Shown here one piece after another: positions 1 through 64,000 of a DNA stretch of 64,000 nt (positions are counted from its first letter, which is position 1; each line of letters begins with the position of its first letter). The DNA lies in contig JBAXAJ010000001.1 in assembly GCA_037142555.1 (NCBI GenBank), forward strand, positions 104,423 through 168,422. The letters are read 5' to 3'. Below the pieces are notes generated by a model. The model worked only from the letters and a program-made list of their open reading frames with translations. It did no database searches and was not told the origin of the DNA. The DNA is from Candidatus Shapirobacteria bacterium. GTDB lineage: Bacteria > Patescibacteriota > Microgenomatia > UBA12405. A program made the translations under genes and the position numbers.

Positions 1-1841
1 TTACTAAACAACAATGGGTGCCTATTCGTTATCAAGGTGAATTCATCGAAGGTCCAATTGACCAAGTTAAATTCATTGATTTAGTTCCAAATGAAATCGT
101 CGGTGCTTCTGCATCTATGATTCCTTTTGTTGATCATGATGATGCTACCCGTGCTTTGATGGGTTCCCACATGCAGACTCAAGCTGTTCCATTAATTGCT
201 CCTGAAGCTCCTTATGTCGGTACTGGCATGGAAAGTGCTATTGCTACTGCCATGGGAAGAACAGTTTTAGCCAACAGACCTGGTAAAGTCACTTATGCTG
301 ATGGTAGCCAAGTAGTCGTTACTCTTGATAAAAAGCTTAGCAACACTGAAAGTGAAAATAGCCAAATTAGTGAAGATGGTAAGACTGAAACCTATTATGT
401 AACTAAATTTGAAAGAACTTCACCATATGGAACTTGTTATAACCAAAAAACTAAAGTTCAAGTTGGTGACGTCATTAAAGCTGGCGATCTATTAATTGAT
501 GGTCCTTCAACTGACGGTGGTGAACTTTCAATTGGAAGAAATCTCTTAGTCGCTTATGCTGAAATCGATGGTTTAAATTACGAAGATTCATTCTTAATTT
601 CTGATCGTCTAGTCAAAGAAGACGTTTTCACCAACATCCAAATTTATGAATATTCAGCTCAAGTTGTTGAAACTAAACTTGGTTCTGAAGAATTAACAAA
701 AGACATTCCAAATGTTTCTGAAACTGAATTAGCTAAATTAACTGAAGACGGAATTGTCATGATTGGTGCCTCTGTTGGTCCAAATGACATTTTAGTCGGT
801 AAAGTCGAACCTCGTGGTGAAAAAGAATTATCCGCAGAAGAAAGACTTTTAAGAGCAATCTTTGGTGAAAAGGCTAGAGAAGTTAAAGATACTTCACTTC
901 GCATTCCAAATGGTGAAGGCGGTGTTGTCATTAAAGTTGATGTTCTCGATAAAGAAGCTGGTGATGAACTTGATCCAGGTGTTAACAAGATTGTTAAAGT
1001 TTATGTCGCTCAAATCAGACGTATCCAAGAAGGTGACAAGATTGCCGGAAGACATGGAAACAAAGGTGTCATCTGCCGAATCATGCCTCAATATGACATG
1101 CCTCGACTTGAAGACGGAACTCCAGTTGACTTAGTTATGTCACCAATTTCCGTTATTTCTCGTATGAACCTAGGTCAAATTCTAGAAACAACCTTAGCTT
1201 ATGCTGGTTACAAACTAGATAAAAAATATGCGGTTCCAGTTTTCGAAAAATATCCAGAAACTCAAATTGATAATGAATTAATTTCAGCTGGATTAAATGC
1301 CAATGGTAAAGTCCAACTTTACGATGGTCGAACTGGTGAAGCTTATGACCAACAATCAGTTGTTGGTATTGGCTACATCTTAAAACTTGTCCACATGGTT
1401 GACGATAAAGTTCATGCTCGTTCTACTGGTCCATACTCTTTAGTTACTCAACAACCACTCGGCGGTAAAGCTAGAATGGGAGGTCAAAGACTTGGAGAAA
1501 TGGAAGTCTGGGCACTTGAAGCTCATCGAGCTGCTCATGTCCTACAAGAAATGTTAACTCTTAAATCTGATGATATTGAAGGTAGAACTCATGCCTTCCA
1601 ATCAATCATTAAGGGTCTACCAATTCCAGAACCAGCCATTCCTGAATCATTTAAAGTTTTGACCAAAGAATTAGCCGGTCTAGCTCTAGATATTTCACCT
1701 ACTGGCATGGACGAATTTGCTCTTAGCCAATTAGAGGAAGAAGAAACAGTAGCACCAATAGTGGTGGAAGAAGAAACTATTGTTGCCGAGGAAGCAATTC
1801 CTGAAGAAGTTACTATTTCCGAGGAGGAACAAAATGCTTAA
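1..1841 (+). CDS. rpoB: DNA-directed RNA polymerase subunit beta, C-terminal part (5' end lies outside the window); ends in an acidic Glu-rich tail
   Basis: The frame is open from position 3. The translation (…GKVTYADGSQ…NRPGKV…GQRLGEMEVWALEAH…) matches the conserved RpoB C-terminus. The stop at 1839-1841 overlaps the rpoC start. Confidence 0.95.
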   Translation, partial: TKQQWVPIRYQGEFIEGPIDQVKFIDLVPNEIVGASASMIPFVDHDDATRALMGSHMQTQAVPLIAPEAPYVGTGMESAIATAMGRTVLANRPGKVTYADGSQVVVTLDKKLSNTESENSQISEDGKTETYYVTKFERTSPYGTCYNQKTKVQVGDVIKAGDLLIDGPSTDGGELSIGRNLLVAYAEIDGLNYEDSFLISDRLVKEDVFTNIQIYEYSAQVVETKLGSEELTKDIPNVSETELAKLTEDGIVMIGASVGPNDILVGKVEPRGEKELSAEERLLRAIFGEKAREVKDTSLRIPNGEGGVVIKVDVLDKEAGDELDPGVNKIVKVYVAQIRRIQEGDKIAGRHGNKGVICRIMPQYDMPRLEDGTPVDLVMSPISVISRMNLGQILETTLAYAGYKLDKKYAVPVFEKYPETQIDNELISAGLNANGKVQLYDGRTGEAYDQQSVVGIGYILKLVHMVDDKVHARSTGPYSLVTQQPLGGKARMGGQRLGEMEVWALEAHRAAHVLQEMLTLKSDDIEGRTHAFQSIIKGLPIPEPAIPESFKVLTKELAGLALDISPTGMDEFALSQLEEEETVAPIVVEEETIVAEEAIPEEVTISEEEQNA

Positions 1842-4800
1842 ATTTAAAAATATGATCGATTTTACCGGCTTACAAATAAAATTAGCCTCTCCAGAAGAAA
1901 TTTTATCTTGGTCAAACGGTGAAGTCTTAAAACCAGAAACTATTAATTATCGAAGTTGGAGACCTGAAAAGGACGGTCTCTTCTGTGAAAAGATTTTCGG
2001 ACCATCACGTGACTATGAATGTTACTGTGGTAAATACAAAAAAATCCGATTCAAGGGTGTAATCTGTGATCGCTGTGGTGTTGAAGTCACTACTTCAAAA
2101 GTTCGACGTGACCGAATGGGACACATCGCTCTTGCTGCCCCTGTAACTCATCTTTGGTATTTAAGAAACACTCCATCTCCAATCGGAGTCATTCTTGATG
2201 TTCCTCAAAAAGATCTAGAAGCTGTTGTCTATTTCACTAAATATTTAATCACTTCTGTTGATGATGAAAAGAGAAAAGAAGCTTTAGTCAATTTAAGAGA
2301 AAATTCTAAAAAGAGACAAGAACAAATTGATGTTGATTGTAAAAGAAATGTTACTGAAAAAACAGAACAAATTAACAAAGAAAAAACTGAATTAAAAACT
2401 AAAATTAAAAATTCAGATCAACTTCATATTGCTGAATCAGAAAGAGACGTCAAATTAAAGCAAGATGTTCAAAAAATTGAAAACAAAGCTAATTCTGAAA
2501 AAAATAGAATTGAAAGTTTGATTAACTACTTAGAAGATAAGATTCAATCTCTCCAAGTGCTATCTACTCTTTCTGATGAAGAAAGTTTCTATCTTTCTCA
2601 ATTCAAAGCGGACCTCTTTTTTGAAGCTAAAATGGGTGCTGAAGCTATCATTGAAGTCTTAAAACAAATTGATTTAACTGAAACTGTCAAAAATCTTAAA
2701 AAAGAATTAGCTAAAACTAGTTCAAAACTTAAGAAAAAGAAAATCATGTATAAAATCAGAATTTTAAACGGCATGATTGCAAATGACATCAAATCTGAAT
2801 GGACAGTTCTAACTAACGTCCCAGTCATTCCGCCAGATTTAAGACCTATGGTCCAACTAACTGGTGGTCGTTTTGCTACTTCCGATTTAAATGATTTATA
2901 TCGACGTTTAATCAACCGAAATAATCGTCTTAAAAAATTACTTAAGCTTGGTGCTCCAGAAATTATTTTAAGAAATGAAAAGAGAATGTTACAAGAATCT
3001 GTTGACATCTTAATTGATGCTCAAAAGAGCTCTAAAAACAAACGAAAGAGTGCTAAAAGAACTCCAAGATCTCTTTCAGATCTATTACGCGGTAAGAAAG
3101 GTCGTTTCCGAAGAAATCTTTTAGGTAAAAGAGTTGACTATTCAGGTCGTTCAGTAATCGTCGTCGGTCCTGAACTTAAACTAGATCAAGTCGGTTTACC
3201 AAAAGAAATCGCTCTTGAAATGTATCGTCCATTCGTTTTACGTGAATTGATGATGACTGAAGTTGCTCCAAACATTAAAAGTGCTAAAAACTTAATTGAT
3301 CGCCGATCAAACGAAGTCTATGATATTTTGGAAAAAGTCACTAAAGACAGCTATGTTTTATTAAATCGTGCTCCAACTTTACACAAACTTTCAATCCAAT
3401 CTTTCAAACCAGTTCTAGTCGACGGTTTAGCTATCAGATTACATCCTTGTGTCTGTAAAGGTTTCAACGCTGATTTCGACGGAGATCAAATGGGTGTCCA
3501 TTTACCACTTTCTGATGCTTCCCAAAAAGAAGCTAAGAAATTGATGTTACCTTCACAAAACTTATTAAAACCATCCGATGGTATGCCTGTTTCTGTTCCA
3601 ACTCAAGGTATGGCAGTAGGCTGTTATTACATCACTTCTGTCAGATCTGAAGATCTAGACAAAGAAACTACCCAAAGCTTTGAAGGTCTATCAATCTTTT
3701 CTGATCCTCAAGAAGTTGATTTAGCTTATGAATCTAGAAAAATCGGGTTAAGAGAATTAATTGTCGTCAGAATGGATAGTAAATTAGTCAAAACCACTCA
3801 TGGTCGAATTTGGTTCAACAAAATTTTGCCAAAAGAATTCGATTTTGTTAACGAATCAATGGCTGGTTCAAAAGCCGTCAATGATTTAGTTGTTAAATCT
3901 CTCGAAATTGCTGGCCGAATTCGAACTGCCAGATTAATTGATGATCTTAAAGACATTGGTTTCAAAGGTTTCACTCTTTCTGGAATTTCTCTTTCTATGG
4001 CTGACTGCGGTTACCTAGCTGGAAAAGAAAAATTAATTGAAGTTGCTAACAAAGAAGTCGTTGAAATTGAAGAAAACTACAAAAATGGTTTAATCAGCAA
4101 CGATGAAAAGAAAAGATTGAGTCAAAGTGTTTGGATGGAAAAGACCGAAGAAATTGCCGAAAAAACTTGGGCAACTCTAGACATCGATTCTCCAATCAGA
4201 ATCATTTCATCTGCAGGAATTAAGCGTGCTTCTAAAGATCAAATTAAACAGCTTTCAGGTATGAGAGGTTTAATGGTCGATCCAACTGGAAAGATTGTTC
4301 AACTTCCAACTAAATCAAACTTCCGAGAAGGTCTATCAGTGTTCGAATATGTCACTGGTGCCAGAGGAACTAGAAAAGGTCTAGCTGACACAGCTCTAAA
4401 GACCGCTGACGCTGGTTATTTGACCAGAAGACTTGTCGATGCTGCTCATATTTCTATCATTAGAATGGATGAATGCGGAACTAAAGAATTCCTTACTGTC
4501 GAAAGCAACGATAAAGGTCGTGAAAGATACTTTGGTCGACGTATTATTGGTCGTGTCCTATTCAATGATGTTATTGATCCAAAAACTAAAAAAGTTATAG
4601 TTGCCAAGGGTTCACTCCTAGATAACCACATGGTTTCTGACATTGAAGCTGCTAACGTCGCTTCAGTTGACATCAGATCACCATTAACTTGTGCTTCTGA
4701 AACTGGTCTTTGTCAACAATGTTATGGTTGGGATCTTTCTACTCGAAGATTAGTCGATGTTGGTGTTCCAGTTGGTGTCGTCGCTGCTCAATCAGTCGGT

Positions 4801-5577
4801 GAACCTGGTACTCAGTTAACTCTTCGTACTAAACACACCGGAGGTGTCGTCGGAATCGATGTGACACAAGGTCTACCTCGTGTCCAAGAACTTTTCGAAA
4901 TCAGAATGCCAAAACTTCCATCTCCACTAGCTGAAATTAGTGGAAAGATTAAAGTTAAAGAAACTATTGATGGCTACGAAATCAAATTAACTGGTAAAGA
5001 TGAAAATAACGCTCCAAAAGTTGTTAACTACCTTTTACCAAGCAACGTTGTTCTTCTAGTCGCTGATGGTGATTTAATTGCTCAAGGTACTCAACTTTGT
5101 TCAGGCTCACTTGATGTCCGTGAAATCATGGAAGTTAAGGGAATTAAATCTGCTCAAAAGTATCTTGTTGATTCAATCCAAGGTGTCTACGAATCTCAGG
5201 GAATCACTGTTCATGACAAGCATCTTGAAGTTATCGTTAAAGAAATGAGCGATAAGATTAAGATTGAAGACCCAGGTGACACCTACTTCCTTTATGGTCA
5301 AATTATTACTGCTGCTGTTTTCAACGCTGCTAATAATAAAGCCAAAGCTGAAGGCGGCAAAATCGCTAAAGGTAAAAAAGTCTTATTAGGTCTTATTCAA
5401 TCTGCTTTAACCACTGGTTCTTGGTTGTCTGCTGCTTCATTCCAACAAACAACTAGTGTTTTGACCGAAGCATCCTTGCTTGCTGAGATTGACAACTTGA
5501 TTGGTCTTAAAGAAAATGTTATTATCGGACGATTAATACCTGTCGGTAAAGATCAAAAAATTGAGGTTAAAATATAA
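1834..5577 (+). CDS. rpoC: DNA-directed RNA polymerase subunit beta'
   Basis: ATG at 1834 lies 9 nt downstream of a GAGGAGG Shine-Dalgarno. The N-terminus [39 protein letters not shown]…[11 protein letters not shown] matches RpoC, and the NADFDGD catalytic motif is present. The ORF-track start at 1780 is an upstream overcall. Confidence 0.95.
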
Positions 5578-5999
5578 TGCCAACATTCAATCAACTAATT
5601 AAAAGTGGTCGAAAGACTAGAGTTCTAAAATTAAAAACTGGTGCTTTGCGAAAAAATTTCAACAGCATTAAGAACAGATTAATAGACACTATTAATCCAG
5701 TTAAAAAAGGCGTCGTTATTTCGGTTAAAACTATGACTCCAAAAAAGCCACATTCGGCTTTAAGAAAAATAGCTAAGGTCAAACTTAGTAACCGAAACAT
5801 CGTTACTGCCTACATTCCAGGTATTGGTCACAACTTAGCTGAACACAGCATCGTTAGTGTCCGAGGTGGAAGAGTTAGAGATTTACCAGGTGTTCGCTAC
5901 CGTGTTATTCGTGGTAAGTATGATGCCGGCGCAGTTGCTGGTAGAATGCAATCACGCAGTAAATATGGTGCTAAGAAACCTAGCGCTAAAACCGCCTAA
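5577..5999 (+). CDS. rpsL: 30S ribosomal protein S12
   Basis: The translation shows an S12 signature (…PKKPNSALRK…VRGGRVKDLPGVRY-like). The TAATG overlap with the rpoC stop is typical. Confidence 0.95.
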
Positions 6000-6038
6000 A
6001 TTAAAATTTTAGAAATTAGAAATTAGAAATTTAAATAT

Positions 6039-6521
6039 ATGTCAAGAAAAGGTCCAAGTAAAATTAGAGAAGTCAATCCTGACACTATCTACAACAGCAT
6101 TATAATTACAAAAATTATAAACTCTACAATGAGAGCTGGCAAAAGAGGTCCAGCTGAAAAGCAAGTTTATGATGCTCTAGAAATTCTTAAAAAAGAATAT
6201 CCAGCAGATGATGTAGTAGCTACCCTAGATAGAGCTCTAGAAAATATCAAACCAAAAGTTGAAGTTCGACCTCGCCGAATTGGTGGTGCTGTCTATCAAG
6301 TTCCAACTCCAGTTCGTGGTAATAGACAAAATTCTCTCGCTATTCGTTGGTTATTAACTTCTGCCCGAGCTAAAGCTAATAAGCAATATCATTCTTTCGC
6401 TGAAAAACTAGCTGCTGAACTCAGTTCTGCTATTAAAAGTGAAGGTGCTTCTGTAACTAAGAGAATGGAAATCGAAAGAATGGCTGATGCTAATAAAGCA
6501 TTTGCTCATTTGAGGTGGTAA
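6039..6521 (+). CDS. rpsG: 30S ribosomal protein S7
   Basis: The translation matches S7 (…RAGKRGPAEKQVYDALEIL…RWLLTSARAK…). Confidence 0.95.
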   Translation: MSRKGPSKIREVNPDTIYNSIIITKIINSTMRAGKRGPAEKQVYDALEILKKEYPADDVVATLDRALENIKPKVEVRPRRIGGAVYQVPTPVRGNRQNSLAIRWLLTSARAKANKQYHSFAEKLAAELSSAIKSEGASVTKRMEIERMADANKAFAHLRW

Positions 6522-6530
6522 ACTAAATTA

Positions 6531-7991
6531 ATGTCACTATTTTCTAAACCAAAAGTCGTTTTATGGCCAAAAGCCGAATCTGTTGAAGTCTACATTGACA
6601 GGAAAGAAAACAACAATCTTTCTTTCGATATCAATCTTTGGGAAGAAAAATCCGAAAAAGACCTAGGTCCGCTTTTCTATTATCTAAAACAAAACAAAAT
6701 TGAATCTTGTTCTGTCTTAATTCCAGATGACATTCTTTTAACCAAATCCTTCATCTACGACACCAAAATCACCGAAATCGACAAAAAAGAGGTGATTGGG
6801 CTAGCTGAAAGTTTTGTTCAATTCAAAATTGATCCTGATTCTATTGAATACACTCTTCTTCAAGAAGCCGACAAGACCATAATTCAATCAACTATTTCTC
6901 AAAAAAAGAAAATAGACACTCTAAAACTAAACCTCGCCAAGTTAAATTTAAAAATTAATTCTTTAACTTCTGTTTCTGCTTCAATTTCAAAAGTAATTTC
7001 TAGCCTTAACAGTGGGGAATTCTTCTTAATCTATCCTCTAAATAGTCAAGAATACACTCTTCTTCTATCAAGAAACAACGTCATATATCTAACTGCCAAT
7101 CTTAAAGGGCCATCCCTTGACATTCAAAAAACCATTAACTATTCCACCCTATACTTCGGATCAATCACTAAAAAGATTTATGTTCCAGATATAAAAGAAG
7201 TTGAAATTTTAAGCACTACCGATTTGGAAAAAACCACCTATAATGAAACCCAAATTGCCCAAAGCAGGGGAAAGGCTTCAAACCTACCACTTCCAGTTTT
7301 AGGTGAGTTAATTAGCACAAATTCCACTTATACTGATATAATAAAGCAACCAACTGATATTAGTTTAAAAAAACCTATGGAAAATAAAAAAAATATTCTA
7401 CCTATAGTTGCAGTCTTTATCTTTACTGCAGCCCTAGCCTCAATTATTATTTATATTGTCCTAACCCGCAATAAGACTGAAGATACTCAATCTCCAGCTT
7501 CTGACACTCAATCTCAAATTGAAGAAACTATCCCAACAATTGAACCTGTTGCTACTATAGCTCCAACAATTGCTGAAATTAGTAAAGCTCTCAAACTCCA
7601 AGTTTTAAATGCTACTGAAATTAATGGCCAAGCTGCCACTGTTAAATCAGAATTAGCTGCTCTTGGTTTCACCAGCATCGCTGTTGGTAACAGCAAAGAA
7701 GCTGTGACTTCTAACCAAGTCAAACTTAAAGCTAGCTTATCCACTGCTTCTGCTTATTTCAAAAGCAAAATGGATGCTAATTTCCCAGCTACCTACACAA
7801 GTGATCTTCCAGCTTCCTCTCAATATGACGCTGTCTTCATCATTGGTACTGATTTAAGCACTGGTGCTGCTGCAACTTTAAAAACTACAGTTACTCCAAC
7901 AGTCGCCAAGACTACAGTTACCCCAACAGTCACCAAGACTGCTACTCCAAGTGTAACTAAGGCTCCAACTGCCGTTCCAACTGTAAGATAA
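6531..7991 (+). CDS. Membrane protein with an unknown cytoplasmic N-domain, one TM helix, an extracellular LytR_C-like domain and a Thr/Pro-rich repeat tail
   Basis: Hydrophobic helix ILPIVAVFIFTAALASIIIYIVL. The segment QVLNATEINGQAATVKSELAALGFTSIAVGNSKEA resembles LytR/CpsA/Psr C-terminal domains. The tail carries TVTPTV(A/T)KT repeats. The gene starts 10 nt after rpsG, so it is probably co-transcribed. Confidence 0.6.
   Translation: MSLFSKPKVVLWPKAESVEVYIDRKENNNLSFDINLWEEKSEKDLGPLFYYLKQNKIESCSVLIPDDILLTKSFIYDTKITEIDKKEVIGLAESFVQFKIDPDSIEYTLLQEADKTIIQSTISQKKKIDTLKLNLAKLNLKINSLTSVSASISKVISSLNSGEFFLIYPLNSQEYTLLLSRNNVIYLTANLKGPSLDIQKTINYSTLYFGSITKKIYVPDIKEVEILSTTDLEKTTYNETQIAQSRGKASNLPLPVLGELISTNSTYTDIIKQPTDISLKKPMENKKNILPIVAVFIFTAALASIIIYIVLTRNKTEDTQSPASDTQSQIEETIPTIEPVATIAPTIAEISKALKLQVLNATEINGQAATVKSELAALGFTSIAVGNSKEAVTSNQVKLKASLSTASAYFKSKMDANFPATYTSDLPASSQYDAVFIIGTDLSTGAAATLKTTVTPTVAKTTVTPTVTKTATPSVTKAPTAVPTVR
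7884..7937 (+). repeat. 27-bp perfect/near-perfect tandem repeat (2 units plus a degenerate third) encoding the TVTPTV(A/T)KT tail
   Basis: actacagttac(t/c)ccaacagtc(g/a)ccaag occurs twice, read directly from the sequence. Confidence 0.7.
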
Positions 7992-8009
7992 TCAAAAAGA
8001 ATTTTTAAT

Positions 8010-8036
8010 ACCCCTGCCCCGCAGGGGTATTTTTGT
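8010..8036 (+). terminator. Rho-independent terminator after the LytR_C gene
   Basis: GC hairpin acccctgc-ccc-gcaggggt followed by tatttttgtatt. Confidence 0.6.
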
Positions 8037-8141
8037 ATTAAGCCAAAAAAAATACTCTAAAAAGAAAATGATAGCTTGCGCTAATCAAAATCCATTCAAA
8101 GTATTTTGTCCTACGACCTCAGATTGTTGTTTTTTTTTAAA

Positions 8142-8789
8142 TTAAAGTAAATTGGAGTAATTAGCAATAAAAGTTGCCATAGCCATCTGTGAAACACCAC
8201 AAGAAAATTTAATATCTTTAATTGGGATAAAATCTAATTTTTTATAATTTTTCCCATTAAGCATAATATCTCTTTGTGAATTAACTTCACTTTCTAAAAC
8301 TAAGCAAGAATAAATGTGGATTCCTCCTCCTTCTGAATAAGAGAACCAAGCAGTGTCCATATTAAATGGGCCACCAAGATGAGTAAACCTATCTTTTGGG
8401 ATAATTAAACCACCTTCATCTTCCTCTGAAAGCTCTCTAATAGCAGCATCCATTGGGTCCTCGAAGTTTTCTTTTTTAAAATCTGCATAACCTCTGGGTA
8501 GTTCATCAAAGTATCCATCTGCAGTTGATCTGTACACATCTTTTAAAACACCGATTAGTAAAGCATTTGGTGTTTCCATAAAAGGCACAATTACCGCGGA
8601 AGGAGCAGTGATAGCTATTCTTGTTTGACAGTGTGAGACTTCACCTCTTTCATTTAAAACTAAGCCATACTGAGCCTGGATTCCCATTTTTTCATTTTTT
8701 ATGATTAATCCATCTCTTCCTCCTACAATTTCCCATCTTTTATTTTCTTCAATTTCTTTTGGAATTTTTGTTGTGAACCTTTTATCCAT
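8142..8789 (-). CDS. NUDIX hydrolase
   Basis: Nudix box E-x7-RELSEE-x-GG (FEDPMDAAIRELSEEDEGG). Confidence 0.6.
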   Translation of the reverse strand: MDKRFTTKIPKEIEENKRWEIVGGRDGLIIKNEKMGIQAQYGLVLNERGEVSHCQTRIAITAPSAVIVPFMETPNALLIGVLKDVYRSTADGYFDELPRGYADFKKENFEDPMDAAIRELSEEDEGGLIIPKDRFTHLGGPFNMDTAWFSYSEGGGIHIYSCLVLESEVNSQRDIMLNGKNYKKLDFIPIKDIKFSCGVSQMAMATFIANYSNLL

Positions 8790-9047
8790 TTTTATTACCT
8801 CTTTTCTCCCTATTTGATGAAAGGGAAGTTGGGTCTAAAACATATAGGCCCAGTTTCCCTCTCATCAAATTCAACAAATCTGATTTTTAAAGAACTAAAT
8901 CATAAGTTCTAAGCTTAGCGATTAAGCATATTTCCCATGATTTATCAAAGGTATTATATCCCATAATAGTCATTTTGTCAATTTATAATGTCTTAATTCA
9001 AACTTAAACTTGCCCAAATGCCGTGATTGAATTAAAATAGACTTATT

Positions 9048-10061
9048 ATGAAAATATTAATCACTGGTGGTCTAGGTTTCATTGGTTCAAATTTCATTCG
9101 TTATTGGCTTAAAAAACATCCTAATGATGAGATAGTCAATCTTGACAGCGTCACTTATGCTGCCAATTTCAAAAGCATGATTGAAGTTGAAAGCAACTTA
9201 AATTATAGTTTTGTCCGTGGTGACATTTGTGATGAAAAATTAGTTGATCAAATAATGTCCAAAGGCATTGACATGGTTGTTCATTTTGCTGCCGAATCCC
9301 ATGTTGATCGATCAATTGATGATCCATCTCTTTTTGTCAGGACTAATGTTCTCGGAACCTATGTTCTTCTTAACGCCGCCACTAAATACAACATTAAACG
9401 TTTCCACCACATCTCTACTGATGAAGTTTTTGGTTCAATTGAATTTGGTTCAAACAAGCAATTCAAAGAAACAACTCCTTATGATCCTTCCAGCCCTTAT
9501 TCAGCTTCCAAAGCTTCCTCCGATCATTTAGTTCGATCTTTCTACAAAACTTTTGGACTTCCAGTAACCATCAGCAATTGTTCTAACAACTATGGTCCAT
9601 TCCAACATCCAGAAAAAATGATTCCTCGATCTATCACTAACATCTTAAATGGAAACAAAATCAAAGTTTATGGAAAAGGTCTAAACTTCCGAGATTGGCT
9701 TCATGTTGAAGATCATTGCCGAGCTATCGAAGTTATCTTATTAAAAGGTAAAATAGGTGAAACTTATTGCATTGGTGGTCTCAAAAAAGGCACCAGTAAC
9801 ATCGATCTAGTCAAAGCAATGTTGGGTCTAATGGGCAAGAGTGAGAGTGAAATTGAATATGTTGCCGACAGACCAGCTCATGATAATTATGCCGTTAATT
9901 GGGACAAAATCAATAAAGAACTAGGTTGGGAACCAATCTATGATCTAGATTCTGGTCTCGAACAAACAATCAATTGGTACACTGAAAATAAAGAATGGTA
10001 TGAAGAAACCAAAAAAGAAGCCGAAGAATTCTACATAAAATTAAATAAAGCCAAAAAATAA
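9048..10061 (+). CDS. rmlB: dTDP-glucose 4,6-dehydratase
   Basis: N-terminal Rossmann motif ILITGGLGFIGSNF, catalytic YSASKASSDHL, and a typical RmlB length of 337 aa. Confidence 0.85.
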   Translation: MKILITGGLGFIGSNFIRYWLKKHPNDEIVNLDSVTYAANFKSMIEVESNLNYSFVRGDICDEKLVDQIMSKGIDMVVHFAAESHVDRSIDDPSLFVRTNVLGTYVLLNAATKYNIKRFHHISTDEVFGSIEFGSNKQFKETTPYDPSSPYSASKASSDHLVRSFYKTFGLPVTISNCSNNYGPFQHPEKMIPRSITNILNGNKIKVYGKGLNFRDWLHVEDHCRAIEVILLKGKIGETYCIGGLKKGTSNIDLVKAMLGLMGKSESEIEYVADRPAHDNYAVNWDKINKELGWEPIYDLDSGLEQTINWYTENKEWYEETKKEAEEFYIKLNKAKK

Positions 10062-10591
10062 TGCCAAATTTCATTAAAACCAAAATCGAAGGTCTAGTTA
10101 TAATCGAACCATCAGTTTTTGCTGATGATCGTGGTTTCTTCATGGAAACCTACAACCAAAAAGTTTTTGCCGAAAATGGAATTGATGTCACTTTTGTTCA
10201 AGATAATCATTCCAGATCAAGCAAAGGTGTTTTGCGAGGTCTTCATTTTCAACAAGAGCCTTATGCTCAAGACAAACTAATCAGATGCACCAAGGGTGAA
10301 GTTTTTGATGTCGCTATTGATCTTCGACCAGACTCACCAACTTTTGGCCAATATGAAGGCATAGTTCTTTCAGAAGAAAATAAAAAAATGTTTTTCATTC
10401 CAAAAGGTTTTGCCCATGGCTTTCTAGTTTTAAGTGAAATTGCCGATTTCCAATATAAATGCACTAATCTTTATAATAAAGAATCTGAAGGCGGTCTAAT
10501 GTGGAACGATCCAAAAGTCGCCATCGATTGGCCAAAATTAGACATAAATTATATTTTGTCTGAAAAAGATAATAACTGGCCAAATCTATGA
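10061..10591 (+). CDS. rmlC: dTDP-4-dehydrorhamnose 3,5-epimerase
   Basis: Cupin-like RmlC pattern (…FADDRGFFMETYN…GLHFQ…) and a length of 176 aa. The start overlaps the rmlB stop and the end overlaps the rmlD start (ATGA). Confidence 0.8.
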   Translation: MPNFIKTKIEGLVIIEPSVFADDRGFFMETYNQKVFAENGIDVTFVQDNHSRSSKGVLRGLHFQQEPYAQDKLIRCTKGEVFDVAIDLRPDSPTFGQYEGIVLSEENKKMFFIPKGFAHGFLVLSEIADFQYKCTNLYNKESEGGLMWNDPKVAIDWPKLDINYILSEKDNNWPNL

Positions 10592-11478
10592 ACAAAATAA
10601 TCGGAACAGGTTTAAGTGGTCTAGTTGGCAGTCGCATCGTCGAAATTCTAAAAGATAAATATGAATTTGTCGATTTTTCTCTAGATTCTGGTGTCAACAT
10701 TTTAGACAAAGAAAGTTTAGCTGCTGCTTTTGAAGCTAACAAAGATGCTGTTGCCATTCTTCATTTAGCTGCTTTCACCGACACTAATGCTGCTTGGGAG
10801 CAACTTGGGGATGAGACTGGTCTTTGTTATCAACTCAATGTTGAGGGCACCAGAAACATTTTAAATCTAGCCCAAAAATATAATCAATATTTTATCTATA
10901 TTTCCACTGATTTTGTTTTTGATGGTCAAAAATCAACTCCTTATCTTGAAACTGACGCTCCAACTCCAATTGAATGGTATGGTGAAACTAAATATCTAGG
11001 GGAAAAAGTAATTGAAGATTCAGGCTATCAAAACTTTAATATTTCCAGAATTACCTATCCTTACAGAGCCAAATTTGAACCAAAAGTTGACATCATCAGA
11101 AAAGTCATAGCTAAACTTCAGAATAATGAAGAAGTAAAAATGTTTTCTGATCAAATTTGCACCTACACTTTCATTGATGATATTGCTAAGGCTTTGGGCT
11201 ATTTTTTAGAAAATAAAACAAATGGAATCTATCATCTAGTCGGTTCATCTTCACATTCTCCATATGAAATGTGTCAAAAGATTGCCGAGGCTTTTAATTT
11301 AAACAAAGATTTAATTTCTGCTTCCAGTCTAGAAGACTACATTAAATCTCAACCAGAAGGGAGTCGCCCTTGGCAAAAGACTCTAACCACTTCAAACAAA
11401 AAAATAACTGATCTCGGAATTCACATGTCGACTCTTGAAGAAGGCCTTCAAAAAATCAAAATCCAAATGGGTCTTTAA
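10588..11478 (+). CDS. rmlD: dTDP-4-dehydrorhamnose reductase-like NAD(P)-dependent sugar-nucleotide reductase
   Basis: Gly-rich N-terminus GTGLSGLVG, a Y-x3-K motif (YGETKYLGE), a length of ~296 aa, and an operon position after rmlBC. Confidence 0.6.
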   Translation: MNKIIGTGLSGLVGSRIVEILKDKYEFVDFSLDSGVNILDKESLAAAFEANKDAVAILHLAAFTDTNAAWEQLGDETGLCYQLNVEGTRNILNLAQKYNQYFIYISTDFVFDGQKSTPYLETDAPTPIEWYGETKYLGEKVIEDSGYQNFNISRITYPYRAKFEPKVDIIRKVIAKLQNNEEVKMFSDQICTYTFIDDIAKALGYFLENKTNGIYHLVGSSSHSPYEMCQKIAEAFNLNKDLISASSLEDYIKSQPEGSRPWQKTLTTSNKKITDLGIHMSTLEEGLQKIKIQMGL

Positions 11479-11575
11479 GCTTGATTATTATCCTATATAT
11501 TGTTAGAATGCACAGGTATTGAAGTCAAATCATCATTGCTTTGGTTCAAGAATTTTCGATACGCGCACGTTAAAA

Positions 11576-11597
11576 AACCGTAAAATACAAAAAAAGA
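11576..11597. repeat. Left arm of a ~22-bp imperfect inverted repeat flanking ORF 11619-12032
   Basis: aaccgtaaaatacaaaaaaag; the reverse complement of the right arm is aaccgtaaaatactaaaaaaag. Confidence 0.6.
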
Positions 11598-11618
11598 AAA
11601 AAAAAGGAGCTGGTATGA

Positions 11619-12032
11619 ATGCAACAAAAATTCAACTGTGTAGCAGAATTTAGGTTATGGAAAACAGAAAGGCATTTCAAAAAATTTCTTCACTTCATTG
11701 GATTGAACATTGAATTTCGCGAAAATTGGTATTCCGAAATCGGATACTGTGAAACAAAAAATGTAATAGTATCAAAAAAGGAAGACGAACATCATCATCT
11801 CTCTTACCAAATAAAGAAACTTCAAAGTCTTATTTATGAAGATTTTAAACAGCACCATCCAAAAGGGGTTCAAGAAATAGAGTATTTGCTAAAAATCTAT
11901 CATAAGATAGAAGAGAATATTGCTTTTGCTTTAAGTAATGACATTTCAAAAGAGTTTTCAAAATTTGAAAAATATCTTCATAGAATTCATGAAGTAAATT
12001 TTAAAATTGAATTATTCTTTTCTATTAAATAG
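11619..12032 (+). CDS. Hypothetical protein (137 aa), His/Lys/Glu-rich with no recognisable domain
   Basis: ORF preceded by an AAGGAG Shine-Dalgarno ~10 nt upstream and followed by a perfect hairpin terminator. Confidence 0.45.
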   Translation: MQQKFNCVAEFRLWKTERHFKKFLHFIGLNIEFRENWYSEIGYCETKNVIVSKKEDEHHHLSYQIKKLQSLIYEDFKQHHPKGVQEIEYLLKIYHKIEENIAFALSNDISKEFSKFEKYLHRIHEVNFKIELFFSIK

Positions 12033-12036
12033 AAAT

Positions 12037-12067
12037 GAGAGGAGTTTCTCCTCTCTTTCCTTTTTTT
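12037..12067 (+). terminator. Rho-independent terminator
   Basis: gagaggag-ttt-ctcctctc perfect 8-bp stem followed by a T-rich run. Confidence 0.65.
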
Positions 12068-12068
12068 A

Positions 12069-12090
12069 GTATTTTACGGTTATTTTATTA
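12069..12090. repeat. Right arm of the inverted repeat (pairs with 11576-11597)
   Basis: gtattttacggttattttatt; the core 13 bp GTATTTTACGGTT is the exact reverse complement of AACCGTAAAATAC at 11576-11588. Confidence 0.6.
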
Positions 12091-13261
12091 AATCAGCCAT
12101 TTTCTTCGCTTCTCTAATCGCATAATTAATTCCCCTGTCTTCCGGATAAATTTGAGCAAAATTCAATTGATATAAATTATCTTTAATCTTGTATTTTGGA
12201 GCCTTATAATTTTTACCAACAATATGTTGAGCATTTTTCATTCTAAAAACTTTCTTTTCAATAATTTGTTTTTCATCAAATTCAGGTTTAATTTTCTTTA
12301 AATAATCAAAAAATTCTTTTTCAATTTCTTCATCACTACACTTAAAATATTTATGATCTTGAGTCACATAAGTCCCCAAGTAATAAATATTTTTCTCATT
12401 ATAATTTTTAGTCCCCATCAAATTAGTATGTTCAATCATCACCAAGAAAGGGGAGTTTAGATCATTAATGTTGTGCCAATAATCTTTACTCAGGCTTTGT
12501 TTTGAAGAAAAAACCACATTCACCGCTCCTAAATATTCAATATCTTTAACCGGTCTAGTATCAATCACTACATCAAAAGCCTCCCTGTCAAGGGAGGTGT
12601 CCGCAGGACGGAGGGTTTGTACATTTATTTTTTCTGCCAATTTATCAATAATTTGTCTAAAACCTCCATCCATATATCCCAACACCTCATCACCACTCTC
12701 ATCTTTTGACCCACCTCTAGTGTGAATTCTTGCCCAAAGCCAAGCCATTGAAATTTTTTCATAGTATTGATGGAATTTACCACGTAAAAGTGGTTCCCAA
12801 ATGACTTTATACGCCTCTTTCCCAGCCCATTTCTTCATCCACTCAACTGCTGTTTCATCTTCATACTTTTGCCAATTTTTATCAAGTTTGAGCCATAAAT
12901 AGACTAAACCTAGTCTAAATTTATCCAAAAATCCTAATTCACCAAACTTTAATAAATCAATTGCACCTAAGAATGGATAAAATTTATCATTATAAAAAAG
13001 TGAAATCGAACTTTTATGCCATTTAAGCTTATTTTTTAAACCTAATTCTTCAATTAAATTAATTATTTCACTATCATTTTTAAAAATATGGTGATAAGTC
13101 TTTTCTAAATTTTCACTCTCCATTTCAAAACTCGATAATAAACCCCCAATTTCTTTCTCTTTTTCAAAAACAGTGACTGTATGTCCTTTTTTTGTTAATT
13201 CATATCCAAGGCTCAATCCGCCAATTCCAGCTCCAATTATTGCAATTTTTTTACTATCCAT
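12080..13261 (-). CDS. FAD-dependent oxidoreductase (amine-oxidase/phytoene-desaturase-like fold)
   Basis: N-terminal dinucleotide-binding motif KIAIIGAGIGGLSLGYEL…VFEKEKEIGG. Confidence 0.6.
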   Translation of the reverse strand: MDSKKIAIIGAGIGGLSLGYELTKKGHTVTVFEKEKEIGGLLSSFEMESENLEKTYHHIFKNDSEIINLIEELGLKNKLKWHKSSISLFYNDKFYPFLGAIDLLKFGELGFLDKFRLGLVYLWLKLDKNWQKYEDETAVEWMKKWAGKEAYKVIWEPLLRGKFHQYYEKISMAWLWARIHTRGGSKDESGDEVLGYMDGGFRQIIDKLAEKINVQTLRPADTSLDREAFDVVIDTRPVKDIEYLGAVNVVFSSKQSLSKDYWHNINDLNSPFLVMIEHTNLMGTKNYNEKNIYYLGTYVTQDHKYFKCSDEEIEKEFFDYLKKIKPEFDEKQIIEKKVFRMKNAQHIVGKNYKAPKYKIKDNLYQLNFAQIYPEDRGINYAIREAKKMADLIK

Positions 13262-13295
13262 CCCTTATTATAAAATAGTTATAATAAATTAACTA

Positions 13296-14528
13296 ATGAC
13301 CATTTTTAAATTAATACCATTTTGGGTTTTTATTTTGCTATTTCAACTAGGTGGAAACATCCATTACACTTTTTTGCCAGTTCTTGGTCAAAGACTAACT
13401 GACACTTGGATAGTTGGAATTGTAATTAGTGCTCTTTCTTTTACCCAATTAATGATGGACATTCCCGCTGGATTTTTACTCGATCGTTTTGGTTATCGAA
13501 AAATGATTCGAATCGGAACTGTGATTTTTATTTTGTCTTGTCTAATTTTGGCCTTTGTCCCAGGTTTCCTAGGTTTTGTTCTAGCTTCCATCAGTGCTTC
13601 TTTTGGTTGGCTTTTTTCAATGCCAGGGATTAATGCTTATATTCTTTCTTCAGCCCCAACCAAATCCGCTGAAAAATTTATAGTTTCTCGAGATATTGTC
13701 AGTGCTATTGGTATCGGTTTAGGTTCAATAGCCATCACCTACACAGTCGGGCTAACATCCACCACTGTTGGTTTAATTGCTGCCGCAGTCCTTTCTATGG
13801 CTTTAGTTTTTATTTGGATTTCTCCAAAAGAAACTGCTTCAGTTCACCAAGAAATAAAAGTAAAACACCATCATTTCTATATCAGACGCCATATCTTTAA
13901 AAAATTATTTTCTGCTCTTAATAAACTAAACCCAGCCAGTTGGATGCTTATTTCTCAAGCTCTTTGTTCAAGCATCTTTTATTCAATTGTTTGGTTTGTT
14001 GTTCCAATCATGATTATGGATCCAACCAAAGAAATATTTGGTATCAGTCTTGGTGTTTTTGACTTAGCCATTATATCTCTAGGTTTATTACTTGGTAAGT
14101 TATGTCAAAAAATTAAAGAAAGAAGAGCTATTGTTTTAGGTTTATCTATTTTTGCTTTATCAGCTCTAATAATAGGTAATCAAAATCAATGGTTTTTCCT
14201 ACTTTTTGCTTTTCTAGCCACTTCTGGTGATGAACTATCCAGTGTTTCTCTTTGGTCTTGGTTGGCTAAACTTGATAAAGACCATGGAACAGATGGAGAG
14301 GTTGCCAGTGTTGTCTCCTTCTTTAATGATTTAGGTTGGAGCATCGGTCCAGTCACTGCTGGCATATTATATGGAATCTTTGGTGGTGAATTAACCATAA
14401 CTTTTGCCGCAATTCCAATTTTGATTACCTTTTTAATTTCTGTAATCCTAATTATTAAGTATAATCACACCCTTAATTTTGATAGTTCTAATGTCAGTGC
14501 ACCTAGAAGAATCCGAAGCAAGAGGTAA
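13296..14528 (+). CDS. MFS transporter
   Basis: About 12 predicted hydrophobic helices, an MFS-like D-R-x-G-[YR]-[RK] loop (LLDRFGYRKM), and a length of 410 aa. Confidence 0.65.
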   Translation: MTIFKLIPFWVFILLFQLGGNIHYTFLPVLGQRLTDTWIVGIVISALSFTQLMMDIPAGFLLDRFGYRKMIRIGTVIFILSCLILAFVPGFLGFVLASISASFGWLFSMPGINAYILSSAPTKSAEKFIVSRDIVSAIGIGLGSIAITYTVGLTSTTVGLIAAAVLSMALVFIWISPKETASVHQEIKVKHHHFYIRRHIFKKLFSALNKLNPASWMLISQALCSSIFYSIVWFVVPIMIMDPTKEIFGISLGVFDLAIISLGLLLGKLCQKIKERRAIVLGLSIFALSALIIGNQNQWFFLLFAFLATSGDELSSVSLWSWLAKLDKDHGTDGEVASVVSFFNDLGWSIGPVTAGILYGIFGGELTITFAAIPILITFLISVILIIKYNHTLNFDSSNVSAPRRIRSKR

Positions 14529-14578
14529 GTTAATTAAAAATATTGTAAAATTGATTTGAAATGGTATCATAAGACCAT

Positions 14579-14607
14579 CCGCTGTTGCTCAAATGCAACG
14601 GTTTTTA
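14579..14607 (+). terminator. Rho-independent terminator after the MFS gene
   Basis: ccgctgttgc-tcaaat-gcaacgg hairpin followed by ttttta. Confidence 0.6.
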
Positions 14608-14629
14608 TTATTAAATATAGATATATTAT

Positions 14630-16735
14630 ATGGCTGAACAAATTAAACTTACAAAAAATAGAGATGTAACCATGGATAAAGTCCGTAACATCGGAATTAT
14701 TGCTCACATCGACGGTGGTAAAACTACTACAACTGAAAGAATTTTATTTTATACCGGAAAAATCCACAAAATCGGTTCTGTTGACGAAGGTTCAACCACC
14801 ACCGATTCTATGGCTCAAGAAAAAGAAAGAGGAATCACTATCCAATCTGCTTGTATCACTACTTTTTGGAAAGATTATCGTCTAAACATAATCGACACTC
14901 CTGGGCACGTTGACTTCACTGCTGAAGTTGAAAGATCTCTCCGAGTTCTAGACGGTGCCATCATGATTTTCGATGGTAATGCTGGAGTTCAAGCTCAATC
15001 TGAAACAGTTTGGCGACAAGCTGACAAATATGGTGTCCCTCGAATTGCTTTTGTGAACAAAATGGACAAAATCGGTGCTTCTTTTAAAGGCACTCTTCAA
15101 AGTATTAACGAAAAACTTAAAGCTCCAATCGTTCCAGTCGTCATTCCTGTCGGTGAAGAACATGACCACATTGGTGTCATCGATCTTATGGAAATGAAGA
15201 TGATTGTTTACGATAAAGATGAACAAGGAATGGATTTCACTACTAAAGATGTCACTGATGAATATAAAGATGCTGCAATTAAAGCTCGAGCTGAAATGGT
15301 CGAAAAAATTGCTGGTGAAGATGAAGCTCTAATGGAAAAATTCTTAAATGATGAAGAAATTAGTATCCCAGAATTAAAAGCTGTTCTTCGCAAAGCTACT
15401 ATTGATCGAAAACTTTTCCCAGTTTACTGCGGTGCTGCCTGGAGAAATAAAGGTATCCATCCAGTTCTAGACGGAATCATCAATTATTTGCCATCTCCTC
15501 TAGATTTACCTGCAATTGAAGGTTATGATCCTGAAACTAGTGAAGTTTTGACTAGAAAACCAGAAAGAACTGAACCTCTTTCAGCTCTTCTTTTCAAAGT
15601 TCAATCAGATGCTCATGTCGGAACTCTATCTTATGTTCGTGTCTATTCAGGAACTCTTAAAGCTGGTTCTGAAGTCTATAACACTACCAAGAAAAAAAGC
15701 GAAAGAATAGGACGTTTATTGTTAATGCATGCTGACAAAAGAGAAGGTCTTGAACAAGCTTTTGCTGGAGAAATTGTTGCCTGTATTGGTTTAAAAGAAT
15801 CAACCACTGGTGATACTCTCTGCGATGTAAACAACATTATCTCTCTATCTCCAATTCAATTTTCTGATCCAGTCATTTCTCTATCAGTCGAACCTCTAAC
15901 CACTGATGACCAAGAAAAAATGGGTACAGCTCTTAACCGTCTATCAATTGAAGATCCTACTTTTAAAGTTTCATACAACCACGAAACTGGTCAAACCATC
16001 ATCGCTGGTATGGGAGAACTCTATCTAGAAATCATCGTTGATCGTTTAAAGAGAGAATTCGGTGTCGGTGTCAAAACCGGTGCTCCTCAAGTTGCCTATC
16101 GTGAAGCTATTTCTGCTCCAGCTGATGGTGAAGGTAAATATATTCATCAATCTGGTGGTCATGGTCAATATGGTCATTGTAAAATCAAAATTGAACCTAA
16201 GAATAGAGGAGAAGGTGTTGAATTTGTTAACGCCGTCAAAGGTGGAGCAATTCCATCAAACTTCATTCCTGCTATTGAAAAAGGTGTCCGAGAAACTCTA
16301 ACTAAAGGTATCATTGCTGGCTATCCAGCTACCGACATTAAAGTCACTGTTTATGATGGAACCTACCACGAAGTCGATTCTTCTGAAATGGCTTTCAAAC
16401 TAGCTGGTGCTTATGCTATCAAAGACGCTTTCGTCAAAGCTAACCCACAAGTTCTCGAACCTATCATGAAATTCGAAGTTAACACTCCATCAGAATTTTT
16501 AGGGACAGTAATTGGTGACCTTTCATCTCGCCGTGGTCAAATCAATGGAACCAGTGAAACTGGAACCTTCACTACTATTAATGCTTTCATTCCTCTAGAA
16601 GCAATTCGAGGTTATGCTACCGTTATTAGATCTTTGACTCAAGGACGAGGCGATTTCTACATGGAACCATCTCATTATGATCCAGTTCCTCGTGACGTCC
16701 AAGAAGAATTAACTACAAAAGTCGGTAATAGATAA
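14630..16735 (+). CDS. fusA: Elongation factor G
   Basis: AHIDGGKTTTTERIL and DTPGHVDF G-domain motifs, 701 aa, positioned immediately upstream of tuf. Confidence 0.95.
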   Translation: MAEQIKLTKNRDVTMDKVRNIGIIAHIDGGKTTTTERILFYTGKIHKIGSVDEGSTTTDSMAQEKERGITIQSACITTFWKDYRLNIIDTPGHVDFTAEVERSLRVLDGAIMIFDGNAGVQAQSETVWRQADKYGVPRIAFVNKMDKIGASFKGTLQSINEKLKAPIVPVVIPVGEEHDHIGVIDLMEMKMIVYDKDEQGMDFTTKDVTDEYKDAAIKARAEMVEKIAGEDEALMEKFLNDEEISIPELKAVLRKATIDRKLFPVYCGAAWRNKGIHPVLDGIINYLPSPLDLPAIEGYDPETSEVLTRKPERTEPLSALLFKVQSDAHVGTLSYVRVYSGTLKAGSEVYNTTKKKSERIGRLLLMHADKREGLEQAFAGEIVACIGLKESTTGDTLCDVNNIISLSPIQFSDPVISLSVEPLTTDDQEKMGTALNRLSIEDPTFKVSYNHETGQTIIAGMGELYLEIIVDRLKREFGVGVKTGAPQVAYREAISAPADGEGKYIHQSGGHGQYGHCKIKIEPKNRGEGVEFVNAVKGGAIPSNFIPAIEKGVRETLTKGIIAGYPATDIKVTVYDGTYHEVDSSEMAFKLAGAYAIKDAFVKANPQVLEPIMKFEVNTPSEFLGTVIGDLSSRRGQINGTSETGTFTTINAFIPLEAIRGYATVIRSLTQGRGDFYMEPSHYDPVPRDVQEELTTKVGNR

Positions 16736-16856
16736 ACTGGCTAGTAATTTAGGCTAATATAGTCAAACTTTATCTATTATTTATGATAAAATTTCTGTTA
16801 CCTTAATTTAGATAAAAGTTTTCTAAAAAAAGCATTAAATTGCTTGGTTTTGTATG

Positions 16857-16885
16857 TTGCAAAGCTCTTGCCCAGCTGGTACAAT
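16857..16885 (+). promoter_or_regulatory. Putative sigma70-type promoter for tuf (TTGCAA-17-TACAAT)
   Basis: ttgcaa agctcttgcccagctgg tacaat lies ~80 nt upstream of the tuf Shine-Dalgarno (AAGGAG). Confidence 0.5.
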
Positions 16886-16965
16886 CTAAAAGCATTTTAA
16901 TCTTAAATATTATTAATTTTAAATTTCGTCTTAACAAAGACAATAAATAAAAGGAGAAAAATCAA

Positions 16966-18138
16966 ATGGCAGATACTTATCAAAGAAATAAGCCACACGT
17001 CAATGTCGGAACCATTGGTCACGTCGATCATGGAAAAACCACTTTAACTGCAGCAATTTCAAAAGTCCAAGGTAGCTCAAAATCATACGCAGACATCGCT
17101 AAGGGCGGTACTGTTCGTGATGCTTCCAAAATCGTTACTATCGCTATTTCTCACATCGAATACGAAACTGAGAACAGACATTACGCTCACATCGACTGTC
17201 CAGGACACGCTGATTATGTCAAAAACATGATTACCGGTGCTGCTCAAATGGATGGAGCTATTTTAGTCGTTTCTGCACCAGACGGTCCAATGCCTCAAAC
17301 TAGAGAACACGTTCTTCTAGCTAAACAGGTTAACGTTCCATCTTTGGTCGTTTTCTTAAACAAAGTTGATTTAGTTGAAGATCCAGAATTCTTAGAACTA
17401 GTTGAAATGGAAATCCGAGATTTATTAACTAAATACGGTTTCCCAGGTGATGAAACTCCAATCATTCGTGGTAGTGCTCTTAAAGCTCTAAACGGTGATG
17501 CTGAAGGTATTGAATCTATTAAGAAATTAATGGAAGCTCTTGATACCTACATTCCTGAACCTGTTCGTGAACTTGATAAACCTTTCTTAATGCCAATTGA
17601 AGACGTTTTCTCAATCAAAGGTCGAGGAACTGTTGCTACTGGTAGAATCGAAAAAGGTATCATTAAAATCAATGATGAAATTGAAATCGTTGGTTTAAGA
17701 GACACTAAAAAAGCTATTGTTACTGGTGTTGAAATGTTCCACAAACTACTTGATCAAGGTCAAGCAGGTGATAACGTTGGATTATTGCTCCGCGGAGTTG
17801 AAAAAGATGACATCGAAAGAGGTCAAGTTTTAGCTAAGCCAGGTTCAATCACTCCTCACACTGAATTCAAAGCTGAAGTCCTTTTACTTAAAAAAGATGA
17901 AGGTGGTCGACATACTCCAATCTTCTCTGGTTACAGACCACAAGTTTTCATCAGAACTACTGATGTAACTGGTGACATCTCTCTTCCAGAAGGTATGGAA
18001 ATGGTCATGCCAGGCGACAATGCCACTGTTAACGTTAAATTAATTAAACCTGTTGCTATGCAAGAAGGTCAAAGATTCGCTATTCGTGAAGGTGGTTTGA
18101 CCGTCGGTGCAGGAGCTATAACAGAAATTATTAAATAA
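16966..18138 (+). CDS. tuf: Elongation factor Tu
   Basis: [22 protein letters not shown] and NKVDLV motifs; 390 aa. Confidence 0.95.
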
Positions 18139-18140
18139 AT

Positions 18141-18452
18141 ATGTCCAAAGGTAACCGTATCCGAATTAAATTAAAGTCATTTGATCATCGTATTATCGAT
18201 GAAGCAGCTGTCAAAATTGTTGAGGCTGCGGTTACCGCTGGTGCTCAGGTTGAAGGTCCAATTCCTTTACCGACCGAAAGAAAAACAATCACCGTTTTAA
18301 CCAGTCCTCATACTGATAAAAACGCTCGTGAACATTTTAAAATATTAACCCATAAAAGGCTTATTAATATTTCTAACACTAGTCTTCGTACTGTTGATAG
18401 TCTTCAACACTTAGATTTACCCTCGGGAGTAGAAGTAGAGATTAAGATGTAA
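18141..18452 (+). CDS. rpsJ: 30S ribosomal protein S10
   Basis: IRIKLKSFDHRIID… matches S10; it is the first gene of the S10 operon. Confidence 0.95.
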   Translation: MSKGNRIRIKLKSFDHRIIDEAAVKIVEAAVTAGAQVEGPIPLPTERKTITVLTSPHTDKNAREHFKILTHKRLINISNTSLRTVDSLQHLDLPSGVEVEIKM

Positions 18453-18459
18453 TATAACT

Positions 18460-19080
18460 ATGATTTCAGGATTTATTGTAAAAAAAGGTTTCATGACCAG
18501 TGTATATACCGAAGACGGCAAGCGAATTGCTGTCACTAAGTGCGCCGCGTTACCTATTAAAGTAACTCAAATTAAAACAACCGAAAAAGATGGTTATCAA
18601 GCTGTTCAAGTTGCTTACGGAATCCGCAAAAAACTTGACAAAGCTACTGCTGGAAAATTAAGTAAAGCAAAAATTGATCTTAAACCTCAACATTTTAAAG
18701 AATTTAAAGCTCTTGCTGACCAAGAAATTGAAATAGGTAGTGACATCACTATCGATTCAGTTTTCGCAGTTGGCGACACTGTTGATGCTACCGGCACTAC
18801 TAAAGGTCGTGGTTTTGCTGGTGTTATCAAAAGACATGGTTTCAAGAAGCAACCAATCAAAAACGCTTCAGACAGAATCAGAGCCCCAGGTTCTATTGGT
18901 GCTCAAACTCCTGGTAAAGTTGTCAAAGGTAAAAAAATGCCAGGACACATGGGTAATGTAAATGAAACAGTCACTTTCCTTAAAGTTATCGATGTTAACA
19001 AAGAAACTAACGAAATATTAATTAGTGGTTCAATTCCTGGTTGTATCAATTCCTGGGTAACCATCTCTAAAAGATCATAA
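18460..19080 (+). CDS. rplC: 50S ribosomal protein L3
   Basis: Operon order; L3-like translation (…KGRGFAGVIKRHGF…). Confidence 0.9.
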   Translation: MISGFIVKKGFMTSVYTEDGKRIAVTKCAALPIKVTQIKTTEKDGYQAVQVAYGIRKKLDKATAGKLSKAKIDLKPQHFKEFKALADQEIEIGSDITIDSVFAVGDTVDATGTTKGRGFAGVIKRHGFKKQPIKNASDRIRAPGSIGAQTPGKVVKGKKMPGHMGNVNETVTFLKVIDVNKETNEILISGSIPGCINSWVTISKRS

Positions 19081-19082
19081 TT

Positions 19083-19718
19083 ATGAAAGCTCAAATCTAT
19101 AATATTAAAGCTGAAAATGTTGGTGAAATAGCCTTACCAAAAGCAATCTTTGAATCAAAAATTTGTGAAGATGTCATTTCTCGATCTATTCGTGCTTACT
19201 TAGCTGCTCAAAGAACCGCTAATCCAAAAACAAAAACTCGATCTGAAGTTAAAGCTACCAGAAAGAAAGTTTGGGCTCAAAAGGGGACTGGACGTGCTCG
19301 TCATGGTAACCGAACTGCTCCAATTTTTGCTGGTGGAGGTCGCGCTTGGGGTCCAAGAGGTGAACAAAACTACACTCTAGGAATCAATAAAAAGATGAAA
19401 AGAGTCGCTATAAATTCAATTTTGACTAAATTTGCTCAAGATAAAAAAATCATAATTATCGACAAATTTAATGATATTACTCCTAAAACTAAAGAAGCTA
19501 TTAAATTAATTACTGGACTTAAAGCTAATAATGAAGTATTATCTAAAAGTTCAAAAGTTGGTATTATTACTACTCAAACTCTAGATAATGTCTTAAGAGC
19601 TTTTGGTAATCTTAAAAAAATTAATCTTTTGTCCTTAAAATCATTAAATGCTTACGATCTTTCTAATCAAAACTTTTTGATTATTAGTAAGAAAGTAATC
19701 ACTCATTTTTCTAAATAA
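19083..19718 (+). CDS. rplD: 50S ribosomal protein L4
   Basis: Operon order; L4-like translation (…KKVWAQKGTGRARHG…). Confidence 0.9.
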   Translation: MKAQIYNIKAENVGEIALPKAIFESKICEDVISRSIRAYLAAQRTANPKTKTRSEVKATRKKVWAQKGTGRARHGNRTAPIFAGGGRAWGPRGEQNYTLGINKKMKRVAINSILTKFAQDKKIIIIDKFNDITPKTKEAIKLITGLKANNEVLSKSSKVGIITTQTLDNVLRAFGNLKKINLLSLKSLNAYDLSNQNFLIISKKVITHFSK

Positions 19719-19720
19719 AT

Positions 19721-20026
19721 ATGAATTCTATTAGTACACAACATATTATTTTAAAGCCAATCATAACTGAAAAAGCTTTAATCGAACAATCTAAGGGTAA
19801 ATATTGCTTTTGGGTTGCAAAATCAGCTAACAAGAATCAAATTGAAAAATCTTTTGAAATGGTTTTCGGAGTTAAACCTCTAGCAGTAAACACCATTATT
19901 CTTAAAGGTAAAATGAAAACTGATTGGAAAAAAAGAAAACCAATCAAAAAATCTGATCAAAAGAAAGCAATTATTACAGTTGCTAAAGATCAAAAAATCG
20001 AATTATTAACTATAAATAACAAATAA
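19721..20026 (+). CDS. rplW: 50S ribosomal protein L23
   Basis: Operon order; 101 aa. Confidence 0.85.
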   Translation: MNSISTQHIILKPIITEKALIEQSKGKYCFWVAKSANKNQIEKSFEMVFGVKPLAVNTIILKGKMKTDWKKRKPIKKSDQKKAIITVAKDQKIELLTINNK

Positions 20027-20030
20027 AATT

Positions 20031-20774
20031 ATGCCATTAGTTCGTCCAACATTAACTATCAAGAAAAAGAAAAGCGGTCGTGATGCTCAAGGTCATGTTT
20101 CTGTCAGACACCGAGGTGGAGAACATAAACGTTTCATCAGAACCCTAGAATGGAATCGAAATAAAATTGACATCAAAGCTAAAGTTATCGGGATTGAATA
20201 TGATCCAGGTCGAACAGCTGACATTGCTCTTTTATGTTATGACGATGGAACTAAATCCTACATTTTAGCGACTAGTGCTCTAAAAGTCGGTGATGTCGTC
20301 GTTTCTTCAGAAAATGCTCCAATAAAAGATGGTAACTGCCTAGCTCTTAAAAACATTCCAGTTGGAACTCCAATTCATGCCTTAACATTCCAAGTTGGTA
20401 AACCAGCTCAATTAGTAAAGAGTGCCGGTTCTGCCGCTTACATTCAAAGTGTCGATGGTAACAAAGCCATCGTTAAATTACCTTCTGGTGAAATTAGAAT
20501 TTTTCATGCTGACTCCAAAGCTACTATTGGTCAAGTCGGAAATGCTGATCACAGCAATCAAAAACTAACCAAAGCCGGTGACTCTCGTCATCGAGGTATC
20601 AGACCAACTGTTCGAGGTGTTGCTCAAAATCCTCATTCTCATCCACACGGTGGAGGTGAAGGTCGATCATCTATCGGTATGCATCCAAAAACTCCTTGGG
20701 GTAAACCAGCTTTCAAGAAAACCAGAAAGAAAAAGAATGCCTCTAATAAATTAATTATTAAAAAACGTAAATAG
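20031..20774 (+). CDS. rplB: 50S ribosomal protein L2
   Basis: L2 signature …[27 protein letters not shown]…. Confidence 0.95.
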
Positions 20775-20776
20775 TT

Positions 20777-21052
20777 ATGACTAGAAGTTCACGTAAAGGA
20801 CCATACATAGACGAGAAACTTATTTTAAAAGTTTCTAAAAAAACTGGTTCTGAACCTATTAAAACTTATGCCAGAAGCAGCCAAATATCTCCGGATTTTG
20901 TTGGCACTAACTTCGAAGTTCATAACGGTAAAAAGTTCATTAATGTCTATATTACTGAAGATATGGTTGGACATCGTCTAGGCGAATTCTCTCCAACTCG
21001 AACCTTCAAAGGTCATGGACGTGTTGTTAAAAGAATTATTGAAAAGACATAA
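20777..21052 (+). CDS. rpsS: 30S ribosomal protein S19
   Basis: S19-like translation (…[32 protein letters not shown]…). Confidence 0.95.
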
Positions 21053-21055
21053 ACT

Positions 21056-21499
21056 ATGGCACAAGAAATTAAAAAAATTACTAAAACTAAAATTATCAAA
21101 ACTAAAGCAGTTTCTCCTGTTGTTGAAGCTCCAAAAGTTGAAAAAGTTGCTTTCCAAGTAGCTAAATATGTTAACAAGAATCTAATGATTTCTCCTCGAA
21201 AACTTAGACTTCTAGTTAATAATATTAAAAAATTAGCTCCAAAAGAAGCTTTATTAAGATTAAAATTCACCAACACTAAAGCAGCTCGAGTTATGGTTCA
21301 AGCTCTCCAAAACATAATTTCCGATGCTAAGAACAATTTTAACCTAGACACTGATTCACTAAAATTTGATATTATAAAGGTCGACGAAGCTTTAAAGATT
21401 AAGAGAATGGACAAATCACACGGATCTCGATTTGCTCGTGGTCTTATCATGAAAAGACACAGTCGCTTAACTATACACGTTAAAGGGGTTCAAAAATAA
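21056..21499 (+). CDS. rplV: 50S ribosomal protein L22 (with an N-terminal extension)
   Basis: Operon order; L22-like core (…ISPRKLRLLVNNIK…). Confidence 0.85.
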   Translation: MAQEIKKITKTKIIKTKAVSPVVEAPKVEKVAFQVAKYVNKNLMISPRKLRLLVNNIKKLAPKEALLRLKFTNTKAARVMVQALQNIISDAKNNFNLDTDSLKFDIIKVDEALKIKRMDKSHGSRFARGLIMKRHSRLTIHVKGVQK

Positions 21500-21501
21500 T
21501 T

Positions 21502-22143
21502 ATGGGACAAAAAGTTAATCCAATTGGTTTCAGATTAGAAACCGTCAAAAATAGTCCAGAATGGCAATCTTCTTGGTATGCCAACACTAAACAATATGCA
21601 ATTTATCTTTTAGAAGATAAAAAAATCAGAGATCATCTTCAAAAGAAGCTCTATTCTGCTGGTGTTGTTGCTTTAAGAATCGAAAGATCAACTAAAAAAA
21701 TTAAATTAATAATCATCGTTTCTCGACCAGGTCTAGTAATCGGTCGTGGTGGTAAAGAACTAGAAACCCTTAAAAAAGAAATTCAAAAAATAATTTCTTC
21801 AGCTAAAGGTAAACAAAGTGTCGAAATCCAAGTCGAAGAATTCAAAAACGTTGATTTATCAGCAAAACTAATCGCTGAAAAAATTGCTTACCAACTTACT
21901 AAAAGAATGCCTTACCGCCGAGTAGTTCTTTCCTCTATGGAAAAATCTATTTCTGCAGGTGCTAAAGGTATTAAGATAGTTCTATCTGGAAGAATTAACG
22001 GTTCCGAAATCGGTCGCCGCGAAAAATTCTCAGAAGGTAAAGTTCCGTTAAGCACAATTCGTTCAATAATTGATTATCACGAATGCCCATCTTTAACCAG
22101 ATCAGGCTACATCGGAGTTAAAGTTTATTTATGTTTAGGCTAA
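21502..22143 (+). CDS. rpsC: 30S ribosomal protein S3
   Basis: MGQKVNPIGFRL… KH domain. Confidence 0.95.
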   Translation: MGQKVNPIGFRLETVKNSPEWQSSWYANTKQYAIYLLEDKKIRDHLQKKLYSAGVVALRIERSTKKIKLIIIVSRPGLVIGRGGKELETLKKEIQKIISSAKGKQSVEIQVEEFKNVDLSAKLIAEKIAYQLTKRMPYRRVVLSSMEKSISAGAKGIKIVLSGRINGSEIGRREKFSEGKVPLSTIRSIIDYHECPSLTRSGYIGVKVYLCLG

Positions 22144-22149
22144 ACCATT

Positions 22150-22554
22150 ATGTTACAACCAAAAAAAACTAAATATCGAAAAGAATTCAGAGGTCGAATG
22201 GCTGGCAACTCAAAAGGTTGTCTCGTCACTTTCGGTGATTTTGGTCTTAAATCTATGGAATGTAGCTGGGTAACTGCTAACCAAATCGAAGCAGCTCGAC
22301 GTGCTATCACTCATTCAACTAAAAGAAGTGGTCGTATGTGGATTCGTATCTTCCCTAACAAACCTTATACTTCAAAAGGTGCTGGTGCTCCATTAGGTGC
22401 TGGAAAAGGTGATGTGAAAGGTTATGTCGCTGTTGTTAGACCAGGAAGAATAATGTTTGAGGTTTCCGGAATTAGTGAAGCCGATGCAAAAGTCGCACTT
22501 AAGTTAGCTGCTGCCAAATTACCGGTAGTTTGCAAAATAGTTAGTAAAAAATAG
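22150..22554 (+). CDS. rplP: 50S ribosomal protein L16
   Basis: MLQPKKTKYRKEFRGRM… matches the L16 N-terminus. Confidence 0.95.
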   Translation: MLQPKKTKYRKEFRGRMAGNSKGCLVTFGDFGLKSMECSWVTANQIEAARRAITHSTKRSGRMWIRIFPNKPYTSKGAGAPLGAGKGDVKGYVAVVRPGRIMFEVSGISEADAKVALKLAAAKLPVVCKIVSKK

Positions 22555-22565
22555 GGGTAGATTTT

Positions 22566-22769
22566 ATGAAAAAAACTGATAAAATTTCCTACAGAGAAAA
22601 AAGTAAAGAAGAGTTACTTAAAAACCTGTCGGAGCTTAGAAATAAGTTTGTGGAAACAAAATCCAAACATGCACATGGAAACCAGAAGGACACTTCTGTG
22701 TTTACTAAAATTAAACATGAGATAGCATATATCTTCACTCTTCTCAAACAAAAATCAAATGACAATTAA
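22566..22769 (+). CDS. rpmC: 50S ribosomal protein L29
   Basis: Operon position and size (67 aa). Confidence 0.8.
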   Translation: MKKTDKISYREKSKEELLKNLSELRNKFVETKSKHAHGNQKDTSVFTKIKHEIAYIFTLLKQKSNDN

Positions 22770-23031
22770 AAAAATTGAAACTACTATTAAAAAAACTGGA
22801 AAAACCTTCATTGGTAAGGTTGTCTCTGATAAAATGACAAACACTCTTGTTGTTTCTTTGGAATACACCAGACGTCATCCAATTTATAAAAAAATTGTTA
22901 CTAAACACAACCACATTTATTCTGAAAACAATCTCAGTGCTAAAACTGGAGATATGATCAAAGTGATGGAAACTCGTCCTCTTAGTAAAATTAAAAGATT
23001 CACTACATTAGAAATTATTAAAAAAGCTTAA
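22759..23031 (+). CDS. rpsQ: 30S ribosomal protein S17
   Basis: …[15 protein letters not shown]… S17 OB-fold motif. Confidence 0.9.
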
Positions 23032-23035
23032 AACT

Positions 23036-23407
23036 ATGTCACTCCAACTAAGAAGTATGATCAAACCAGCTGACAATTCCGGAGCTAAACTTGCTCAAGT
23101 AATTCATGTCTATCGAGGTCATTTCCACAAGAAAGGTCATATTGGTGATATTGTTCTAGCTGTTGTTAAAGAAGCCATTCCAAATGGTTTAGTTAAAAAG
23201 AAAGATAAAGTTAAAATGGTTATTGTTAGAACCAAGAAAGAATTCGGTCGAGCTGATGGTTCTTACATCCGTTTCAATGATAACGCTGGTGTTATAATTG
23301 ACTCTCAAAACAATCCTCGAGGCACCAGAATCTTCGGACCAATTGCTCGTGAAATTAAAGATTTAGGTTTTAATAAAATTGCCTCCATGGCAAAAGAGGT
23401 ATATTAA
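23036..23407 (+). CDS. rplN: 50S ribosomal protein L14
   Basis: [11 protein letters not shown]… L14 pattern. Confidence 0.9.
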
Positions 23408-23409
23408 CT

Positions 23410-23736
23410 ATGAAAATATTAAAAGGCGATAAAGTAAAAATTATGATTGGTAAAGACAAAGGCCGTGAAGGTCTAGTTGCCAAAAGTTTTCCTAAGAAAG
23501 CTAAAATTGTTGTTGAAGGTTTAAACACTTTCAAAAAACATGTCAAACCATCTCAAGGTAAAGCTGGATCAATAGTTGAAAGAGAAAGACCTCTTTTAGC
23601 TTGTAAAGTTGCTCTAATTTGTCCTAACTGTAAAAAAACAACTCGAATTGGTTATCAAGTTGACAAAACTGGTGAAAAATACCGAATTTGCAAAAAATGC
23701 AAATCAATTTTAACCAATACTACTATTAAAAAATAA
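23410..23736 (+). CDS. rplX: 50S ribosomal protein L24
   Basis: KOW motif …KGDKVKIMIGKDKGREG…. Confidence 0.9.
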   Translation: MKILKGDKVKIMIGKDKGREGLVAKSFPKKAKIVVEGLNTFKKHVKPSQGKAGSIVERERPLLACKVALICPNCKKTTRIGYQVDKTGEKYRICKKCKSILTNTTIKK

Positions 23737-23738
23737 CT

Positions 23739-24287
23739 ATGTTAAAAGATATTATAAATACTGATATTAAAGAAGAATTGATTAAACTTCTAGGTAAAAA
23801 GAAAAATGTTTTTTCTTTGCCTAAACTAAATAAAGTTGTAATCAATTATCGTGTCAATGATGCTAGAGACAGCCAAGAATCTCTTGAAGCTGCTATTGTT
23901 GAAATTAATGCTATTACTGGCCAAAAACCAAAATTATGTAAAGCTAAAAAAGCTATCTCTTCATTCAAAGTCAGACAAGGTGATCCATTAGCTCTTAAAG
24001 TCACTCTTAGAGGCATCAGAATGTATGACTTCACTGAAAAACTATTCAACATAGTTCTTCCTCGTCTTCGTGATTTCAAAGGTTTACCTTTAAAATCTTT
24101 TGATGGTGAAGGTAACTATAATTTAACTATCAAAGACCAAACCTATTTTCCTGAAGTTAACCTTGATAAAGTTAATAAAATTAGACCTATTCAAATAACA
24201 TTAGGAATAACTGCCTCTTCAAAAGAAGATGCAAAAATGTTACTATCGACGCTAGGCTTACCTTTTGAAAAAGAGGCAAATAACTAA
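23739..24287 (+). CDS. rplE: 50S ribosomal protein L5
   Basis: Operon order; L5-like translation. Confidence 0.9.
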
Positions 24288-24289
24288 AT

Positions 24290-24475
24290 ATGGCTAATAA
24301 AGCAAAAATAGTTCGAGAAACTAAAAAATTAAAGTTTAGTGTACGACATCACAACAGATGTTCTATCTGTGGCCGTCCACGAGGATTTATTCGTTTATTC
24401 GGCGTTTGCCGCATCTGCTTCCGTAAGTTAGCCCATTCAGGCATGCTTCCTGGTGTTAAAAAAGCTAGTTGGTAA
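24290..24475 (+). CDS. rpsN: 30S ribosomal protein S14 type Z (zinc-ribbon, 61 aa)
   Basis: C-x2-C…C-x2-C (CSICGRP…CRICFR) and a short length. Confidence 0.9.
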
Positions 24476-24485
24476 ATAAAAAAAT

Positions 24486-24875
24486 ATGATTTATTCATTA
24501 TCTACAGATTTCTTAATCAGAGTTAAAAATGGTTCCATGGCCAGCAGAAAAACTATTACTGCTCCAGGATCCAAATTTAGCGAACACATTGCTCAACTAA
24601 TGAAAAAATACGGTTATATTGCCGATTTTTCAGTTGAAGGTGATGCTATTAAAACTATTACTATTAAATTGGCCTATGAAAATGGTCAACCAAAAATCAG
24701 TAATGTTAAACTTTTCTCTAAGCCTGGTCGAAGAATGTATGAAAAATCATCTTCTCTTCCATGGGGTAAAACTCCAAACTCATTAATCATTATCTCCACC
24801 AGCAGTGGCGTTATGTCTCAAAAAGAGGCTAAGGTCAAAGGCCTAGGTGGCGAACTCATTGCCGAAATTTGGTAA
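24486..24875 (+). CDS. rpsH: 30S ribosomal protein S8
   Basis: Operon order; S8-like translation. Confidence 0.9.
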   Translation: MIYSLSTDFLIRVKNGSMASRKTITAPGSKFSEHIAQLMKKYGYIADFSVEGDAIKTITIKLAYENGQPKISNVKLFSKPGRRMYEKSSSLPWGKTPNSLIIISTSSGVMSQKEAKVKGLGGELIAEIW

Positions 24876-24881
24876 ACATTT

Positions 24882-25421
24882 ATGTCAAGAATAGGTAAAC
24901 AACCAATCACTATCCCAGCCGGAGTCACTATCAATATTGATGGTACAAAAGTCACTGTAACTGGTCCAAAAGGAACTTTAGACTTAAACTTCTCTCCAAG
25001 AATTAAAGTTGAAGTCATTGAAAATGAAGTTATAGTCACTAGACTTGGTGAAGATAAAAAAACCAAAGCTAATCACGGAACAACCAGAGCTCATATTAAT
25101 AATATGGTTCAAGGTGTCCAAACTCACTGGAAAAAAGAATTAGAAATTAAAGGAACAGGTTACAAAGCTTCTTTAAACGGTAATAAACTAAGACTTAACG
25201 TTGGTTACATCCACCCAGTCGATGTTGAAGCTCCAGTCGGTATTCAATTTGAACTCCCAGAAGATACTAAAATTATCATTACCGGTGCTAATAAAGAAGT
25301 AGTTGGACAAGTCGCCAGCAACATTCGTAAAATTAGAAAGCCAGAACCTTACAAAGGTAAAGGTATTCGATATGCTGATGAAGTTATTAAACTTAAAGCA
25401 GGTAAAAAAGCTAAAGCTTAA
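24882..25421 (+). CDS. rplF: 50S ribosomal protein L6
   Basis: MSRIGKQPITIPAGV… L6 N-terminus. Confidence 0.95.
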   Translation: MSRIGKQPITIPAGVTINIDGTKVTVTGPKGTLDLNFSPRIKVEVIENEVIVTRLGEDKKTKANHGTTRAHINNMVQGVQTHWKKELEIKGTGYKASLNGNKLRLNVGYIHPVDVEAPVGIQFELPEDTKIIITGANKEVVGQVASNIRKIRKPEPYKGKGIRYADEVIKLKAGKKAKA

Positions 25422-25427
25422 ACAAAT

Positions 25428-25769
25428 ATGATTATTCAAAATGCAAAATTAAGAAGATTAAAAAGAGTTAGAAAGAAACTAGCTCAAAATGTAGGTATCC
25501 CAAGACTTTCAGTCTTCCGCAGTAATCAACACATTTGGGCTCAAATTATTGACGACAAACACGGTCGAACTCTAGTTTCTGCTTCAACTAAAACTACCAA
25601 GACTAAAGGTACTAAAACTGAAAAAGCTTTCGCTATTGGTGAAGCTATTGCAGTTCTTGCTCAAGACAAAAAAATCGTTAATATTAGATTTGATCGCGGT
25701 TTATACCGTTACCATGGCCGAGTTAAAGCTCTTGCTGAAGGTGCCAGATCTAAAGGTTTAAATTTTTAA
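25428..25769 (+). CDS. rplR: 50S ribosomal protein L18
   Basis: Operon order; L18-like translation (…RLSVFRSNQHIWAQ…). Confidence 0.9.
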   Translation: MIIQNAKLRRLKRVRKKLAQNVGIPRLSVFRSNQHIWAQIIDDKHGRTLVSASTKTTKTKGTKTEKAFAIGEAIAVLAQDKKIVNIRFDRGLYRYHGRVKALAEGARSKGLNF

Positions 25770-25774
25770 AATAT

Positions 25775-26254
25775 ATGACTCCAGACACACATCAAAATAA
25801 AAGATTTGAAAGATATGAAAAACCAGTCAGTGAATTTTCTGAAAAGGTTGTTCAAATCAAAAGAGTATCTAAAAAAACTAAAGGTGGAAATCAAATCCAT
25901 TTTACTGCTCTTGTAGTTTCTGGTGACAAAAAATCACGAGTCGGTGTTGGTCTTGGAAAAGCTAAAAGCGTTTCTGAAGCTATTCAAAAGGGAATTAAAA
26001 AAGCTCAAAAAAATATGCTTACTGTTCCAATGGTTAATGGAACTATCTCTGCTTCTATTCAACTTAAATTTAAAGGTGCTGTCGTTTTAATTAGACCAGG
26101 AAAAGAGGGAAGTGGTTTAATTGCTGGTGGACCAGTCAGATCAGTTGTCGAACTAGCTGGAATTAAAGATATCGTTTCAAAAATTATTGGTTCTAAAAAC
26201 AAAGCAATTAACGTTTGGGCTACTCTCAAAGCTCTATCAACATTAAAGAAATAA
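25775..26254 (+). CDS. rpsE: 30S ribosomal protein S5
   Basis: …VVQIKRVSKKTKGG…VGLGKAKSV… S5 motifs. Confidence 0.95.
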   Translation: MTPDTHQNKRFERYEKPVSEFSEKVVQIKRVSKKTKGGNQIHFTALVVSGDKKSRVGVGLGKAKSVSEAIQKGIKKAQKNMLTVPMVNGTISASIQLKFKGAVVLIRPGKEGSGLIAGGPVRSVVELAGIKDIVSKIIGSKNKAINVWATLKALSTLKK

Positions 26255-26258
26255 CACT

Positions 26259-26708
26259 ATGGAAATCTTAAATAAATTAAATAAAACTACTACTAAATCA
26301 AAAAGAAGACTCGGTCGAGGAATCGGTTCTGGAAATGGGGGTCACACTGTTGGTCGTGGTGCTAAAGGTGACAAAGCTCGAGGTAAAAACAAATTAACTT
26401 TCGATGGTCAAAAAATCAAAAAATCTTGGATTAAACGTCTACCTTTCTTAAGAGGTAAACACCGAACCCTTAAAAGAAATGAAACTATGGTTCTAAATCT
26501 TAATCATCTAGAAAAATGGTTCAAAAAAGACGAAGTTGTCGATCTTAACTCAATCTCTAAAAAAATTAAATTATCACCAAAAGATCTCATTGGTAGAATC
26601 AAAATTCTTTCCGATGGAGAACTCACAAAAGCTTTAACTATAAAGAATGTTTTAGTATCAAAAGATGCTGCTAAAAAAATTATTGCTGCCGGTGGTAATA
26701 TAGATTAA
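26259..26708 (+). CDS. rplO: 50S ribosomal protein L15
   Basis: …[16 protein letters not shown]… L15 motif. It starts 4 nt after rpsE, which leaves no room for rpmD. Confidence 0.95.
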
Positions 26709-27988
26709 TGAATCAGTTAACTAAGACTCTCTCTCTATATATTGAAGGATTTAAAACTCCTCTTTTTAGAAAAAAATTATTATGGACTATCGGAATTTTA
26801 ATATTTTTTCGATTCATCGCCCACATTCCTGTTCCAGGTGTTAATCTAGCTCTTCTTCGCCAATTCTTTGCTCAAAATCAACTTCTCTCTTTATTAGACA
26901 TTTTTTCTGGAGGAACCTTAGCCAATTTTTCAATTGCCGCTTTAGGTTTAAATCCATACATCAATGCCTCAGTTATGATGCAACTTCTAGCCTTAATTGT
27001 TCCCAAAATTGAAGAACTTCAAAAAGAAGGGGAATATGGTCGAGCTAAAATTAATCAATATACTCGAATGGCCACCATTCCTTTTGCCATCATCAACGGT
27101 TTAGGTATGTTTGCCATCTTAAAATCCCAAAATATCATCACTAGTTTCACTCCTTTAACTATTGTCGGCATGGTCGCCAGCATGGTCGCTGGAACAATGC
27201 TTATGATTTTCCTTGGAGAAATGATCAACAGCCATGGTGTTGGTAATGGAATTTCTATGTTGATTTTTGCCGGAATCGTTTCTCGTCTACCAACCAGTTT
27301 CATCAAAACTGCCAGTGTCACCGATTTCTCTAATCCTCAAACAAGTTTGAATATCCTTATTTTTGCCATTCTAGCTGTAGTATTAGTTCTAGGCATTGTC
27401 ATGGTTGAAGAAGCAATCCTTCGAGTACCGATTAATTATGCTAAAAGGGCTCAAGTAACCTATCTACCAATAAAAGTTAACACAGCCGGTGTTATGCCTA
27501 TCATTTTCGCTGTTTCTCTAGCCACTGCACCATCATTAATTGGCCAATTTTTAGGCAAAGTTCCAAATCAATTTGTCGCTAATTTTGCCAATGGCTTTGC
27601 TCACTTTTTCCGAGCTGACAGTTATTTTTATATGATTTTCTATTTTCTCTTAGTCATTGGTTTCACTTTTTTCTACACTTCAGTCATTTTCAAACCAAAA
27701 GACATTGCTGAAGAACTAAGAAAATCTGGTGGATTCATCCCTGGCATCAGACCAGGCATTTCTACCGAAAAAAGACTTCAATATGTGATCAATCGGGTTA
27801 TTATCATTGGAGCCGTATTTTTAGGCTTCATTGCTGTTTCTCCATCAATTGTTCAAAAAATGACTGGAATTACTACCTTAACCATCGGTGGAACCAGTAT
27901 CTTAATCGTCGTCTCTGTTGTTCTAGAATTAACTAGAAAACTAGAAAATGTTGTTCAAATGCACAACTACGACAAAATTAGTTATTAA
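26708..27988 (+). CDS. secY: Protein translocase subunit SecY
   Basis: 426 aa with about 10 predicted hydrophobic helices; it sits in the conserved position after rplO. Confidence 0.95.
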
Positions 27989-27998
27989 TTAGAAAAAC

Positions 27999-28589
27999 AT
28001 GTCAAAAGAAACAAATCTATTCATAATTGGTCCATCAGGCTGTGGTAAATCAACTCAAGCAAAATTAATTGCTGAAAAATATTCTTTAACTCATTACTCA
28101 ATGGGTCAACTATTGCGCGACGAAATGGCTAGTAAGTCAGAATTAGGCTTAAGAGCTCAATCTTATGTTGACGGTGGGACCTGGGCTCCAGATGAGCTTG
28201 TTATCGATATCCTTGAATCAAACTTAGATAAAGTTAATAATCAAAACTTCATTGTTGATGGTTTCCCAAGAATGGTCAACCAAGGCATCCAAATTGAAGA
28301 ATATCTTGATTCAAAAAACAATCCAATGTCCTATCTTATTCTTTTAGACGTCACTTTTGAAGAAATTATGACCAGAAGACAAAATTCAGGTCAAGCTTTT
28401 CAAGATGCTTCCAGAACTGACAACACCCCAGAAGCTATTGCTCAACGCCAAAAATCATACGATGACACTATAAATCCTATTATTGAACACTACCAAAGTG
28501 AAGGTAAATTGATCAAAGTTGATGGCAACAGACAAATTGAACCAATATTTAATGACATTTGCCAAATAATTGATAAAATTAATAATTAA
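27999..28589 (+). CDS. adk: Adenylate kinase
   Basis: P-loop IIGPSGCGKSTQA; located after secY. Confidence 0.9.
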   Translation: MSKETNLFIIGPSGCGKSTQAKLIAEKYSLTHYSMGQLLRDEMASKSELGLRAQSYVDGGTWAPDELVIDILESNLDKVNNQNFIVDGFPRMVNQGIQIEEYLDSKNNPMSYLILLDVTFEEIMTRRQNSGQAFQDASRTDNTPEAIAQRQKSYDDTINPIIEHYQSEGKLIKVDGNRQIEPIFNDICQIIDKINN

Positions 28590-28595
28590 ACAAAA

Positions 28596-28802
28596 ATGAC
28601 AAAAGACCCAACAGTCAAAGGACAAATAACAGAGGTATTGCCTAACTCCCTTTTTCGGGTTAAACTCGAAAACGGTAATGACATAATTGCCCACTTGGCG
28701 GGAAAATTAAGAATGCACCGCATTCGAGTTATGACCGGTGATTCCGTTTCTTTAGTCCTAAGTCCAGAAGGAGAAAAAGGTCGAATCGTCTATCGCATAT
28801 AA
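28596..28802 (+). CDS. infA: Translation initiation factor IF-1
   Basis: …GQITEVLPNSLFRVKLENGNDIIAHLAGKLR… S1-like fold. Confidence 0.95.
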   Translation: MTKDPTVKGQITEVLPNSLFRVKLENGNDIIAHLAGKLRMHRIRVMTGDSVSLVLSPEGEKGRIVYRI

Positions 28803-28817
28803 ATTTAAATTTAGTCT

Positions 28818-28846
28818 TTGATATTCTAATCTTTTTAGGTTACAAT
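28818..28846 (+). promoter_or_regulatory. Putative promoter TTGATA-17-TACAAT upstream of rpmJ
   Basis: ttgata ttctaatctttttaggt tacaat, read from the sequence. Confidence 0.4.
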
Positions 28847-28859
28847 ATCCAAGTTCCTT

Positions 28860-28973
28860 ATGAAAGTAAAATCTAGTATTAAAACCCGTTGTAAAAATTG
28901 TAAGATAGTTATCCGTAGAGGAGCTAGACGCGTTATATGTTCTACAAAAAGGCATACCCAAAGACAGGGTTAA
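28860..28973 (+). CDS. rpmJ: 50S ribosomal protein L36
   Basis: [37 protein letters not shown], 37 aa with a zinc-ribbon C-x2-C…C…H. It is too short to appear in the ORF track. Confidence 0.9.
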
Positions 28974-28979
28974 TCAAAT

Positions 28980-29387
28980 ATGAGAATAGTTGGTGTTGAA
29001 ATTCCAGATAACGAAAGAGCCGAAGTTGGTTTAACTCGTTTTTTTGGTATTGGAAAAACAAATGTAAAACAAGTGGCTAAAATGGCCAATATTGCTTTAG
29101 ATACTAGAATTAAAGACTTATCTCGAGATGATGTTTCTCGATTAATGAAAGTTCTTGAATCTTTTGTTATTGAAGGTGACCTTAAAAAGGAAATCAGAGA
29201 AAACATTGATCGCTTAAAAGCAATCAGAACTTATCGAGGCATTCGTCACATTGTTAATTTACCAGTCAGAGGTCAACGAACTAAAACTAACTCTCGAACC
29301 CGAAAAGGTAAGAAGAAGACAGTCGGTTCATTAACCAAAGAAGCATGGGCAAAAATTGAAGCAAATCAAAAAGCTGCTAATAAATAA
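28980..29387 (+). CDS. rpsM: 30S ribosomal protein S13
   Basis: MRIVGVEIPDNERAEVGLTRFFGIG… S13 N-terminus. Confidence 0.95.
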   Translation: MRIVGVEIPDNERAEVGLTRFFGIGKTNVKQVAKMANIALDTRIKDLSRDDVSRLMKVLESFVIEGDLKKEIRENIDRLKAIRTYRGIRHIVNLPVRGQRTKTNSRTRKGKKKTVGSLTKEAWAKIEANQKAANK

Positions 29388-29398
29388 TTAAAATAAAA

Positions 29399-29806
29399 AT
29401 GGCTCAAACTACTAAAACTAAAAAAACTATAACTAATAAAAAGAAAGTATACAAAAATGTTGCTGAAGGCAGATTGTATATTCAATCAACTTTCAATAAC
29501 ACCCTTGTTACTGTCACTGATGTTAAAGGTCACACTTTAGCTTGGTCAAGTTCAGGTCATTGTGGTTTTAAAGGAGCTAGAAAATCTACTCCATTTGCTG
29601 CCACTACTGCTATCGAGAGAACTCTCGAAGAAGCAAAAAAATATGGTGTTAAAAAATTAGAAGTTTATTTGAAGGGTCCAGGTGCTGGTCGAGATGCTGC
29701 TTTGCGATATCTCCGATCAAAGAGAGACTTTGATGTCGACATGATTTCCGATGTCACTCCAATTCCACACAATGGTCCTAGACCTCCAAAACAAAGAAGA
29801 GTTTAA
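29399..29806 (+). CDS. rpsK: 30S ribosomal protein S11
   Basis: …TFNNTLVTVTDVKGHTLAWSSSG… S11 motif. Confidence 0.95.
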   Translation: MAQTTKTKKTITNKKKVYKNVAEGRLYIQSTFNNTLVTVTDVKGHTLAWSSSGHCGFKGARKSTPFAATTAIERTLEEAKKYGVKKLEVYLKGPGAGRDAALRYLRSKRDFDVDMISDVTPIPHNGPRPPKQRRV

Positions 29807-29813
29807 AAAAAAT

Positions 29814-30446
29814 ATGTCAAGAATTACTTTAGATACAAAATGTAGACTTTGCCGAAGAGAAGGCACAAAACTTTATATTAAAGGTGAAAGATGTCTTTCA
29901 TCTAAATGTCCTTTAGAAAAGAAAGGTGCTGTTGCTCCAGGTATGCACGGTCTTAAAAACACTAAAAAGCCTACTGATTACGGAATCCAACTTCGAGCTA
30001 AACAAAAAGCTAAGAGAATTTATGGAGTTCAAGAAACTCAATTCCACAACTATTATGATAAATCTAAAAAATTAAAAGGTTTAGTTGGTGACAACTTAAT
30101 GATTCTTCTCGAAAGAAGATTAGATAATGTTGTTTACTCAGCTGGTTTAGCACCTTCAAGATCTGCTGCTAAGCAATTAGTTAGTCATAGACACATCATT
30201 GTTAATGATAAAGTTCTAAACGTTTCTTCTGCTGAAATCAATGTTGGTGATGTCATTTCTCTAAATTCTAAAAATACTAAAAAATACCAAGAAAATCTTC
30301 CACTTTCAGAGAAAGACTTCAAATCTCCAAGCTGGTTAGATGTCAAAAAACAAACTTACACTGCCAAAGTTATTTCTTTACCTATTCGTGAGGAAATCAA
30401 TAATGGTATTGATGTAAATTTAATTGTTGAATATTATTCAAGATAA
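29814..30446 (+). CDS. rpsD: 30S ribosomal protein S4
   Basis: MSRITLDTKCRLCRREGTKLYIKGERC zinc-ribbon S4 N-terminus. ATG at 29814 is in frame with the 29751 start in the ORF track; I take 29814 as the true start because the longer form would overlap rpsK. Confidence 0.9.
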   Translation: MSRITLDTKCRLCRREGTKLYIKGERCLSSKCPLEKKGAVAPGMHGLKNTKKPTDYGIQLRAKQKAKRIYGVQETQFHNYYDKSKKLKGLVGDNLMILLERRLDNVVYSAGLAPSRSAAKQLVSHRHIIVNDKVLNVSSAEINVGDVISLNSKNTKKYQENLPLSEKDFKSPSWLDVKKQTYTAKVISLPIREEINNGIDVNLIVEYYSR

Positions 30447-30466
30447 AAATTAAAAAGGAGAAACCA

Positions 30467-31384
30467 ATGATAGATACTAGTAAATTTAATATTAAAACCG
30501 TTAAGTCAAATGAAGGCTACGGTAAATTCGAACTTAGTCCTCTATTTGGAGGTTTAGGTCATACTTTAGGTAACAGTTTACGCCGTGTTCTTTTGATCAC
30601 CGTTCCTGGTGCTGCCATCACTCGAATCAAGATTGAAGGCACTAATCATATTTTTACCACTCTTCCGGGTGTTAAAGAAGATTTAGTCGAAGTTTCATTA
30701 AATCTTAAAAAGATTAAATTTGATTACAATAAAGATGAACCAATCGTTCTTACTCTAGAAAAGAAAGGTCCAGGAGTTGTCACCGCTGCTGACATCGTTG
30801 ATAATGATCTTTGTAAAGTTACTACTCCAAACCAAATCATCGCTACTCTTGCTGACAGCAAAGCTGTTTTCAAAATGGAATTAACCGTCGAAAGAGGAGT
30901 TGGTTACACTCTCGCTAAAGAACAAAAAACTGACATTGTCGGTGAAATAATTCTTGATGCTACTTTCACTCCAGTCATCAAAGCTAATTACATGGTTGAA
31001 CCTACTCGTTTAGGTAAAAAATCTAACTATGACAAGCTCACTATGGAAATCTGGACTGATGGTTCAGTTGATCCTCTCTATGCTCTAAAATTAGCTGCAA
31101 ATGATTTAATCAATGCTTACAGCCAAATTGCTGATCCAAAAGAATTTGAAGATGAAATAATCACTATTGCTTCTAATCCATCTAATTCCGGTGCTGACAT
31201 TTCTGTTGAAGAAATTGAATTACCTTTAAGAGTCACTAATGCCTTAAAGAAATCTGGTTATGCAACCATCGAAGCCCTCTTAAAAGCTGGCCGACTCGAT
31301 GTTAGTAAAGCTAAAAATGTTGGTGAAAAATCGTTAAAAATCATTGATTCATGGTTAAAAGAAAGATCTTTTAGTTGGAAATAA
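30467..31384 (+). CDS. rpoA: DNA-directed RNA polymerase subunit alpha
   Basis: AAAGGAG Shine-Dalgarno; …FGGLGHTLGNSLRRVLL… N-terminal domain motif. Confidence 0.95.
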   Translation: MIDTSKFNIKTVKSNEGYGKFELSPLFGGLGHTLGNSLRRVLLITVPGAAITRIKIEGTNHIFTTLPGVKEDLVEVSLNLKKIKFDYNKDEPIVLTLEKKGPGVVTAADIVDNDLCKVTTPNQIIATLADSKAVFKMELTVERGVGYTLAKEQKTDIVGEIILDATFTPVIKANYMVEPTRLGKKSNYDKLTMEIWTDGSVDPLYALKLAANDLINAYSQIADPKEFEDEIITIASNPSNSGADISVEEIELPLRVTNALKKSGYATIEALLKAGRLDVSKAKNVGEKSLKIIDSWLKERSFSWK

Positions 31385-31387
31385 ATT

Positions 31388-31873
31388 ATGAAACATCGTA
31401 TTTTTGGAAAAAAACTAGGTAGAAACCACAACGAACGTAAAGCTCTCTTTACTTCTATGACTAGAAGTATGTTCACTCATGGAAGCATTAAAACTACTGA
31501 AGCTAAAGCTAAAGCAGTCGTTTCCTTAGTTGAAAGATTATCTAATGTAATCATCACTAAATCAGAACTAACTGCTAAGCGTGAATTATTCAGATATCTT
31601 CAAGATCAAACTTGGGTGAACAATGTTTGTGCCACTTTTAAAGCCACTTTTGGTGAACAATCTTCAAATTTCACCAGAATTAAGAGAATTAAATATAGAT
31701 ATGGTGACAATGCTCTAGTTGTAAGTTTAAGTTTCGTTAAAGAAATTAAATTCGAAACCAAAAAACCTAAAGTCGAAAAAGAAGAAAAAGCTGATAAAAA
31801 AGCAGTTAAAAAAATTGTCAAAACAGAAAAGAAAGCAATCAAAAAACCAGTTGTTAAAAAGGAGAAAAAATAA
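31388..31873 (+). CDS. rplQ: 50S ribosomal protein L17 (with a Lys-rich C-terminal extension)
   Basis: MKHRIFGKKLGRNHNERKALF… L17 N-terminus. Confidence 0.9.
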   Translation: MKHRIFGKKLGRNHNERKALFTSMTRSMFTHGSIKTTEAKAKAVVSLVERLSNVIITKSELTAKRELFRYLQDQTWVNNVCATFKATFGEQSSNFTRIKRIKYRYGDNALVVSLSFVKEIKFETKKPKVEKEEKADKKAVKKIVKTEKKAIKKPVVKKEKK

Positions 31874-32295
31874 TGAAAGCAAAAACTACAGTATTAAAAG
31901 GCAGTCATGTTGACAGAAGTTGGCATTTAGTTGATCTTAAAGGTAAAACTCTAGGTCGTGTTTGCAGTGAAATTGCTCAAATCCTTATGGGTAAAGATAA
32001 AATAACTTTTTCCTATCATCGTGATGATGGTGATTATGTTGTTGCCATCAATTCTTCAGAAATTGTCACTACTGGTAAAAAATTAAAAGATAAAATTTAT
32101 TATCACCACACAGCTTGGTCTGGTCATTTAAAAGAAGCCACTCTAGGTGAATTATTAAAAAAAGATTCTCGAAAAGTTATTTCTCATGGTGTCTATGGAA
32201 TGCTTCCAAAAAACAAACTCCGTGATGTCAGAATGACTAGATTAAAAATTTTTGTTGGTGAAGAACATAAATACGCCGACAAGTTCACTAAATAA
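31873..32295 (+). CDS. rplM: 50S ribosomal protein L13
   Basis: …WHLVDLKGKTLGRVCSEIAQILMGK… L13 motif. Confidence 0.95.
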   Translation: MKAKTTVLKGSHVDRSWHLVDLKGKTLGRVCSEIAQILMGKDKITFSYHRDDGDYVVAINSSEIVTTGKKLKDKIYYHHTAWSGHLKEATLGELLKKDSRKVISHGVYGMLPKNKLRDVRMTRLKIFVGEEHKYADKFTK

Positions 32296-32299
32296 AGCT

Positions 32300-32710
32300 A
32301 TGGTTAAAAAAACTAATTTAAATAAATACACTTACGCAGTTGGTCGACGTAAATCAGCCATTGCTACTATTAAACTTTTCCCAGGAAAAGGTGATTCATT
32401 AGTCAATAAAATGGCTGTTGATAAATACTTCCCAGGTGCTACCGACAAGATTAACTATAATAAACCTTTTGTGATTACTGAAACTCTTGGTAAGTTCTAT
32501 TTCGAAGCCAAAGTCATCGGTGGTGGAAAACAAGGTCAAGTTGAATCTTTGATGTTAGCAACTTCCAGAGCTCTTTTTAAACAAAATGAAACTCTTAAAC
32601 CAGTTTTAAGACAAGCAGGACTATTAACTGTCGATTCACGAGTCAGAGAAAGAAGAATGGTTGGAACCGGTGGAAAATCTCGCCGACAAAAACAATCTCC
32701 AAAGCGTTAA
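32300..32710 (+). CDS. rpsI: 30S ribosomal protein S9
   Basis: C-terminal …GGKSRRQKQSPKR S9 signature. ATG at 32300 follows the rplM stop at 32293-32295; the 32252 start in the ORF track is an overcall. Confidence 0.9.
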   Translation: MVKKTNLNKYTYAVGRRKSAIATIKLFPGKGDSLVNKMAVDKYFPGATDKINYNKPFVITETLGKFYFEAKVIGGGKQGQVESLMLATSRALFKQNETLKPVLRQAGLLTVDSRVRERRMVGTGGKSRRQKQSPKR

Positions 32711-32732
32711 GCAATATATTTTGTCTTTCCAA

Positions 32733-32760
32733 ATCCCTCACTCCTGTGGGGGATTTTTGT
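32733..32760 (+). terminator. Rho-independent terminator at the end of the ribosomal super-operon
   Basis: atccctcac-tcct-gtgggggat 9-bp stem followed by ttttgtttt. Confidence 0.65.
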
Positions 32761-32767
32761 TTTCTCT

Positions 32768-32830
32768 TATTGACAATATTTTCTATAATGTCTATCTTTA
32801 AATAACATTTAATATTTTATTTAAAAATAG
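32768..32830 (+). promoter_or_regulatory. Conserved upstream element (copy 1 of 3) with TTGACA and a TTAAATaacATTTAA palindrome
   Basis: Near-identical ~60-bp elements precede genes A, C and D; the palindrome lies at 32798-32812. Confidence 0.55.
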
Positions 32831-33796
32831 ATGAAAACATCCTCAATCGCCAAATTTTTAGTAGTAGCTCTAGTTCTAGGAGCTGGTGTGACCTTTGGAA
32901 CTCAAATGGTTCAAAAGAACCAAGAAAACCGAAGTCAAGCATTTGTTCCAGTAGCTGTTTGGGGATTAATATTAGTAGGAGATGCGATAGCTACTTGGAT
33001 TGCCACTCACCCAGATGCAACTCAGGCAATCGGTGAAGCAGCTTCTGAGACAGCGGGAGGAGTAGTGGATCTTTTAGACGATCCTGCAAATCCAGAGAGA
33101 CAAAGAATAATTGATGCAAATGCAGCAGCTTTAAAGTGTCCTGCTGGTTCAAAATATGAATGTCCTCCACTCACTTCACGGGGCGAAGGACCACCATGTG
33201 GTTGCAATAATAATGGTACTTGGACTCCAGTCTTAGTTAAAAAAGATGGTAAGTGTAGTACTAAAAATTATAATACTTGTGAATATGGTGCTGTTTATGA
33301 TAATTTAAAAGACACTACAACACAAGTTCTATGGCAATGTAAGGGTTCTGTTGGTGGCCAAACTGATTTTTGTACTGCGAACAAACCAAAAATCAATGGT
33401 ATTTGTTCTACAACAAAAAATAAATGTACTAAAGGAAAATATTCAGAACTTAAAGACACTGAAGATTATTATTATTGGATGTGTAATGGCACAGCCAATG
33501 GAACATCAGCTAAGTGTCATTCTTCAAAACCTAATAAAGTCAATGGCATTTGTTCAAACACAAAATATTCTTGTTCTAGCGGGACAGTAGTTAATAAAGT
33601 TGACACTACAATTGCCTACAAATGGAGCTGTAAAGGATCTAATGGTGGAAGCCAAACTCCTTGTGATGTAGATAAGCCTGGTGCTTGTGGTAAAACAAAG
33701 AATTCATGTTCTGCTGGTAAGTGGACTGATGTCACTGACACCACAGCTGCTTATAAATGGAAATGTGCAAATATTATTTGTAGTCTTAAAAAATGA
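32831..33796 (+). CDS. Secreted/membrane-anchored cysteine-rich repeat protein, paralog A (321 aa)
   Basis: N-terminal MK..IAKFLVVALVLGAGV.FGTQMVQKNQENRS module shared with B-D. The C-terminus carries repeated C-x5-C-x2-GK(Y/W)-x5-DT-x3-YKWKC modules. The stop overlaps the B start (ATGA). Confidence 0.8.
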   Translation: MKTSSIAKFLVVALVLGAGVTFGTQMVQKNQENRSQAFVPVAVWGLILVGDAIATWIATHPDATQAIGEAASETAGGVVDLLDDPANPERQRIIDANAAALKCPAGSKYECPPLTSRGEGPPCGCNNNGTWTPVLVKKDGKCSTKNYNTCEYGAVYDNLKDTTTQVLWQCKGSVGGQTDFCTANKPKINGICSTTKNKCTKGKYSELKDTEDYYYWMCNGTANGTSAKCHSSKPNKVNGICSNTKYSCSSGTVVNKVDTTIAYKWSCKGSNGGSQTPCDVDKPGACGKTKNSCSAGKWTDVTDTTAAYKWKCANIICSLKK

Positions 33797-34644
33797 AAAA
33801 ATTTAAAATAGCCAAATTTCTTGTAATAGCTTTAGTTCTAGGAGGAGGTCTTTTTTATGGAACCCAAATGGTTCAAAAAAATCAAGAAAACAGAAGTAAT
33901 GCTGCCGGGGGAGCTTTGGTAGCTGAAGGTATCGGAAAATTAGTTGCACCTTACGCAAAAGAGGCAATAAAGGGGTTAAAAGGTAATGACCCAATGCCAA
34001 CAGAAATTTATAAAAGTGGCACTGCTGTATGTGGTTTAAAAAGTTCATGTGAATCTGGGACATATGCACCTTTCTCTAGTGATGATAAGGAAATAAAATG
34101 GACTTGTCAAAAAGGTACTGGACTTAAGCTATTATGCAAGTATATAAAACCTAAAGTTGATGGTCTCTGTTCCACAGATAGAAATAAATGTAGGGCAGGA
34201 ACATTTAAAGAGTCTAAAGACAGTGAAGACCACTATTATTGGCTTTGTGAAGGAATAAATGGTGGATCATCACCATTATGTAATAAACCCAAACTAGTTT
34301 CTCGTGGTGGCACCGACAGACCAATCAAAGGTGTTTGTGGCGAAACAAAAAATTCATGTTCTACTGGTAAGTGGTCTGAAACCACTGACACCACAACTGC
34401 TTATAAATGGAAATGCAATACAACAGTTTGTTTAAAAGACAAAGCTCCTCTATGTGGTGTTTATGCTTTTGATGGTAAACCTATCAAAACAGCTTCTTGT
34501 TATGTTGGTAGTTTAGACAGACCAAACTTCGGACTAGCAATTTATGATGTCACTATTAATGGTAAAAAATATAAAGCATGGTATTGTAAAAACGGTAGTA
34601 GTAAAGTTTCCTGCACAAACAAAACGCCTGTCATAAACTATTAA
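33793..34644 (+). CDS. Cysteine-rich repeat protein, paralog B (283 aa)
   Basis: Shared N-terminal module; the C-terminal ~80 aa are near-identical to C at the DNA level. Confidence 0.8.
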   Translation: MKKFKIAKFLVIALVLGGGLFYGTQMVQKNQENRSNAAGGALVAEGIGKLVAPYAKEAIKGLKGNDPMPTEIYKSGTAVCGLKSSCESGTYAPFSSDDKEIKWTCQKGTGLKLLCKYIKPKVDGLCSTDRNKCRAGTFKESKDSEDHYYWLCEGINGGSSPLCNKPKLVSRGGTDRPIKGVCGETKNSCSTGKWSETTDTTTAYKWKCNTTVCLKDKAPLCGVYAFDGKPIKTASCYVGSLDRPNFGLAIYDVTINGKKYKAWYCKNGSSKVSCTNKTPVINY

Positions 34645-34685
34645 ATTCAAATTTTTTCCAAAAACAAAGCTTATTTACACTAATC

Positions 34686-34748
34686 ATTGACAAAGTTTCA
34701 AATTATATCTATCTTTAAATAACATTTAACAATCTTATTTAAAAATAT
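34686..34748 (+). promoter_or_regulatory. Conserved upstream element (copy 2) with the palindrome at 34715-34729
   Basis: ttgacaaagtttcaaattatatctatctttaaataacatttaacaatcttatttaaaaatat, about 90% identical to copy 3. Confidence 0.55.
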
Positions 34749-35606
34749 ATGAAAAAACTAGGAATAGCCAAATTTTTGGTCATAGCCTTAGTTCTAGGTG
34801 GTGGATTAATTTATGGAACCCAAATGGTTCAAAAGAACCAAGAAAATAGAAGCAAAGCCGCTGAATATGGTAAAACATATAATAATGGAGATGTTATTTG
34901 TGGTGTATCTATACCAGCTGATTGGAGAGGATTAGCAAAATGGAAGCTTCCAAGTGAAATATCTGACGCGGCTGTTGATGAATTTGAAAATGCAGTTTTT
35001 AAATGTAACAAAGATAAATGTACTTTCTCAACTGATTCTATAGGTGACTGGCAATATCTTGAATTTTGTGGCCCAGTTGCAAATACTAGGAAATCTTGCC
35101 AAGAAATAAATGGAGTTAATGCTTCTTGTAAAAATATTGAGGGTGCTTGTGCTTCTAAATTAAATACTTGTCAAAATGGAAAGTTTAAAGATACTGCTGA
35201 CACTCCAACTGAATATAAATGGAATTGTGAAGGAGTTTCAATTTTAGGTGGTACCACAAGTGGTACCACAGCATCTTGTTCTATAAAAAAACAAGTTTGT
35301 GGTGCCAACAGAAATACTTGTAAAATTGGTAAATATTCAAAACTGGATGACACTAACAACCAATATAAATGGAAATGCAATACAACAGTTTGTTTAAAAG
35401 ACAAAGCTCCTCTATGTGGTGTTTATGCTTTTGATGGTAAACCTATCAAAACAGCTTCTTGTTATGTTGGTAGTTTAGACAGACCAAACTTCGGACTAGC
35501 AATTTATGATGTCACTATTAATGGTAAAAAATATAAAGCATGGTATTGTAAAAACGGTAGTAGTAAAGTTTCCTGCACAAACAAAACACCATCTATAAAC
35601 TATTAA
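34749..35606 (+). CDS. Cysteine-rich repeat protein, paralog C (285 aa)
   Basis: Shared N-terminal module, a different middle region, and a C-terminus shared with B. Confidence 0.8.
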   Translation: MKKLGIAKFLVIALVLGGGLIYGTQMVQKNQENRSKAAEYGKTYNNGDVICGVSIPADWRGLAKWKLPSEISDAAVDEFENAVFKCNKDKCTFSTDSIGDWQYLEFCGPVANTRKSCQEINGVNASCKNIEGACASKLNTCQNGKFKDTADTPTEYKWNCEGVSILGGTTSGTTASCSIKKQVCGANRNTCKIGKYSKLDDTNNQYKWKCNTTVCLKDKAPLCGVYAFDGKPIKTASCYVGSLDRPNFGLAIYDVTINGKKYKAWYCKNGSSKVSCTNKTPSINY

Positions 35607-35685
35607 ATTAAAATTTTTTCCAGAAAAAACTGAAATTATTATTCTTTCGAATATTTAACATCAGTCATTGTTTCTTTTGCTAATA

Positions 35686-35747
35686 ATTGACAAAGTTTCA
35701 AATTATATATATCTTTAAATAACATTTAACAAATTTATTTAAAAAAA
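35686..35747 (+). promoter_or_regulatory. Conserved upstream element (copy 3) with the palindrome at 35715-35729; an A8 tract directly abuts the ATG
   Basis: ttgacaaagtttcaaattatatatatctttaaataacatttaacaaatttatttaaaaaaaatg. Confidence 0.55.
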
Positions 35748-36632
35748 ATGAAAAAATTAGGAATAGCAAAATTTTTAGTAATGGCTCTAGTTCTAGGCGG
35801 TGGATTAATTTATGGAACTCAAATGGTTCAAAAGAACCAAGAGAACAGAAGTAAAGCCGCTAATGAAATTACAACACAAGATGGACCCTGTGGTTCTACT
35901 GCTAATGTATGTCTTGATGGGAGACCTGCAACTAACATAACTTCAGACGCTGTTAAGAACAACTGGAAATGCCCATATAATGGAGGATTCGCTAGTTGTG
36001 TATTAATTAAACCAGGTGAATGTGGCACTAAAGCATATGGTGATTGTGTTGCTGGAAAATATCAAAATATAAATGGCACTAACACTCAATGGAAATGTGC
36101 TAATGTTACTTGCTCTATCCCAAAAACTGCAATACCAAAAGGACCTTGCGGTTCTACTGCTAATGTATGTCTTAATGGTGGATCTGCAACCAACATAACT
36201 TCAGATGCTGTTAAGAGCAACTGGAAATGCCCATATAATGGAGGATTAGCTAGTTGTATTTTAATTAAACCAGGTAAATGTGGTACTAAGTCGTATGGTG
36301 ATTGTATTAGTGGAACATATCAAAATATAAATGGCACTAACACTCAATGGAAATGTGCTAATGTTACTTGCTCTATGCCAAAAGTAGTTACAGCACCAAA
36401 AGGACCTTGTAGTACTACTGCCAATAAATGTGTTGATGGGAGACCTGCAACCAACATAACTTCAGATGCTGTTAAGAACAACTGGAAATGCCCATATAAT
36501 GGAGGATTCGCTAGTTGTATTTTAATTAAACCAGGCGAATGTGGCATTAAATATGGTAATTGTATTAGTGGAAAATTTGAAAAAATAAACGACATTCAGT
36601 GGAAATGTGCTAATGTTACTTGCTCTCTTTAA
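35748..36632 (+). CDS. Cysteine-rich repeat protein, paralog D (294 aa), built from three ~87-aa tandem repeats
   Basis: Shared N-terminal module. PKGPCGSTANVC…NWKCPYNGG…QWKCANVTCS is repeated three times with ~90% DNA identity. Confidence 0.8.
   Translation: MKKLGIAKFLVMALVLGGGLIYGTQMVQKNQENRSKAANEITTQDGPCGSTANVCLDGRPATNITSDAVKNNWKCPYNGGFASCVLIKPGECGTKAYGDCVAGKYQNINGTNTQWKCANVTCSIPKTAIPKGPCGSTANVCLNGGSATNITSDAVKSNWKCPYNGGLASCILIKPGKCGTKSYGDCISGTYQNINGTNTQWKCANVTCSMPKVVTAPKGPCSTTANKCVDGRPATNITSDAVKNNWKCPYNGGFASCILIKPGECGIKYGNCISGKFEKINDIQWKCANVTCSL
35880..36632 (+). repeat. Three tandem ~260-bp repeats inside paralog D
   Basis: 35883-36140, 36141-36407 and 36408-36629 align base by base with few substitutions. 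Confidence 0.8.
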
Positions 36633-36658
36633 AAACAATAAATACTTTGTCTATTCAA

Positions 36659-36693
36659 ATCCCTTCCCTCCACTATGGGAGGGGATTTTTGTT
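36659..36693 (+). terminator. Rho-independent terminator after the cysteine-rich cluster
   Basis: atcccttccctcc-acta-tgggaggggat followed by ttttgttt; its sequence resembles the terminator at 32733. Confidence 0.55.
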
Positions 36694-36716
36694 TAATTTA
36701 TTGTTAAAATAATTCT

Positions 36717-37466
36717 ATGACTTTAATCCAATCAATCATTTTAAGTATAGTTCAAGGCATATCTGAATTTTTGCCAATTTCATCATCTGGTCATTTAAAC
36801 CTTTTTCAGTATCTTTTTAATCTCCAACCATCCTTAACTTTAGACATTTTTCTCAATACTGCCACTTTTGTTTCAGTTTTGTTTTTTTTCAGAAAACAAC
36901 TAAACTATTTTTTTAAAAATCTAAAATACATCATTGTTGCTTCAATTCCAGCTGCTCTAGTCGGAATTTTCCTAAAAGATCAAGTTGAATCAATTTTTGC
37001 CGACATAAATTTATTACCATCTTTCTTCCTAATCACCGCCGCTCTCGTCTTTTCTACAAAATATTTAAATGGTAAATCTCAAAAATTAGACTACAAAAAA
37101 GCTTTGGTTATTGGATTTTTTCAAGCCATAGCCATTCTTCCAGCAATTTCTCGTTCTGGAGCCACCATTTTTGCTGCTCTTTTACTAGGCTTAGCGCCTA
37201 TAGAAGCGTTCAAATTCTCTTTTTGCTTATTCATTCCAGCTTCACTTGGAGCTTTGCTTTTAAGTGCTAAAGATCTCAAGGGCGCTAATTTTTTTGAACC
37301 AAACTATTTAATTGCTTTTGTAGTCACTACAATTGTCGGGATAATCGCTCTAAATATTCTTCAAAAAGTATTAATTGGTAAAAAACTTTGGATTTTTGGA
37401 TTTTACACTCTAATCATTGCCATTGTTACTTTCATCCTCTTAACATTCACCGGTTCTGCCGTTTAA
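36717..37466 (+). CDS. uppP: Undecaprenyl-diphosphatase
   Basis: GISEFLPISSSGHL signature and a PAISRSGATI second motif; 249 aa membrane protein. Confidence 0.85.
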   Translation: MTLIQSIILSIVQGISEFLPISSSGHLNLFQYLFNLQPSLTLDIFLNTATFVSVLFFFRKQLNYFFKNLKYIIVASIPAALVGIFLKDQVESIFADINLLPSFFLITAALVFSTKYLNGKSQKLDYKKALVIGFFQAIAILPAISRSGATIFAALLLGLAPIEAFKFSFCLFIPASLGALLLSAKDLKGANFFEPNYLIAFVVTTIVGIIALNILQKVLIGKKLWIFGFYTLIIAIVTFILLTFTGSAV

Positions 37467-37603
37467 CCTGTCCACACTCAATTTAATCAAGTTCTGTCTA
37501 GCCACTTTAACTATTTTTTTAGTTCTAGCGACCTTATTATCTTTTTTATTCTCAGGTTCAACCTGAAAAACTAATTCATTTTCGTATTGTATATTGTCCA
37601 TAT

Positions 37604-38560
37604 TTATATTTGTCCTGACATAAATTCTTTCCAAATTAAATATAATTCAGAAGTGGCAGTTGCATCTCTGGCCACATAGTCAGCAATTTTATTAAATTCA
37701 CTTTCATTAAAAAGTCGAGTCACATCATCTCCATGAACTCCTTCTTCTTTTGGATTTTCAATTCCAAAAGCCTTACAAATCATTTCTAGTTTAAAACTAC
37801 GGCCATTTTGTCTTATTCTGTTGGCCAAATCAATTGATTTATCAAATCCCCATTTTTTAATTTCAAATGGCATTTTTACTCGATTAATTCCTGATCGAAT
37901 CATTAAGAAAGGAAAATCAAAACCATCACCATTGTAAGTCACAAATTCTTCATAATTAGGTGTAATTTTCCAAAATTCTTCTAATAGCTCTTTTTCAGTT
38001 TTAAAAGTTTTATAAACAAAGTTTTCTTTCTCTGGCTTAATTTCTTTTGTTGATAGACTTAAAACAATACCAGTTTTTTTACCGATGTCATAAGCACCAA
38101 TTGCACAAACACTTCCAAAAATAGAGTATAAACCAGTTTTTTTCTTAGCTATTTCTTTGTCAGTCTCATTTTTTTCTAGATTATTTAAAAGATAGTCTTT
38201 TTCAACTTCATCCAAATCTTCAAATTTTTTTCCTAAAGTTTCAATATCAAAAACTAAAGTTGGAACAGAAGGGGAGAAATCACTAGCATTTTCACTTTCA
38301 ACAATTTGACAACTATCAATAATTAATCCTACTTTACCGTTATATTCTTGCGTCTTACCATTAACTTCAATAACTTTTCCTTCCTCAAAATTACACATCG
38401 AGATATTATTATTCCAAATTTTAGCTTCAATACAACCATTTATATCGCAAAGTTCAAGAATATAATAATTATCTCCTTTAACTGTTTGTCTAACTTCTTT
38501 GCTTTTAACTACAAAATGTCTGTCTCTAATTAATTCATTTGCTCCAATTTTTATTGCCAT
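37604..38560 (-). CDS. Predicted 3'-5' exonuclease (DEDD/RNase H-like fold, PolB-exo/YprB-like) with an N-terminal OB-fold
   Basis: LVFDIETLG (Exo I) and YNGDGFDFPFL (Exo II, DEDDy-like) motifs. The N-terminus VVKSKEVRQTVKGDNYYILELCDINGCIEAKIW is OB-fold-like. Confidence 0.55.
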   Translation of the reverse strand: MAIKIGANELIRDRHFVVKSKEVRQTVKGDNYYILELCDINGCIEAKIWNNNISMCNFEEGKVIEVNGKTQEYNGKVGLIIDSCQIVESENASDFSPSVPTLVFDIETLGKKFEDLDEVEKDYLLNNLEKNETDKEIAKKKTGLYSIFGSVCAIGAYDIGKKTGIVLSLSTKEIKPEKENFVYKTFKTEKELLEEFWKITPNYEEFVTYNGDGFDFPFLMIRSGINRVKMPFEIKKWGFDKSIDLANRIRQNGRSFKLEMICKAFGIENPKEEGVHGDDVTRLFNESEFNKIADYVARDATATSELYLIWKEFMSGQI

Positions 38561-38623
38561 AAATTGAATTATAACCTAATAACTTCTTTAAAAGAATTAG
38601 TCTTTTAAAATTGTAGAAACAAA

Positions 38624-38920
38624 GTGGTGCTTAATAATTCAAAATATAACATTTTTAATCAAAAATATGCTATTATTTATCGAATGAATGAAAAAGAAAA
38701 TTATAATAAAGCTCATCGTGAAATCGAAGAGATATTAATAAAATCAATCAAAGAAAAAACTAGTCCTGAAGATCGAATGGATACTTTAGATAAATATCTT
38801 GATGACTTAGAAAATAATGATCCTAACACTTTTGAAAAACTATTTAAATCAGAAAACAATCAACCAAACGAATTAATGAAAATTAATCAAAAATATTTTC
38901 CAAATAAGTTAAACAGATAA
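38624..38920 (+). CDS. Hypothetical protein (98 aa)
   Basis: ORF only; no Shine-Dalgarno or similarity evident. Confidence 0.3.
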   Translation: MVLNNSKYNIFNQKYAIIYRMNEKENYNKAHREIEEILIKSIKEKTSPEDRMDTLDKYLDDLENNDPNTFEKLFKSENNQPNELMKINQKYFPNKLNR

Positions 38921-39457
38921 TTAAACTTTGTCTTTTTTAAGTTCTCTGTAAACTAAAATCGTCAAGAGTGCTGTAAACAAATCAAAACAAGAAAAGAAGA
39001 TTAAAAGTGGGGCATGAGTGTGGGTATATCTATATATTTGATAAGAGGCAAATATTATTAAAGTTGTCGCCACCACTGGATAAGCCCAAAGTTTTTTTTG
39101 CAAAAGCATTGTAACCATAAAAATTTTAAGGACTCCATGAGCCAATAAATAAATAGCTCCAAACAAAGTTGCTCCAACTGATAATGTTTGTCCAAAACTT
39201 AAAATATGAGTAGCAATGAAATCATTTGGGTCCTGACTCAGTTCATGCTCAGTTAACATTAAAATAACTTTGTCAATTCTAGTTGAGTTAGACACATAAA
39301 ACAAAATTCCACTACCTAAAATTTCTAAAAATCCATCAATTCCTTTAATAATAATACTGACTTCAAAAATTCTAAAAATTATCTTAGCCGATTTATGCAA
39401 CAATCTTCCAATTTTTTTAAAAATCCCAATAATAAATTTAATTATCTTCATCATCAA
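38921..39457 (-). CDS. Hypothetical small integral membrane protein (178 aa, ~4 TM)
   Basis: Hydrophobicity pattern only. Confidence 0.45.
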   Translation of the reverse strand: MMMKIIKFIIGIFKKIGRLLHKSAKIIFRIFEVSIIIKGIDGFLEILGSGILFYVSNSTRIDKVILMLTEHELSQDPNDFIATHILSFGQTLSVGATLFGAIYLLAHGVLKIFMVTMLLQKKLWAYPVVATTLIIFASYQIYRYTHTHAPLLIFFSCFDLFTALLTILVYRELKKDKV

Positions 39458-39489
39458 ATTTGATTATATAGCAAAAAACTTGATATTAG

Positions 39490-39563
39490 TCGGGGATACA
39501 GGATTCGAACCTGCAACCTCACACACCCCATGCGTGCACGCTAGCCAATTGCGCCAATCCCCG
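39490..39563 (-). tRNA. tRNA-Pro (anticodon GGG)
   Basis: The reverse complement folds as a cloverleaf: acceptor CGGGGAT/ATCCCCG, D-arm GCGC…GCGT, anticodon stem CACGC/GTGTG with loop AT-GGG-GT, and T-arm GCAGG-TTCGAAT-CCTGT. No encoded CCA. Confidence 0.85.
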
Positions 39564-39633
39564 TCGTAATTAAACTATTTTACTTCACTAAAATATAATT
39601 TGCATATTTTTATTTGTAATTATAGAATAGGGC

Positions 39634-40350
39634 ATGGAAGGTGAAATAATTGAAAATTTTGAACCTAAAAACACTAGAGACACTATTATAGATAGACAGA
39701 AAGAATTTGTCTCTTCAGTTAAAGAAGAGTCTAAAAATTTACCAGCAATTATTGAACATACAAATGATTCAGAAGCAGTCAAAGTCAAACAGCTAGAAGA
39801 TGGAAGATATCTCTACGAAGTATCAGATAAAGACAATGATAAACTAAAATCATTTTTTATTAGTGATGACTTATTCAATCAGTTTCCTGAAGATTCAGAT
39901 CTTGATTGTAGTAGTTTTTTACGTAAAAAACTAACAGGCCCAATTATTGAATATAATGCTAAAAAAGATGATGGCACTGAAGAAATCCTCTACACCATCA
40001 AAAGTCGCGAAACTGATAAATATAAAGTTTTACAAGAAATGACTGGCCAAACTTATGATTATCTACCGACAGTCTTATTTTCTGCTAATTTAACAAGAGG
40101 GATTGTCCATGTCCCATGGTTAATCGATTTAAAACCAGAAGGAATTATAAAAATAGGTTTAAACCAGATTAATAAAGATGGCACTCTCAGAAAAGCAAAA
40201 GAAGAATGGTCATATATTTCTTATACCCCAACTGAAGAGGAGTTTGAAGAAATGGACAGAGAAAGAGAGGATAGATTTAATAAAGCCAAAGTTTATTTAA
40301 GCAACGTCGTACCAAACCTCCCTTTACTCGAAAACCCTAAAAATAATTAA
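39634..40350 (+). CDS. Hypothetical acidic protein (238 aa)
   Basis: ORF only. Confidence 0.45.
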   Translation: MEGEIIENFEPKNTRDTIIDRQKEFVSSVKEESKNLPAIIEHTNDSEAVKVKQLEDGRYLYEVSDKDNDKLKSFFISDDLFNQFPEDSDLDCSSFLRKKLTGPIIEYNAKKDDGTEEILYTIKSRETDKYKVLQEMTGQTYDYLPTVLFSANLTRGIVHVPWLIDLKPEGIIKIGLNQINKDGTLRKAKEEWSYISYTPTEEEFEEMDREREDRFNKAKVYLSNVVPNLPLLENPKNN

Positions 40351-40437
40351 TCTTCGGCTTTTATTCGGTTTTGCCCCTTGACTTGATATATTTCTTTTTG
40401 ATATCACTATAGATGTAAAGTTAATTTTAAAAAAAAT

Positions 40438-41493
40438 ATGAAAAAAACAACTATAAAAACAAAATCAGTCGCTAGTAACAACATCCAAGACAAAAAAATG
40501 GAGTCTGTCCGTTTAGCCATGGAACAAATCACAAAAAATTATGGAACCGGATCCATCATGTTAATGGGTGAAAAGAAAGCCGACATGTCAATTGAAGTCA
40601 TTCCTACTGGTTGTCTTCCTCTCGACATTGCTCTTGGTGTTGGTGGTCTTCCTCGAGGCCGAGTCACTGAAATTTTTGGACCAGAAGCTTCTGGTAAAAC
40701 CACTGTTTGTCTTCATCTAATTGCTGAAGCTCAAAAACTTGGTGGAACCGCTGCTTTCATCGATGTTGAACATGCTCTCGATCCTACCAGAGCAGCCACT
40801 GTTGGTGTAGATCTAGACAGTCTTTTAATTTCTCAACCAGACAATGGTGAACAAGCCCTAGAAATCGTTGAAACTCTAGTTCGTTCCAATGCTGTTGATG
40901 TAATCGTCATCGATTCCGTTGCTGCTCTAGTTCCAAAAGCCGAAATTGAAGGTGAAATGGGTGATTCAATGATGGGTGTTCAAGCTCGTCTAATGTCTCA
41001 AGCTCTAAGAAAACTCACTGGTGCTATTTCTAAATCAAAATGTGTTGTTATTTTTACCAATCAACTTCGTCAAAAAATTGGTGTTATGTTCGGCAATCCA
41101 GAAACAACTCCAGGCGGTGTTGCTCTAAAATTCTATTCTTCAGTCAGAATCGACTTAAGAAAAATTGCCAACATCAAAACTCCAGCTGGTGAAACCATTG
41201 GTTCCCAACATCGAGCCAGAATAGTCAAAAATAAAATTGCCCCACCTTTCAAAGAAGCTGAATTTGACATGATGAGTACCGAGGGTATATCTATCAATGG
41301 TGGAATAGTCGACCTAGGTGTCCAACATGGCCTAATCACAAAAGCTGGTGCTTTCTTCAAAATTGGAGATCAAAATCTTCAAGGTCGTGAAGCAGCCAAG
41401 AAATATCTTAAAGAAAACCCAAAAATTGCTGAAAAACTCAAAGCTGAAGTTTGGGAAAAGGTCAAAGATGCAAATCCTGTGGACAAAAAATAG
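40438..41493 (+). CDS. recA: Recombinase RecA
   Basis: Walker [10 protein letters not shown] and FIDVEHALD motifs. The true start may be the internal M at 40497 ([11 protein letters not shown]…). Confidence 0.9.
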
Positions 41494-42106
41494 TCGTTTT
41501 CCAAACAGAATCTATATCAAGTTTTCTGATGGTCTTTTATTGCCATTATTTATCGATGATTTAGTTAAATTATCCCTAAATTCTGGCAAAGAAGTTAGTG
41601 AAGACGAATTAAATATCATTATAAATTTATCTCTATCTTATCTTTTAAGAGATTATGCTCTTCGTCAAATTGCTCTTTCTCCTAGAAGTGAAAAGTCTCT
41701 AAGTCAAAAACTTAAAAAATACATCGATGGCCGAATCTATAAATATTCTATTCCTCAAAATAATCTAGATTTAAAAGATTTAACTGATCAGTGTGTTACT
41801 AAACTTAAAAGCCAAAAATTGATCAGAGATTCAGAATATATCGATTTTTTCATCAAAAAATATCATAACAAATCAAAAAAAGAGATAATTTATCTTCTCC
41901 AAAAAGAAGGTCTTAAAATAGACATTTCTCAATTAAAAGCTTCTGACATTGATAAAATAAAAAAATTAATTCAAAAAAAGAAGATAAATTCAGAAAAATT
42001 AGCTGATTTTAAGTATAAAAATAAAATTATGTCTTATCTATACCAAAAAGGATTTTCTATAGATGACATCAAAAATGTGATTGACGGATTGATGATTTCC
42101 AGTTAA
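41468..42106 (+). CDS. recX: Regulatory protein RecX (probable)
   Basis: It lies immediately after recA with a 26-nt overlap. [20 protein letters not shown] matches the RecX repeat motif (YALRLLxRRxRSExEL). The start is uncertain. Confidence 0.55.
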
Positions 42107-42263
42107 AATATAGGCAACTTAAATTAAAATATTAATTATTAAATTTAACTTTTTATATACGCACTCAAATGTTATTCAAATTTAAAAGATTATTAGCGCC
42201 TGTTTCTCATTTCTAATATCTTAGTGTAGCCGTGCTGTGTCGTAAAAAGTGAAGGAGTTCTTT

Positions 42264-43835
42264 ATGTTAGATAATTTTTTGTCCAGAGTTAAAGGTTTAT
42301 TTTCTGAAAAAACCTCAACTAAAACAGTCACTAAGAAAAATAGTGCAGTTAAAAAAGAAGTAAAAAAAGAAGAAGTCGTTAATCAAGATAAAAATAGGGT
42401 TGTCTTCTCACCAACCAAAACAGTTGAAGCAACTCCTGTTGCCCCAGCTCCAGTTGTTAACACAGCTCAAATTGATGCTGCCTTGCAAAATGCTAAAAGG
42501 ATAGAAGCTGATGCCAAAGCTAAAGAAACTGAAATTTTTCAACGTCTCTCTTCTCTGAATGATAAAGAGAAATACATGATTGAAAAAGAAAGATCTCTAG
42601 ACACTCAATCTGCCGAAATCAAAGCAAAAATGAATAGTGTTGAAGATCTCTATAAAAAACAATTAGAAAAATTAGAAAACATTTCTGGTCTTGATATTGA
42701 AAAAGCTAAACAATTAATAATTAGCAGCACTGAAAAGAAAATGGTCAGTTGGATTGCTAAAAAAGTTGAAGATGCTAAGGAAGAAATCAGAAACAAAGGT
42801 GATGAATTAGCCAAAGAAATTTTGATTGATAATATTCGTCATGGAGTCACTGATTATGTTGCTGAATACACTGTTTCCACTATTTCTCTTCCAGATGACA
42901 CCATCAAAGGAAAAATCATTGGTCGAGAAGGTCGAAACATTCGTGCTTTTGAAAAAGCTACTGGTGTTGAACTAGAGCTAGACGAATCTAACGATATCCG
43001 CATTTCTTCTTTTGATTCAACTAGAAGAGAAATCGCTAAACTATCTCTCGAAAAGTTGATCAAAGATGGTCGAATTCAACCTCTTAAGATTGAACAAATT
43101 GTGGCTCAAACTAAAAACGAAATGGAAAAGATTTTAATAAATGAAGGTCGAAAAATCTGCCAAGAAGTTGGAGTCTTTAATTTACCACTCGATTTAATGA
43201 GAGAAATTGGTAAATTTAAATTCCGCTACTCTTATGGTCAAAATTTAGCTAAACACACCATCGAAGCTACTAAAATTGCCACCGCCATTGCCTATGAGTT
43301 AAAAGCTGATGTCAACACTGTTCGGCTTGGAGCTTTATTACACGATATTGGTAAGGTAGTCACCGATCAAGAGGGGACTCACATTGATCTTGGTGTTGAT
43401 TTATTAAGACAATTCAAAGTCACTGAAGCCGTCATCAATTGTGTCGCTGAACACCATGAAGATAAAGAATTTTCTTCACTAGAATCAACCATTGTTTACA
43501 TTGGGGATGCCGCTTCTGGTGCTCGTCCTGGTGCTCGATATGAAGTCCATGAAGAATATCTTAAAAGAATGAAAAACATCGAAGAAGTTGCTAAAAACTT
43601 TCCTGGTGTTCTAAGTGTCGCCGCCTATCAAGCTGGACGTGAAGTTGTAGTTATTGTCGAACCTACAATAGTTTCTGACAATGAAGCTGAAGTTCTAAGC
43701 CAAAATATCGCTCAACATCTAGAAGAAGAAGCTAAATGGGCCGGTCAAATAAAAGTTACTGTTATTAGAGAGTTAAGAACTAGCAGTATTATTGTTGGTA
43801 ATAAAATCAATAATAATGCGGTAAAAAATGACTAA
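42264..43835 (+). CDS. rny: Ribonuclease Y
   Basis: N-terminal TM/coiled coil, a KH domain (IIGREGRNIRAFEKATGVEL) and an HD domain (LLHDIGK). GAAGGAG Shine-Dalgarno before ATG 42264. Confidence 0.85.
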   Translation: MLDNFLSRVKGLFSEKTSTKTVTKKNSAVKKEVKKEEVVNQDKNRVVFSPTKTVEATPVAPAPVVNTAQIDAALQNAKRIEADAKAKETEIFQRLSSLNDKEKYMIEKERSLDTQSAEIKAKMNSVEDLYKKQLEKLENISGLDIEKAKQLIISSTEKKMVSWIAKKVEDAKEEIRNKGDELAKEILIDNIRHGVTDYVAEYTVSTISLPDDTIKGKIIGREGRNIRAFEKATGVELELDESNDIRISSFDSTRREIAKLSLEKLIKDGRIQPLKIEQIVAQTKNEMEKILINEGRKICQEVGVFNLPLDLMREIGKFKFRYSYGQNLAKHTIEATKIATAIAYELKADVNTVRLGALLHDIGKVVTDQEGTHIDLGVDLLRQFKVTEAVINCVAEHHEDKEFSSLESTIVYIGDAASGARPGARYEVHEEYLKRMKNIEEVAKNFPGVLSVAAYQAGREVVVIVEPTIVSDNEAEVLSQNIAQHLEEEAKWAGQIKVTVIRELRTSSIIVGNKINNNAVKND

Positions 43836-43902
43836 CAATACTTGCATTTTGCCGATATTCCGCTATTATTAAAATAATTATTAATTAATTAACAAAAAAA
43901 TA

Positions 43903-44175
43903 ATGACTAAAAAAGACTTAATCGAAATCGTTTCGCAAAAAGCAAAACTCAGCAAAAAAGCTGCTAAGCAATCTGTTGAAACTTTCTTAAATGAAATTAT
44001 GAAAGCACTCTCTGGTGGAGAAGTTGTTAAGCTTTCAGGTTTTGGAACTTTCAAAACCAAAATGTTCAAAGCTAAAACTATCAAAGCTATTGGAACTAAA
44101 GAATCTAAAAAAATCGTCGCTCGAAGAATGCCTCGATACATTCCAGGAACCAAGATCAAGAAAATGGTAAAGTAA
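43903..44175 (+). CDS. hup: DNA-binding protein HU
   Basis: MTKKDLIE…GFGTFKTK…RMPRYIPGT matches the HU/IHF fold; 90 aa. Confidence 0.9.
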   Translation: MTKKDLIEIVSQKAKLSKKAAKQSVETFLNEIMKALSGGEVVKLSGFGTFKTKMFKAKTIKAIGTKESKKIVARRMPRYIPGTKIKKMVK

Positions 44176-44194
44176 TTTTTTTGAAATTAATTAA

Positions 44195-44221
44195 GCCCTC
44201 CGAATCTCGGGGGGCTTTTTG
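44195..44221 (+). terminator. Rho-independent terminator after hup
   Basis: gccctccga-atc-tcggggggc followed by ttttt. Confidence 0.7.
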
Positions 44222-44281
44222 TTACCTTGCGATTAACCTAAAAAACCTTTATAAATATATACAGTATGTATTTTATTTATT

Positions 44282-47200
44282 TTGTCTAAAAATTTGATCA
44301 AGTTTAGGTTCAAATTACCAATAAAGAAAAAAGTTTCAGACTATTTTTTTGCGCCTCGTTTTTACTTCTCCAGATTTCAGTTTAATTTAATCGCTGTTTT
44401 ATTCATCAGCATCGGTCTTGCCACTGGGACTTATTTAACCATGTCCAAAGTGATTTTACCTTCAATCTTCGCTGTGTCTCAAACTTCCAACACCCTAAAT
44501 TTTGATGTCGGCAGTTCTGGTAATTATAATTATGACACCTCCTCAGTCACTATTGGTGCCAGTGGTGTCCAACCAATAGCAACCAACAAATTTTCTAATT
44601 CTAGTTTCGCCACTAATAGTGTTGGTTGGACTTCAGATATCATAGTTCCAAATGGTTATGTCAAAGTTCCTGGAAATTCAACTTTTAGTACTACTGATTT
44701 TGCTGTTATGAAATATGAAGCTAAATGTGCTTCCACAAGTGACCCTGCTACTGGTTTAACAAGTCCTACTTTTATACCATTTTATACTTATAAAAATAAT
44801 GTAGATGATTGTATTTCAGCTAATAATAAGCAAGTAGTTTCAGTAGCTAATGGATATCCAATTGCCTTAATTACTCAGCCTGATGCAATCACCAAATGTG
44901 CCAGTGTTTCTGTTTCCGGTGCCACTGCTCATTTAATTAATAATAATGAATGGATGACTATTGCCAGAAATGCTGAAGCTCAAAACACCAATTGGTCTCT
45001 AGGCGCTGTTGGTTCTGGTTATTTATATGCCGGTAATAATAACATTGATACAAGTTACTCTCATTATATTTACAATGCATCGACTAATGATACAGGTAAT
45101 TATCGTTGTGCTTACACTAACACTGGTTCTTCAGACAATCCATCTCCTTGTCCTTATAACACAGCTCAAAATACTTCTGGAACTAGGGGAAGTCAAGTCA
45201 GAGTTTTAAAATTATCAAATAATGAATCAATTTGGGATATGGCGGGAAATGTTGGAGAGTGGATTAATAATACTCAAACAGGCACAACTATAGGCCCTAG
45301 TAGTATTTTAGAGTGGAATTCTTCTAGCCTTGCTTCTGGAGCTAGAGATCTTTATGGGCCATCAAGCTCTTCATATCTTAAAGCCCAGGGAATGGGGTCT
45401 TTCACTGGTGGTGCTTTGGGTAATGTTTTTATGCGTGGAGGTATTTATCTTGACTCTTTAGATGCTGGTATTTATAGTTTAAGTTTAAGTTCTAGTTCTT
45501 CTTATTTATATCCTGGAATTGGTTTTCGTTGTGCCATTTCTGGTAATGTTTTATCACAAGTATCAAATGTTGGTTTAGGAGCAAGTGGAGCTGCAAAAAT
45601 TATTGCTAATCCTGGATCAGATTCTAAGATTTATCAGACAATGGCCAATCTTACTACCAATTCTACTTACGACTTTTCCGCCTATGTTTATAATAATACT
45701 GCTGGTGGTATTGGTGGCACAGTCAATGCTTCTATTGCTCAACTAGAATATAATGGAGTTGGAATTACTACTACCTACACTAATTCAGGTTCAGGTTGGT
45801 GGAAACTTTCCGCCACCGTCACTGCGGCCAGTGGCTCACAAGAATTTGGTCTTCTAACCAAAGCCGGCAAAACAGTCTTTTCTGATAATTTTAGTTTAAT
45901 TCCTATTATTTCTCCTATCTACACCACCACTTCTTTTTATAATCGTCAAATTATGGAATGGAGCTCTTTTAGTGCAGTTGGCACTACTTTTGCCACTTCT
46001 CCAATTACTTATCAACTTTGTTCAACCGATGCTTCTATTTGTGAAAGTAGTAATACTTGGCAATATTGGAATGTCTCCAGTTCCACTTGGTCCAACGCCA
46101 CCAATCTCACTATGACTAATACTGCCGGAGATATAAATACTCATATCAGCACTTTCCCTGTCACCAACAAAAAAATTGCTGTCAAAATCATTATGACTTA
46201 TGATGGCACCAATGTTCCAACTCTTAGTTCCATTAATTATGGTTTTAAAATTGATAATCTTGCTCCAGTGACTAATGCTTCAAGTGTAATAATGAATTCT
46301 TCAATCGGCTTAACTTGGGCTAACACAAATCCATCTTTTACTTGGACAGCTGCCACAGATGATGATCCAAGTGCTTCAGGAATAAAGGGCTACTGTCTAT
46401 CTTTATCCACTACCACCGGTGGTGTCGATCCAGTTTCTTCAAAAGGCAAACTAGGCACTTCTCCAGTCCCTATTTCTGATAATATTTGTCAATTTATTGT
46501 TCCTTCAAATTCTCTAAATTTAAATACCGCTGGCTATTTAGCCTCGGCATTACTTGATTCTGAAGAAACTTATTATTTAAACATTAAAGCTATTGATAAT
46601 GTAAACAATGTTTTCCCTACTTCAACTTATTTTGAGTTCAAATATGACTCTACTAAACCTAGAAATGTCTCTTATATTTCTCCAGCTTCTGGCAATTTTT
46701 CCAATGTCGTTGATATGAGTTTTTCTTGGCCAATCAGTGTTGGTAGTAGTGTATCTTCATCAGATAGTGGCAGTGGAATTTTGGGTTGGCAATACCAAAT
46801 AAATACTAATGATGCTGATAAATGGCAAGGAAGCACTACGGCTCCAGAATTAGGTGGCCTAAAATATATTCCTAGTGGCACTTCTAGTTATAGCCTAGTT
46901 GAAGGTAAAGATGCTATTGTTTCCGGAAACAATGTTATTTACTTCAGAACTGTCGATAAAGCCGGCAATTTTTCTACCGATGCTACTATTCGCACTGGTA
47001 ATATTGCTTTTGGTGGTGCGGCTCCTGCTTTCAACCAAAATAATAGTGTCACTATCAATCCTAATACTTCTACAACTAATTCTTTTGCTCTGTCTTGGCC
47101 AAGTGCCACTGCTACTAATGGTCAAAGTGTCACTAATTATTACTATATGTTAAACACTCCACCACCATCAACTTTAGCCACTCTACAGGGTAATATTTCA

Positions 47201-48904
47201 ACCTATATCAACAATGGCACTGCAACCACAGTTGCTGTCAAAAGTCTTCCAAATGTCAACAAAGGTACTAATACTGTCTATGTTGTTGCAGTCGATAGTG
47301 CCAACAATTATTCACCATCAAATTACACTAGTGGTACTTTTGTTCTAGATTCCAATACTCCCGACAATGTCAGCAATTTAGTTTCTTCTGATTCTTCAAT
47401 CAAATCTCAATCTCAATGGAATATTACTCTTACTTGGACCGCTCCAATCTATCAAGGTGCTGGCAATTTAATTTATCAAGTCTATCGATCAACCGATGGT
47501 GTTAATTTTGCTCAAGTTGGTTCTTCTACTGGCCTTTCCTATGTCGATAATACTCCAGCTTCAAGCAAATATTATTACAAAGTCTATACCAAAGATGGTG
47601 CCAATGCGGTCTCTTCTGGTACTAATGCTGTTTCTATTACTCCAACTGGTAAATGGACTACTTCTCCAATTATTGATTCCCAACCAACTACTTCTTCAGT
47701 AACTACCAAAAAAGCTACTGTCAATTGGTCTACTGACCGAAAAGCCGATTCTAAAATTGCTTTTGGAACTAAATCTGGCAGTTATAATACCGAAGAACCA
47801 AGTAATCCAACTCAAGTTTCCAGTCATTCCATTAATCTTACCGGTCTTTCTCCAGGAACCACTTATTATTATCGGGCCAAGTGGACAGATGAAGACGGAA
47901 ACACAGGAACCAGTGATGAAAAATCTTTCACCACTGCCGCTGCTCCAACAGTTAAAGATGTTTTAGTCAAAAATGTTAATCTAAGTTCAGCTTTAGTCCA
48001 GTTCACTTCAACTGGAGCTAGTAAAGTCAAGGTTTATTATGGCACCAGCACCGCTTTTGGCGGAGCCCTAGAAATTCATACTTCAACTTCTGAAGCTACT
48101 TATACAGTCAACTTAATTGGTTTACTCGATGGCACAAAATATTATTACAAAATAAATGCTTTTGACAGTGAATCTAGTGAATATGAAGGCACAGTTCTAG
48201 ATTTCACCACTATTCCAAGACCAAAAATTTCTAGCGTTCAACTCCAAGAAGTAGCTGGAACTTCTCAATCTACAATTTTAGTCACTTGGAACACTAACAC
48301 CGAAATTTCTTCAATTGTCACTTATTATCCAGAAGGTAAGCCAGAACAATCTCGAGATGAAGTCAGTATCCAATCAATCAAAGGCCAACACAAAATGATT
48401 CTTCGAGGCTTCACTCCTGAAACTAACTACATTTTAGTTGTTAAAGGTCGTGACAAAATTGGCAATGAAGCAGTTTCTGATAATCATCATTTCACCACTG
48501 CCACCGACACCAGACCACCACAAATTTCTAGTCTACTAGTTGAAGGTCAAAATGTTCCAACAGTTTCTGGTGCTGCTCAAGAATCAACAGCTCAATTAAT
48601 CGTTTCTTGGAACACTGATGAACCAGCCACTTCTCAAGTTGAATTTAGTGAGGGAACTGGTGCCACTTATTCTCAAAAAACTCAAGAAGATGCAAAACTT
48701 ACCTACAACCATCTAGTCATTATTTCTGGTCTAACAGCTTCAAAAGTCTATCACTTGAAAGCAATTTCCAGAGATAAAGCCAATAACACTGGTAAATCAA
48801 TTGACACTGTCACTATCACTCCAAAAGCCACTGATAATGCTCTAAACTTAGTTGTTTCCAATCTAGGCCAAGTATTTGGTTTCTTAGGAGGATTTAATAA
48901 ATAA
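44282..48904 (+). CDS. Giant membrane-anchored surface protein (1540 aa): N-terminal TM, FGE-sulfatase (SUMF1-like) domain, Ig/FN3-like repeat array
   Basis: TM helix LIAVLFISIGLATGTYLTM. IWDMAGNVGEW and …YLYPGIGFRCAISG match the formylglycine-generating-enzyme fold signature. The C-terminal half holds ~100-aa FN3-like repeats (…TVNWSTD…TYYYRAKWTDEDGNTG…). The TTG start is uncertain. Confidence 0.7.
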   Translation: MSKNLIKFRFKLPIKKKVSDYFFAPRFYFSRFQFNLIAVLFISIGLATGTYLTMSKVILPSIFAVSQTSNTLNFDVGSSGNYNYDTSSVTIGASGVQPIATNKFSNSSFATNSVGWTSDIIVPNGYVKVPGNSTFSTTDFAVMKYEAKCASTSDPATGLTSPTFIPFYTYKNNVDDCISANNKQVVSVANGYPIALITQPDAITKCASVSVSGATAHLINNNEWMTIARNAEAQNTNWSLGAVGSGYLYAGNNNIDTSYSHYIYNASTNDTGNYRCAYTNTGSSDNPSPCPYNTAQNTSGTRGSQVRVLKLSNNESIWDMAGNVGEWINNTQTGTTIGPSSILEWNSSSLASGARDLYGPSSSSYLKAQGMGSFTGGALGNVFMRGGIYLDSLDAGIYSLSLSSSSSYLYPGIGFRCAISGNVLSQVSNVGLGASGAAKIIANPGSDSKIYQTMANLTTNSTYDFSAYVYNNTAGGIGGTVNASIAQLEYNGVGITTTYTNSGSGWWKLSATVTAASGSQEFGLLTKAGKTVFSDNFSLIPIISPIYTTTSFYNRQIMEWSSFSAVGTTFATSPITYQLCSTDASICESSNTWQYWNVSSSTWSNATNLTMTNTAGDINTHISTFPVTNKKIAVKIIMTYDGTNVPTLSSINYGFKIDNLAPVTNASSVIMNSSIGLTWANTNPSFTWTAATDDDPSASGIKGYCLSLSTTTGGVDPVSSKGKLGTSPVPISDNICQFIVPSNSLNLNTAGYLASALLDSEETYYLNIKAIDNVNNVFPTSTYFEFKYDSTKPRNVSYISPASGNFSNVVDMSFSWPISVGSSVSSSDSGSGILGWQYQINTNDADKWQGSTTAPELGGLKYIPSGTSSYSLVEGKDAIVSGNNVIYFRTVDKAGNFSTDATIRTGNIAFGGAAPAFNQNNSVTINPNTSTTNSFALSWPSATATNGQSVTNYYYMLNTPPPSTLATLQGNISTYINNGTATTVAVKSLPNVNKGTNTVYVVAVDSANNYSPSNYTSGTFVLDSNTPDNVSNLVSSDSSIKSQSQWNITLTWTAPIYQGAGNLIYQVYRSTDGVNFAQVGSSTGLSYVDNTPASSKYYYKVYTKDGANAVSSGTNAVSITPTGKWTTSPIIDSQPTTSSVTTKKATVNWSTDRKADSKIAFGTKSGSYNTEEPSNPTQVSSHSINLTGLSPGTTYYYRAKWTDEDGNTGTSDEKSFTTAAAPTVKDVLVKNVNLSSALVQFTSTGASKVKVYYGTSTAFGGALEIHTSTSEATYTVNLIGLLDGTKYYYKINAFDSESSEYEGTVLDFTTIPRPKISSVQLQEVAGTSQSTILVTWNTNTEISSIVTYYPEGKPEQSRDEVSIQSIKGQHKMILRGFTPETNYILVVKGRDKIGNEAVSDNHHFTTATDTRPPQISSLLVEGQNVPTVSGAAQESTAQLIVSWNTDEPATSQVEFSEGTGATYSQKTQEDAKLTYNHLVIISGLTASKVYHLKAISRDKANNTGKSIDTVTITPKATDNALNLVVSNLGQVFGFLGGFNK

Positions 48905-48912
48905 TTAAAACT

Positions 48913-49671
48913 ATGATTGAATCAATTGTTCAAATTAAAAATATTTTTAAAACTTTTCGGGTTGGAACTCAAGATGTTCCAGTTCTAAAAGACATCAGTT
49001 TTAATGTAAAGAAAGGTGATTTCCTAGTTATCTACGGGCCATCAGGTTGTGGCAAATCGACTCTTCTCCACACTATTCTAGGTCTAGAAGCTCCAACCAA
49101 AGGTACTATTATTTTTCTAGGAAAAGATCTCTACAAAGATTCATATGGAGAAGACCGAATTGAAGACGATAGAACTGACTTCAGAAAAAATCATATTGGT
49201 ATGGTCTATCAACAGGCTAACTGGATTAAATCTCTAACCGTTCTCGAAAATATAATTTTCCCACTATCACTTTTAGGCATGGATAAATTAAAAAGAGAAG
49301 AAATGGCTAAAAATGCTCTTAAGACTATGGAAATGTTAGCTTGGGCAAATTATTCACCTTCAGAACTTTCCTCTGGTCAACAACAAAAAGTGGCTCTGGC
49401 TCGAGCTCTAGTCACCAATCCAGAAGTGATTATTGCTGATGAACCAACCGGAAATCTAGATTTCGAATCAGGCCAAGAATTGATGTCTCTTTTGACTGAT
49501 TTAAGTAATAATGAAGGTAAAACTATAATTATGGTTACTCACGATTTGGAATATTTGAAATATGCTAAAAGCACAGTCAGAATGCTCAATGGCCAAGTTG
49601 TCGAGTTAAACACTAGTCAAGAAACAATTAAAAAAATAAAATGTAAGAAAGTTGATCAAAATGAAAAATAA
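48913..49671 (+). CDS. ABC transporter ATP-binding protein (MacB/LolD/FtsE-like)
   Basis: Walker A GPSGCGKST, signature LSSGQQQKV, Walker B IIADEPTGNLD. Confidence 0.9.
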   Translation: MIESIVQIKNIFKTFRVGTQDVPVLKDISFNVKKGDFLVIYGPSGCGKSTLLHTILGLEAPTKGTIIFLGKDLYKDSYGEDRIEDDRTDFRKNHIGMVYQQANWIKSLTVLENIIFPLSLLGMDKLKREEMAKNALKTMEMLAWANYSPSELSSGQQQKVALARALVTNPEVIIADEPTGNLDFESGQELMSLLTDLSNNEGKTIIMVTHDLEYLKYAKSTVRMLNGQVVELNTSQETIKKIKCKKVDQNEK

Positions 49672-51601
49672 ACAAAAAATAAACTATTTTAAGAAAATAA
49701 AAGAAGGAGCTATCTTTTTAGCTGTTTTAGTAGTCTATTTTATATTCCAAATAATAAAATTTGCCTGTCCTAAAAAAAATGTTTCTGGAGTAATAAGTTG
49801 TCATTTAAAAGTAAATTCATTTTTAAATGGAAAACAAGATGACACAATTTCTAGAACTGATTTAATTGAAATTTCACTTCGTAATTTAAAGTCAAAAAAA
49901 ACCAGAACTATGGTCACAATTGGAGGAATGACTATTGGAATTGCTGCTATCGTCTTTTTAGTTTCACTTGGTTATGGTATTCAACAACTAGTCATAACTC
50001 GGGTTGCCAGACTTGAAGAAATGCGCCAAACCGACGTCACGCCTCAAACTGGTGGAAAACTTAAAATTAATGATAAAACACTCTCTGACTTCAAGGGGAT
50101 TAGTAATGTTGAACTAAGTCTACCTCTTATCTCTGTTGTTGGTCGAGTTAACTACAAAAACTCAGTTTCAGACATGGCTGTTTATGGAGTAACCACTGAT
50201 TATCTTAAACAATCAGCTGTCAAACCAATCTATGGAAAAATTTTTGAGAGTAACCAATTAGCTGCTCAAGTATCAAAAGGAGAAGTTGCTGGAGTTTCCA
50301 CTGAAAACACAGCCACAATTGGCACTGAAATTGGAAATCTAGAATTTAATATTAAACCAGGTGATTGGGTCAGAGTCAGAGAAAGTCCAGATGCAAAATC
50401 AAAATTATTAGGTTACACCCAAAGAAGCGAGGGTAAAAATCAAGGTATGGAAGTTTGGGGAGCATCTTATGTCTCAGATTCTAAAGTTGGAGAAGCCATT
50501 CAAGATCAAAATGGTAAAAATCTTGGGAAATGGATTAAAACTCCAGCTCTAATTTGGCAAAAGAAAGATAATGAATATATCCTTGACCAAGATACCGATG
50601 GGAAGCAAGTTCAGAAAACTGGCTATTTAGCCGAATCAAATGTCACTGTTGAAGCCAAAATTAAAGAATCAAATGTTCTAGGTGTTTCGACTGATGCCAA
50701 AACTTCATTAGCCACAAATTCAGCCTCAGCCTCACTTTCTCTAGTCGAAATTGCTTCAGAATCTGGGGTAGCTGTTTCTGAAAATACAAAGATAGTCGCT
50801 CTTGGTGAATCGGCTAAAAAAGAAGCAGTGATTAACAGAGCTGCCCTTAGTGTTCTAGGTATTAAAGAAAATGAAGCTGTGGGTAAAAAATTCACTACTT
50901 CCTTTGTCGTTGTTGGTGATTTATTAGAAGATCGAACCCAAAAAATTGAATCTATTCCAACTGAATACACTATTATTGGAGTAATTCCTGATGATAAAAC
51001 TCCAGTCTTTTATATTCCTTTTGTCGATCTAAAAACTTTAGGTGTTTCTAATTATTCTCAAATTAAATTAGTGGTTAATAACCAAACTAATCTAGACAAA
51101 ACTAGACGTCAGATTGAAGCCATGGGTTATGTGACTCGATCAGTTGCCGACACTGTCGCCCAAATTAATAGTCTTTTTGCTACTGCCAGAACTATTCTTG
51201 CCTTATTAGGCTTTTTAGCCCTAACAGTTGCTGCTCTAGGAATGTTTAACACCTTAACTGTTTCTCTTCTAGAAAGAACTCGAGAAGTCGGTCTTATGAA
51301 AGCTATGGGAATGAAATCATCTGAAGTCCAAGAACTATTTTTAACTGAATCAATGATTATTGGTCTATCTGGAGGAGTTCTAGGGATTGTTCTAGGTTCT
51401 CTTCTTGGGAAATTAATCGGTCTAATTCTAACCGCTTTTGCTCTTTTCAAAGGTGTTGGTCCAATCGACATTTCCTATGTCCCACCATTTTTCATCTTAA
51501 TCATAATTGGCCTTTCCTTAATTGTTGGTATAGTCACTGGAATATATCCAGCTCGACGAGCTACCAAAATTTCTGCTCTTAACGCTCTTAGATATGAATA
51601 A
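49652..51601 (+). CDS. ABC transporter permease, MacB/FtsX type with a large extracytoplasmic domain
   Basis: …SLRNLKSKKTRTMVTIGGMTIGIAAIV… first TM, a ~400-aa loop, and a C-terminal FtsX-type module …RTREVGLMKAMGMKSS…. Confidence 0.85.
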   Translation: MIKMKNKQKINYFKKIKEGAIFLAVLVVYFIFQIIKFACPKKNVSGVISCHLKVNSFLNGKQDDTISRTDLIEISLRNLKSKKTRTMVTIGGMTIGIAAIVFLVSLGYGIQQLVITRVARLEEMRQTDVTPQTGGKLKINDKTLSDFKGISNVELSLPLISVVGRVNYKNSVSDMAVYGVTTDYLKQSAVKPIYGKIFESNQLAAQVSKGEVAGVSTENTATIGTEIGNLEFNIKPGDWVRVRESPDAKSKLLGYTQRSEGKNQGMEVWGASYVSDSKVGEAIQDQNGKNLGKWIKTPALIWQKKDNEYILDQDTDGKQVQKTGYLAESNVTVEAKIKESNVLGVSTDAKTSLATNSASASLSLVEIASESGVAVSENTKIVALGESAKKEAVINRAALSVLGIKENEAVGKKFTTSFVVVGDLLEDRTQKIESIPTEYTIIGVIPDDKTPVFYIPFVDLKTLGVSNYSQIKLVVNNQTNLDKTRRQIEAMGYVTRSVADTVAQINSLFATARTILALLGFLALTVAALGMFNTLTVSLLERTREVGLMKAMGMKSSEVQELFLTESMIIGLSGGVLGIVLGSLLGKLIGLILTAFALFKGVGPIDISYVPPFFILIIIGLSLIVGIVTGIYPARRATKISALNALRYE

Positions 51602-52913
51602 TCCTAAAAAGAAATTAAATGTTTTGATAATTGATGGTGGTGGTCGCGGTTCAGTTTTAGTTGAAAAATATTCTCAAAGTAAATTCGTGAAAAACATTTT
51701 TGCTCTTCCAGGCAATGATTTAATGTCTATTAACACTAAAAAACCAGTAAAAACATATCCAGAATTTAAAAGTACTGACGTCCAAGACATAATTCAAATT
51801 TGTCTTCAAGAAAAAATAGACTTAGTTGATGTTGCTCAAGATAATGCCATTGCGGTGGCTCTAGTTGATGAATTAATTAAAAATAACATCCAAGCTATTG
51901 GCCCAACTAAAGATGCTGGACAAATAGAATGGGACAAATCTTGGTCTCGTGATTTCATGGAAAAATATAAAATTCCGTCTCCTTTCTACAAAGTTTTTAA
52001 TAATAAAGAAGAAGGTTTCAAATTTTTAGATAAAAAAAATGATCAAGCTTGGTTTATAAAAGCTTCTGGTTTAGCCGAAGGTAAAGGAGTAATCCCAGCT
52101 AATAATAATCAAGAAGCCAAAGAAGCTATCAAAAAAATGGCTAATTTTGGAAACAGTGGTGAGACCTATCTTTTAGAAGATTGGTTAATTGGTGAAGAGT
52201 TCTCTGCTTTTGCTGTTGTTGATGGTAAAAATTTCCAAATCTTAGGTTATGCTCAAGACCATAAACGAGTTAATGATTCAGACCAGGGGCCAAATACTGG
52301 CGGCATGGGTTGTGTCAGTAATCCTCTAATTGTCAGTAAAGACATTGAATCTCAAGTTGAAGTGATTTTTAAAAAAACTATTAATGGTTTAGCCAAAGAA
52401 AAAAGACCATATAAGGGGATTTTATATCTTGGTGGGATGGTAGTTGGCAAAAAAGTTTTTATCATCGAATTTAATGCTCGTTGGGGTGATCCAGAAGCTC
52501 AAGTCATAATTCCTAGCATCAAAACCGATTTTATAAAAATAAACAGAGCCATTTTGAAAGGGAGAATCAATAAATTAAAATTAATAATTGATAAAAAAGT
52601 CAGAGTGGTTGTGGCTGGAACTTCCAAAGGTTATCCATCTTCCTACGAAGAAGTAAAAGGTAAACAAATTTTTGGCCTAGAAAAAATGTCAAATTCGAAA
52701 GAAGTTAAATTATATGGAGCTGGAATCAAAGTTAAAGATAATAAATTCTTTGCTAATGGTGGTCGTGTTTTCTATTTAATGGCCCAAGGCAAAGATATTA
52801 TTGAAGCTCGAAAAAAAGTGTACAAAAATTTAGCTCTAATAGACATTGATGGTAATAACCTCCATTTCCGCACCGACATCGGCTGGCGCGACCTCGCCAG
52901 ATTAAATAAATAA
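51594..52913 (+). CDS. purD: Phosphoribosylamine--glycine ligase
   Basis: N-terminal KLNVLIIDGGGRGSVL and an ATP-grasp region; 439 aa. Confidence 0.8.
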   Translation: MNNPKKKLNVLIIDGGGRGSVLVEKYSQSKFVKNIFALPGNDLMSINTKKPVKTYPEFKSTDVQDIIQICLQEKIDLVDVAQDNAIAVALVDELIKNNIQAIGPTKDAGQIEWDKSWSRDFMEKYKIPSPFYKVFNNKEEGFKFLDKKNDQAWFIKASGLAEGKGVIPANNNQEAKEAIKKMANFGNSGETYLLEDWLIGEEFSAFAVVDGKNFQILGYAQDHKRVNDSDQGPNTGGMGCVSNPLIVSKDIESQVEVIFKKTINGLAKEKRPYKGILYLGGMVVGKKVFIIEFNARWGDPEAQVIIPSIKTDFIKINRAILKGRINKLKLIIDKKVRVVVAGTSKGYPSSYEEVKGKQIFGLEKMSNSKEVKLYGAGIKVKDNKFFANGGRVFYLMAQGKDIIEARKKVYKNLALIDIDGNNLHFRTDIGWRDLARLNK

Positions 52914-52949
52914 ACTGACATAGCCACGATTACTTGGTAAAATACACCC

Positions 52950-54020
52950 ATGAAACTATCAATCGGGATTGTCGGTCTTCCTAATGTTGGCAAATCAACT
53001 CTTTTTAATGCTCTTCTTGGTAAACAAGTTGCTGATGCCAGCAACTATCCTTTTTGCACTATCGATCCAAATGTTGGTGTAGTTGAAGTTCCTGATGATA
53101 AATTGCCAGTTCTGGCCGAAATTGTTAAAACTACCAAAATAGTTCCAGCCATTGTCGAATTTGTTGACATTGCTGGTCTAGTCAAAGGTGCTTCTCAAGG
53201 TGAAGGTCTAGGCAACAAATTTTTAACCAACATTCGCGACTGTGATGCCATCTGTCACGTAGTCCGCAATTTTTCTGATAACAACATCATTAAAGAAGGT
53301 TCTGTTGACCCACAAGGCGATTTTGAGGTCATTTGCACCGAATTAATCATCAAAGACCTCGATAGTGTTGATAAATATATAAGCACTAACAAAAATAATC
53401 CAAAAGAAAGCAAAACTAAGAAATTTATTTTTGCTCAAAAACTTAAATCAGAACTAGAACAAGGTCATTTAGCCGTCAACATTTCTCTAGATGATGAGGA
53501 AAAAGATTTAATCAAAGAATTTTTCTTATTAACTGCCAAGCCTTATTTCATAGTCGCTAATGTCGATGAAGATACCTATCAAAACATTGAAAATTGGAAA
53601 TTAAACATTACCAACTGGGAATCTGTCGTTCCGGTTTGTGCCAAAATTGAATTTGAACTTTCTGAACTAGATAAAGAAGAAAAATTAGCCTATTTAAAGG
53701 AATTAGGAGTAGAGAAGTCAGGTCTAGAAAGAGTCATTCAAAAAGCTTACGAAACTCTTGGTCTCCAATCCTACTATACCGCTGGAGTTAAAGAAGCCAG
53801 AGCCTGGACAATCTACAAAGGTGACACCGCTCCAAAAGCTGCCTCAGCAATCCACACTGATTTTGAAAAAGGTTTCATCATGGCCGAGGTTGTTTCTTAT
53901 CAAGATTTCATCGAACATAAAGGTTTATTAGGGGCCAAAGAAGCCGGCAAACTTCGACACGAAGGTCGTGATTACATCATGCGCCCTGACGATGTTGTCG
54001 AATTCAGAATCAATGCTTAA
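52950..54020 (+). CDS. ychF: Ribosome-binding ATPase YchF
   Basis: GIVGLPNVGKSTLFNAL… and DIAGLVKGAS motifs, plus a C-terminal TGS domain. Confidence 0.9.
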   Translation: MKLSIGIVGLPNVGKSTLFNALLGKQVADASNYPFCTIDPNVGVVEVPDDKLPVLAEIVKTTKIVPAIVEFVDIAGLVKGASQGEGLGNKFLTNIRDCDAICHVVRNFSDNNIIKEGSVDPQGDFEVICTELIIKDLDSVDKYISTNKNNPKESKTKKFIFAQKLKSELEQGHLAVNISLDDEEKDLIKEFFLLTAKPYFIVANVDEDTYQNIENWKLNITNWESVVPVCAKIEFELSELDKEEKLAYLKELGVEKSGLERVIQKAYETLGLQSYYTAGVKEARAWTIYKGDTAPKAASAIHTDFEKGFIMAEVVSYQDFIEHKGLLGAKEAGKLRHEGRDYIMRPDDVVEFRINA

Positions 54021-54927
54021 CAAAATTTTAATTATTTCTGGTCCAACTGCCACCGGCAAAACCGATTTAGCCGTAAAATTGGCAAAAAAATATAAAGGCG
54101 AACTAGTTTCCACCGATTCTTGTCAGATTTATAAAGGTCTTGATATTGGCACCGGCAAAGATCAACCAGATGAAACTCCAATTCATCTAGTCGACATCAT
54201 CACTCCAGACCAAAAATATTCTGTAGCTCAATTCCAAAAAGATGGACTAGAAGCCATCAAAAAGCTTCAATCCCAAAACAAATTACCAGTTTTAGTCGGT
54301 TGCAGTGGCTTTTATCTTGATTCTTTAATCAATCCAAACTATGACACTTTTTCAATTAAACCAAACAAATTTTTAAGATTTATTTTAAAAAGATTATCAG
54401 TCAAAAATCTCCAAACTATCTATAAACTTTTAGATCCAACTAATTTTTCTAAATTAAATAACTCTGACATCAACAACCACTACCGCCTCGGTCGCAAAAT
54501 CGAAATAAAATTAAGTTTTAAGTCTCCCTTGTCAAAGGGAGATTTAGAGGGATTGAACCAAAATATTCTCCACATTTCTCTCACTGCCCCTCTCGATTTT
54601 CTCTATGACCGCATTGATAAACGAGTTCAAAAAAGAATAGACATTGGTTTTTTTGATGAAATTAAAAATTTATTAAAAAGATATAAATGGTCAGATCCAG
54701 GCATGCAAATTGGCGCCTATCAATGTCTAAAACCTTATTTTAATAAAAAAGAAAATTTAGAAGATTGTCTAAAACTTTGGCAATATGCCGAACACAGTGA
54801 TGCCAGACGCCAAAGCACTTATTTCAAATCCAGATATCAAAATAAAGCCTATTTTTTCGACATTACTTCAAAAAATTTCAATACAAAAATTTCTAGTTTA
54901 GTGTCAAAATGGTACAATAAAGCATGA
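54013..54927 (+). CDS. miaA: tRNA dimethylallyltransferase
   Basis: ILIISGPTATGKTDLAVKLA… P-loop and ..STDSCQIYKGLDIGTGK. ATG 54013 overlaps the ychF stop. Confidence 0.8.
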   Translation: MLNKILIISGPTATGKTDLAVKLAKKYKGELVSTDSCQIYKGLDIGTGKDQPDETPIHLVDIITPDQKYSVAQFQKDGLEAIKKLQSQNKLPVLVGCSGFYLDSLINPNYDTFSIKPNKFLRFILKRLSVKNLQTIYKLLDPTNFSKLNNSDINNHYRLGRKIEIKLSFKSPLSKGDLEGLNQNILHISLTAPLDFLYDRIDKRVQKRIDIGFFDEIKNLLKRYKWSDPGMQIGAYQCLKPYFNKKENLEDCLKLWQYAEHSDARRQSTYFKSRYQNKAYFFDITSKNFNTKISSLVSKWYNKA

Positions 54928-55895
54928 AAACAAATAAAATTGAAATTTCTCAAAAAACCATCATTTTCACTATTTTATTTCTAATTGCTCTTGGCCTACT
55001 TTGGTTAATCAAAGATGTAATTGTCTTGTTTTTTGTTTGTTTTATTTTAATGCAAGCCATAAATCCAGCTGTTGTCCGTTTAGAAAAATTTAAAGTTCCT
55101 AGAATTTTAGGTATAGTCTTAATCTATTTATTAATTTTAATCGCAATTGTTCTTTCTTTTGCTGGAATAATTCCAATTCTAATTGAACAAACAACTGGTC
55201 TAGCTAAAACCCTACCAGATTTAATCAAAAATGCCTCTTTCTTTGGGATTTCCACTGCTGATTTATCTTCACAATTTAAAATTCTAGAAAGTCTTCCAGG
55301 TGGAATTGCCAACACCGCTTTCGCCATTTTATCTAACTTATTTTCTGCCATAGTTATTTTAATGGTCACTTTCTATCTACTCCTAGAAAGAAAAAATATG
55401 GGTGATTATAGTATTAAATATTTTGGTCAAAACACCGGTTCTAAAATCAAAAAAATTATTGATCAACTAGAAATTAGACTAGGTAGCTGGGTCAGTGCTG
55501 AAGTGTTGTTAATGATTATTATCGGGATTCTTTCATTCATTGGGTATTCACTTCTTGGTTTAAAATATGCCGTAGCCTTAGCATTAATTGCTGGGATACT
55601 AGAAATAGTCCCTAATATTGGTCCAATTATCTCAGTGATTTTAGCTTCAATAATTGGTTTCACAGTTTCACCAACCATTGGTCTTTTAACAATTCTAGTT
55701 GGAACTATTGTCCAACAATTAGAGAACAATTTGATTGTCCCAAAAATAATGAAAGAAACTTGTAACATCAGTCCTGTAATAACAATCTTATTACTTATGG
55801 TTGGGGCTAAACTAGGGGGAGTTGTTGGTGCTATTATAGCCGTCCCAATATACATGACAGCTGAAGTCATTTTTAAGACATTAAAAAAACCCTAA
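54924..55895 (+). CDS. AI-2E family (UPF0118/PerM-like) transporter
   Basis: About 8 TM helices; conserved C-terminal …GAIIAVPI… region. Confidence 0.6.
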   Translation: MKTNKIEISQKTIIFTILFLIALGLLWLIKDVIVLFFVCFILMQAINPAVVRLEKFKVPRILGIVLIYLLILIAIVLSFAGIIPILIEQTTGLAKTLPDLIKNASFFGISTADLSSQFKILESLPGGIANTAFAILSNLFSAIVILMVTFYLLLERKNMGDYSIKYFGQNTGSKIKKIIDQLEIRLGSWVSAEVLLMIIIGILSFIGYSLLGLKYAVALALIAGILEIVPNIGPIISVILASIIGFTVSPTIGLLTILVGTIVQQLENNLIVPKIMKETCNISPVITILLLMVGAKLGGVVGAIIAVPIYMTAEVIFKTLKKP

Positions 55896-55896
55896 A

Positions 55897-56168
55897 GAAA
55901 CTGATAAGCTGGATTTTGTTTAAGGATCATCTATCTATTCTCTCTACCTGAGGCTCTCAAAAGCTAGATATTAACGCCTCATCTTGAGATTTCCACCAGA
56001 AGGATGCTCGTTTCACTTCAGCCGCCGTAGCCTTCTTGCGAAGGTGGCTAGCTTGCTCGTCTCTGTAGCATTGCCCAAAGCTCACGCCCTGGCCCCTAAG
56101 GACTTCTGTGCTTTTTGTGGTCCAGACTTTCCTCCCCGAAAAATCGGGGTAGACCCTTCAACTTCTTT
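55897..56168 (-). ncRNA. rnpB: RNase P RNA (bacterial type A, reduced to ~270 nt)
   Basis: The minus-strand transcript contains GGAGGAAAGUCUGGAC (P4 5' strand), …ACAGAGACGAGCAAGC…, …GAAGUGAAACGAGC…, …CAAGAUGAGGCG…, and ACAAAAUCCAGCUUAUCAG (P4 3' strand, matching E. coli ACAGAACCCGGCUUAUCGG). The 5' AAAGAAGUUGA pairs with the 3' UCAGUUUCUUU to form P1. GC content is locally elevated. Confidence 0.8.
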
Positions 56169-56187
56169 AAGGTTGATGTATTTTACC

Positions 56188-56216
56188 AAAAAAAACCCCC
56201 CGAAGCTTCGGGAGGT
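56188..56216 (-). terminator. Rho-independent terminator (minus strand) for the small gene 56245-56418
   Basis: cctcccgaag/cttcggggg palindrome followed by T8 on the minus strand. Confidence 0.6.
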
Positions 56217-56244
56217 TAAAAACAAATTTTGTTTTTAATATCAC

Positions 56245-56418
56245 CTATAGCAAAGCTGCATCAGCTGCTGAAAGGATTTTGAACATTTTTGTTCCAGTTT
56301 CTGGATCAATAGTCTCAGCTGCTGGTCGTCCGTTCTTAAGAGTAACTTTCTTGACCTTAGTTACATCGATTTCAACAGTCTTTCTTGATTTTACGTTGTA
56401 AAATTTAATGGTTGTCAT
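56245..56418 (-). CDS. Small basic protein (57 aa), possibly DNA-binding with an SH3-like fold
   Basis: GGGGGTG Shine-Dalgarno 8 nt before the ATG. MTTIKFYNVKSRKTVEIDVTKVKKVTLKNGRPAAETIDPETGTKMFKILSAADAALL. A terminator lies downstream. Confidence 0.6.
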   Translation of the reverse strand: MTTIKFYNVKSRKTVEIDVTKVKKVTLKNGRPAAETIDPETGTKMFKILSAADAALL

Positions 56419-56614
56419 GAAAAATTCACCCCCTTAAAAAAAATTAATAATTTTTAACATTAATATAGAGTTTGAAAATAATATATAACCACAATCACTA
56501 AAACGGCAACGATACTTAAAATTAAGCTTTTAATTAAATCTTTTTTAATAAAATTTACTTCTTTCATTTTTATATGGCCAGTATAGCATAGACTTTTGTT
56601 ACAATAATTTAACG

Positions 56615-56965
56615 ATGAATTTTTTAATCTATCTTTTAATTATTTGTAACTTAATTTGGGTTGCTTATCTAACCTACCTAGTTTATAGAAGAAATAACAA
56701 CAAAAATAAACCAGCAACTTTAGGCACAAAAGAGAACAATCTAAAGCTAACTGTAACACGCTTCAATCCATTTGAGGATGTTGGAGGCGATCAGAGCTTC
56801 ATTTTATGCATCTTGGACACTAACAATTCTGGTGCTATTATTACTTCATTACATAGTCGTGATTTCACTAGGGTTTATGCAAAACCTATCAAAAGTGGAC
56901 AAGGTGACAATATCACTTTATCTAAAGAAGAAAAATCAGCGATATTAAAAACTATTAAAAATTAA
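56615..56965 (+). CDS. Hypothetical protein with an N-terminal TM anchor (116 aa)
   Basis: ORF plus a hydrophobic N-terminus. Confidence 0.45.
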   Translation: MNFLIYLLIICNLIWVAYLTYLVYRRNNNKNKPATLGTKENNLKLTVTRFNPFEDVGGDQSFILCILDTNNSGAIITSLHSRDFTRVYAKPIKSGQGDNITLSKEEKSAILKTIKN

Positions 56966-56972
56966 AAAACAA

Positions 56973-58202
56973 ATGAATAATAAAACTACAAAAATTTTTG
57001 TTTACTCAGGCTTATTTTTATTATTTTCTGGAATTTCATATTTCCTTTTTAATGCTCTAATCCCAGTCTCAATCAGTTCAATCTCTCCAAAGTCCAAAAG
57101 TTCTAAAGTCCAAACTAGTGAAACTGGTGTTTTAAGCTTTTCAGGTAAAAAAACTGAACTTTGTCCTATTAATGGCCAACTTTACACTAAAGAAGAAAAA
57201 GAAATTTGGTCTCAAAGAAGACCTCTAATGGTTATGATCGAAAACCATGAAGATGCCAGGCCTCAATCTGGTCTTCAATCAGCAGACATTGTTTATGAAG
57301 CTGTTGCCGAAGGCGGAATAACTCGTTTTATGGGAGTTTTCTATTGTGGAATTGTTGCTGGCTTTGAAAACAAATATGATGTCGGTCCAGTTCGTTCAGC
57401 CAGAACTTACTTTCTAGATCTTGCTTCTGAATATTCTGATTATCCTCTTTATAATCATGTCGGTGGTGCTAATTGTAGTGCAGCAGATTCAAAAAGTCCT
57501 TGTACTACCAATAAAAAAGCTCAAGCTATAGAACAAATTGCTGATTATGGTTGGAATAGTCAAGGAACTTGGGGTGATTTAAGTCAATTTGCACTATCAT
57601 ATAAAGCTTGTCGTCGTGAACCAGATCGAACTGATGGTGAAAAAGCTACAGAACACACTATGTATTGTTCAACTAAAGAACTCTACAACATTGCTGCCAA
57701 CAGAGGTTTAACCAACATGACTGTTGCTAAAAAGAATACTTGGGATAAAGCTTATAAAGCTTGGACTTTCACTCAAAAAGATCAAGCTTCAACCTCTGCT
57801 CCAACTGTTTCTCTAGACTTTTGGTCTGGATATAAACAATATTCAGTTTCTTGGAAATATGATTCAGTTGCAAATGTTTATGCCCGAAGCAATGGTGGCA
57901 AAGAACATATTGATTTCAACACTAAAAAAGTCATCACTGCTAAAAATATTGTAATTCAATACACAAAAGAAACCAGATCAGTTGATGAACATGCTCACAA
58001 TCTCTACGATGTAATCGGCAGTGGCAATGGTGCTCTCCTTCAAAACGGCAAAAAAAGTGACATCACTTGGTCAAAATCTACCAGAACTTCCAGAACTATA
58101 TTCAAGGATGCTAGTGGTAAGGAAGTCAATTTCGTTCCAGGAAACATCTGGGTTGAAATTTTACCTATAGGTTCAAAAGTTGATTATGAAGGCACAATCT
58201 AG
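56973..58202 (+). CDS. DUF3048-family (YerB-like) secreted/lipoprotein-like protein
   Basis: N-terminal signal/TM. RPLMVMIENHEDARPQSGLQSADIVYEAVAEGGITRFMGVFY matches the DUF3048 N-domain signature. Confidence 0.6.
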   Translation: MNNKTTKIFVYSGLFLLFSGISYFLFNALIPVSISSISPKSKSSKVQTSETGVLSFSGKKTELCPINGQLYTKEEKEIWSQRRPLMVMIENHEDARPQSGLQSADIVYEAVAEGGITRFMGVFYCGIVAGFENKYDVGPVRSARTYFLDLASEYSDYPLYNHVGGANCSAADSKSPCTTNKKAQAIEQIADYGWNSQGTWGDLSQFALSYKACRREPDRTDGEKATEHTMYCSTKELYNIAANRGLTNMTVAKKNTWDKAYKAWTFTQKDQASTSAPTVSLDFWSGYKQYSVSWKYDSVANVYARSNGGKEHIDFNTKKVITAKNIVIQYTKETRSVDEHAHNLYDVIGSGNGALLQNGKKSDITWSKSTRTSRTIFKDASGKEVNFVPGNIWVEILPIGSKVDYEGTI

Positions 58203-58764
58203 TCTAAAACATCTCTTTGTTTCTCAAACTAGACTGAAATTAATAAATACTCTCTTTTATTTACCAAAAGAAATCTATTATGTTCGTCAACTAGTCAGAC
58301 TTCTAGATGAAGAAATCAATTCAGTCAGACGTGAACTTGATAATCTTAAAAAGGCTGACATTGTTGAATCAGAATGGCGAGGTAACAGACTCTATTATTG
58401 GGCTAATCAAAAAAACCAACTCTTTCACGAGCTTCTAGCCTTAGCTAATAAAACTAGTGGATTGGGAGTTAAACTCCAAGACAAAAACAACGATATAGGC
58501 AAAATTAAGCTATTAATTTACAGTTATAAATTCATAACTTGTGAAAAGAAAAACCCTGATGACATTGATTTAATCATTGTCGGCAATGTTTCCTATAAAG
58601 AAGTAGAAAATAATATAAAACAAGAAGAAGAAATTCGTGGTCATGAAATAAATTACATGATAATGGATAAGAACGAATTCCAAATGCGTAAGCAAAAACG
58701 CGATCAATTTATTGTTGACTTCTTTCTCGACTGTCCTGTTGTTATAATAGGTAGTAATGAGTAA
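58186..58764 (+). CDS. Winged-HTH protein with a C-terminal nucleotidyltransferase-like (…DIDLIIVG…) region
   Basis: ArsR-like wHTH (LVRLLDEEINSVRRELDNLKKADIVES). The start could be TTG 58180. Confidence 0.45.
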   Translation: MKAQSSLKHLFVSQTRLKLINTLFYLPKEIYYVRQLVRLLDEEINSVRRELDNLKKADIVESEWRGNRLYYWANQKNQLFHELLALANKTSGLGVKLQDKNNDIGKIKLLIYSYKFITCEKKNPDDIDLIIVGNVSYKEVENNIKQEEEIRGHEINYMIMDKNEFQMRKQKRDQFIVDFFLDCPVVIIGSNE

Positions 58765-58948
58765 AGCAAGAAAAGTAATTAAAACAGGGAACAGTTTAGC
58801 CATAACTATTCCTTCAAAATCAATCAAAGATTTTAATATTAAAGAAGGGGATTTAGTTCAAGCTAAAATAAACAGAAGTAAGGCTTCAATAACCTACGTG
58901 TTTTCTGGTCACCCTCGCCAACTTTCACTAATGGCTCAAAAAAACTAA
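58757..58948 (+). CDS. SpoVT/AbrB-domain (MazE/PemI antitoxin-like) small protein (63 aa)
   Basis: VIKTGNSLAITIPSKSIKDFNIKEGDLV matches the looped-hinge-helix consensus (…GNSxxVxIPK…GxxEGDxV). Confidence 0.55.
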   Translation: MSKARKVIKTGNSLAITIPSKSIKDFNIKEGDLVQAKINRSKASITYVFSGHPRQLSLMAQKN

Positions 58949-58953
58949 AACTA

Positions 58954-60324
58954 ATGAAAAATAGCAGAAAAACTATTAATATTTTTTGGACAATAATCGG
59001 ACTAACTTTTGTTTGTTTGATTATCAACATGCCAAAGATTTTGCCTGTCAAAATTCACCAAGGGCCAATAAATTGGGAACACACTTTTTATAAACCAGAA
59101 TTAAAAATCGGTTCTTTCACAAAAAATCTTGATTTAAAATATGGACTAGATTTAGCCGGTGGTTCCAGTTTAACTTTCGAGGTTGACACTTCTGGGGCTA
59201 AAAAAGAAAACTTAACTCAAGCTCTAGATTCTCTAAAAGGAAACATCGAAAGAAGAGTCAATCTCTTTGGGGTCAGTGAAGCCAATGTTCAATCTTCAAA
59301 AGAAGGGGACAGCAATCGTCTGAAAGTTGATCTTCCAGGAATTGAAAATGTCAACGATGCTATCGGTCTAATCGGTCAAACCGCTCAATTAAGTTTCAAA
59401 GGTGAAGATACAAAAGTGACTAGCGCCACTGATTCAGCTAGTTACAGAGATGCTTTTCCTTTTGACACTGGCATAAATGGTTCTCATTTAACCAGAGCTG
59501 CTGTTGAAATTAACTCTAATAATGGTGAACCAGAAGTAGCTTTGGAATTTAATCCAGAAGGGTCAAAATTATTTGCCAAAGCCACCAAAGATTATCTAGA
59601 CAAAAGAATTGCCATATTTTTAGATGAACAACCAATCACCTCTCCAAAAGTTCAAACAGTAATTACCGATGGTAGGGCAGTAATCAATGGTTCTTTTGAT
59701 TCAAAATCAGCCAAAGAACTTTCAGCTCAACTAAATGCTGGTGCTCTTCCTCTGCCAATTAAATTAATTCATCAAACCCAAATTGGGGCAACTCTAGGGA
59801 AAGATTCAATCGATAAAGGTCTTTTTGCCGGAATTGTTGGTCTAATTTTAGTTTCTCTCTTTATGATCGGAAACTACGGTAAATTAGGTCTAATTGCTGA
59901 TCTTGGTTTAATAATCTATGCTCTAATCACTCTAAGTCTCTATCGTCTGATTCCAGTCACTCTAACTCTTCCAGGCATTGTCGGTTTCATTCTCTCAGTC
60001 GGAATGGCCGTTGACAGTAATATCCTAATTTTTGAACGTATGAAAGAAGAACTTCGAAAAGGTAAGCCTTGGAACATTGCTATGGAACTTGGTTTTGGTC
60101 GAGCTTGGGACTCAATTAAAGATGCTAATGCGTGTACAGTCATCACTGGTCTAATTTTATTCAACCCTTTCAATTGGACTTTCCTAAACACTTCTGGAAT
60201 GGTTCGAGGTTTTGCCGTCACTTTACTTCTCGGAATTTTTATTAGTATTTTCACTGGTGTTTTTGTCACTCGAAATCTACTTCGGGTTCTAGCTAAACCA
60301 TCAAAAAAGGATAACCAACTATGA
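58954..60324 (+). CDS. secD: Protein translocase subunit SecD
   Basis: N-terminal TM, a periplasmic domain (LGLDLAGG), and a C-terminal 5-TM region GLILVSLFMIGNYG…. Confidence 0.85.
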   Translation: MKNSRKTINIFWTIIGLTFVCLIINMPKILPVKIHQGPINWEHTFYKPELKIGSFTKNLDLKYGLDLAGGSSLTFEVDTSGAKKENLTQALDSLKGNIERRVNLFGVSEANVQSSKEGDSNRLKVDLPGIENVNDAIGLIGQTAQLSFKGEDTKVTSATDSASYRDAFPFDTGINGSHLTRAAVEINSNNGEPEVALEFNPEGSKLFAKATKDYLDKRIAIFLDEQPITSPKVQTVITDGRAVINGSFDSKSAKELSAQLNAGALPLPIKLIHQTQIGATLGKDSIDKGLFAGIVGLILVSLFMIGNYGKLGLIADLGLIIYALITLSLYRLIPVTLTLPGIVGFILSVGMAVDSNILIFERMKEELRKGKPWNIAMELGFGRAWDSIKDANACTVITGLILFNPFNWTFLNTSGMVRGFAVTLLLGIFISIFTGVFVTRNLLRVLAKPSKKDNQL

Positions 60325-61187
60325 ACATAATGAAATTTCGAAAAATCTTCTACATCATTTCTCTAACTCTAATTGCCGTTTCAGTTTTTTCAATTGTAAA
60401 ATGGGGATTCAGAACTTCAATCGACTTTTCTGGTGGAACCAATTGGGAATTTGTTTTGCCAAATAATCCATCAAAAGAGAAAATAGCCGAAGCTTTCAAT
60501 CAAAATAACATAACTCTTTCTTCAATAGATTCAAACGGAAAGAATAATTTCACCCTAAAATTTGCCAACATTTCAACTGACCAAAAGAAAATTCTTGACG
60601 ATTCTATGGTCAAAATCGATAAAGACTATAAAGAATTAAAATTTGAAACTCTTGGTCCAATCCTAGGAAAAGAATTACTCAGAAAAACCATCACTGCCAT
60701 AATTTTATCATCACTATTTTTGCTAATTTTCATTGGTACTCGTTTCAAAGATTTCACTTTTGGGGCTGGTGCTGTTTTAGCCATGTTCCACGATTCATTA
60801 ATTTTGATTGGGGCTTTTTCAATTCTCGGTCATTTCTTTGGAGCCGAACTAGACGCTCTTTTTGTAACTGCTCTTCTTACAACTCTTGCTTCCTCAGTCC
60901 ATGACACAGTTGTCACTTTTGACAGAATGCGCGAACTAAAAAGACGAAACTTTAAATTTGATTGGGTTGATCTTGCCAATCAAGCTGTGACCGAAACTTT
61001 AACCAGATCTATCAATAACTCTATGACCATCATTTTGATGTTACTATCTCTAGTTATGTTAGGTGGTTCTACTACCAAATGGTTTGCCACCGCTCTCTTA
61101 ATCGGTGTCATCTGTGGAACTTATTCCTCAACCGGTGTTGCCATCCCTCTAGTTCTACTTGCCAAAAAATATCTCAAAAAGAAGTAA
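60321..61187 (+). CDS. secF: Protein translocase subunit SecF
   Basis: Located after secD with ATGA overlap; …DFSGGT… and a 5-TM C-terminal region. Confidence 0.85.
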   Translation: MNIMKFRKIFYIISLTLIAVSVFSIVKWGFRTSIDFSGGTNWEFVLPNNPSKEKIAEAFNQNNITLSSIDSNGKNNFTLKFANISTDQKKILDDSMVKIDKDYKELKFETLGPILGKELLRKTITAIILSSLFLLIFIGTRFKDFTFGAGAVLAMFHDSLILIGAFSILGHFFGAELDALFVTALLTTLASSVHDTVVTFDRMRELKRRNFKFDWVDLANQAVTETLTRSINNSMTIILMLLSLVMLGGSTTKWFATALLIGVICGTYSSTGVAIPLVLLAKKYLKKK

Positions 61188-62535
61188 TTTTTTCCAACAA
61201 AATCTCTCTCTCATTTAATTCTGGTTTTTCTTCAACCTCTTTAAATATAGCTTCCAAAACTTCACCAACTTTTCGGCCTGGTTTAATTTTCAAAATTTCC
61301 ATCACATCTTGACCATTAACTTTTAAGTCCTTTATACAAAATGGTTGTTTTTGCACTTCCACAATTCTTTCCTTAAAAAGTTCCCATCTCCAACTACTTT
61401 CTTTAGCCCCACTTCCAAGTCTATCAGCCCGTCTTAGAGCGATCATTTCGTCAATATAATCTAAAGTGACGTTTCGAATAAATCTTCGCACCGCTTTGTC
61501 TGTTTGAGTGGCCTCAGTTGTGAACATATGCCATCTGACTAATTTGAATAATTGGTCTAATTCTTTATTAGAAAATCTTAATCTCTTACCAACAGCAACC
61601 GCAATTCTTGATCCAATTATTTCGTGATTATGAAAAGTTCTAGCTTCTCCATCTCCAAACATTGATCTAGGTTTTCCTACATCGTGTAATAAACTAGCCA
61701 ATTTTGTAATTGGATTTTCAGTCGCACAATTATCCAAAGTTTTTAAATTATGATTCCAAACATCATCAATATGGTGGCCTTTTTGAGCCATTCCAACTCC
61801 ATCTAATAATTCTGGAATAATTTGTTCCAAAAGACCAGAATCTCTCAAAAGTTCAATTCCGGCTGATGGAATAGGCGAGACTAATATTTTAAAAAGTTCA
61901 TCTCTAATCCTTTCCCCAGCCACATTATTAATTAATTTAGCGTTTTTTTGAATTGATTTAAAAGTTTTCTCTTCAATTAAAAATCCTAATTGAGAAGCAA
62001 TTCTAATCGCTCTCATCATTCTCAAAGCATCTTCACCAAATCTTTCATCTGCATCTCCCACAGTTCTGATTAATCTATTTTTTAAATCAACTTGTCCACC
62101 ATACAAATCAGTTATTTTTAATTTACTATCCAAGGCGATTGCATTAATAGTGAAATCTCTTCTTTGCAAATCCTCTTCTAAACTTTTTCCCCATTTAACT
62201 TCATCAGGATGTCTTTTGTCAGAATAGCCTTGTTCAGTTCTAAAAGTTGTTATTTCAAAAATATCATCGCCATCAAGAACACTAAAAGTTCCAAAGACAT
62301 TATTACAAAAACTATTTTTAGGAAATATTTTCCTCATCTCTTCTGGAGTCAAATTGGTGGTGAAATCCCAATCTTTAACCTTTCTCTCCAAAATCAAATC
62401 ACGAACAGCTCCGCCGATAATATAAATTTCAGCGCCATTTTCTTCAAACTTTTTGATTAATTTTTCTACTTTATTAGGGATATTAAATTCCATGCCCAAT
62501 TTTACTACATTTCGAGGATAAAAAAATAAACCCAC
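61174..62535 (-). CDS. cca: CCA-adding enzyme / tRNA nucleotidyltransferase with an HD domain
   Basis: IIGGAVRDLIL…DWDF head domain; HD motif LLHDVGKP. The start is possibly the internal M at 62493. Confidence 0.75.
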   Translation of the reverse strand: MGLFFYPRNVVKLGMEFNIPNKVEKLIKKFEENGAEIYIIGGAVRDLILERKVKDWDFTTNLTPEEMRKIFPKNSFCNNVFGTFSVLDGDDIFEITTFRTEQGYSDKRHPDEVKWGKSLEEDLQRRDFTINAIALDSKLKITDLYGGQVDLKNRLIRTVGDADERFGEDALRMMRAIRIASQLGFLIEEKTFKSIQKNAKLINNVAGERIRDELFKILVSPIPSAGIELLRDSGLLEQIIPELLDGVGMAQKGHHIDDVWNHNLKTLDNCATENPITKLASLLHDVGKPRSMFGDGEARTFHNHEIIGSRIAVAVGKRLRFSNKELDQLFKLVRWHMFTTEATQTDKAVRRFIRNVTLDYIDEMIALRRADRLGSGAKESSWRWELFKERIVEVQKQPFCIKDLKVNGQDVMEILKIKPGRKVGEVLEAIFKEVEEKPELNEREILLEKITSF

Positions 62536-62557
62536 AAAACCAAAAAAACACTAACAA

Positions 62558-62599
62558 CAAAAAACCCAAAAAAGGGAAGAGTTTGGCCACCAAACTCTT
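62558..62599 (-). terminator. Terminator (perfect 10-bp stem aagagtttgg/ccaaactctt) downstream of the tiny-peptide operon; T-rich on both sides, so possibly bidirectional
   Basis: Hairpin at 62577-62599; the minus strand continues cccttttttgggtttttt. Confidence 0.55.
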
Positions 62600-62638
62600 A
62601 TTTTTTTGATTTTTTGTCTCTTTTTCAAGTGAATATTT

Positions 62639-62749
62639 TCAGAAAGTAATTACATGAGTAATAAACAAAAGTGCAAACACTATTACAATAACTACAACAA
62701 CGATTACAGCAATTGTAACCCATGGAATAGGGCTAGGAGGACAATACAT
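62639..62749 (-). CDS. Tiny hydrophobic peptide (36 aa) MYCPPSPIPWVTIAVIVVVVIVIVFALLFITHVITF
   Basis: AAGGAGGGG Shine-Dalgarno 5 nt before the ATG; a single TM; a terminator follows. Confidence 0.5.
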   Translation of the reverse strand: MYCPPSPIPWVTIAVIVVVVIVIVFALLFITHVITF

Positions 62750-62786
62750 GTCAACCCCTCCTTTCTTCTTTTCTTTTTAATTTTTA

Positions 62787-62879
62787 TTAATTAATTAATA
62801 TAATAATCGCTATTATAGAAATCAATAACAACACCAAATACAACATCCCAGATTTTACAAACTTTCTATCTCTTTCCAT
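62787..62879 (-). CDS. Tiny hydrophobic peptide (30 aa) MERDRKFVKSGMLYLVLLLISIIAIIILIN
   Basis: AAGGAGGAG Shine-Dalgarno 5 nt before the ATG; a single TM. Confidence 0.5.
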   Translation of the reverse strand: MERDRKFVKSGMLYLVLLLISIIAIIILIN

Positions 62880-62939
62880 AACAACTCCTCCTTCTTTCTA
62901 TTTTTTAGTTTTGTGAGTTAAAGTGCAACAAACTAACCT

Positions 62940-62968
62940 ATAATACTCCTAACTATACTAAAAGTCAA
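62940..62968 (-). promoter_or_regulatory. Putative promoter TTGACT-17-TATTAT (minus strand) for the tiny-peptide operon
   Basis: Reverse complement of 62940-62968: ttgact tttagtatagttaggag tattat. Confidence 0.45.
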
Positions 62969-62996
62969 TCTATCAGTGTAAAATTAAATCTATCTC

Positions 62997-64000
62997 ATGA
63001 ATCAATTGCAAATCATTTTAAAATCAAAAAAAATCATTGAAAGGGGAATAATCGAAGCCGATTTTCTAGAATTATTATTAACCAATCGTGGCATCACCAA
63101 ATCCAAAACAGCTGAATTTTTAAAACCAAACAATCCCAAAAAACTTGAAGCCAAAGATTTTGGAGTCAACCAAAAACAATTAGATTTGGCTGTCAATCGA
63201 ATTAAACAAGCCATCGATAATCAAGAAAATGTCCTAATATACGGCGATTATGATGTTGATGGTATAACTTCAACTGCTGTTCTTTGGAAATCTCTAAGAA
63301 AAAATGGTCTAAAAGTCATGCCTTTCATTCCCGATCGAGAACACGACGGCTACGGCATCAAAGCCAAATCATTTTTTAAGTTTGAAGAGGAAAGAGCCAC
63401 TAAATTCTCTTTATTAATCACTGTCGATAACGGCATTGTCGCCAACAAAGAAATCCAAAAAATCATCGACACTGGGGTTGATGTAATCATCACCGATCAC
63501 CACCTTCCAACCGAATCTTTGCCAAATTGTCTTGCCTGCGTCCATTCAACTGCCTTTTCTGGTTGTACTCTAGCCTGGCTTCTAGCTCTTCAATTCGATT
63601 CTGAAGCTGATCTAGGATTGGCCGCTCTCGGTGCCATTGCTGACTGTATGCCTCTAGTTGGGATCAATCGCAGCATTGTGGTCCATGGCATCCAAGAATT
63701 AAGATTAAACCCTTCTCCAGGCATGAAAAAATTAATGCAAGTCAGTGGTTCTAAACAAGAATCACTTTCTGCTTATGATCTAGGCTACATTCTTGGCCCT
63801 CGAATCAACGCTGTTGGTCGTCTTTCCAACCCAACCGATGCTCTGCGACTTCTATGCAGTCCAACTCTGGTCCAAGCCGCCAAATATGCCCAAGTTCTAG
63901 ACGATCACAACAAAGACCGTCAAATTCTTCAAAAAGACAGTTTGGAAGTTGCTGAGAAAAATATTTTCAACAACTCCGACAAATTAGTCTTTATTGCTGA
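62997..64000 (+). CDS. recJ: Single-stranded-DNA-specific exonuclease RecJ (3' end lies outside the window)
   Basis: DHH-family motifs VLIYGDYDVDGITS, …DNG… and ITDHH; the frame stays open to the window end. It is not in the ORF track because there is no stop. Confidence 0.8.
   Translation, partial: MNQLQIILKSKKIIERGIIEADFLELLLTNRGITKSKTAEFLKPNNPKKLEAKDFGVNQKQLDLAVNRIKQAIDNQENVLIYGDYDVDGITSTAVLWKSLRKNGLKVMPFIPDREHDGYGIKAKSFFKFEEERATKFSLLITVDNGIVANKEIQKIIDTGVDVIITDHHLPTESLPNCLACVHSTAFSGCTLAWLLALQFDSEADLGLAALGAIADCMPLVGINRSIVVHGIQELRLNPSPGMKKLMQVSGSKQESLSAYDLGYILGPRINAVGRLSNPTDALRLLCSPTLVQAAKYAQVLDDHNKDRQILQKDSLEVAEKNIFNNSDKLVFIA

Follow-up and report, generated by a model that had tools for sequence, protein, structure and literature searches.

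The described proteins closest to the head of the giant protein encoded at this locus are the DGR variable proteins with an FGE-type C-type-lectin (CLec) fold, namely TaqVP of Thermus aquaticus (PDB 5vf4), TvpA of Treponema denticola (PDB 2y3c) and the 'category b' targets of Wu et al. 2018. DGR variable proteins are ligand-binding C-type-lectin folds, and the DGR of Legionella pneumophila, whose target is LdtA, is located in an integrative conjugative element (Wu 2018, PMC5758913). In relatives of the giant gene, a DGR likewise diversifies a surface-exposed CLec protein on a conjugative element. However, LdtA belongs to the CLec2/DUF1566 class and is a small lipoprotein from a diderm, whereas the target in the giant family is TM-anchored, measures 1500 aa and has an ABC partner. 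For that partner, the closest systems are the type VII ABC mechanotransducers MacB, LolCDE, FtsEX, YtrEF and pneumococcal Spr0693-0695. Large FN3/integrin-domain surface proteins of Patescibacteria, proposed to serve in host attachment, have, in addition, been discussed as adhesion candidates (PMC13059738).

The locus lies in a window of 64 kb, taken from a contig of ~183 kb in a genome labelled Candidatus Shapirobacteria, and departs from each of these systems. Like the large Patescibacteria surface proteins, the giant protein is very large, membrane-targeted and equipped with FN3 domains, and FG-GAP integrin-like repeats occur among the paralogous heads of its family. Unlike them, the family combines a conserved anchor, stalk and C-terminal tail with swappable heads and an invariant ABC partner, an organization of which no description was found in the literature on Patescibacteria surface proteins. 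In contrast to the DGR variable proteins, its CLec domain is not C-terminal, since CBM, Ig and FN3 domains follow it for another 1100 residues; it has an apparently obligatory MacB-type ABC partner, for which no counterpart was found described in the literature on DGR targets; and the window copy is without TR, RT and Avd, its cis features having decayed. Unlike the Legionella element, the window copy has neither DGR nor T4SS genes. As in MacB and LolCDE, the ATPase belongs to PF00005 and the permease joins FtsX TM helices to a MacB_PCD extracytoplasmic domain, and the pair is plausibly dedicated to a protein partner, as in FtsEX and LolCDE. In this case, however, the partner is a giant FN3 adhesin, and no MacA/HlyD-type adaptor is adjacent. 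We consider it likely that the giant protein is a modular Patescibacteria surface adhesin, decoupled from its DGR at this locus, with an obligate type VII ABC partner; this machine would act on the adhesin.

Layout of the locus and architecture of the giant protein

All of the ORFs placed by a preliminary description of this DNA are present, and its overall observation of a giant gene followed by an ABC exporter pair is confirmed (Table 1). A TTG four codons downstream of the annotated start may be the true start of the giant ORF, and the gene call in another assembly is 1536 aa. The terminator-like hairpin after the HU gene sets the upstream limit of the transcription unit, and the mere 64 nt between this terminator and the giant ORF leave no room for Avd, TR or RT. 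A Pfam scan of flanking ORFs, covering ~32 to 62.5 kb of the window, identified recA, recX, RNase Y, HU, purD, ychF, miaA and others; the window copy sits in a housekeeping neighbourhood. The overlap of purD with the permease gene, noted previously, is present but local to this genome, as purD is linked in no relative. A phmmer search with proteins of the relatives recovered no relaxase, T4CP, VirB2 or VirB4 genes in the window, and there are no pilus genes near the giant gene among the flanking ORFs scanned.

Table 1. Features of the locus, in window coordinates
Feature	Position	Strand	Details
Terminator-like hairpin after HU gene	44193..44217	+	11-pair stem, 7 GC pairs, then T-run
Giant modular surface protein gene	44282..48904	+	1540 aa, TTG start; ORF, translation, family-wide Patescibacteria homologs
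Single N-terminal TM helix	44381..44446	+	aa ~34-55; preceded by family motif PRFYFSRFQFNL
FGE-type C-type-lectin (CLec) head domain	44627..45556	+	aa ~116-425
Equivalent of DGR variable region, apparently frozen	45428..45535	+	FMRGGIYLDSLDAGIYSLSLSSSSSYLYPGIGFRCA
CBM-like β-sandwich domain	45584..45901	+	aa ~435-540
Middle stalk: β-domain and three putative OmpL47-type/Ig-like repeats	45914..47371	+	aa ~545-1030
FN3 array: one putative FN3-like unit and four Pur_ac_phosph_N/fn3-type domains	47381..48841	+	aa ~1034-1520
Conserved C-terminal tail	48821..48901	+	TPKATDNALNLVVSNLGQVFGFLGGFNK; motif regex
ABC ATPase gene	48913..49671	+	starts 8 nt past giant gene stop
Permease gene	49652..51601	+	ORF; MacB_PCD and FtsX
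purD	51594-52913		overlaps permease stop by 8 nt

The translation and its homologs give the giant protein a plan of N-terminal anchor, head, stalk and tail. The N-terminal TM helix described earlier is the single hydrophobic segment, the only place at which the Kyte-Doolittle mean reaches 1.6 or more, and the motif PRFYFSRFQFNL ahead of it is conserved in relatives. The middle stalk has no Pfam match above noise; the pattern ...SFSW...SGI.GY.Y...VDKAGN.S recurs in its translation, and together with weak matches, including one to NCBIfam barrel_OmpL47 at aa 882-903, it suggests three OmpL47/Ig-like repeats at aa ~655-1030. Further downstream, four FN3/Pur_ac_phosph_N-type domains are detected by Pfam at aa ~1134-1520 (PF16656, PF00041), and pattern and weak matches point to a fifth FN3-like unit at aa ~1034-1130. 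No discrete Ser/Thr-rich region of the kind reported earlier is present, the whole ectodomain being ~25% Ser+Thr. The C-terminal tail, whose motif regex matches 78 of 87 relatives, has a hydropathy peak of 1.3, under the TM threshold used, and may act as a docking signal. From the cytoplasm outward, the protein would consist of a short basic cytoplasmic tail and one TM anchor, followed by a ligand-binding head that can be swapped, then the CBM-like module, the stalk of Ig and FN3 domains and, last, the conserved C-terminal tail.

The head domain and its DGR-linked relatives

The head has an FGE-sulfatase/C-type-lectin-like fold and contains the motifs by which it was recognized, IWDMAGNVGEW at aa 317 and GIGFRCAISG at aa 412. 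In human FGE, the catalytic cysteine pair is a CxxxxC between the RGG and GFRC motifs. The head has cysteines at positions 149, 177, 206, 276, 290 and 417. None falls in the interval that separates RGG (aa 385-387) from GFRC (aa 414-417), and hence there is no catalytic pair. PF03781 scores 17.1 bits on the head against a gathering cut-off of 23.3, in a match that spans the GNVxEW segment only, and it gives no match on the whole giant protein at E <= 0.01; in an hhalign comparison, the GNxWEW motif alone was aligned.

These results agree with the earlier preference for a binding module over a cysteine oxidase, and a binding role fits the closest relatives of the head, which are DGR variable proteins. 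That the protein genuinely generates formylglycine on a sulfatase is barely credible: the head is extracellular, on a TM anchor, its closest relatives are non-enzymatic, and the ORFs scanned in the window (~32 to 62.5 kb) contain no sulfatase domain, as the preliminary description had also stated. With the Cys pair missing and PF03781 below threshold, enzyme identity is effectively refuted. It is also very improbable that the protein is a pilus-borne adhesin, assembled onto a pilus after cleavage of a degenerate type IV prepilin signal at its N-terminus. Distant CLec-domain homologs do carry genuine prepilin N-termini (PF07963 with PF03781), and FQFNLIAVLF loosely resembles G|FTLIELLVV. However, the giant protein, which reads ...SRFQFNLIAV, has no PF07963 match, Gly-1 and Glu+5 are absent from it and from the whole giant family, no pilus genes were found among the neighbouring ORFs scanned, and the ever-present partner is an ABC machine rather than a pilus system.

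The preliminary description missed that the head belongs to a family of DGR targets, that the window copy lacks the DGR, and that the transporter is associated with the stalk and tail, not with the head. In one relative (locus L001), the gene order is Avd, TR, RT, NYN, giant gene, fused ABC, TrbC and VirB4-like gene, with a relaxase and a T4CP-like gene upstream. Its TR/VR pair of 121 nt has all 12 of its 12 mismatches at TR adenines, and this signature recurs in at least 20 further loci (16/16 and 17/18, for example). Translated TRs of relatives read FLRGGNWNNTSNAGAFTLNLNNTPSN.NNNIGFRCA, and the VRs differ essentially at Asn codons only. In most relatives, the final ~36 residues of the head contain ~11 Asn codons that an Avd-TR-RT cassette located directly upstream rewrites. 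An RT lies at most 4 kb upstream in 28 of the 31 CLec-headed relatives with enough flank; the CLec-headed loci without one in that interval are the window, L021 and L031. The window giant is 48-63% identical to giants with adenine-only TR/VR mismatches, and its head is orthologous to DGR variable proteins. DGR-bearing copies usually sit inside T4SS/relaxase clusters: relaxase, T4CP, VirB2 or VirB4 genes occur within ~10 kb in 22 of 38 RT-positive relatives and in none of nine RT-negative ones. The conjugative clusters of the relatives include relaxase, T4CP-like, TrbC/VirB2 and VirB4-like genes and a serine recombinase; the T4SS of Patescibacteria is related to monoderm conjugation machinery (PMC12102498).

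The ABC transporter pair and the apparently frozen variable region

The ATPase (PF00005, E 1e-35) is LolD/FtsE/MacB-NBD-like, and its best NCBIfam matches are LolD and FtsE, all under the equivalog cut-offs. The permease contains MacB_PCD (PF12704) and FtsX (PF02687), with hydrophobic segments at 85-116, 510-536, 562-606 and 603-633. An ATPase with a four-TM FtsX-type permease and an extracytoplasmic domain between TM1 and TM2 is the type VII arrangement, and the earlier assignment of a MacB-type pair holds, the ABC_tran, MacB_PCD and FtsX domains all being found; the large extracytoplasmic domain reported for the permease is ~390 aa. The top Foldseek matches of the permease model (pLDDT 79.6) are MacB (5gko/5lil, E 1e-18), LolCDE (9rld, 3e-17), Spr0694-5 (5xu1) and YtrEF (9o9x), and by this model the protein is predicted to be a type VII (MacB/LolCDE-fold) ABC permease. 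In the model, the extracytoplasmic domain includes an additional β-rich insert (aa ~220-336) as well as a disordered linker, and the permease has an extra N-terminal hydrophobic helix. A cluster named Candidatus Shapirobacteria FtsX-like permease matches the protein at 100% identity. The pair does not reach the equivalog level of LolCDE, FtsEX or MacB, its NCBIfam scores all being far below the cut-offs (for example, LolD 201 vs 308, lolCE 71 vs 362), and the adjacent ORFs contain no MacA/HlyD-type adaptor domain such as that of tripartite MacAB-TolC.

The coupling of this pair to the giant gene would be refuted if the two were unlinked in relatives, and they clearly are not: every relative for which 1 kb or more of downstream sequence is available (78 of 78) has the ABC genes directly after the giant gene, with a median gap of 2.5 nt, and both ABC parts are present in 64 of the 66 loci with longer flanks. 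The giant, ATPase and permease genes are the only three common to the window and the relatives. As the linkage persists where the head consists of FG-GAP or DUF2341 domains, the transporter goes with the stalk and tail. Judged by this conservation, the ABC machine is the apparently obligate partner of that part of the giant protein. Shorter CLec-domain relatives without the stalk have no adjacent ABC genes, with rare exceptions at a distance. The linkage behind the previously proposed dedicated surface-display or export system is real; the system itself is a hypothesis.

The window equivalent of the variable region retains the exact length and the RGG...GFRCA frame of the relatives' VRs. Across the whole 64 kb, the best non-self match to positions 45419-45544 is 60/126, which is chance level, and no template copy is present; no repeat family covers this segment, and a self-blastn scan for adenine bias gave no match. 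Searching the window by phmmer with the RT and Avd of relatives gave no match, nor did Pfam find either domain among the flanking ORFs scanned (~32 to 62.5 kb). VR GC is 0.33, compared with 0.44-0.70 in 29 RT-linked loci, and the 33-nt motif that follows (an IMH-like region, scored against the family consensus) matches at 11/33 positions, compared with 23-32/33 in the same loci. Of 25 non-Asn positions, 15 match the family TR consensus, and positions invariant in active VRs are altered (RGGxW to RGGIY, AGAF to AGIY). In an NJ tree, a simple distance tree without support values, the window copy is on a long branch inside the DGR-linked members. NNY codons occupy 10 of 11 former Asn positions, an excess that is not significant (P = 0.12), so the case for a DGR past rests on phylogeny and scaffold, not codon statistics. 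Three assemblies of the locus are identical across the VR segment; because they may share one sample, the absence of variation is weak evidence. The window gene is best read, from these sequence features, as a frozen, DGR-decoupled copy, in which the VR would now be a fixed binding surface of the ordinary kind, rich in Tyr, Ser and Leu.

Continued diversification of the gene in trans, by an active retroelement outside the window, is unlikely. Remote targets do exist in other systems (Wu 2018, PMC5758913), the length and frame of the VR equivalent are retained, and L031, with no RT within 9.6 kb upstream, keeps a VR-like GC of 0.58 and a motif score of 29/33. The window copy, by contrast, has lost both the motif and the GC content, has changed at positions that TR copying holds fixed in active systems, and is identical across the three assemblies; the DGR of 28 of 31 relatives lies right next to the giant gene. 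MacB-type pumps often export small molecules, and JGI annotates homologs of the permease as 'ABC-type antimicrobial peptide transport system permease'; the pair might then be a functionally independent efflux or resistance pump, for antimicrobial peptides or lipids, that is merely co-transcribed. This is decidedly unlikely, since the close linkage is universal across classes of Patescibacteria, in different genomic contexts and with different types of head, the giant, ATPase and permease genes travel as the sole shared unit, and stalkless CLec relatives generally lack adjacent ABC genes.

A possible adhesin-deployment machine

If the ABC machine instead acts on the adhesin, it would do so by mechanotransmission rather than by small-molecule pumping, and may either hold and operate the adhesin through its conserved tail or extract its N-terminal anchor. 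The giant protein itself may bind a ligand on the surface of a host or partner cell. More tentatively, and with some doubt, the giant protein and its MacB-type partner could be an undescribed, Patescibacteria-wide machine for adhesin deployment, whose mobile form would be a partner-recognition adhesin for T4SS and whose window form would be chromosomally fixed. Such a cell-contact adhesin, head-swappable and sometimes DGR-hypermutated, would be held, extended or released via its tail or anchor, and the window derivative, its specificity frozen, would be used for host attachment. A 2025 survey of Patescibacteria T4SS detected no PrgB-like adhesin (PMC12102498).

The giant family is large and strongly conserved, and homolog searches place it widely in Patescibacteria, with at least 513 head relatives among GTDB species representatives and at least 854 permease homologs. 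The family combines a modular adhesin, hypermutation of the head by a DGR within a T4SS/relaxase cluster in most lineages, and an invariant ABC partner, and operating a giant adhesin would be a new job for type VII ABC machines. The window copy, in which the machine has lost its diversifier, offers a natural comparison and can show the form that a 'chosen' binding surface takes and how fast DGR cis signals decay. For the ultra-small, episymbiotic Patescibacteria, the family gives concrete candidates for the step at which host or partner cells are recognized.

Anatomy and setting of the giant protein

The gene coordinates in the preliminary description of this region are all exact, and the observation that it drew from them is confirmed. 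Genes encoding RNase Y and HU lie upstream of the giant gene, with a gap of only 64 nt between the HU terminator and the giant ORF. A strong terminator-like hairpin closes the HU gene, so transcription of the giant gene begins a separate unit. The window as a whole belongs to the core chromosome of a genome low in GC and contains rpoBC-sized ORFs, recA, recX, ychF, miaA, SecDF and an apparent ribosomal-protein operon (of which S9 alone was checked). At 100% identity, the permease matches protein cluster P0088, which carries the name of a Candidatus Shapirobacteria MAG protein. This cluster leads to two identical contigs, and these 100% identical assemblies are possibly from one and the same sample.

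Features of the window and of related loci (locus prefixes mark coordinates outside the window)
Feature	Coordinates	Strand	Remarks
Four tandem paralogous ORFs	32831-36632		321, 283, 285 and 294 aa
OB-fold/exonuclease ORF	37604-38560	-	adjoins tRNA-Pro gene
tRNA-Pro gene	39489-39563
Segment shared with second public assembly	39661-59388		100% identity
Terminator-like hairpin	44193-44217	+	strong; end of HU gene
Giant ORF	44282-48904	+	1540 aa, TTG start
Segment used for template search	45419-45544
VR equivalent	45428-45535
ABC ATPase	48913-49671	+	ORF
Permease	49652-51601	+	ORF
Permease aa 1-60	49652-49830		additional hydrophobic helix
purD	51594-52913	+	8-nt overlap with permease stop
VR with in-frame TGA	L001:11147-11268		also in L002, L003, L004, L109
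ORF with Lcl_C domain	L031:2504-3487		6 kb upstream of giant gene
Tandem giants	L123:2263-12848		JGI Ga0247840_10000178

Two other features of the window may be mentioned. The four tandem paralogues share the N-terminus MKK..IAKFLVIALVLGGGLIYGTQMVQKNQENRS and carry Cys-rich repeats of ~45 aa (G.CG.TKN.C..GK..D..DT...YKW.C); none of the four has a Pfam match, and they have the look of a small family of secreted or anchored proteins that is being expanded by duplication. The ORF beside the tRNA-Pro gene combines an OB-fold (tRNA_anti-codon) with PolB-type 3'-5' exonuclease/RNase_H_2 domains.

The giant protein is extracellular and held by a TM anchor; it has a lectin-type head, then a CBM-like module, then a stalk of Ig and FN3 units. 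Hydropathy indicates a single hydrophobic helix (aa ~34-55), preceded by the family-wide conserved motif PRFYFSRFQFNL. A model of aa 95-545, built on an 84-sequence alignment, has a pLDDT of 85.6 and a pTM of 0.81, and Foldseek and a profile search against PDB chains agree in their ranking of its structural matches. A CBM-like β-sandwich makes up the second domain (aa ~435-540). The middle region probably includes three OmpL47-type/Ig-like repeats, to judge by a recurring sequence pattern and a single weak NCBIfam match. Further on, aa ~1034-1520 contain one FN3-like unit followed by four clear Pur_ac_phosph_N/fn3 domains. A discrete Ser/Thr-rich region, as had been described, is not present, Ser and Thr making up ~25% of the whole ectodomain. 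The last 27 residues form a tail conserved across the family; a TM or sorting anchor at this end was ruled out by a maximum hydropathy of 1.3 and by polar residues.

Diversity-generating retroelements and their loss

Every homolog obtained with the first 445 residues comes from Patescibacteria. In several of them the gene call stops within the RGG...GFRC segment, and their neighbourhoods were therefore examined. Recoding of UGA was ruled out as the origin of the shortened calls, since the truncation points vary and other long ORFs there are intact under code 11. In L001, one such relative, a serine recombinase, a T4CP-like DUF87 protein, Replic_Relax and DUF2958 are followed by bAvd, an RVT_1 reverse transcriptase (RT), an NYN-domain gene and the giant gene, called as two pieces. 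Beyond it lie a fused ABC_tran-MacB_PCD-FtsX gene, TrbC, a 584-aa gene, and TraC-like and VirB4-like genes. The end of the CLec domain, the FGE-type C-type-lectin domain of the head, is duplicated as a 121-nt copy between Avd and RT; this upstream copy differs from the gene copy at 12 positions, and at each of the 12 it has an adenine. This is the arrangement of a diversity-generating retroelement (DGR), with a template repeat (TR) and a variable region (VR). The L001 giant gene is called as 385 and 1175 aa because its VR holds an in-frame TGA, where the TR has TAA, and a 1-nt insertion; the VR is identical in five of five public records of this group, so that diversification activity is not demonstrated there.

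Relatives number at least 513 among GTDB species representatives, from which 80 loci were taken, and a metagenome scan added 79; the closest metagenome relatives of the window protein reach only about 57-66% identity at best. A scan of the first 84 loci and the window showed that more than 20 loci have a TR/VR pair, 116-125 nt long, in which TR adenines account for 80-100% of the mismatches (10/10, 16/16, 16/16 and 17/18, for example). The TR translates as FLRGGNWNNTSNAGAFTLNLNNTPSN.NNNIGFRCASD, and departures of the VR from it are essentially confined to Asn codons. An RT is located within 4 kb in 28 of the 31 CLec-headed giants whose upstream DNA extends for 3.5 kb or more, the exceptions being L021, L031 and the window. 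The head is an ortholog of DGR variable proteins, which are hypermutated targets. FGE-type CLec domains are the commonest DGR target class, one Legionella DGR sits within an ICE, and DGR surveys say little on the function of CPR targets (PMC5758913, PMC8144416, PMC11661182).

Two further observations concern these relatives. The giant genes of L105 and L106 encode a pair of CLec domains, with a separate VR-like segment in each, so that one protein may carry two heads that are diversified. Many third-party MAG records titled 'uncultured Gammaproteobacteria' or 'Pseudomonadales' (L006-L008, L014-L017, L021, L022, L025 and others) hold the Patescibacteria-type cassette, and these titles are probably taxonomic mislabels.

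Relaxase, T4CP-like, TrbC/VirB2, TraC-like or VirB4-like genes occur within ~10 kb in 22 of 38 RT-positive loci, compared with T4SS/relaxase-type genes near none of nine RT-negative loci with adequate flanks; the DGR-bearing form thus rides inside T4SS/conjugation clusters. The RT-less loci, including the window, have housekeeping-gene surroundings. A 2025 survey of patescibacterial T4SS did not detect PrgB-like adhesins and mentions neither DGRs nor ABC genes (PMC12102498).

In the window copy, the DGR parts and cis signals are lost, as judged over 64 kb. No template repeat for the VR-containing segment was found within that distance by an ungapped best-match scan of both strands, a repeat search and a self-blastn with an adenine-bias filter; the best non-self match, 60/126, is at chance level. 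Neither Pfam searches of the flanking ORFs nor phmmer with the relatives' RT and Avd detected either protein in the window. The VR equivalent (FMRGGIYLDSLDAGIYSLSLSSSSSYLYPGIGFRCA) preserves its length and frame, but positions invariant in active systems have changed (RGGxW to RGGIY, AGAF to AGIY, TP to SS), and it matches the family template at 15 of 25 non-Asn positions. Its GC content is 0.33, compared with 0.44-0.70 in 29 RT-linked VRs. The DNA directly 3' of the VR (AGTGATCCCGTAGCAATCTCTCAATCTTT...) is conserved in RT-linked loci, synonymous sites included, at 23-32 of 33 positions, whereas the window retains 11. In a codon test for a DGR past, the share of NNY codons at the former Asn positions (10/11, P = 0.12) is not significant. 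The RT-less L021, flanked by the housekeeping genes LexA, PPDK and Lgt, has decayed alike (10/33, GC 0.36). In a distance tree of 1100 post-VR residues, without support values, it and the window lie on long branches nested among DGR-linked members and are not sisters, which favours separate, independent losses. The third exception, L031, is one of the family members that come from Saccharibacteria MAGs; it also has no RT within 9.6 kb upstream, and its VR still looks active (GC 0.58, flank 29/33). An ORF with an Lcl_C domain lies upstream of its giant gene, and several targets in that genome may share a DGR located elsewhere.

The ABC partner

By Pfam, the window ATPase belongs to PF00005, and the permease combines MacB_PCD and FtsX; scores for the NCBIfam equivalogs LolD, FtsE, MacB and lolCE are all far under cut-offs. 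The permease model (pLDDT 79.6) matches MacB, LolCDE, Spr0694-5 and YtrEF. In addition, its extracytoplasmic domain carries an extra β-rich insertion at aa ~220-336, and the model shows a disordered linker. A hydrophobic N-terminal helix (aa ~16-38) also precedes the canonical TM1. In fused relatives the ATPase joins the permease at the point of this helix, which may be a remnant linker or elbow helix.

Genomic coupling of the giant gene to this type VII ABC machine is obligatory. Among 92 distinct stalk-containing loci, 78 have at least 1 kb of downstream DNA, and ABC genes directly follow the giant gene in all 78, so the conservation of the gene triad that had been proposed as a check is borne out and the pair is unlinked in none of these loci. 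Both ABC parts, split or fused, are present in 64 of 66 loci with longer flanks, and the median gap to the giant gene is 2.5 nt. No genes other than the giant, ATPase and permease genes are common to the window and its relatives' loci. The permease is unusually conserved (57-74% identity over the best 120 matches). The linkage is kept where the CLec head is replaced, by FG-GAP heads in L123 and a DUF2341 head in L133, both of which have the same N-terminal anchor, stalk and tail as the window protein. In L123, tandem giants of 1916 and 1612 aa with FG-GAP/integrin-like heads precede one ABC pair, whose permease, at 74% identity, is the closest to that of the window among the matches listed. 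Shorter CLec proteins that have no stalk, many of them with real prepilin N-termini, lack adjoining ABC genes. What the ABC pair invariably accompanies, as a genuine partner, is the stalk and tail; it is not tied to the head.

Alternative readings and a proposed role

A true FGE enzyme is an extremely improbable identity for the giant protein. Although many homologs do reach PF03781, the domain search proposed earlier leaves the single giant sequence below threshold (17.1 vs 23.3 bits) while recovering the four fn3 domains. An hhalign of the head with an approximate human FGE fragment aligned the GNxWEW motif alone. There is no Cys between RGG (aa 385-387) and GFRC (aa 414-417), and the catalytic pair of true FGEs is therefore absent from the head. 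A pilus-borne adhesin is hardly more plausible. It is quite unlikely that the ABC pair is a functionally independent efflux pump. A DGR acting in trans from elsewhere in the genome, against which the decayed cis signals speak, is unlikely as well.

The locus represents a family of DGR-type variable proteins, in this case lacking the DGR, together with an ABC partner that had gone unremarked. The preliminary description was right in proposing a binding module and in linking it to the ABC genes; its dedicated export system is unproven, and it did not recognise the descent from DGR targets, the exchange of heads or the coupling specific to the stalk. No description of the giant gene-DGR-ABC cassette was found in the literature consulted, and an earlier account in Paul et al. 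2017 (CPR DGRs) is possible.

The head may recognise a ligand carried by a host or partner cell, with a specificity that would now be fixed in this Candidatus Shapirobacteria genome. The ABC machine would then apply ATP-driven movement of its extracytoplasmic domain to the adhesin itself. By analogy with FtsEX, which grips partner hydrolases, it could grip the conserved C-terminal tail; alternatively, it could extract the N-terminal anchor, much as LolCDE extracts lipoproteins. Large FN3/integrin-domain surface proteins of Patescibacteria have been discussed as adhesion candidates (PMC13059738), and the giant-gene family bears on partner recognition in this group.

Follow-up and report, generated by a model that had tools for sequence, protein, structure and literature searches.

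The minus strand of the stretch of DNA analysed here, 64,000 nucleotides in length and referred to as the window, contains an RNase P RNA gene (rnpB) from a bacterium of the Microgenomatia (CPR/Patescibacteria), which very probably functions as the source of the cell's catalytic RNase P subunit. The RNA measures 275 nt from P1 to P1, and 271 nt by Rfam. The layout of its helices is that of a bacterial type A RNA with several peripheral helices missing, and this places it on the boundary between the bacterial and the archaeal type A models in Rfam. The features of the locus are as follows.

55894..56168, minus strand: rnpB, the RNase P RNA gene, 275 nt from P1 to P1, based on Rfam and on covariation in 14 homologues
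56158-56168 and 55894-55904, minus strand: the P1 strands AAAGAAGUUGA and UCAGUUUCUUU
56120-56135, minus strand: P4 5' strand motif GGAGGAAAGUCUGGAC
55901-55919, minus strand: P4 3' strand motif ACAAAAUCCAGCUUAUCAG
56051-56066, minus strand: motif ACAGAGACGAGCAAGC
56010-56016, minus strand: GUGAAAC
55976-55985, minus strand: motif AAGAUGAGGC
56180..56188, minus strand: TGgTAAAAT, 12 nt ahead of P1, a putative promoter of the extended -10 type
56189..56217, minus strand: intrinsic terminator of the upstream 57-aa gene, a 10-bp stem (56217-56194) with a T-run
55883..55889, minus strand: 7-T run beginning 5 nt past P1, possibly a 3' end signal
55984..56238, plus strand: antisense ORF of 84 aa with a TTG start, an artefact situated over the RNA and the upstream terminator

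Locus and flanking signals

The Rfam scan was made at gathering thresholds over the whole window and with clan competition, by which one best family is reported per clan (RNase P clan CL00002). Two matches were obtained in all, one to tRNA-Pro and one to RNase P RNA at 55896-56166 on the minus strand (115.5 bits, E=1.4e-31). The winning family is RF00373, with a gathering score of 84, and the match covers positions 1-288 of the 288 in the model. The first-pass annotation had placed an RNase P RNA on this strand, in agreement with the match to the full model, the recovery of all motifs and the covariation in 14 sequences. It had named the families RF00010 and RF00011 for the Rfam check; the RNase P match is significant, but the best family is the archaeal RF00373 and neither of these two. 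The motifs it quoted, that is the P4 strands, the ACAGAGA region, GUGAAAC, the others listed above and the P1 pairing, are each found once, on the minus strand, in the expected order and where it had placed them. The span that it gave, 55897-56168, is correct at 56168 but starts 3 nt short, the 3' strand of P1 reaching 55894. The higher local GC content that it described is also found (0.476 in the RNA vs 0.346 in the window). The window matches two metagenome contigs, ENA ERZ27300156 and Logan SRR7053653, and the protein-only gene calls on the ENA contig leave the rnpB stretch free.

The 3' end of the RNA was said to abut the stop codon of the AI-2E transporter gene. The AI-2E permease ORF (Pfam E=3.5e-60) is convergent with the RNA and ends at 55895 with its stop codon at 55893-55895, which gives an overlap of 2 nt with the 3' strand of P1. 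The 7-T run is situated in the last codons of the AI-2E gene, where it corresponds to C-terminal lysine codons on the other strand, and similar T-runs are found after P1 in the relatives. A -10-like box precedes P1 in all 14 distinct upstream sequences. It mostly reads TAAAAT, with the variants TAGAAT (L223), TAAATT (L264) and TATAAT (L265, L266 and L268), and it is kept also where it overlaps the stop codon of the small gene with no terminator in between. The TGgTAAAAT box was not picked up by a -35/-10 consensus scan; its conservation suggests that it is a promoter. The adjacency of the 57-aa gene and the RNA appears to be a matter of synteny within the clade only. The 57-aa neighbour was considered as a subunit of RNase P and rejected, as its distant homologues P0097 and P0101 have no RNA-sized gap after them. 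In all of the clade, the gene immediately upstream of the RNA codes for a highly conserved, Cren7/Sso7d-like DUF5679 protein.

Conserved structure in 14 homologues

Two collection scans and twelve contig look-ups yielded 26 syntenic loci, all with the gene order MiaA, AI-2E permease, RNA and a 57/58-aa gene, the last two being on the opposite strand. Among them are 14 distinct RNA sequences with a mean column identity of 72%. A scan of genome contigs with the P4 15-mer GAGGAAAGTCTGGAC was too unspecific: it returned chance matches as well as Chlamydiae and Bacteroidota, and a search of its loci with nhmmer gave no close relative. The metagenome scan requiring short spacing returned mostly unrelated short type A RNAs, the only relatives being L136 and L223.

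The covariation test comprised 59 pairs in 11 helices and 14 sequences, pairs being counted only in the helices that MAFFT had aligned in register (P1, P2, P4, P5, P6, P7, P9, P10, P11, P15 and P16). Sliding the 3' partners by 1-3 columns lowers the share of paired cells from 97.0% in the proposed register to 35.7-51.9%, and the covariation score from 0.546 to 0.07-0.16. Compensatory double changes are present in 40 of the 59 pairs. None of 500 shuffles matched the observed value in four of the five measures, and 35 of 500 did so in the fifth, 'further pair types'. Both pseudoknots are supported, with two covarying pairs in P4 and double changes in five of the six pairs of P6 (94% paired). RNAalifold, run independently of the proposed model, recovered P1, P3, P4, P5, P7, P8, P9, P10, P11, P15 and P16. 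The single-sequence folding energy of the window RNA is no better than that of shuffles (z = -1.06). This kind of thermodynamic folding, uninformative for a pseudoknotted ribozyme, was discarded as support, and the structural case therefore rests on covariation and homology. The elements of the RNA are listed below, window position 56168 being nt 1 of the RNA.

56158..56168 / 55894..55904, minus strand: P1, 11 pairs (nt 1-11 / 265-275)
56152..56156 / 55924-55928, minus strand: P2, double changes in 5/5 pairs (nt 13-17 / 241-245)
56134..56149, minus strand: P3, a minimal hairpin of 5-6 bp from per-sequence folds (nt 20-35)
56122..56129 / 55906..55912, minus strand: P4, the catalytic core, CR-I/CR-V, with bulged U43 (nt 40-47 / 257-263)
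nt 49-52 / 173-176, minus strand: P5
56110..56115 / 55959-55964, minus strand: P6 pseudoknot, AAAAGC with GCUUUU in the P16 loop (nt 54-59 / 205-210)
56104-56108 (5' strand), minus strand: P7, 5 pairs, 3 of them covarying, 100% paired (nt 61-65 / 168-172)
56092-56103, minus strand: P8 hairpin, from per-sequence folds and RNAalifold (nt 66-77)
56076..56091, minus strand: P9 hairpin with a GUGA (GNRA) loop, double changes in 6/6 pairs (nt 78-93)
nt 94-102 / 161-167, minus strand: P10/P11
56053..56066, minus strand: J11/12 (CR-II), ACAGAGACGAGCAA (nt 103-116)
56021..56052, minus strand: P12, a 32-nt hairpin with a GCAA loop, from per-sequence folds (nt 117-148)
56009..56020, minus strand: CR-III, UGAAGUGAAACG, leading directly into the 3' strand of P11 (nt 149-160)
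55941..55989, minus strand: module of P15, the L15 internal loop and P16
55986-55989 / 55941-55944, minus strand: P15, 4 pairs, 3 of them covarying, 100% paired (nt 180-183 / 225-228)
55976-55980 / 55950-55954, minus strand: P16, 5 pairs, 3 of them covarying, 100% paired, with a 21-nt loop (nt 189-193 / 215-219)
55945..55949, minus strand: 3' side of L15, AGGUA, with GGU at 55946-55948 (nt 220-224)
55929..55940, minus strand: linker GAAUAGAUAGAU from P15 to the 3' strand of P2, where P18 would be (nt 229-240)

The universal catalytic core (P1-P5 and the P6 pseudoknot) is present, together with a specificity domain composed of P7-P12. P4, with its bulged U, is formed by CR-I (GAGGAAAGUC) and CR-V (ACAnAAnnnnGCUUA), and both strands are invariant in the 14 homologues, as is AGGAAAGUC. 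Its 7 pairs are 100% paired, the two covarying ones changing from C-G to U-A and from G-C to A-U. In P1, 8 of the 11 pairs show double compensatory changes and 94% of the cells are paired. CR-II (ACAGAGA) and CR-III (GUGAAAC), on either side of P12, are invariant across the clade, with ACAGAGACGA in J11/12 and GUGAAACGA in CR-III unchanged in the 14 RNAs. In L15, CAGGU is likewise invariant (14/14) between the covarying helices P15 and P16. The hairpins vary more. P3, whose pairs in RNAalifold (columns 22-27/48-53) each show 1-6 double changes, is a hairpin of 3-8 bp when the 14 RNAs are folded one by one. The same folding predicts a P8 stem in 13 of the 14 RNAs, weak in three of these and with none in L265. 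The P12 segment measures 17-41 nt in the clade and forms a hairpin, whose loop is often a GNRA.

Three helices that are features of bacterial type A RNAs, P13, P14 and P18, are absent in 14/14 RNAs, with no sequence at their sites. At the site expected for P13/P14 there are just the conserved 12 nt UGAAGUGAAACG between P12 and the 3' strand of P11, in all 14 RNAs, and the nearly invariant linker from P15 to P2 is exactly 12 nt in each of them. A helix of 2 bp flanking the 3' strand of P6 covaries in the RNAalifold analysis (UA:7, CG:6) and is possibly a vestigial P17. The retained elements are thus P1-P12, including the P6 pseudoknot, P15, P16 and the GGU motif in L15, with a P17 of at most 2 bp. 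The features of type B, P5.1, P10.1 and P15.1, are absent, with no inserted sequence for P5.1 or P10.1; J5/7 is 8 nt long and forms P6, and P16 is present, unlike in type B (RF00011).

The RNA had been described as unusually small, which is correct with regard to a textbook type A RNA but not with regard to its own clade. Bacterial RNase P RNAs are typically 340-420 nt long (PMC4919922). The 14 RNAs of the clade are 252-291 nt, the window RNA being in the upper half, and 18 of 20 metagenome loci sampled from the scan that required short spacing contain RF00010 RNAs of 278-319 nt (134-251 bits). The small size alone is not exceptional. The first-pass annotation had attributed it to loss of peripheral helices, as is found here for P13, P14 and P18 and for a P17 of at most 2 bp. 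Among the candidates it gave for the missing helices, P12-P14 and P16-P17, P12 and P16 are kept, and the loss of P18 has to be added.

Position between the bacterial and archaeal models

Archaeal type A RNAs are by definition bacterial type A RNAs minus P13/P14 and P18 (PMC4919922, PMC2615603). The window RNA fits this layout, with a type A core from which P13/P14 and P18 are missing, and RF00373 therefore wins for the window RNA, L136 and L223. For ten further clade members of the same layout RF00373 is the best family in four (112-118 bits) and RF00010 in six (103.9-112.9 bits), the latter just exceeding the RF00010 gathering score of 100. Over the 12 relatives tested RF00373 is the best family in 6, and the range of the clade on this model is 103-118 bits. 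As relatives of identical layout flip between the models, the win of RF00373 appears to be a near-tie with RF00010 and not a sign of ancestry. The archaeal-like layout is a convergence, through loss of the identical helices, and not due to archaeal descent. The P6 pseudoknot and the P15-L15-P16 module with GGU, which are bacterial type A features, are present. In contrast to the clade, RNAs of Gracilibacteria, Peribacteria and Paceibacteria that share the P4 15-mer are 326-427 nt long and score 132-172 bits on RF00010; a Campbellbacteria RNA scores 82 bits, below the threshold.

The genes of the window are bacterial and include an FtsX-type permease, PurD, YchF, MiaA, the AI-2E permease, SecD/SecF, a CCA-adding enzyme, RecA, RecX, RNase Y, BacA and RmlBCD. 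In the long ribosomal-protein operon S5 ends at 26254 and L15 starts at 26259, 4 nt separating them, and L30 is missing. Absence of L30 at the S5-L15 junction is a CPR trait. Homologues of the 57-aa neighbour carry the NCBI names Candidatus Woesebacteria, Candidatus Shapirobacteria and Patescibacteria group. The host is a CPR bacterium of the class Microgenomatia, Woesebacteria/Shapirobacteria-like, because of the bacterial gene content, the S5-L15 junction without L30, the names of the homologues and the matching contigs. The earlier suggestion of an organism with a reduced genome is correct, CPR bacteria having tiny genomes.

No match to PF00825 (rnpA) was found among the 29 window ORFs scanned by Pfam. 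A six-frame scan of the 64-kb window for the PS00648 signature was also negative for rnpA. RnpA has been reported near rpmH and dnaA in Patescibacteria, Microgenomatia included (PMC12102498), and the protein partner is most likely an ordinary bacterial RnpA encoded outside the window.

Three other explanations of the locus were weighed. An archaeal RNA, either on an archaeal or chimeric contig or acquired by a CPR ancestor through horizontal transfer of rnpB, with proteins of archaeal type, would account for RF00373 being best for the window RNA and 6/12 relatives and for a layout identical to that of archaeal type A. All neighbours are bacterial, however, and the synteny is kept at 26 loci of Woesebacteria/Shapirobacteria-type genomes; clade members of the same architecture have RF00010 as their best family, at 104-113 bits; other CPR lineages have intermediate, reduced type A RNAs (PMC8172020); and there is no match to Pop5, Rpp21, Rpp29 or Rpp30 among the window ORFs scanned. 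Such an origin is highly improbable, and horizontal transfer was rejected on account of the bacterial context and of relatives that flip to RF00010 at equal scores. Still less probable is a decaying relic whose lost helices are due to erosion, with a protein-only enzyme now in charge of tRNA 5' processing. Aquificaceae are known to have an RNase P of this protein-only kind, according to a citation in PMC8172020, several stabilising helices have been lost here and the window shows no rnpA. Against this, the nucleotides for catalysis and substrate binding do not vary, and compensatory changes in 14 diverged sequences maintain each of the 11 counted helices, which implies purifying selection on the structure. 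The -10-like box is moreover conserved ahead of the RNA in every member seen, and no HARP-like match was found among the window ORFs scanned.

That the region codes for the 84-aa protein on the plus strand, with an incidental resemblance to RNase P RNA, is hardly credible at all. The reading frame is uninterrupted over 84 codons and has a TTG start, but the protein has no Pfam match, the frame is not called on the matching ENA contig and it crosses an intrinsic terminator. In L136 and L223, where the RNA is conserved, no ORF of at least 45 aa is found at the matching place, and substitutions track base-pairing instead of codon structure. The first-pass annotation had regarded this ORF as an antisense artefact, and the missing Pfam match, its absence in relatives and its absence from the calls on the ENA contig lead to the same view. 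A functional rnpB gene of a Microgenomatia bacterium is the preferred reading.

Proposed working and known systems

As the ribozyme subunit of RNase P the RNA would remove the 5' leader from pre-tRNAs. By analogy with known RNase P RNAs, P4 and its flanking junctions would form the active site, with catalytic metal ions held by P4, and the S-domain junctions, J11/12 and GUGAAAC, would recognise the T/D-loop elbow of the tRNA. The GGU in L15 may pair with the 3'-CCA of the tRNA. The sole tRNA gene of the window, for tRNA-Pro(GGG), does not encode the CCA end, so use of GGU would require addition of CCA before 5' processing; a gene for a CCA-adding enzyme is found at 61174-62535. The GNRA loop of P9 could still dock on the long P1. 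The struts L18-P8, L14-P8 and L13-P12 would be lost, and because these braces are gone the fold probably leans more on protein and on ionic conditions. The same is true of archaeal type A RNAs, whose activity without protein is poor (PMC2615603). Transcription probably starts from the RNA's own extended -10 promoter right after the terminator of the upstream gene, and the transcript would end where the convergent AI-2E gene has its stop codon, or just within that codon. It is also conceivable, though very unlikely, that in this clade, with its convergent archaeal type A layout, the lost struts are offset by a non-RnpA or extra protein such as the upstream DUF5679 protein. If true, these bacteria would have moved towards the protein-rich RNase P of archaea.

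Reduced RNase P RNAs of CPR bacteria are already known from the work of Lui, Nielsen and Arkin (2021, PLoS Comput Biol; PMC8172020), and the present RNA belongs with them. New here are the covariation test with 14 sequences for one clade and the position of that clade on the boundary between RF00010 and RF00373. The interest is modest and the value mostly practical. The scores of the clade straddle both models (104-113 bits on RF00010, with a threshold of 100, and 103-118 on RF00373), so that pipelines restricted to bacterial models can miss these RNAs and pipelines using all models can give them the label 'archaeal'. There is also a risk of a spurious antisense ORF being called in place of the RNA. 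The clade is a well-supported example, through covariation in 14 sequences, of joint loss of P13, P14 and P18 from a type A ribozyme of bacteria that still has P12, P6 and the CCA-binding GGU. It would be a natural test case for how much S-domain and interdomain bracing is needed by a bacterial RNase P with, presumably, a single protein subunit.

Lui et al. described diverged CPR RNase P RNAs, many without P13, P14, P16 and P17; the CCA-binding motif was missing in 23 of 35, and 10 of the 35 were found only at a lowered RF00010 threshold (PMC8172020). The present RNA resembles these in coming from the same radiation and class, in the loss of P13, P14 and P18 and in its low or borderline scores on the bacterial type A model. 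Two Microgenomatia RNAs in that study, from SRX3307784_bin_224 and ERX2165959_bin_53, lack P12, P13, P14 and P18 (PMC8172020), whereas the present clade keeps P12 in 14/14 RNAs (segment 17-41 nt). Unlike many of the CPR RNAs of Lui et al., the present RNA keeps an invariant GGU, P16 and P6. A near-tie with, or a win by, the archaeal Rfam model, as seen in the present clade, is not described in PMC8172020.

With archaeal type A RNAs (RF00373), such as that of Methanothermobacter thermautotrophicus, the RNA shares P1-P12, P15/16 and P6 and the absence of P13/P14 and P18. It differs from them in its bacterial host and in its expected partner, RnpA and not Pop5, Rpp21, Rpp29 and Rpp30. The present RNAs have a P1 of 11-13 bp and a GNRA L9, and because P1 is long and L9 is GNRA the L9-P1 contact of bacteria is possible, in contrast to what has been reported for the M. 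thermautotrophicus RNA (PMC2615603). With bacterial type A RNAs (RF00010), such as those of E. coli and T. maritima, it shares the core, the P6 pseudoknot, the P15-L15 module with GGU and the junction sequences; it differs from them in the absence of P13, P14 and P18, a P17 of at most 2 bp, a P3 of 5-6 bp and a length of 275 nt. The RNase P RNA of Mycoplasma fermentans, about 276 nt, is of type B and lacks P12; it is thus similar in size but different in type and in the helix lost. The RNase P RNAs of Aquificales lack P18 (Marszalkowski et al. 2006, as cited in PMC2615603), and lose only this helix, whereas the present type A scaffold has lost P13, P14 and P18 together. The M. fermentans and Aquificales RNAs show by natural example that single peripheral elements of RNase P RNA are dispensable.

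A conserved small protein gene upstream of the RNase P RNA

The RNase P RNA is immediately preceded, on the same strand, by a gene for a highly conserved basic protein.

56245-56418 (-): 57-aa basic protein

The 101 homologues are mostly 57-58 aa long and originate from Woesebacteria and Shapirobacteria. Distant homologues are not adjoined by an RNase P RNA. DUF5679 of Pfam was matched in 25 of 36 members (best E 4.6e-8), and faint matches to the Sso7d-type 7kD_DNA_binding family were found in four of the 36. The AlphaFold model (pLDDT 84.8) has five strands and a C-terminal helix; the structures nearest to it are those of Cren7 and Sac7d/Sso7d, chromatin proteins of Crenarchaeota, with a weak resemblance (TM about 0.55, best E 0.095), and none matched in the structure comparison at E <= 0.001. 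The protein may be a small nucleic-acid-binding protein.

In some members of the clade of Woesebacteria/Shapirobacteria-like Microgenomatia (loci L249-L253 and L264) the small gene and the RNase P RNA are not separated by a terminator, and a -10-like box of the latter overlaps the stop codon of the former, for example at 2677-2690 in L251. The sequence of the box at these junctions is TAAAAT, or TAAATT in L264. Because the terminator is absent and the box overlaps the stop codon, the two genes may be co-transcribed at these loci.

Other genes in the window

The following features were found elsewhere in the window.

25775-26708 (+): ribosomal-protein operon, gene order L18-S5-L15-SecY
32831-36632 (+): four ORFs in a row, 321, 283, 285 and 294 aa
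37604-38560 (-): 318-aa protein, OB-fold and PolB-type 3'-5' exonuclease domain
39490-39563 (-): tRNA-Pro(GGG), the sole tRNA in the 64 kb
44282-48904 (+): 1540-aa Ser/Thr/Asn/Gly-rich protein, hydrophobic segment at the N-terminus
58757-58948 (+): 63-aa MazE/AbrB-like antitoxin-type protein, flanked by a 194-aa ORF and SecD

L15 lies 4 nt downstream of S5 in the ribosomal-protein operon and the L30 gene is missing, which is consistent with a CPR genome. None of the four ORFs in the array has a Pfam match. They contain internal repeats and are mutually paralogous with 30-51% identity; the array is a family expanded in tandem. The only Pfam domains in the 1540-aa protein, of the Fn3-like and purple-acid-phosphatase N-terminal types, lie near the C-terminus, and the protein is probably a large surface protein.

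The tRNA-Pro(GGG) gene does not encode the 3'-CCA. The CCA-binding GGU is nevertheless invariant in the RNase P RNA of the clade.

A low-scoring RNase P RNA in Campbellbacteria

An RNase P RNA was also located in another CPR lineage, Candidatus Campbellbacteria.

L100, 501-811 (+): RNase P RNA, 311 nt

It obtained 82.3 bits on the bacterial type A model RF00010, which is below the gathering score of 100. Sub-threshold RNase P RNAs in CPR were reported by Lui et al. 2021, and the Campbellbacteria RNA is an independent case of these.

Follow-up and report, generated by a model that had tools for sequence, protein, structure and literature searches.

The 57-aa basic protein encoded on the minus strand at positions 56245 to 56418 of the window (the whole stretch of 64,000 nucleotides from a Candidatus Shapirobacteria bacterium that was analysed here) belongs, by profile comparison, to a cysteine-less branch of the DUF5679 type-2 zinc-ribbon superfamily, and this assignment is secure. 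Its predicted fold is a five-strand SH3-like barrel with a C-terminal helix, and what is new here is a metal-free branch of the known DUF5679 zinc ribbon whose models are Cren7-like. As it has lost all four zinc-binding cysteines and is predicted to fold like Cren7 and Sul7d, the protein may bind DNA and have followed, in bacteria, the path of these archaeal chromatin proteins. That the metal-free DUF5679 barrel acts as an architectural nucleic-acid-binding protein beside HU is an inferred reading, which we consider evenly balanced.

The gene and its expression signals

The locus comprises the following features:

56245..56418, minus strand: coding sequence of the 57-aa basic protein, stop codon included (list of open reading frames, translation, homologues)
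56426..56433, minus strand: Shine-Dalgarno sequence GGGGGTGA, 7 nt 5' of the ATG (sequence reading)
56480..56509, minus strand: candidate sigma-70-type promoter, TTGCCG, 18 nt spacer, TATATT (weak consensus match)
56184..56217, minus strand: intrinsic terminator AACCTCCCGAAGCTTCGGGGGGTT followed by a T8 run (sequence reading)
55896..56166, minus strand: RNase P RNA gene (rnpB), directly downstream (Rfam, 115.5 bits)
43903..44175: HU gene (Pfam Bac_DNA_binding)

The gene is present as a single copy within the window (G+C content of 34.6%), starts with ATG and is translated as MTTIKFYNVKSRKTVEIDVTKVKKVTLKNGRPAAETIDPETGTKMFKILSAADAALL. An earlier reading of the DNA, made from the sequence only, had described a K-rich, net-positive protein with a strong Shine-Dalgarno sequence and its own hairpin terminator, in a stretch that also encodes HU at 43903, and all of these points were borne out. 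The protein (6.3 kDa) has 11 K+R versus 6 D+E, a net charge of +4.5 and a pI of 9.82, compared with 9.87 for Cren7 and 9.66 for Sso7d (values for the exact PDB sequences). A Shine-Dalgarno-like motif was found in 77 of the 77 orthologous loci; the terminator hairpin has a 10-bp stem with 6 G-C pairs, followed by T8; and HU was recognized by the Pfam Bac_DNA_binding model at 4.3e-21. The gene is laid out as a monocistronic unit with a strong translation signal.

Terminator-like sites in the region numbered 1 (0.5 expected), and a hairpin followed by a T-run was found 3' of the gene in at least 35 of the 77 orthologous loci. Sigma-70-like sites were not commoner in the region than in shuffles, so the candidate promoter is a suggestion only. 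An extended -10-like element (TGGTAAAAT) overlaps the terminator tail, before rnpB. Rfam matches to tsr26, VrrA, NsiR1 and RcsR1 over the open reading frame and the terminator were far below the gathering scores and were dismissed.

Conservation and coding constraint

The open reading frame is a real gene, whose substitutions carry a coding signature. One genome per species was scanned, giving 111 matches in species-representative genomes; 80 of these loci were kept, and 77 orthologous loci were used for the codon statistics. Over the 77 loci, entropy at the three codon positions was 0.45, 0.25 and 1.21 respectively, and the codon differences across the 57 codons were 21.4 synonymous versus 9.7 non-synonymous.

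Among 5.8 billion proteins searched, close homologues formed 101 clusters, mostly 75-95% identical, and the named clusters belonged to Candidatus Woesebacteria, Shapirobacteria or the Patescibacteria group. The protein was found in more than 100 Woesebacteria/Shapirobacteria genomes, and the hosts of its homologues were Woesebacteria, Shapirobacteria and other bacterial MAGs. Across 64-74 genomes, identity to the window copy averaged 83%, whereas the four neighbours in synteny (DUF4446, the AI-2E transporter, DUF3048 and MiaA) reached 54-66%. No relative was found in the viral contigs scanned with the cysteine-less clade, and no prior description of the protein was found in the literature on DUF5679, on bacterial Cren7-like or Sul7d-like proteins and on CPR RNase P RNA.

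Placement in the DUF5679 zinc-ribbon family

Single-protein searches of Pfam, NCBIfam, PHROGs and PDB sequences gave sub-threshold matches only: against DUF5679 (PF18930) the window protein alone scored 13.8 bits (E 0.066), the gathering cut-off being 27 bits. When 1.84 billion representatives were searched exhaustively with a profile, at least 624 relatives were obtained at E <=0.001, and these formed two groups: cysteine-less proteins of 54-62 aa, and proteins bearing C-x2-C ... C-P-x-C-G. Pfam DUF5679 was matched by 39 of the 65 family members sampled (best E 5e-18). The profiles of the Cys-less and Cys-bearing groups were aligned by hhalign over 55 columns with a probability of 99.6% (E 2.8e-24), an HMM of the Cys-bearing relatives alone matched the window open reading frame at E 3.9e-20, and the Cys-less HMM matched all of the Cys-bearing domains (86 of 86) at E 4e-8 or better.

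DUF5679 and the window protein have in common the motifs Y-x-V-K, [ML]-K-N-G-[RK]-x-A and G-T-K-x-F-[KR]-I, together with equal length and basic charge; the superfamily motifs appear in the window protein as KNGRPA (residues 28-33) and GTKMFKI (residues 42-48). The differences with respect to canonical DUF5679 are the replacement of the four cysteines, the added core hydrophobics, the C-terminal helix and a two-residue insertion before strand 3. DUF5679 is an uncharacterised domain, frequent in coral polintoviruses (homologue of entomopoxvirus AMEV120) and in mavirus-related elements. The zinc-ribbon family as a whole spans bacteria, archaea, polintoviruses, mavirus-like elements and entomopoxvirus AMEV120.

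Predicted structure

The AlphaFold2 model (31-sequence alignment, mean pLDDT 86.9) has predicted strands at residues 3-8, 13-18, 23-26, 32-37 and 44-48 and a predicted helix at residues 51-56. Five strands and a helix were predicted again, with a pLDDT of 85.3, for the homologue P0101, which is 54% identical and does not have the DPETG turn. The SH3-like five-strand barrel anticipated in the sequence-only reading thus appears in the predicted models, accompanied by the C-terminal helix. The possibility of a ribosomal or translation-protein fragment was also considered, and none was recovered in Pfam, NCBIfam or PDB sequences; on both counts the earlier reading was left standing.

Among solved structures (a Foldseek library of 350,542 chains), 12 of the first 13 matches were Cren7 or Sso7d/Sac7d. 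Query-normalised TM-scores for the leading matches were mostly 0.44-0.59 (about 0.46-0.58 for the Sso7d/Sac7d chains), and the top matches in the PDB had TM-scores of 0.5-0.6, probabilities mostly of 0.7-0.99 and non-significant E-values of 0.07-1. As the protein is short, these fold matches are weak as evidence of function. Predicted viral structures matched more tightly (TM-scores of 0.72-0.73, 1.8-2.0 A, 32-38% identity), the best being uncharacterised giant-virus or metagenomic proteins, DUF5679-like models and annotated zinc ribbons; LysW, the ZitP finger and viral repressors were among the zinc-ribbon neighbours in the fold searches. The profile of 65 family members gave no match below E 0.6 in PDB sequences, indicating that the family has no relative with a solved structure there.

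Loss of the zinc ligands and gain of a hydrophobic core

In the joint alignment, the four zinc-ligand columns are occupied in the window protein by N8, S11, D38 and T41, which makes it a metal-free derivative rather than a canonical DUF5679 member. The segments of the protein discussed below are encoded as follows:

56383..56400, minus strand: YNVKSR, residues 7-12, decayed first zinc knuckle (alignment, column counts)
56326..56337, minus strand: KNGR, residues 28-31, tip of the strand 3/4 hairpin (most conserved motif of the superfamily)
56293..56307, minus strand: DPETG, residues 38-42, decayed second zinc knuckle (alignment, column counts)
56248..56271, minus strand: SAADAALL, residues 50-57, C-terminal amphipathic helix (predicted models)

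YNVKSR, in the strand 1/2 turn, corresponds to Y-C-V-K-C-R in relatives, with N8 and S11 in the ligand places (columns with C in 92 and 63 sequences, respectively). DPETG, in the strand 4/5 turn, corresponds to C-P-x-C-G, with D38 and T41 in the ligand places (C in 85 and 84 sequences, respectively). From the residues that the window protein has in these columns, YNVKSR is read as the decayed first knuckle and DPETG as the decayed CPxCG knuckle. Single “fossil” cysteines were present at ligand positions in a few close homologues (P0070, P0083 and P0096). The C-terminal helix is typical of the cysteine-less branch and occurs in a minority of the Cys-bearing relatives; the four-Cys relatives P0230, P0140 and P0208 already have it, as FK[IF]LSxxDAxxL.

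Hydrophobic occupancy, compared between 42 Cys-less and 85 Cys-bearing representatives, was higher in the Cys-less branch at seven positions: 0.98 vs. 0.47 at positions 4 and 15, 0.93 vs. 0.15 at position 6 (Phe), 0.93 vs. 0.11 at position 22 (in the two-residue insertion), 0.83 vs. 0.11 at position 24, 0.93 vs. 0.19 at position 49 (L49 in the window protein) and 0.74 vs. 0.19 at position 57 (L57). After the loss of the zinc ligands, the enlarged hydrophobic core and the C-terminal helix would hold the Cren7/Sul7d-like five-strand barrel together.

There is a precedent for such a change in archaea. Cren7/Sul7 were derived from a type-2 zinc ribbon (Kaur, Iyer, Subramanian, Aravind, Sci Rep 2018, PMC5906684): their strand 1/2 and 4/5 turns are the former zinc knuckles, hydrophobic interactions were strengthened as chelation was lost, and the outcome was convergence to an SH3-like barrel. 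According to the same work, type-2 zinc ribbons are frequent in proteins that bind nucleic acids, and Cren7/Sul7 are found only in Crenarchaeota and Bathyarchaeota. The Cren7Znr proteins and the Cys-bearing Cren7 orthologues described there form a like series inside a single family, from intact four-Cys ribbons through partial loss to cysteine-less barrels, but they are archaeal only, unlike the DUF5679 branch. Since the hydrophobic gain in the Cys-less branch follows the mechanism proposed in PMC5906684, the window protein seems to repeat the Cren7 route in bacteria, its intermediates being extant.

Relation to Cren7 and Sul7d

The window protein resembles Cren7 in length (about 60 aa), in pI (about 9.9), in a G-R-containing strand 3/4 loop and in being a metal-free zinc-ribbon descendant with its former knuckles at the strand 1/2 and 4/5 turns and a D-P-E-T-G turn. 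It differs in its C-terminal helix, which Cren7 does not have, and in its bacterial rather than archaeal host. The likeness to Sul7d (Sso7d/Sac7d; PF02294, NF045555) lies in the five strands and C-terminal helix of the predicted model, the mass of 6-7 kDa, the basic character and a similar N-terminal hairpin (TIKFYNVKSRKTVEIDVTKVKKV in the window protein), but the sequence similarity covers only residues 1-34 and a single clade of the family. Sul7d itself occurs in Sulfolobales only.

Sequence kinship with these two families, which the sequence-only reading had suggested, was not upheld. The hhalign probability was 0.3% to Cren7 (PF11520) and 0.9-1.8% to Sul7d, and both were absent among the top Pfam families matched by the 65 family members. 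Cren7 and Sul7d themselves were paired with a probability of 1.1%. The profiles of both, built in this analysis, are shallow (Neff 2.6 for Cren7 and 1.7 for Sul7d), which leaves room for a very remote zinc-ribbon ancestry shared with DUF5679. The Cren7 HMM scored no higher than 5.1 bits on the family, within the shuffle range, and a non-significant hhalign alignment pairs KNGR of the window protein with KGRK of Cren7.

The Sul7d signal was of another kind. NCBIfam Sul7d (NF045555) matched residues 1-34 at E 0.044 and 13.8 bits (cut-off of 100 bits), and the Sul7d HMM reached up to 16 bits on the Woesebacteria/Shapirobacteria clade, with control maxima of 9.6 bits in 1150 shuffles and 5.3 bits in reversed sequences. 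Its median on the wider family was 1.6 bits, and the Cys-bearing profile scored -1.2 bits against Sul7d sequences. Neither the wider family nor the Cys-bearing relatives carry the Sul7d-like signal, which therefore looks derived, a local convergence in one clade. The Sso7d-like N-terminus noted earlier therefore stands as a resemblance above shuffles within Woesebacteria/Shapirobacteria, but fails as a family match; the segment said to recall Cren7, DPETG, does occur as a turn in Cren7, but in the window protein it is the decayed CPxCG knuckle of DUF5679.

Genuine membership of the Cren7/Sul7d family, by orthology or by horizontal transfer of an archaeal chromatin gene, would account for Cren7 and Sso7d/Sac7d being the nearest solved structures, for the Sul7d match at E 0.044 with HMM scores (up to 16 bits) above all shuffles, and for the DPETG turn common to Cren7 and the window protein. 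This origin is nevertheless very improbable, given the hhalign probabilities of 0.3% and 0.9-1.8%, the missing Pfam match, the restriction of the Sul7d-like signal to one clade and the secure placement of the window protein in DUF5679. The likeness to Cren7 and Sul7d is best read as a parallel route from zinc ribbon to metal-free barrel and not as membership of the archaeal families.

Possible role of the protein

Charge, size, conservation, monocistronic layout and the strong translation signal make non-specific nucleic-acid binding the most likely role. Double-stranded DNA would be the likeliest ligand, bound irrespective of its sequence. Six basic positions are shared by the two subfamilies (K10, R/K12, K28, R/K31, K44 and K/R47), and the binding face would be formed by K10, R12, K28, R31, K44 and K47 together with the KNGR hairpin tip, DNA being contacted through the strand 3-5 face, as in Cren7. 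Within KNGR, N29 and G30 are nearly invariant in the broad alignment and in both subfamilies; it is the predicted nucleic-acid-contacting loop, placed as the PKGRK loop of Cren7. Some family members (P0135, P0136, P0137, P0143, P0180 and P0201) have Lys/Arg/Ser-rich or Ala/Pro/Lys-rich (H1-like) tails, or tandem domains. Like these tails, the frequency of DUF5679 in polintoviruses and mavirus-like elements is an indirect sign of nucleic-acid binding. In Woesebacteria/Shapirobacteria, the protein would be an abundant architectural (nucleoid-associated) protein beside HU.

Some observations count against this proposal. Cren7, an abundant chromatin protein, binds DNA in the minor groove by stacking of Trp26 and intercalation of Leu28, and DNA binding by Sso7d is defined by W24, V26 and M29. 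At the sequence level these residues have no clear counterparts in the window protein, from which Trp is absent altogether. HU is moreover already present in the same genome.

The nearly invariant C-terminal FKILSAADAALL could instead be a protein-docking motif, the window protein then being a small protein-binding adaptor or regulator that docks through its C-terminal helix and has no nucleic-acid role. Many small zinc-ribbon proteins act in this way, and LysW, the ZitP finger and viral repressors are among the zinc-ribbon neighbours in the fold searches. We consider such an adaptor unlikely: no partner gene is conserved across the family, a basic charge and variants with basic tails would rather be expected of polyanion binders, and the C-terminal helix of Sso7d simply packs on the barrel. 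A ribosomal or translation-associated zinc ribbon without cysteines would also be small, basic, very conserved and preceded by a strong Shine-Dalgarno sequence, and ribosomes do contain zinc ribbons with and without cysteines; with no ribosomal family or chain matched in Pfam, NCBIfam or PDB sequences and the gene lying outside any ribosomal operon, this identity is scarcely credible.

The neighbouring RNA gene raises a further alternative: the protein may bind RNA and serve RNase P, perhaps as cofactor or chaperone of the reduced RNase P RNA encoded directly downstream. The arrangement of the gene with rnpB was found in 15 of the 20 related loci but around no distant homologue. In the window and in 14 of those 15 loci, rnpB follows on the same strand after 25-100 nt; in L085 the distance is about 960 nt. 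Some orthologous loci have no terminator between the two genes. In addition, it is the archaeal RNase P model that gives this RNA its highest score, and component 4 of archaeal RNase P (1X0T) has been named as a zinc ribbon (PMC5906684). This conserved linkage could point to RNA rather than DNA. However, the whole neighbourhood (DUF4446, DUF3048, SecD, AI-2E, MiaA and YchF) is syntenic in the rnpB-carrying genomes, so the adjacency of rnpB is not specific. Different genes, with no rnpB, surround the distant homologues, the superfamily abounds in viruses and mobile elements that lack RNase P, and in the window a strong terminator and the TGGTAAAAT element stand between the two genes. All this makes a link to RNase P improbable, and non-specific nucleic-acid binding by a metal-free DUF5679 barrel is retained as the preferred reading.

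Significance

Cren7 and Sul7d are textbook archaeal chromatin proteins, and to our knowledge the chromosome biology of CPR bacteria is essentially unknown. If the bacterial barrel did arise from a zinc ribbon, it would be a clean natural case of convergent fold evolution with extant intermediates; in addition, the widespread and uncharacterised DUF5679 would gain a testable function and CPR bacteria a candidate nucleoid protein. Should it turn out not to bind nucleic acid, the protein is an ordinary conserved small protein of unknown function.

A bolder claim, that Microgenomates CPR and some other lineages have a metal-free DNA-bending chromatin protein of the Cren7/Sul7d type that evolved independently from DUF5679, is possible but doubtful. 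In a stronger version, DUF5679 would be a widespread zinc-ribbon family ancestral to Cren7 itself, and archaeal chromatin proteins, small basic proteins of bacteria and DNA-associated proteins of polintons and virophages would then be linked. Sso7d fusions and Affitins/Nanofitins are biotechnological uses of small, stable, metal-free binders with this fold.

RNase P RNA gene and its junction with the small gene

Three features on the strand of the small gene are located around it:
56460..56567 (-), 35-aa hydrophobic ORF MKEVNFIKKDLIKSLILSIVAVLVIVVIYYFQTLY, directly upstream of the small gene
56177..56185 (-), extended -10-like element TGGTAAAAT, from sequence
55896..56166 (-), RNase P RNA gene, best match to the Rfam archaeal RNase P model

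In the window and in 15 related loci (L014, L020, L035, L041, L045, L053, L059, L063, L065, L070, L072, L081, L085, L086 and L088), the small-protein gene was directly 5' of the RNase P RNA gene (rnpB), on the same strand. RNase P RNA was short in these loci (about 250-300 nt), and the Rfam model for archaeal RNase P, matched over its full length at 95-119 bits, outscored any bacterial type. The terminator of the small gene has a T-tail that TGGTAAAAT overlaps, some 10 nt upstream of the rnpB 5' end, and this extended -10-like sequence suggests a terminator/promoter overlap between the two genes. In some related loci (L012, L013 and L022) about 20 nt separated the stop codon from the rnpB start, and the intervening hairpin was absent.

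The upstream ORF MKEVNFIKKDLIKSLILSIVAVLVIVVIYYFQTLY could be a chance reading frame or could code for a small membrane protein; a 56-aa gene was called at the equivalent position in L004 (3823-3993).

Spread of the cysteine-less branch

Cysteine-less homologues, 61-63% identical, were present in marine MAGs lacking a CPR label, titled Chloroflexi and Marinamargulisbacteria (L091, 3001..3174; and L089), next to unrelated genes (desaturase-like, peroxiredoxin), and the branch is thus not limited to Microgenomates. Three close homologues (P0070, P0083 and P0096) had single cysteines at former zinc-ligand positions (FYCVK..., ...AVCPETG...), which are either zinc-ligand remnants or reversions; the rest of the clade was cysteine-less.

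Other family members (P0169, P0235, P0131 and P0214) were fused to further modules, which comprised an ECF-sigma-like region, a C-terminus of cupredoxin-like type, and C-terminal domains that were coiled-coil or unknown; in high-GC genomes, some of the fusions may be artefacts of gene calling.

Several public labels look wrong. L013, L015 and many others showed Microgenomates synteny, yet their contigs were titled “uncultured Gammaproteobacteria bacterium”; among L038 and L071, one contig was titled Bacillota and one Candidatus Methanoperedens. Archaeal DUF5679 proteins (P0179 cluster) carried the JGI name “NAD-dependent SIR2 family protein deacetylase”, which presumably stems from the zinc ribbon.

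Other genes in the window

Two further genes had Pfam matches:
43903..44175 (+), HU-family protein, 90 aa (Bac_DNA_binding, 4.3e-21)
58757..58948 (+), MazE/AbrB-like (SpoVT-AbrB) protein, 63 aa (MazE_antitoxin, 5.8e-06)

Given the HU-family match, a classical bacterial nucleoid protein is already encoded in this genome. Upstream of HU, a 528-aa protein (42249..43835, +) appeared to contain KH-like and HD (HDIGK) motifs, as is typical of RNase Y. A 1540-aa protein (44282..48904, +), Ser/Thr/Asn-rich and with repeated domains, is probably a surface protein. The MazE/AbrB-like gene, just upstream of secD, overlapped the last nucleotides of an ORF of 194 aa that carries no annotation (58180..58764), and the pair was kept in L001 and L003.

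Follow-up and report, generated by a model that had tools for sequence, protein, structure and literature searches.

The gap between the divergently oriented genes recJ and cca in the window (the whole 64-kb stretch of DNA analysed here) contains a compact minus-strand unit that we read, with somewhat better than even confidence, as lineage-specific bicistronic cargo: two membrane micropeptides with one span each, co-transcribed and translated with high efficiency. The unit lies within a lineage-specific cassette of about 460 nt (positions 62515–62974, minus strand), which is inserted where one of the two nearest relatives (locus L162) has an empty recJ–cca site. At its upstream end is a sigma-70-like promoter, TTGACT-17 nt-TATTAT (62940–62968, minus strand), where direct reading of the minus strand places the −35 box TTGACT at 62968–62963 and the −10 box TATTAT at 62945–62940. 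This promoter is the best match (10/12) in a 3-kb scan, and the transcription start is predicted near position 62933.

Downstream of the promoter, and likewise on the minus strand, a first Shine-Dalgarno (SD) site, AAGGAGGAG (62885–62893), is separated by 5 nt (TTGTT) from the ATG at 62879, which opens the 30-aa reading frame pep1 (MERDRKFVKSGMLYLVLLLISIIAIIILIN, 62787–62879) with the double stop TAATAA at its end. A second SD site, AAGGAGGGG (62755–62763, minus strand), follows 37 nt further on and is again placed 5 nt (TTGAC) before an ATG, at 62749, from which the 36-aa frame pep2 (MYCPPSPIPWVTIAVIVVVVIVIVFALLFITHVITF, 62639–62749, minus strand) extends to a TGA. The unit is closed, 40 nt beyond the pep2 stop, by an intrinsic-terminator-like element (62558–62599, minus strand), which consists of a perfect 10-bp hairpin with a 3-nt loop (62599–62577) followed by CCCTTTTTTGGGTTTTTT, that is, by a CCC-T6-GGG-T6 tail, and which is kept in the centroid fold.

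On its left flank the cassette is bordered by the recJ start codon at 62997 and a conserved upstream AGTGTAAAAT element (62975–62999, plus strand). On the other side, and outside the cassette, lies a TAGTAAAAT-N5-ATG element (62491–62507, minus strand), which sets a −10 box 5 nt before the most likely start codon of cca, the ATG at 62493 on the minus strand. The neighbours of the cassette are recJ, cca, secF and secD. An earlier note on this DNA had described the promoter, the two SD sites, the two ORFs and the hairpin, and re-reading the sequence confirmed every coordinate; the divergent flanks are also as claimed there, with recJ starting at 62997 (plus strand) and cca probably at 62493 (minus strand). 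The note had further stated that neither ORF is in its list of open reading frames, both being under 60 aa, and the public gene call for the contig that contains the window (ENA ERZ27300156:k141_574966) leaves the recJ–cca gap empty as well, which we count against reading the locus as a pair of micropeptides.

For the expression of the unit, we infer that the cassette would be transcribed leftward from the sigma-70-like promoter, at the position of the relatives' cargo promoters, into a bicistronic mRNA of about 360 nt ending at the hairpin terminator. Two near-identical ribosome-binding sites (RBSs) of consensus strength would then drive translation of the 30-aa and 36-aa peptides, each of which would be little beyond one transmembrane (TM) helix. 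The peptides may insert into the cytoplasmic membrane, pep1 with its N-terminus inside, and would probably act together as small accessory or modulator peptides; an antisense-controlled toxin they probably are not. The downstream cca gene would keep its own promoter and stay outside the control of the cassette. If translated, pep1 and pep2 would represent two further unannotated bacterial membrane micropeptides, in an uncultivated CPR lineage whose small proteins are essentially unexplored.

Ribosome-binding sites and duplicated initiation regions

The non-randomness of the locus rests on its ribosome-binding sites, which are far beyond chance. Within the window, 44 of the 58 long ORFs (76%) are without any SD-like motif, and clear sites of the AGGAG/AGGAGG class are present before the genes for RpoC, EF-Tu, RpoA, L13 and RNase Y and before one 137-aa ORF, for which no Pfam match was found; a weaker site, GAGG, precedes the gene for ribosomal protein S12. 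AGGAGG occurs in 11 copies in 128 kb (both strands of the window), and no copy other than the cassette pair and the one before rpoC has the right spacing to a following ORF of appreciable length. Of all SD matches in the 64-kb window, the longest two are those in the recJ–cca gap. Moreover, the 12-mer AAGGAGGRGTTG is found exactly twice in the window, where 0.64 occurrences would be expected even with one mismatch, and in 0 of 165 related loci. When strong SD sites with a start codon were collected from 2.24 Mb (both strands; window plus 160 related loci), three of the 566 sites were found to lead strongly hydrophobic ORFs of 18–60 aa, and two of these three are pep1 and pep2. The promoter taken alone is no better than chance, with 38 promoter-like sites of at least 10/12 in the window and about 31 expected.

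Over 30 nt, the initiation regions of pep1 and pep2 share 77% identity (p about 5e-4 versus shuffles), and the coding parts show no significant similarity to each other (p = 0.13). Both the SD sites and the duplicated initiation region point to selection on, or joint inheritance of, the expression signals at least. Where most genes of a genome have no SD, one of consensus strength is a strong pointer to small genes that have been missed. The other SD sites of the window lie mostly before core expression genes, such as those for EF-Tu and RpoA.

Two predicted single-span peptides and their comparison with known systems

Each peptide has one predicted TM helix, with a summed Hessa dGapp for the best 19-residue window of −5.5 kcal/mol for pep1 and −6.2 kcal/mol for pep2. 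T takes up 58–59% of second codon positions in both ORFs, which we count, with the dGapp values, in favour of the pair. The N-terminus of pep1 has a net charge of +2, the charges of the peptide being confined to its first 10 residues, and an N-in orientation is therefore predicted. By comparison, the N-terminus of pep2 is uncharged and Pro-rich, and apart from one His the peptide has no charge at all. Leu and Ile are abundant in pep1, and the content of Val and Ile in pep2 is extreme, with a TM helix rich in both; a trinucleotide-repeat origin of this poly-Val/Ile segment is not indicated, as TRF finds no repeat. Taken together, the rarity of SD sites and the dGapp values favour what the earlier note had placed at the centre of its description, a self-contained unit of two SD-driven tiny ORFs, each with a single TM helix.

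Bacterial single-TM small proteins of less than 50 aa are typified by E. coli YohP, YkgR, AcrZ, KdpF and CydX. Such proteins are routinely missed by gene callers and are often encoded in intergenic gaps. The cassette shares the generic features of this class, namely short ORFs (30–36 aa), an initiation signal in the form of an SD for each, and one predicted TM helix after a short polar N-terminus, and its ORFs are likewise intergenic and absent from the gene call. It differs from the class in that the peptides are without any sequence relative, that two unrelated peptides are combined in one operon, that no partner complex is encoded nearby (recJ and cca adjoin), and that the organism belongs to the CPR, most of its genes having no SD.

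A T-rich coding strand (39.5% T, 9% C) favours hydrophobic ORFs by chance, which counts against the micropeptide pair; open frames of 30–36 codons are not rare at such a composition either. The total lack of homologs also weighs against it. Neither peptide is on record in an exact look-up against an index of 153 billion genes, phmmer with pep2 gave 0 matches at E <= 0.001 among 1.84 billion representatives, and an artificial fusion of pep1 and pep2 gave 0 matches at E <= 10 among 5.8 billion proteins. Viral contigs contained 0 matches to the back-translated pattern MYCPPSPIPW, and blastn against phage genomes returned nothing. Searches of Pfam, NCBIfam, PHROGs and PADLOC yielded nothing above noise for either peptide, the best family match being to HokA with E = 0.67 (10 bits versus a cut-off of 89). 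When both peptides were compared with the first 80 related loci by tblastn, only low-complexity noise was obtained and none of it within the slot between recJ and cca, and listing the slot ORFs of 80 metagenome loci revealed no comparable tiny ORFs. The locus is an unannotated, homolog-less small-protein locus of the ordinary kind, real-looking and worth annotating, and it is unsurprising.

The arrangement superficially resembles tandem type I toxins such as zorO/zorP; the earlier note had named type I toxins among the classes of similar composition. A type I toxin-like module, the peptides of which would damage or depolarise the membrane and would be silenced by an unrecognised small RNA or by mRNA structure, is an unlikely explanation of the locus. 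Both peptides are shorter than 60 aa and consist almost wholly of one TM helix. As in zorO/zorP, ibs and ldr (PMC2887945), tiny hydrophobic ORFs are arranged in tandem within an intergenic region of variable length that is expanded with respect to relatives without them, and the distribution is very narrow; for zorO/zorP, two E. coli strains differ in the yehI-yehL gap, which spans 0.3 kb in the first and 1.2 kb in the second (Fozo et al. 2010, PMC2887945). Pairing between SD and anti-SD sequences is a hallmark of toxin mRNAs (T1TAdb, PMC8594479), and the SD of pep2 can pair with the internal CCUCCU formed by its own Pro-Pro codons 4–5 (−12.9 kcal/mol). However, this hairpin is no better than in shuffled sequences (z only −1.05), and the first ORF of the cassette, unlike those of the tandem toxins, has a fully open consensus RBS, the initiation region of pep1 being unstructured with a local fold of −0.5 kcal/mol.

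Nor do consensus scans predict an antitoxin sRNA of the kind that accompanies these toxins. No plus-strand unit of promoter plus terminator overlaps the ORFs. A single weak antisense promoter (9/12) is seen at 62662–62689 on the plus strand, with no downstream terminator before 63744 in the consensus scan. The hairpin of the cassette is palindromic, with T-runs on both strands, and is therefore scored as a bidirectional terminator; this shared hairpin provides the only plus-strand terminator signal, and it lies upstream of the antisense promoter. A search for sRNAs found no Rfam family at threshold and, even at the permissive setting, noise only. The peptides also depart from the toxins at their C-terminal ends (…IIILIN in pep1, …ITHVITF in pep2), which lack a polar tail and show no trace of the cluster of charged or bulky residues that served as a search criterion for type I toxins (Fozo et al. 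2010, PMC2887945). No match was obtained to models of Hok, Fst, Ldr, Ibs, TisB, ShoB, TxpA or similar toxins; tblastn detected no paralogs in the 64-kb window (low-complexity noise only), and pep1 and pep2 are not mutual copies, as only their ribosome-binding regions are similar. With no cis-antisense unit predicted, no polar or bulky C-terminus, an open pep1 RBS and no family match, the toxin analogy is not upheld.

A further analogy of the earlier note, to leaderless bacteriocins, fares no better, since neither peptide is cationic or amphipathic and the neighbourhood offers no gene for immunity or transport. A leaderless or two-peptide bacteriocin was rejected because pep2 is nearly uncharged, because the charge of pep1 lies within the first 10 residues, and because the neighbours are recJ, cca, secF and secD.

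The recJ–cca gap as a cargo slot

The divergent order of recJ and cca is conserved across Microgenomates, and in distant relatives the two genes abut. Relatives of its CCA enzyme assign the window to Candidatus Shapirobacteria (Microgenomates, CPR), a group in which the gap between the two genes is a hypervariable cargo slot. Most Shapirobacteria relatives carry there a gene for an RRM RNA-binding protein (PF00076, 86–126 aa), which is co-oriented with cca, has its own promoter and an AAGGAG SD, and often has its own hairpin terminator before the cca promoter. Elsewhere the cargo is a 92-aa ORF that runs on the other strand, an ORF of 101 aa or of 827 aa, or additional ORFs of 120–140 aa, and in some loci (L003, L007, L019, L085 and L086) the slot contains nothing. 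No RRM gene was found anywhere in the 64 kb of the window.

The closest relatives, as judged by three flanking genes, are L162 and L083 (CCA 83–86%, RecJ 81–84%, SecF 84%). The slot of L083 is occupied by an unrelated 129-aa ORF, and that of L162 is an empty site of 53 nt, which reads …TTTTACACT-TTTTGTTT-CGTAAATGTAGTAAAATTGGGCATG and has both flanks in common with the window. The left flank in common is …GAGATAG..TTAATTTTACACT and the right one CG(T)AAATGTAGTAAAATTGGGCATGG; between them the window has 460 nt (62974–62515), whereas L162 has 8 nt at the same place. A 23-nt stretch, GAGATAG..TTAATTTTACACTG, is common to the window, L083 and L162. At about 86% identity of the CCA protein, this is as close as the databases come, with no closer strain above that value and a single member in the 90% cluster of the CCA protein.

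At the nucleotide level, the cassette shows no similarity to any of 160 related loci. Compared with the RRM cassette of most Shapirobacteria, it occupies the same slot in the same orientation, and its promoter sits at the position of the promoter of the RRM cargo gene. The products nevertheless differ, that of the RRM gene being a soluble protein of 86–126 aa with a PF00076 domain, and a search for residual RRM-cassette homology with an nhmmer profile of 52 cassettes detected none (best E = 0.15). The promoter also bears some resemblance to that of the relatives' cargo (AGTTAGGAGTATTAT versus AGTTAGGGATATAAT), which we take as positional or anecdotal only, because there is no residual homology to RRM cassettes.

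The absence of the cassette from the nearest relatives, whose flanking genes show about 84–86% aa identity, is a further point against the micropeptide pair. The earlier note had named ORFs that are unconserved in relatives as grounds for abandoning the proposal, and in the literal sense this is what was found, as protein-level comparison gave no homolog of either peptide. As a test of the proposal the result is uninformative, however, because every relative lacks the entire 460-bp cassette, and it is not merely the ORFs that decayed within nucleotides that were kept.

The narrow distribution raises the question of origin. It is a tentative and rather improbable proposal that the cassette is a newly originated two-gene micropeptide operon, formed de novo or recently captured and later duplicated internally, which would have taken over the slot after loss of the ancestral RRM gene. 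If true, the origin of a micropeptide gene in a CPR genome of extreme reduction could here be dated and put to the test.

Another possibility is that pep1 and pep2 are young proto-genes without a selected function, arising from T-rich filler that came to lie downstream of the slot promoter after the ancestral RRM gene was lost or replaced; we hold this to be rather unlikely. The ORFs may then be translated and yet do nothing specific, with de novo gene birth under way. T-rich sequences readily encode TM segments, and proto-genes emerging de novo by this route have been described in yeast (Vakirlis et al. 2020, PMC7005711). As in the yeast TM proto-genes (PMC7005711), the ORFs of the cassette are complete orphans, their coding strand is T-rich and a TM segment makes up most of each product. 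The cassette also occupies a non-genic slot whose content turns over rapidly, neither of the closest relatives has it (the empty site of one represents the 'before' state), and the coding parts of pep1 and pep2 are not significantly alike. The setting differs in being bacterial. Two consensus SDs and a duplicated initiation region are not expected from random T-rich DNA: it is very unlikely that two 9-nt consensus SDs with the same spacing came about without selection or inheritance where 76% of the long ORFs are without an SD, and the duplicated initiation region implies the copying of a functional unit.

For the interpretation as a translated micropeptide pair, the slot context is more useful than the micropeptide result, which alone is modest. 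In Shapirobacteria the recJ–cca gap behaves as a small hot spot at which close relatives exchange cargo genes that come with a promoter. The window illustrates the appearance of an orphan micropeptide gene in it, and L162 gives the empty-site comparison.

The hairpin and the downstream cca gene

The TAGTAAAAT-N5-ATG element of cca is the same, or almost the same, in L081, L082, L162, L163, L165 and L002, whatever the content of the slot. Because it is conserved in every slot state, the empty one included, cca has a promoter of its own and is independent of the cassette; from the placement of the −10 box this promoter is probably of the leaderless type.

It is very unlikely that the cassette yields a non-coding RNA or serves as an extended 5′ leader to cca, with ORFs that would be untranslated and GGAGG motifs of some other purpose. 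The cassette is upstream of cca in the same orientation and the gene caller ignored both ORFs. A CCC stands between the stem of the terminator and the T-run, which makes some read-through into cca plausible. Against such a transcript, however, are the lack of an Rfam match and a predicted transcript fold that is no stabler than shuffled sequences (z = −0.6), as well as the promoter-like element that in every slot state lies 5 nt from the cca ATG. Furthermore, the pattern of SD, ATG and TM ORF, which occurs twice, would be left unexplained.

The composition of the peptides could also be viewed in terms of regulation, with the cassette acting as a leader-peptide attenuator of cca similar to those of ilv or leu, where stalling on Val, Ile or Leu codons would sense functional tRNA and tune termination at the hairpin. 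The extreme Val/Ile content of pep2, the Leu/Ile content of pep1 and the position of the terminator between the ORFs and a tRNA-maturation gene all fit this scheme, which we nonetheless consider highly improbable. Richness in Val, Ile and Leu is typical of any TM helix. Between the pep2 stop and the hairpin lies an unstructured, A-rich stretch of 40 nt; neither the fold nor reading of the sequence revealed an antiterminator that pairs with either arm of the hairpin; and relatives regulate cca without such a leader, the cca promoter element being conserved downstream of the terminator. The attenuator was rejected on the distance between stop and hairpin, the lack of an antiterminator and the location of the cca promoter downstream of the terminator.

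Finally, beyond the TGA of pep2, 51 in-frame sense codons specify a polar loop and a second hydrophobic stretch, and the frame ends at a TAA that overlaps the cca start, so that pep2 could be viewed as the N-terminal part of an 88-aa protein with two TM segments, produced by read-through or recoding of the TGA or recently interrupted by a nonsense mutation. The probability of such a protein is close to negligible. TGA terminates 5 of the 58 long ORFs of the window, including secD and cca, and the genome therefore uses code 11; an alternative genetic code or TGA read-through was rejected on this ground, the TGA being a genuine stop. The extension also crosses the perfect hairpin and the T-tracts, the T-richness of which trivially gives Phe and Leu codons, and the equivalent tail in L083 is non-coding. 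The tail of the terminator is weakly similar to the equivalent post-terminator stretch of L083 (p about 0.006).

The gap between recJ and cca

The content of the intergenic gap between recJ and cca varies widely among the related loci compared with the window (L001-L166); in Shapirobacteria it behaves as a hypervariable slot for cargo genes. Its commonest occupant is a gene for an RNA-binding protein with an RRM domain (PF00076), which has its own promoter and a strong Shine-Dalgarno (SD) site; an RRM gene fills the slot at L165 2218-2484. In the two nearest relatives by flanking genes, the slot is empty (L162 2200-2251) or holds a 129-aa ORF (L083 2476-2865), and elsewhere it contains a 92-aa ORF on the opposite strand (L006/L087) or an ORF of 827 aa (L009).

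A TAGTAAAAT box is located 5 nt upstream of the cca ATG (62491-62507, minus strand), is conserved just upstream of cca in L081, L082, L162, L163, L165 and L002, and is present regardless of what the slot upstream of it contains. The conservation of this box at only 5 nt from the ATG suggests that the cca mRNA is leaderless. At the left junction of the cassette that occupies the slot in the window, a 16-nt direct repeat (62959-62994; minus-strand copies GATAGATTTAATTTTA and GATAGATTGACTTTTA) spans the boundary: one copy belongs to the conserved flank on the recJ side, and the second supplies the -35 box. The repeat could reflect duplication at the junction or chance.

The reading frame beyond pep2

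Followed past its TGA, the frame of pep2, the 36-aa peptide ORF of the cassette, covers 62483-62749 (minus strand). The 51 sense codons after the TGA encode a polar loop plus another hydrophobic stretch, and the TAA that closes the frame shares bases with the start of cca. Reading through the TGA would yield a two-TM product of 88 aa, but we judge this extension to be an artefact that stems from the T-richness of the terminator tail, since TGA is a real stop in this genome.

Shine-Dalgarno usage

Across the whole window, 44 of the 58 long ORFs have no SD motif, which makes a consensus SD well suited to flagging genes that have been missed in this genome. Clear AAGGAG-type sites lie in front of RpoC, EF-Tu, RpoA, L13, RNase Y and one 137-aa ORF without a Pfam match, with SD-bearing genes at 1834, 16966, 30467, 31873 and 42264. 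Apart from the pair of peptide ORFs in the cassette, the sole SD-led, strongly hydrophobic small ORF found, in ~1.1 Mb of related Microgenomates DNA, is a 55-aa ORF at L074 6089 (plus strand), where AGGAGG is followed by a TTG start.

Other features of the window and its relatives

In this CPR genome, the best-scoring model for the RNase P RNA (55896-56166, minus strand) is the archaeal RF00373 (115.5 bits, matched over its full length, 1-288) rather than a bacterial one. A MazE/AbrB-like gene (PF04014; 62-63 aa) adjoins secD in L162 (5812-6003), L163 (6069-6257) and L165 (6228-6338); an equivalent gene, if the window has one, would lie near 58764-58954. Three identical TTAAGA-17-TATAAT promoter-like sites (35953, 36211 and 36472, plus strand) all lie inside the ORF at 35748-36632, and their spacing of ~260 nt indicates a predicted tandem repeat of ~86 aa in the encoded protein.
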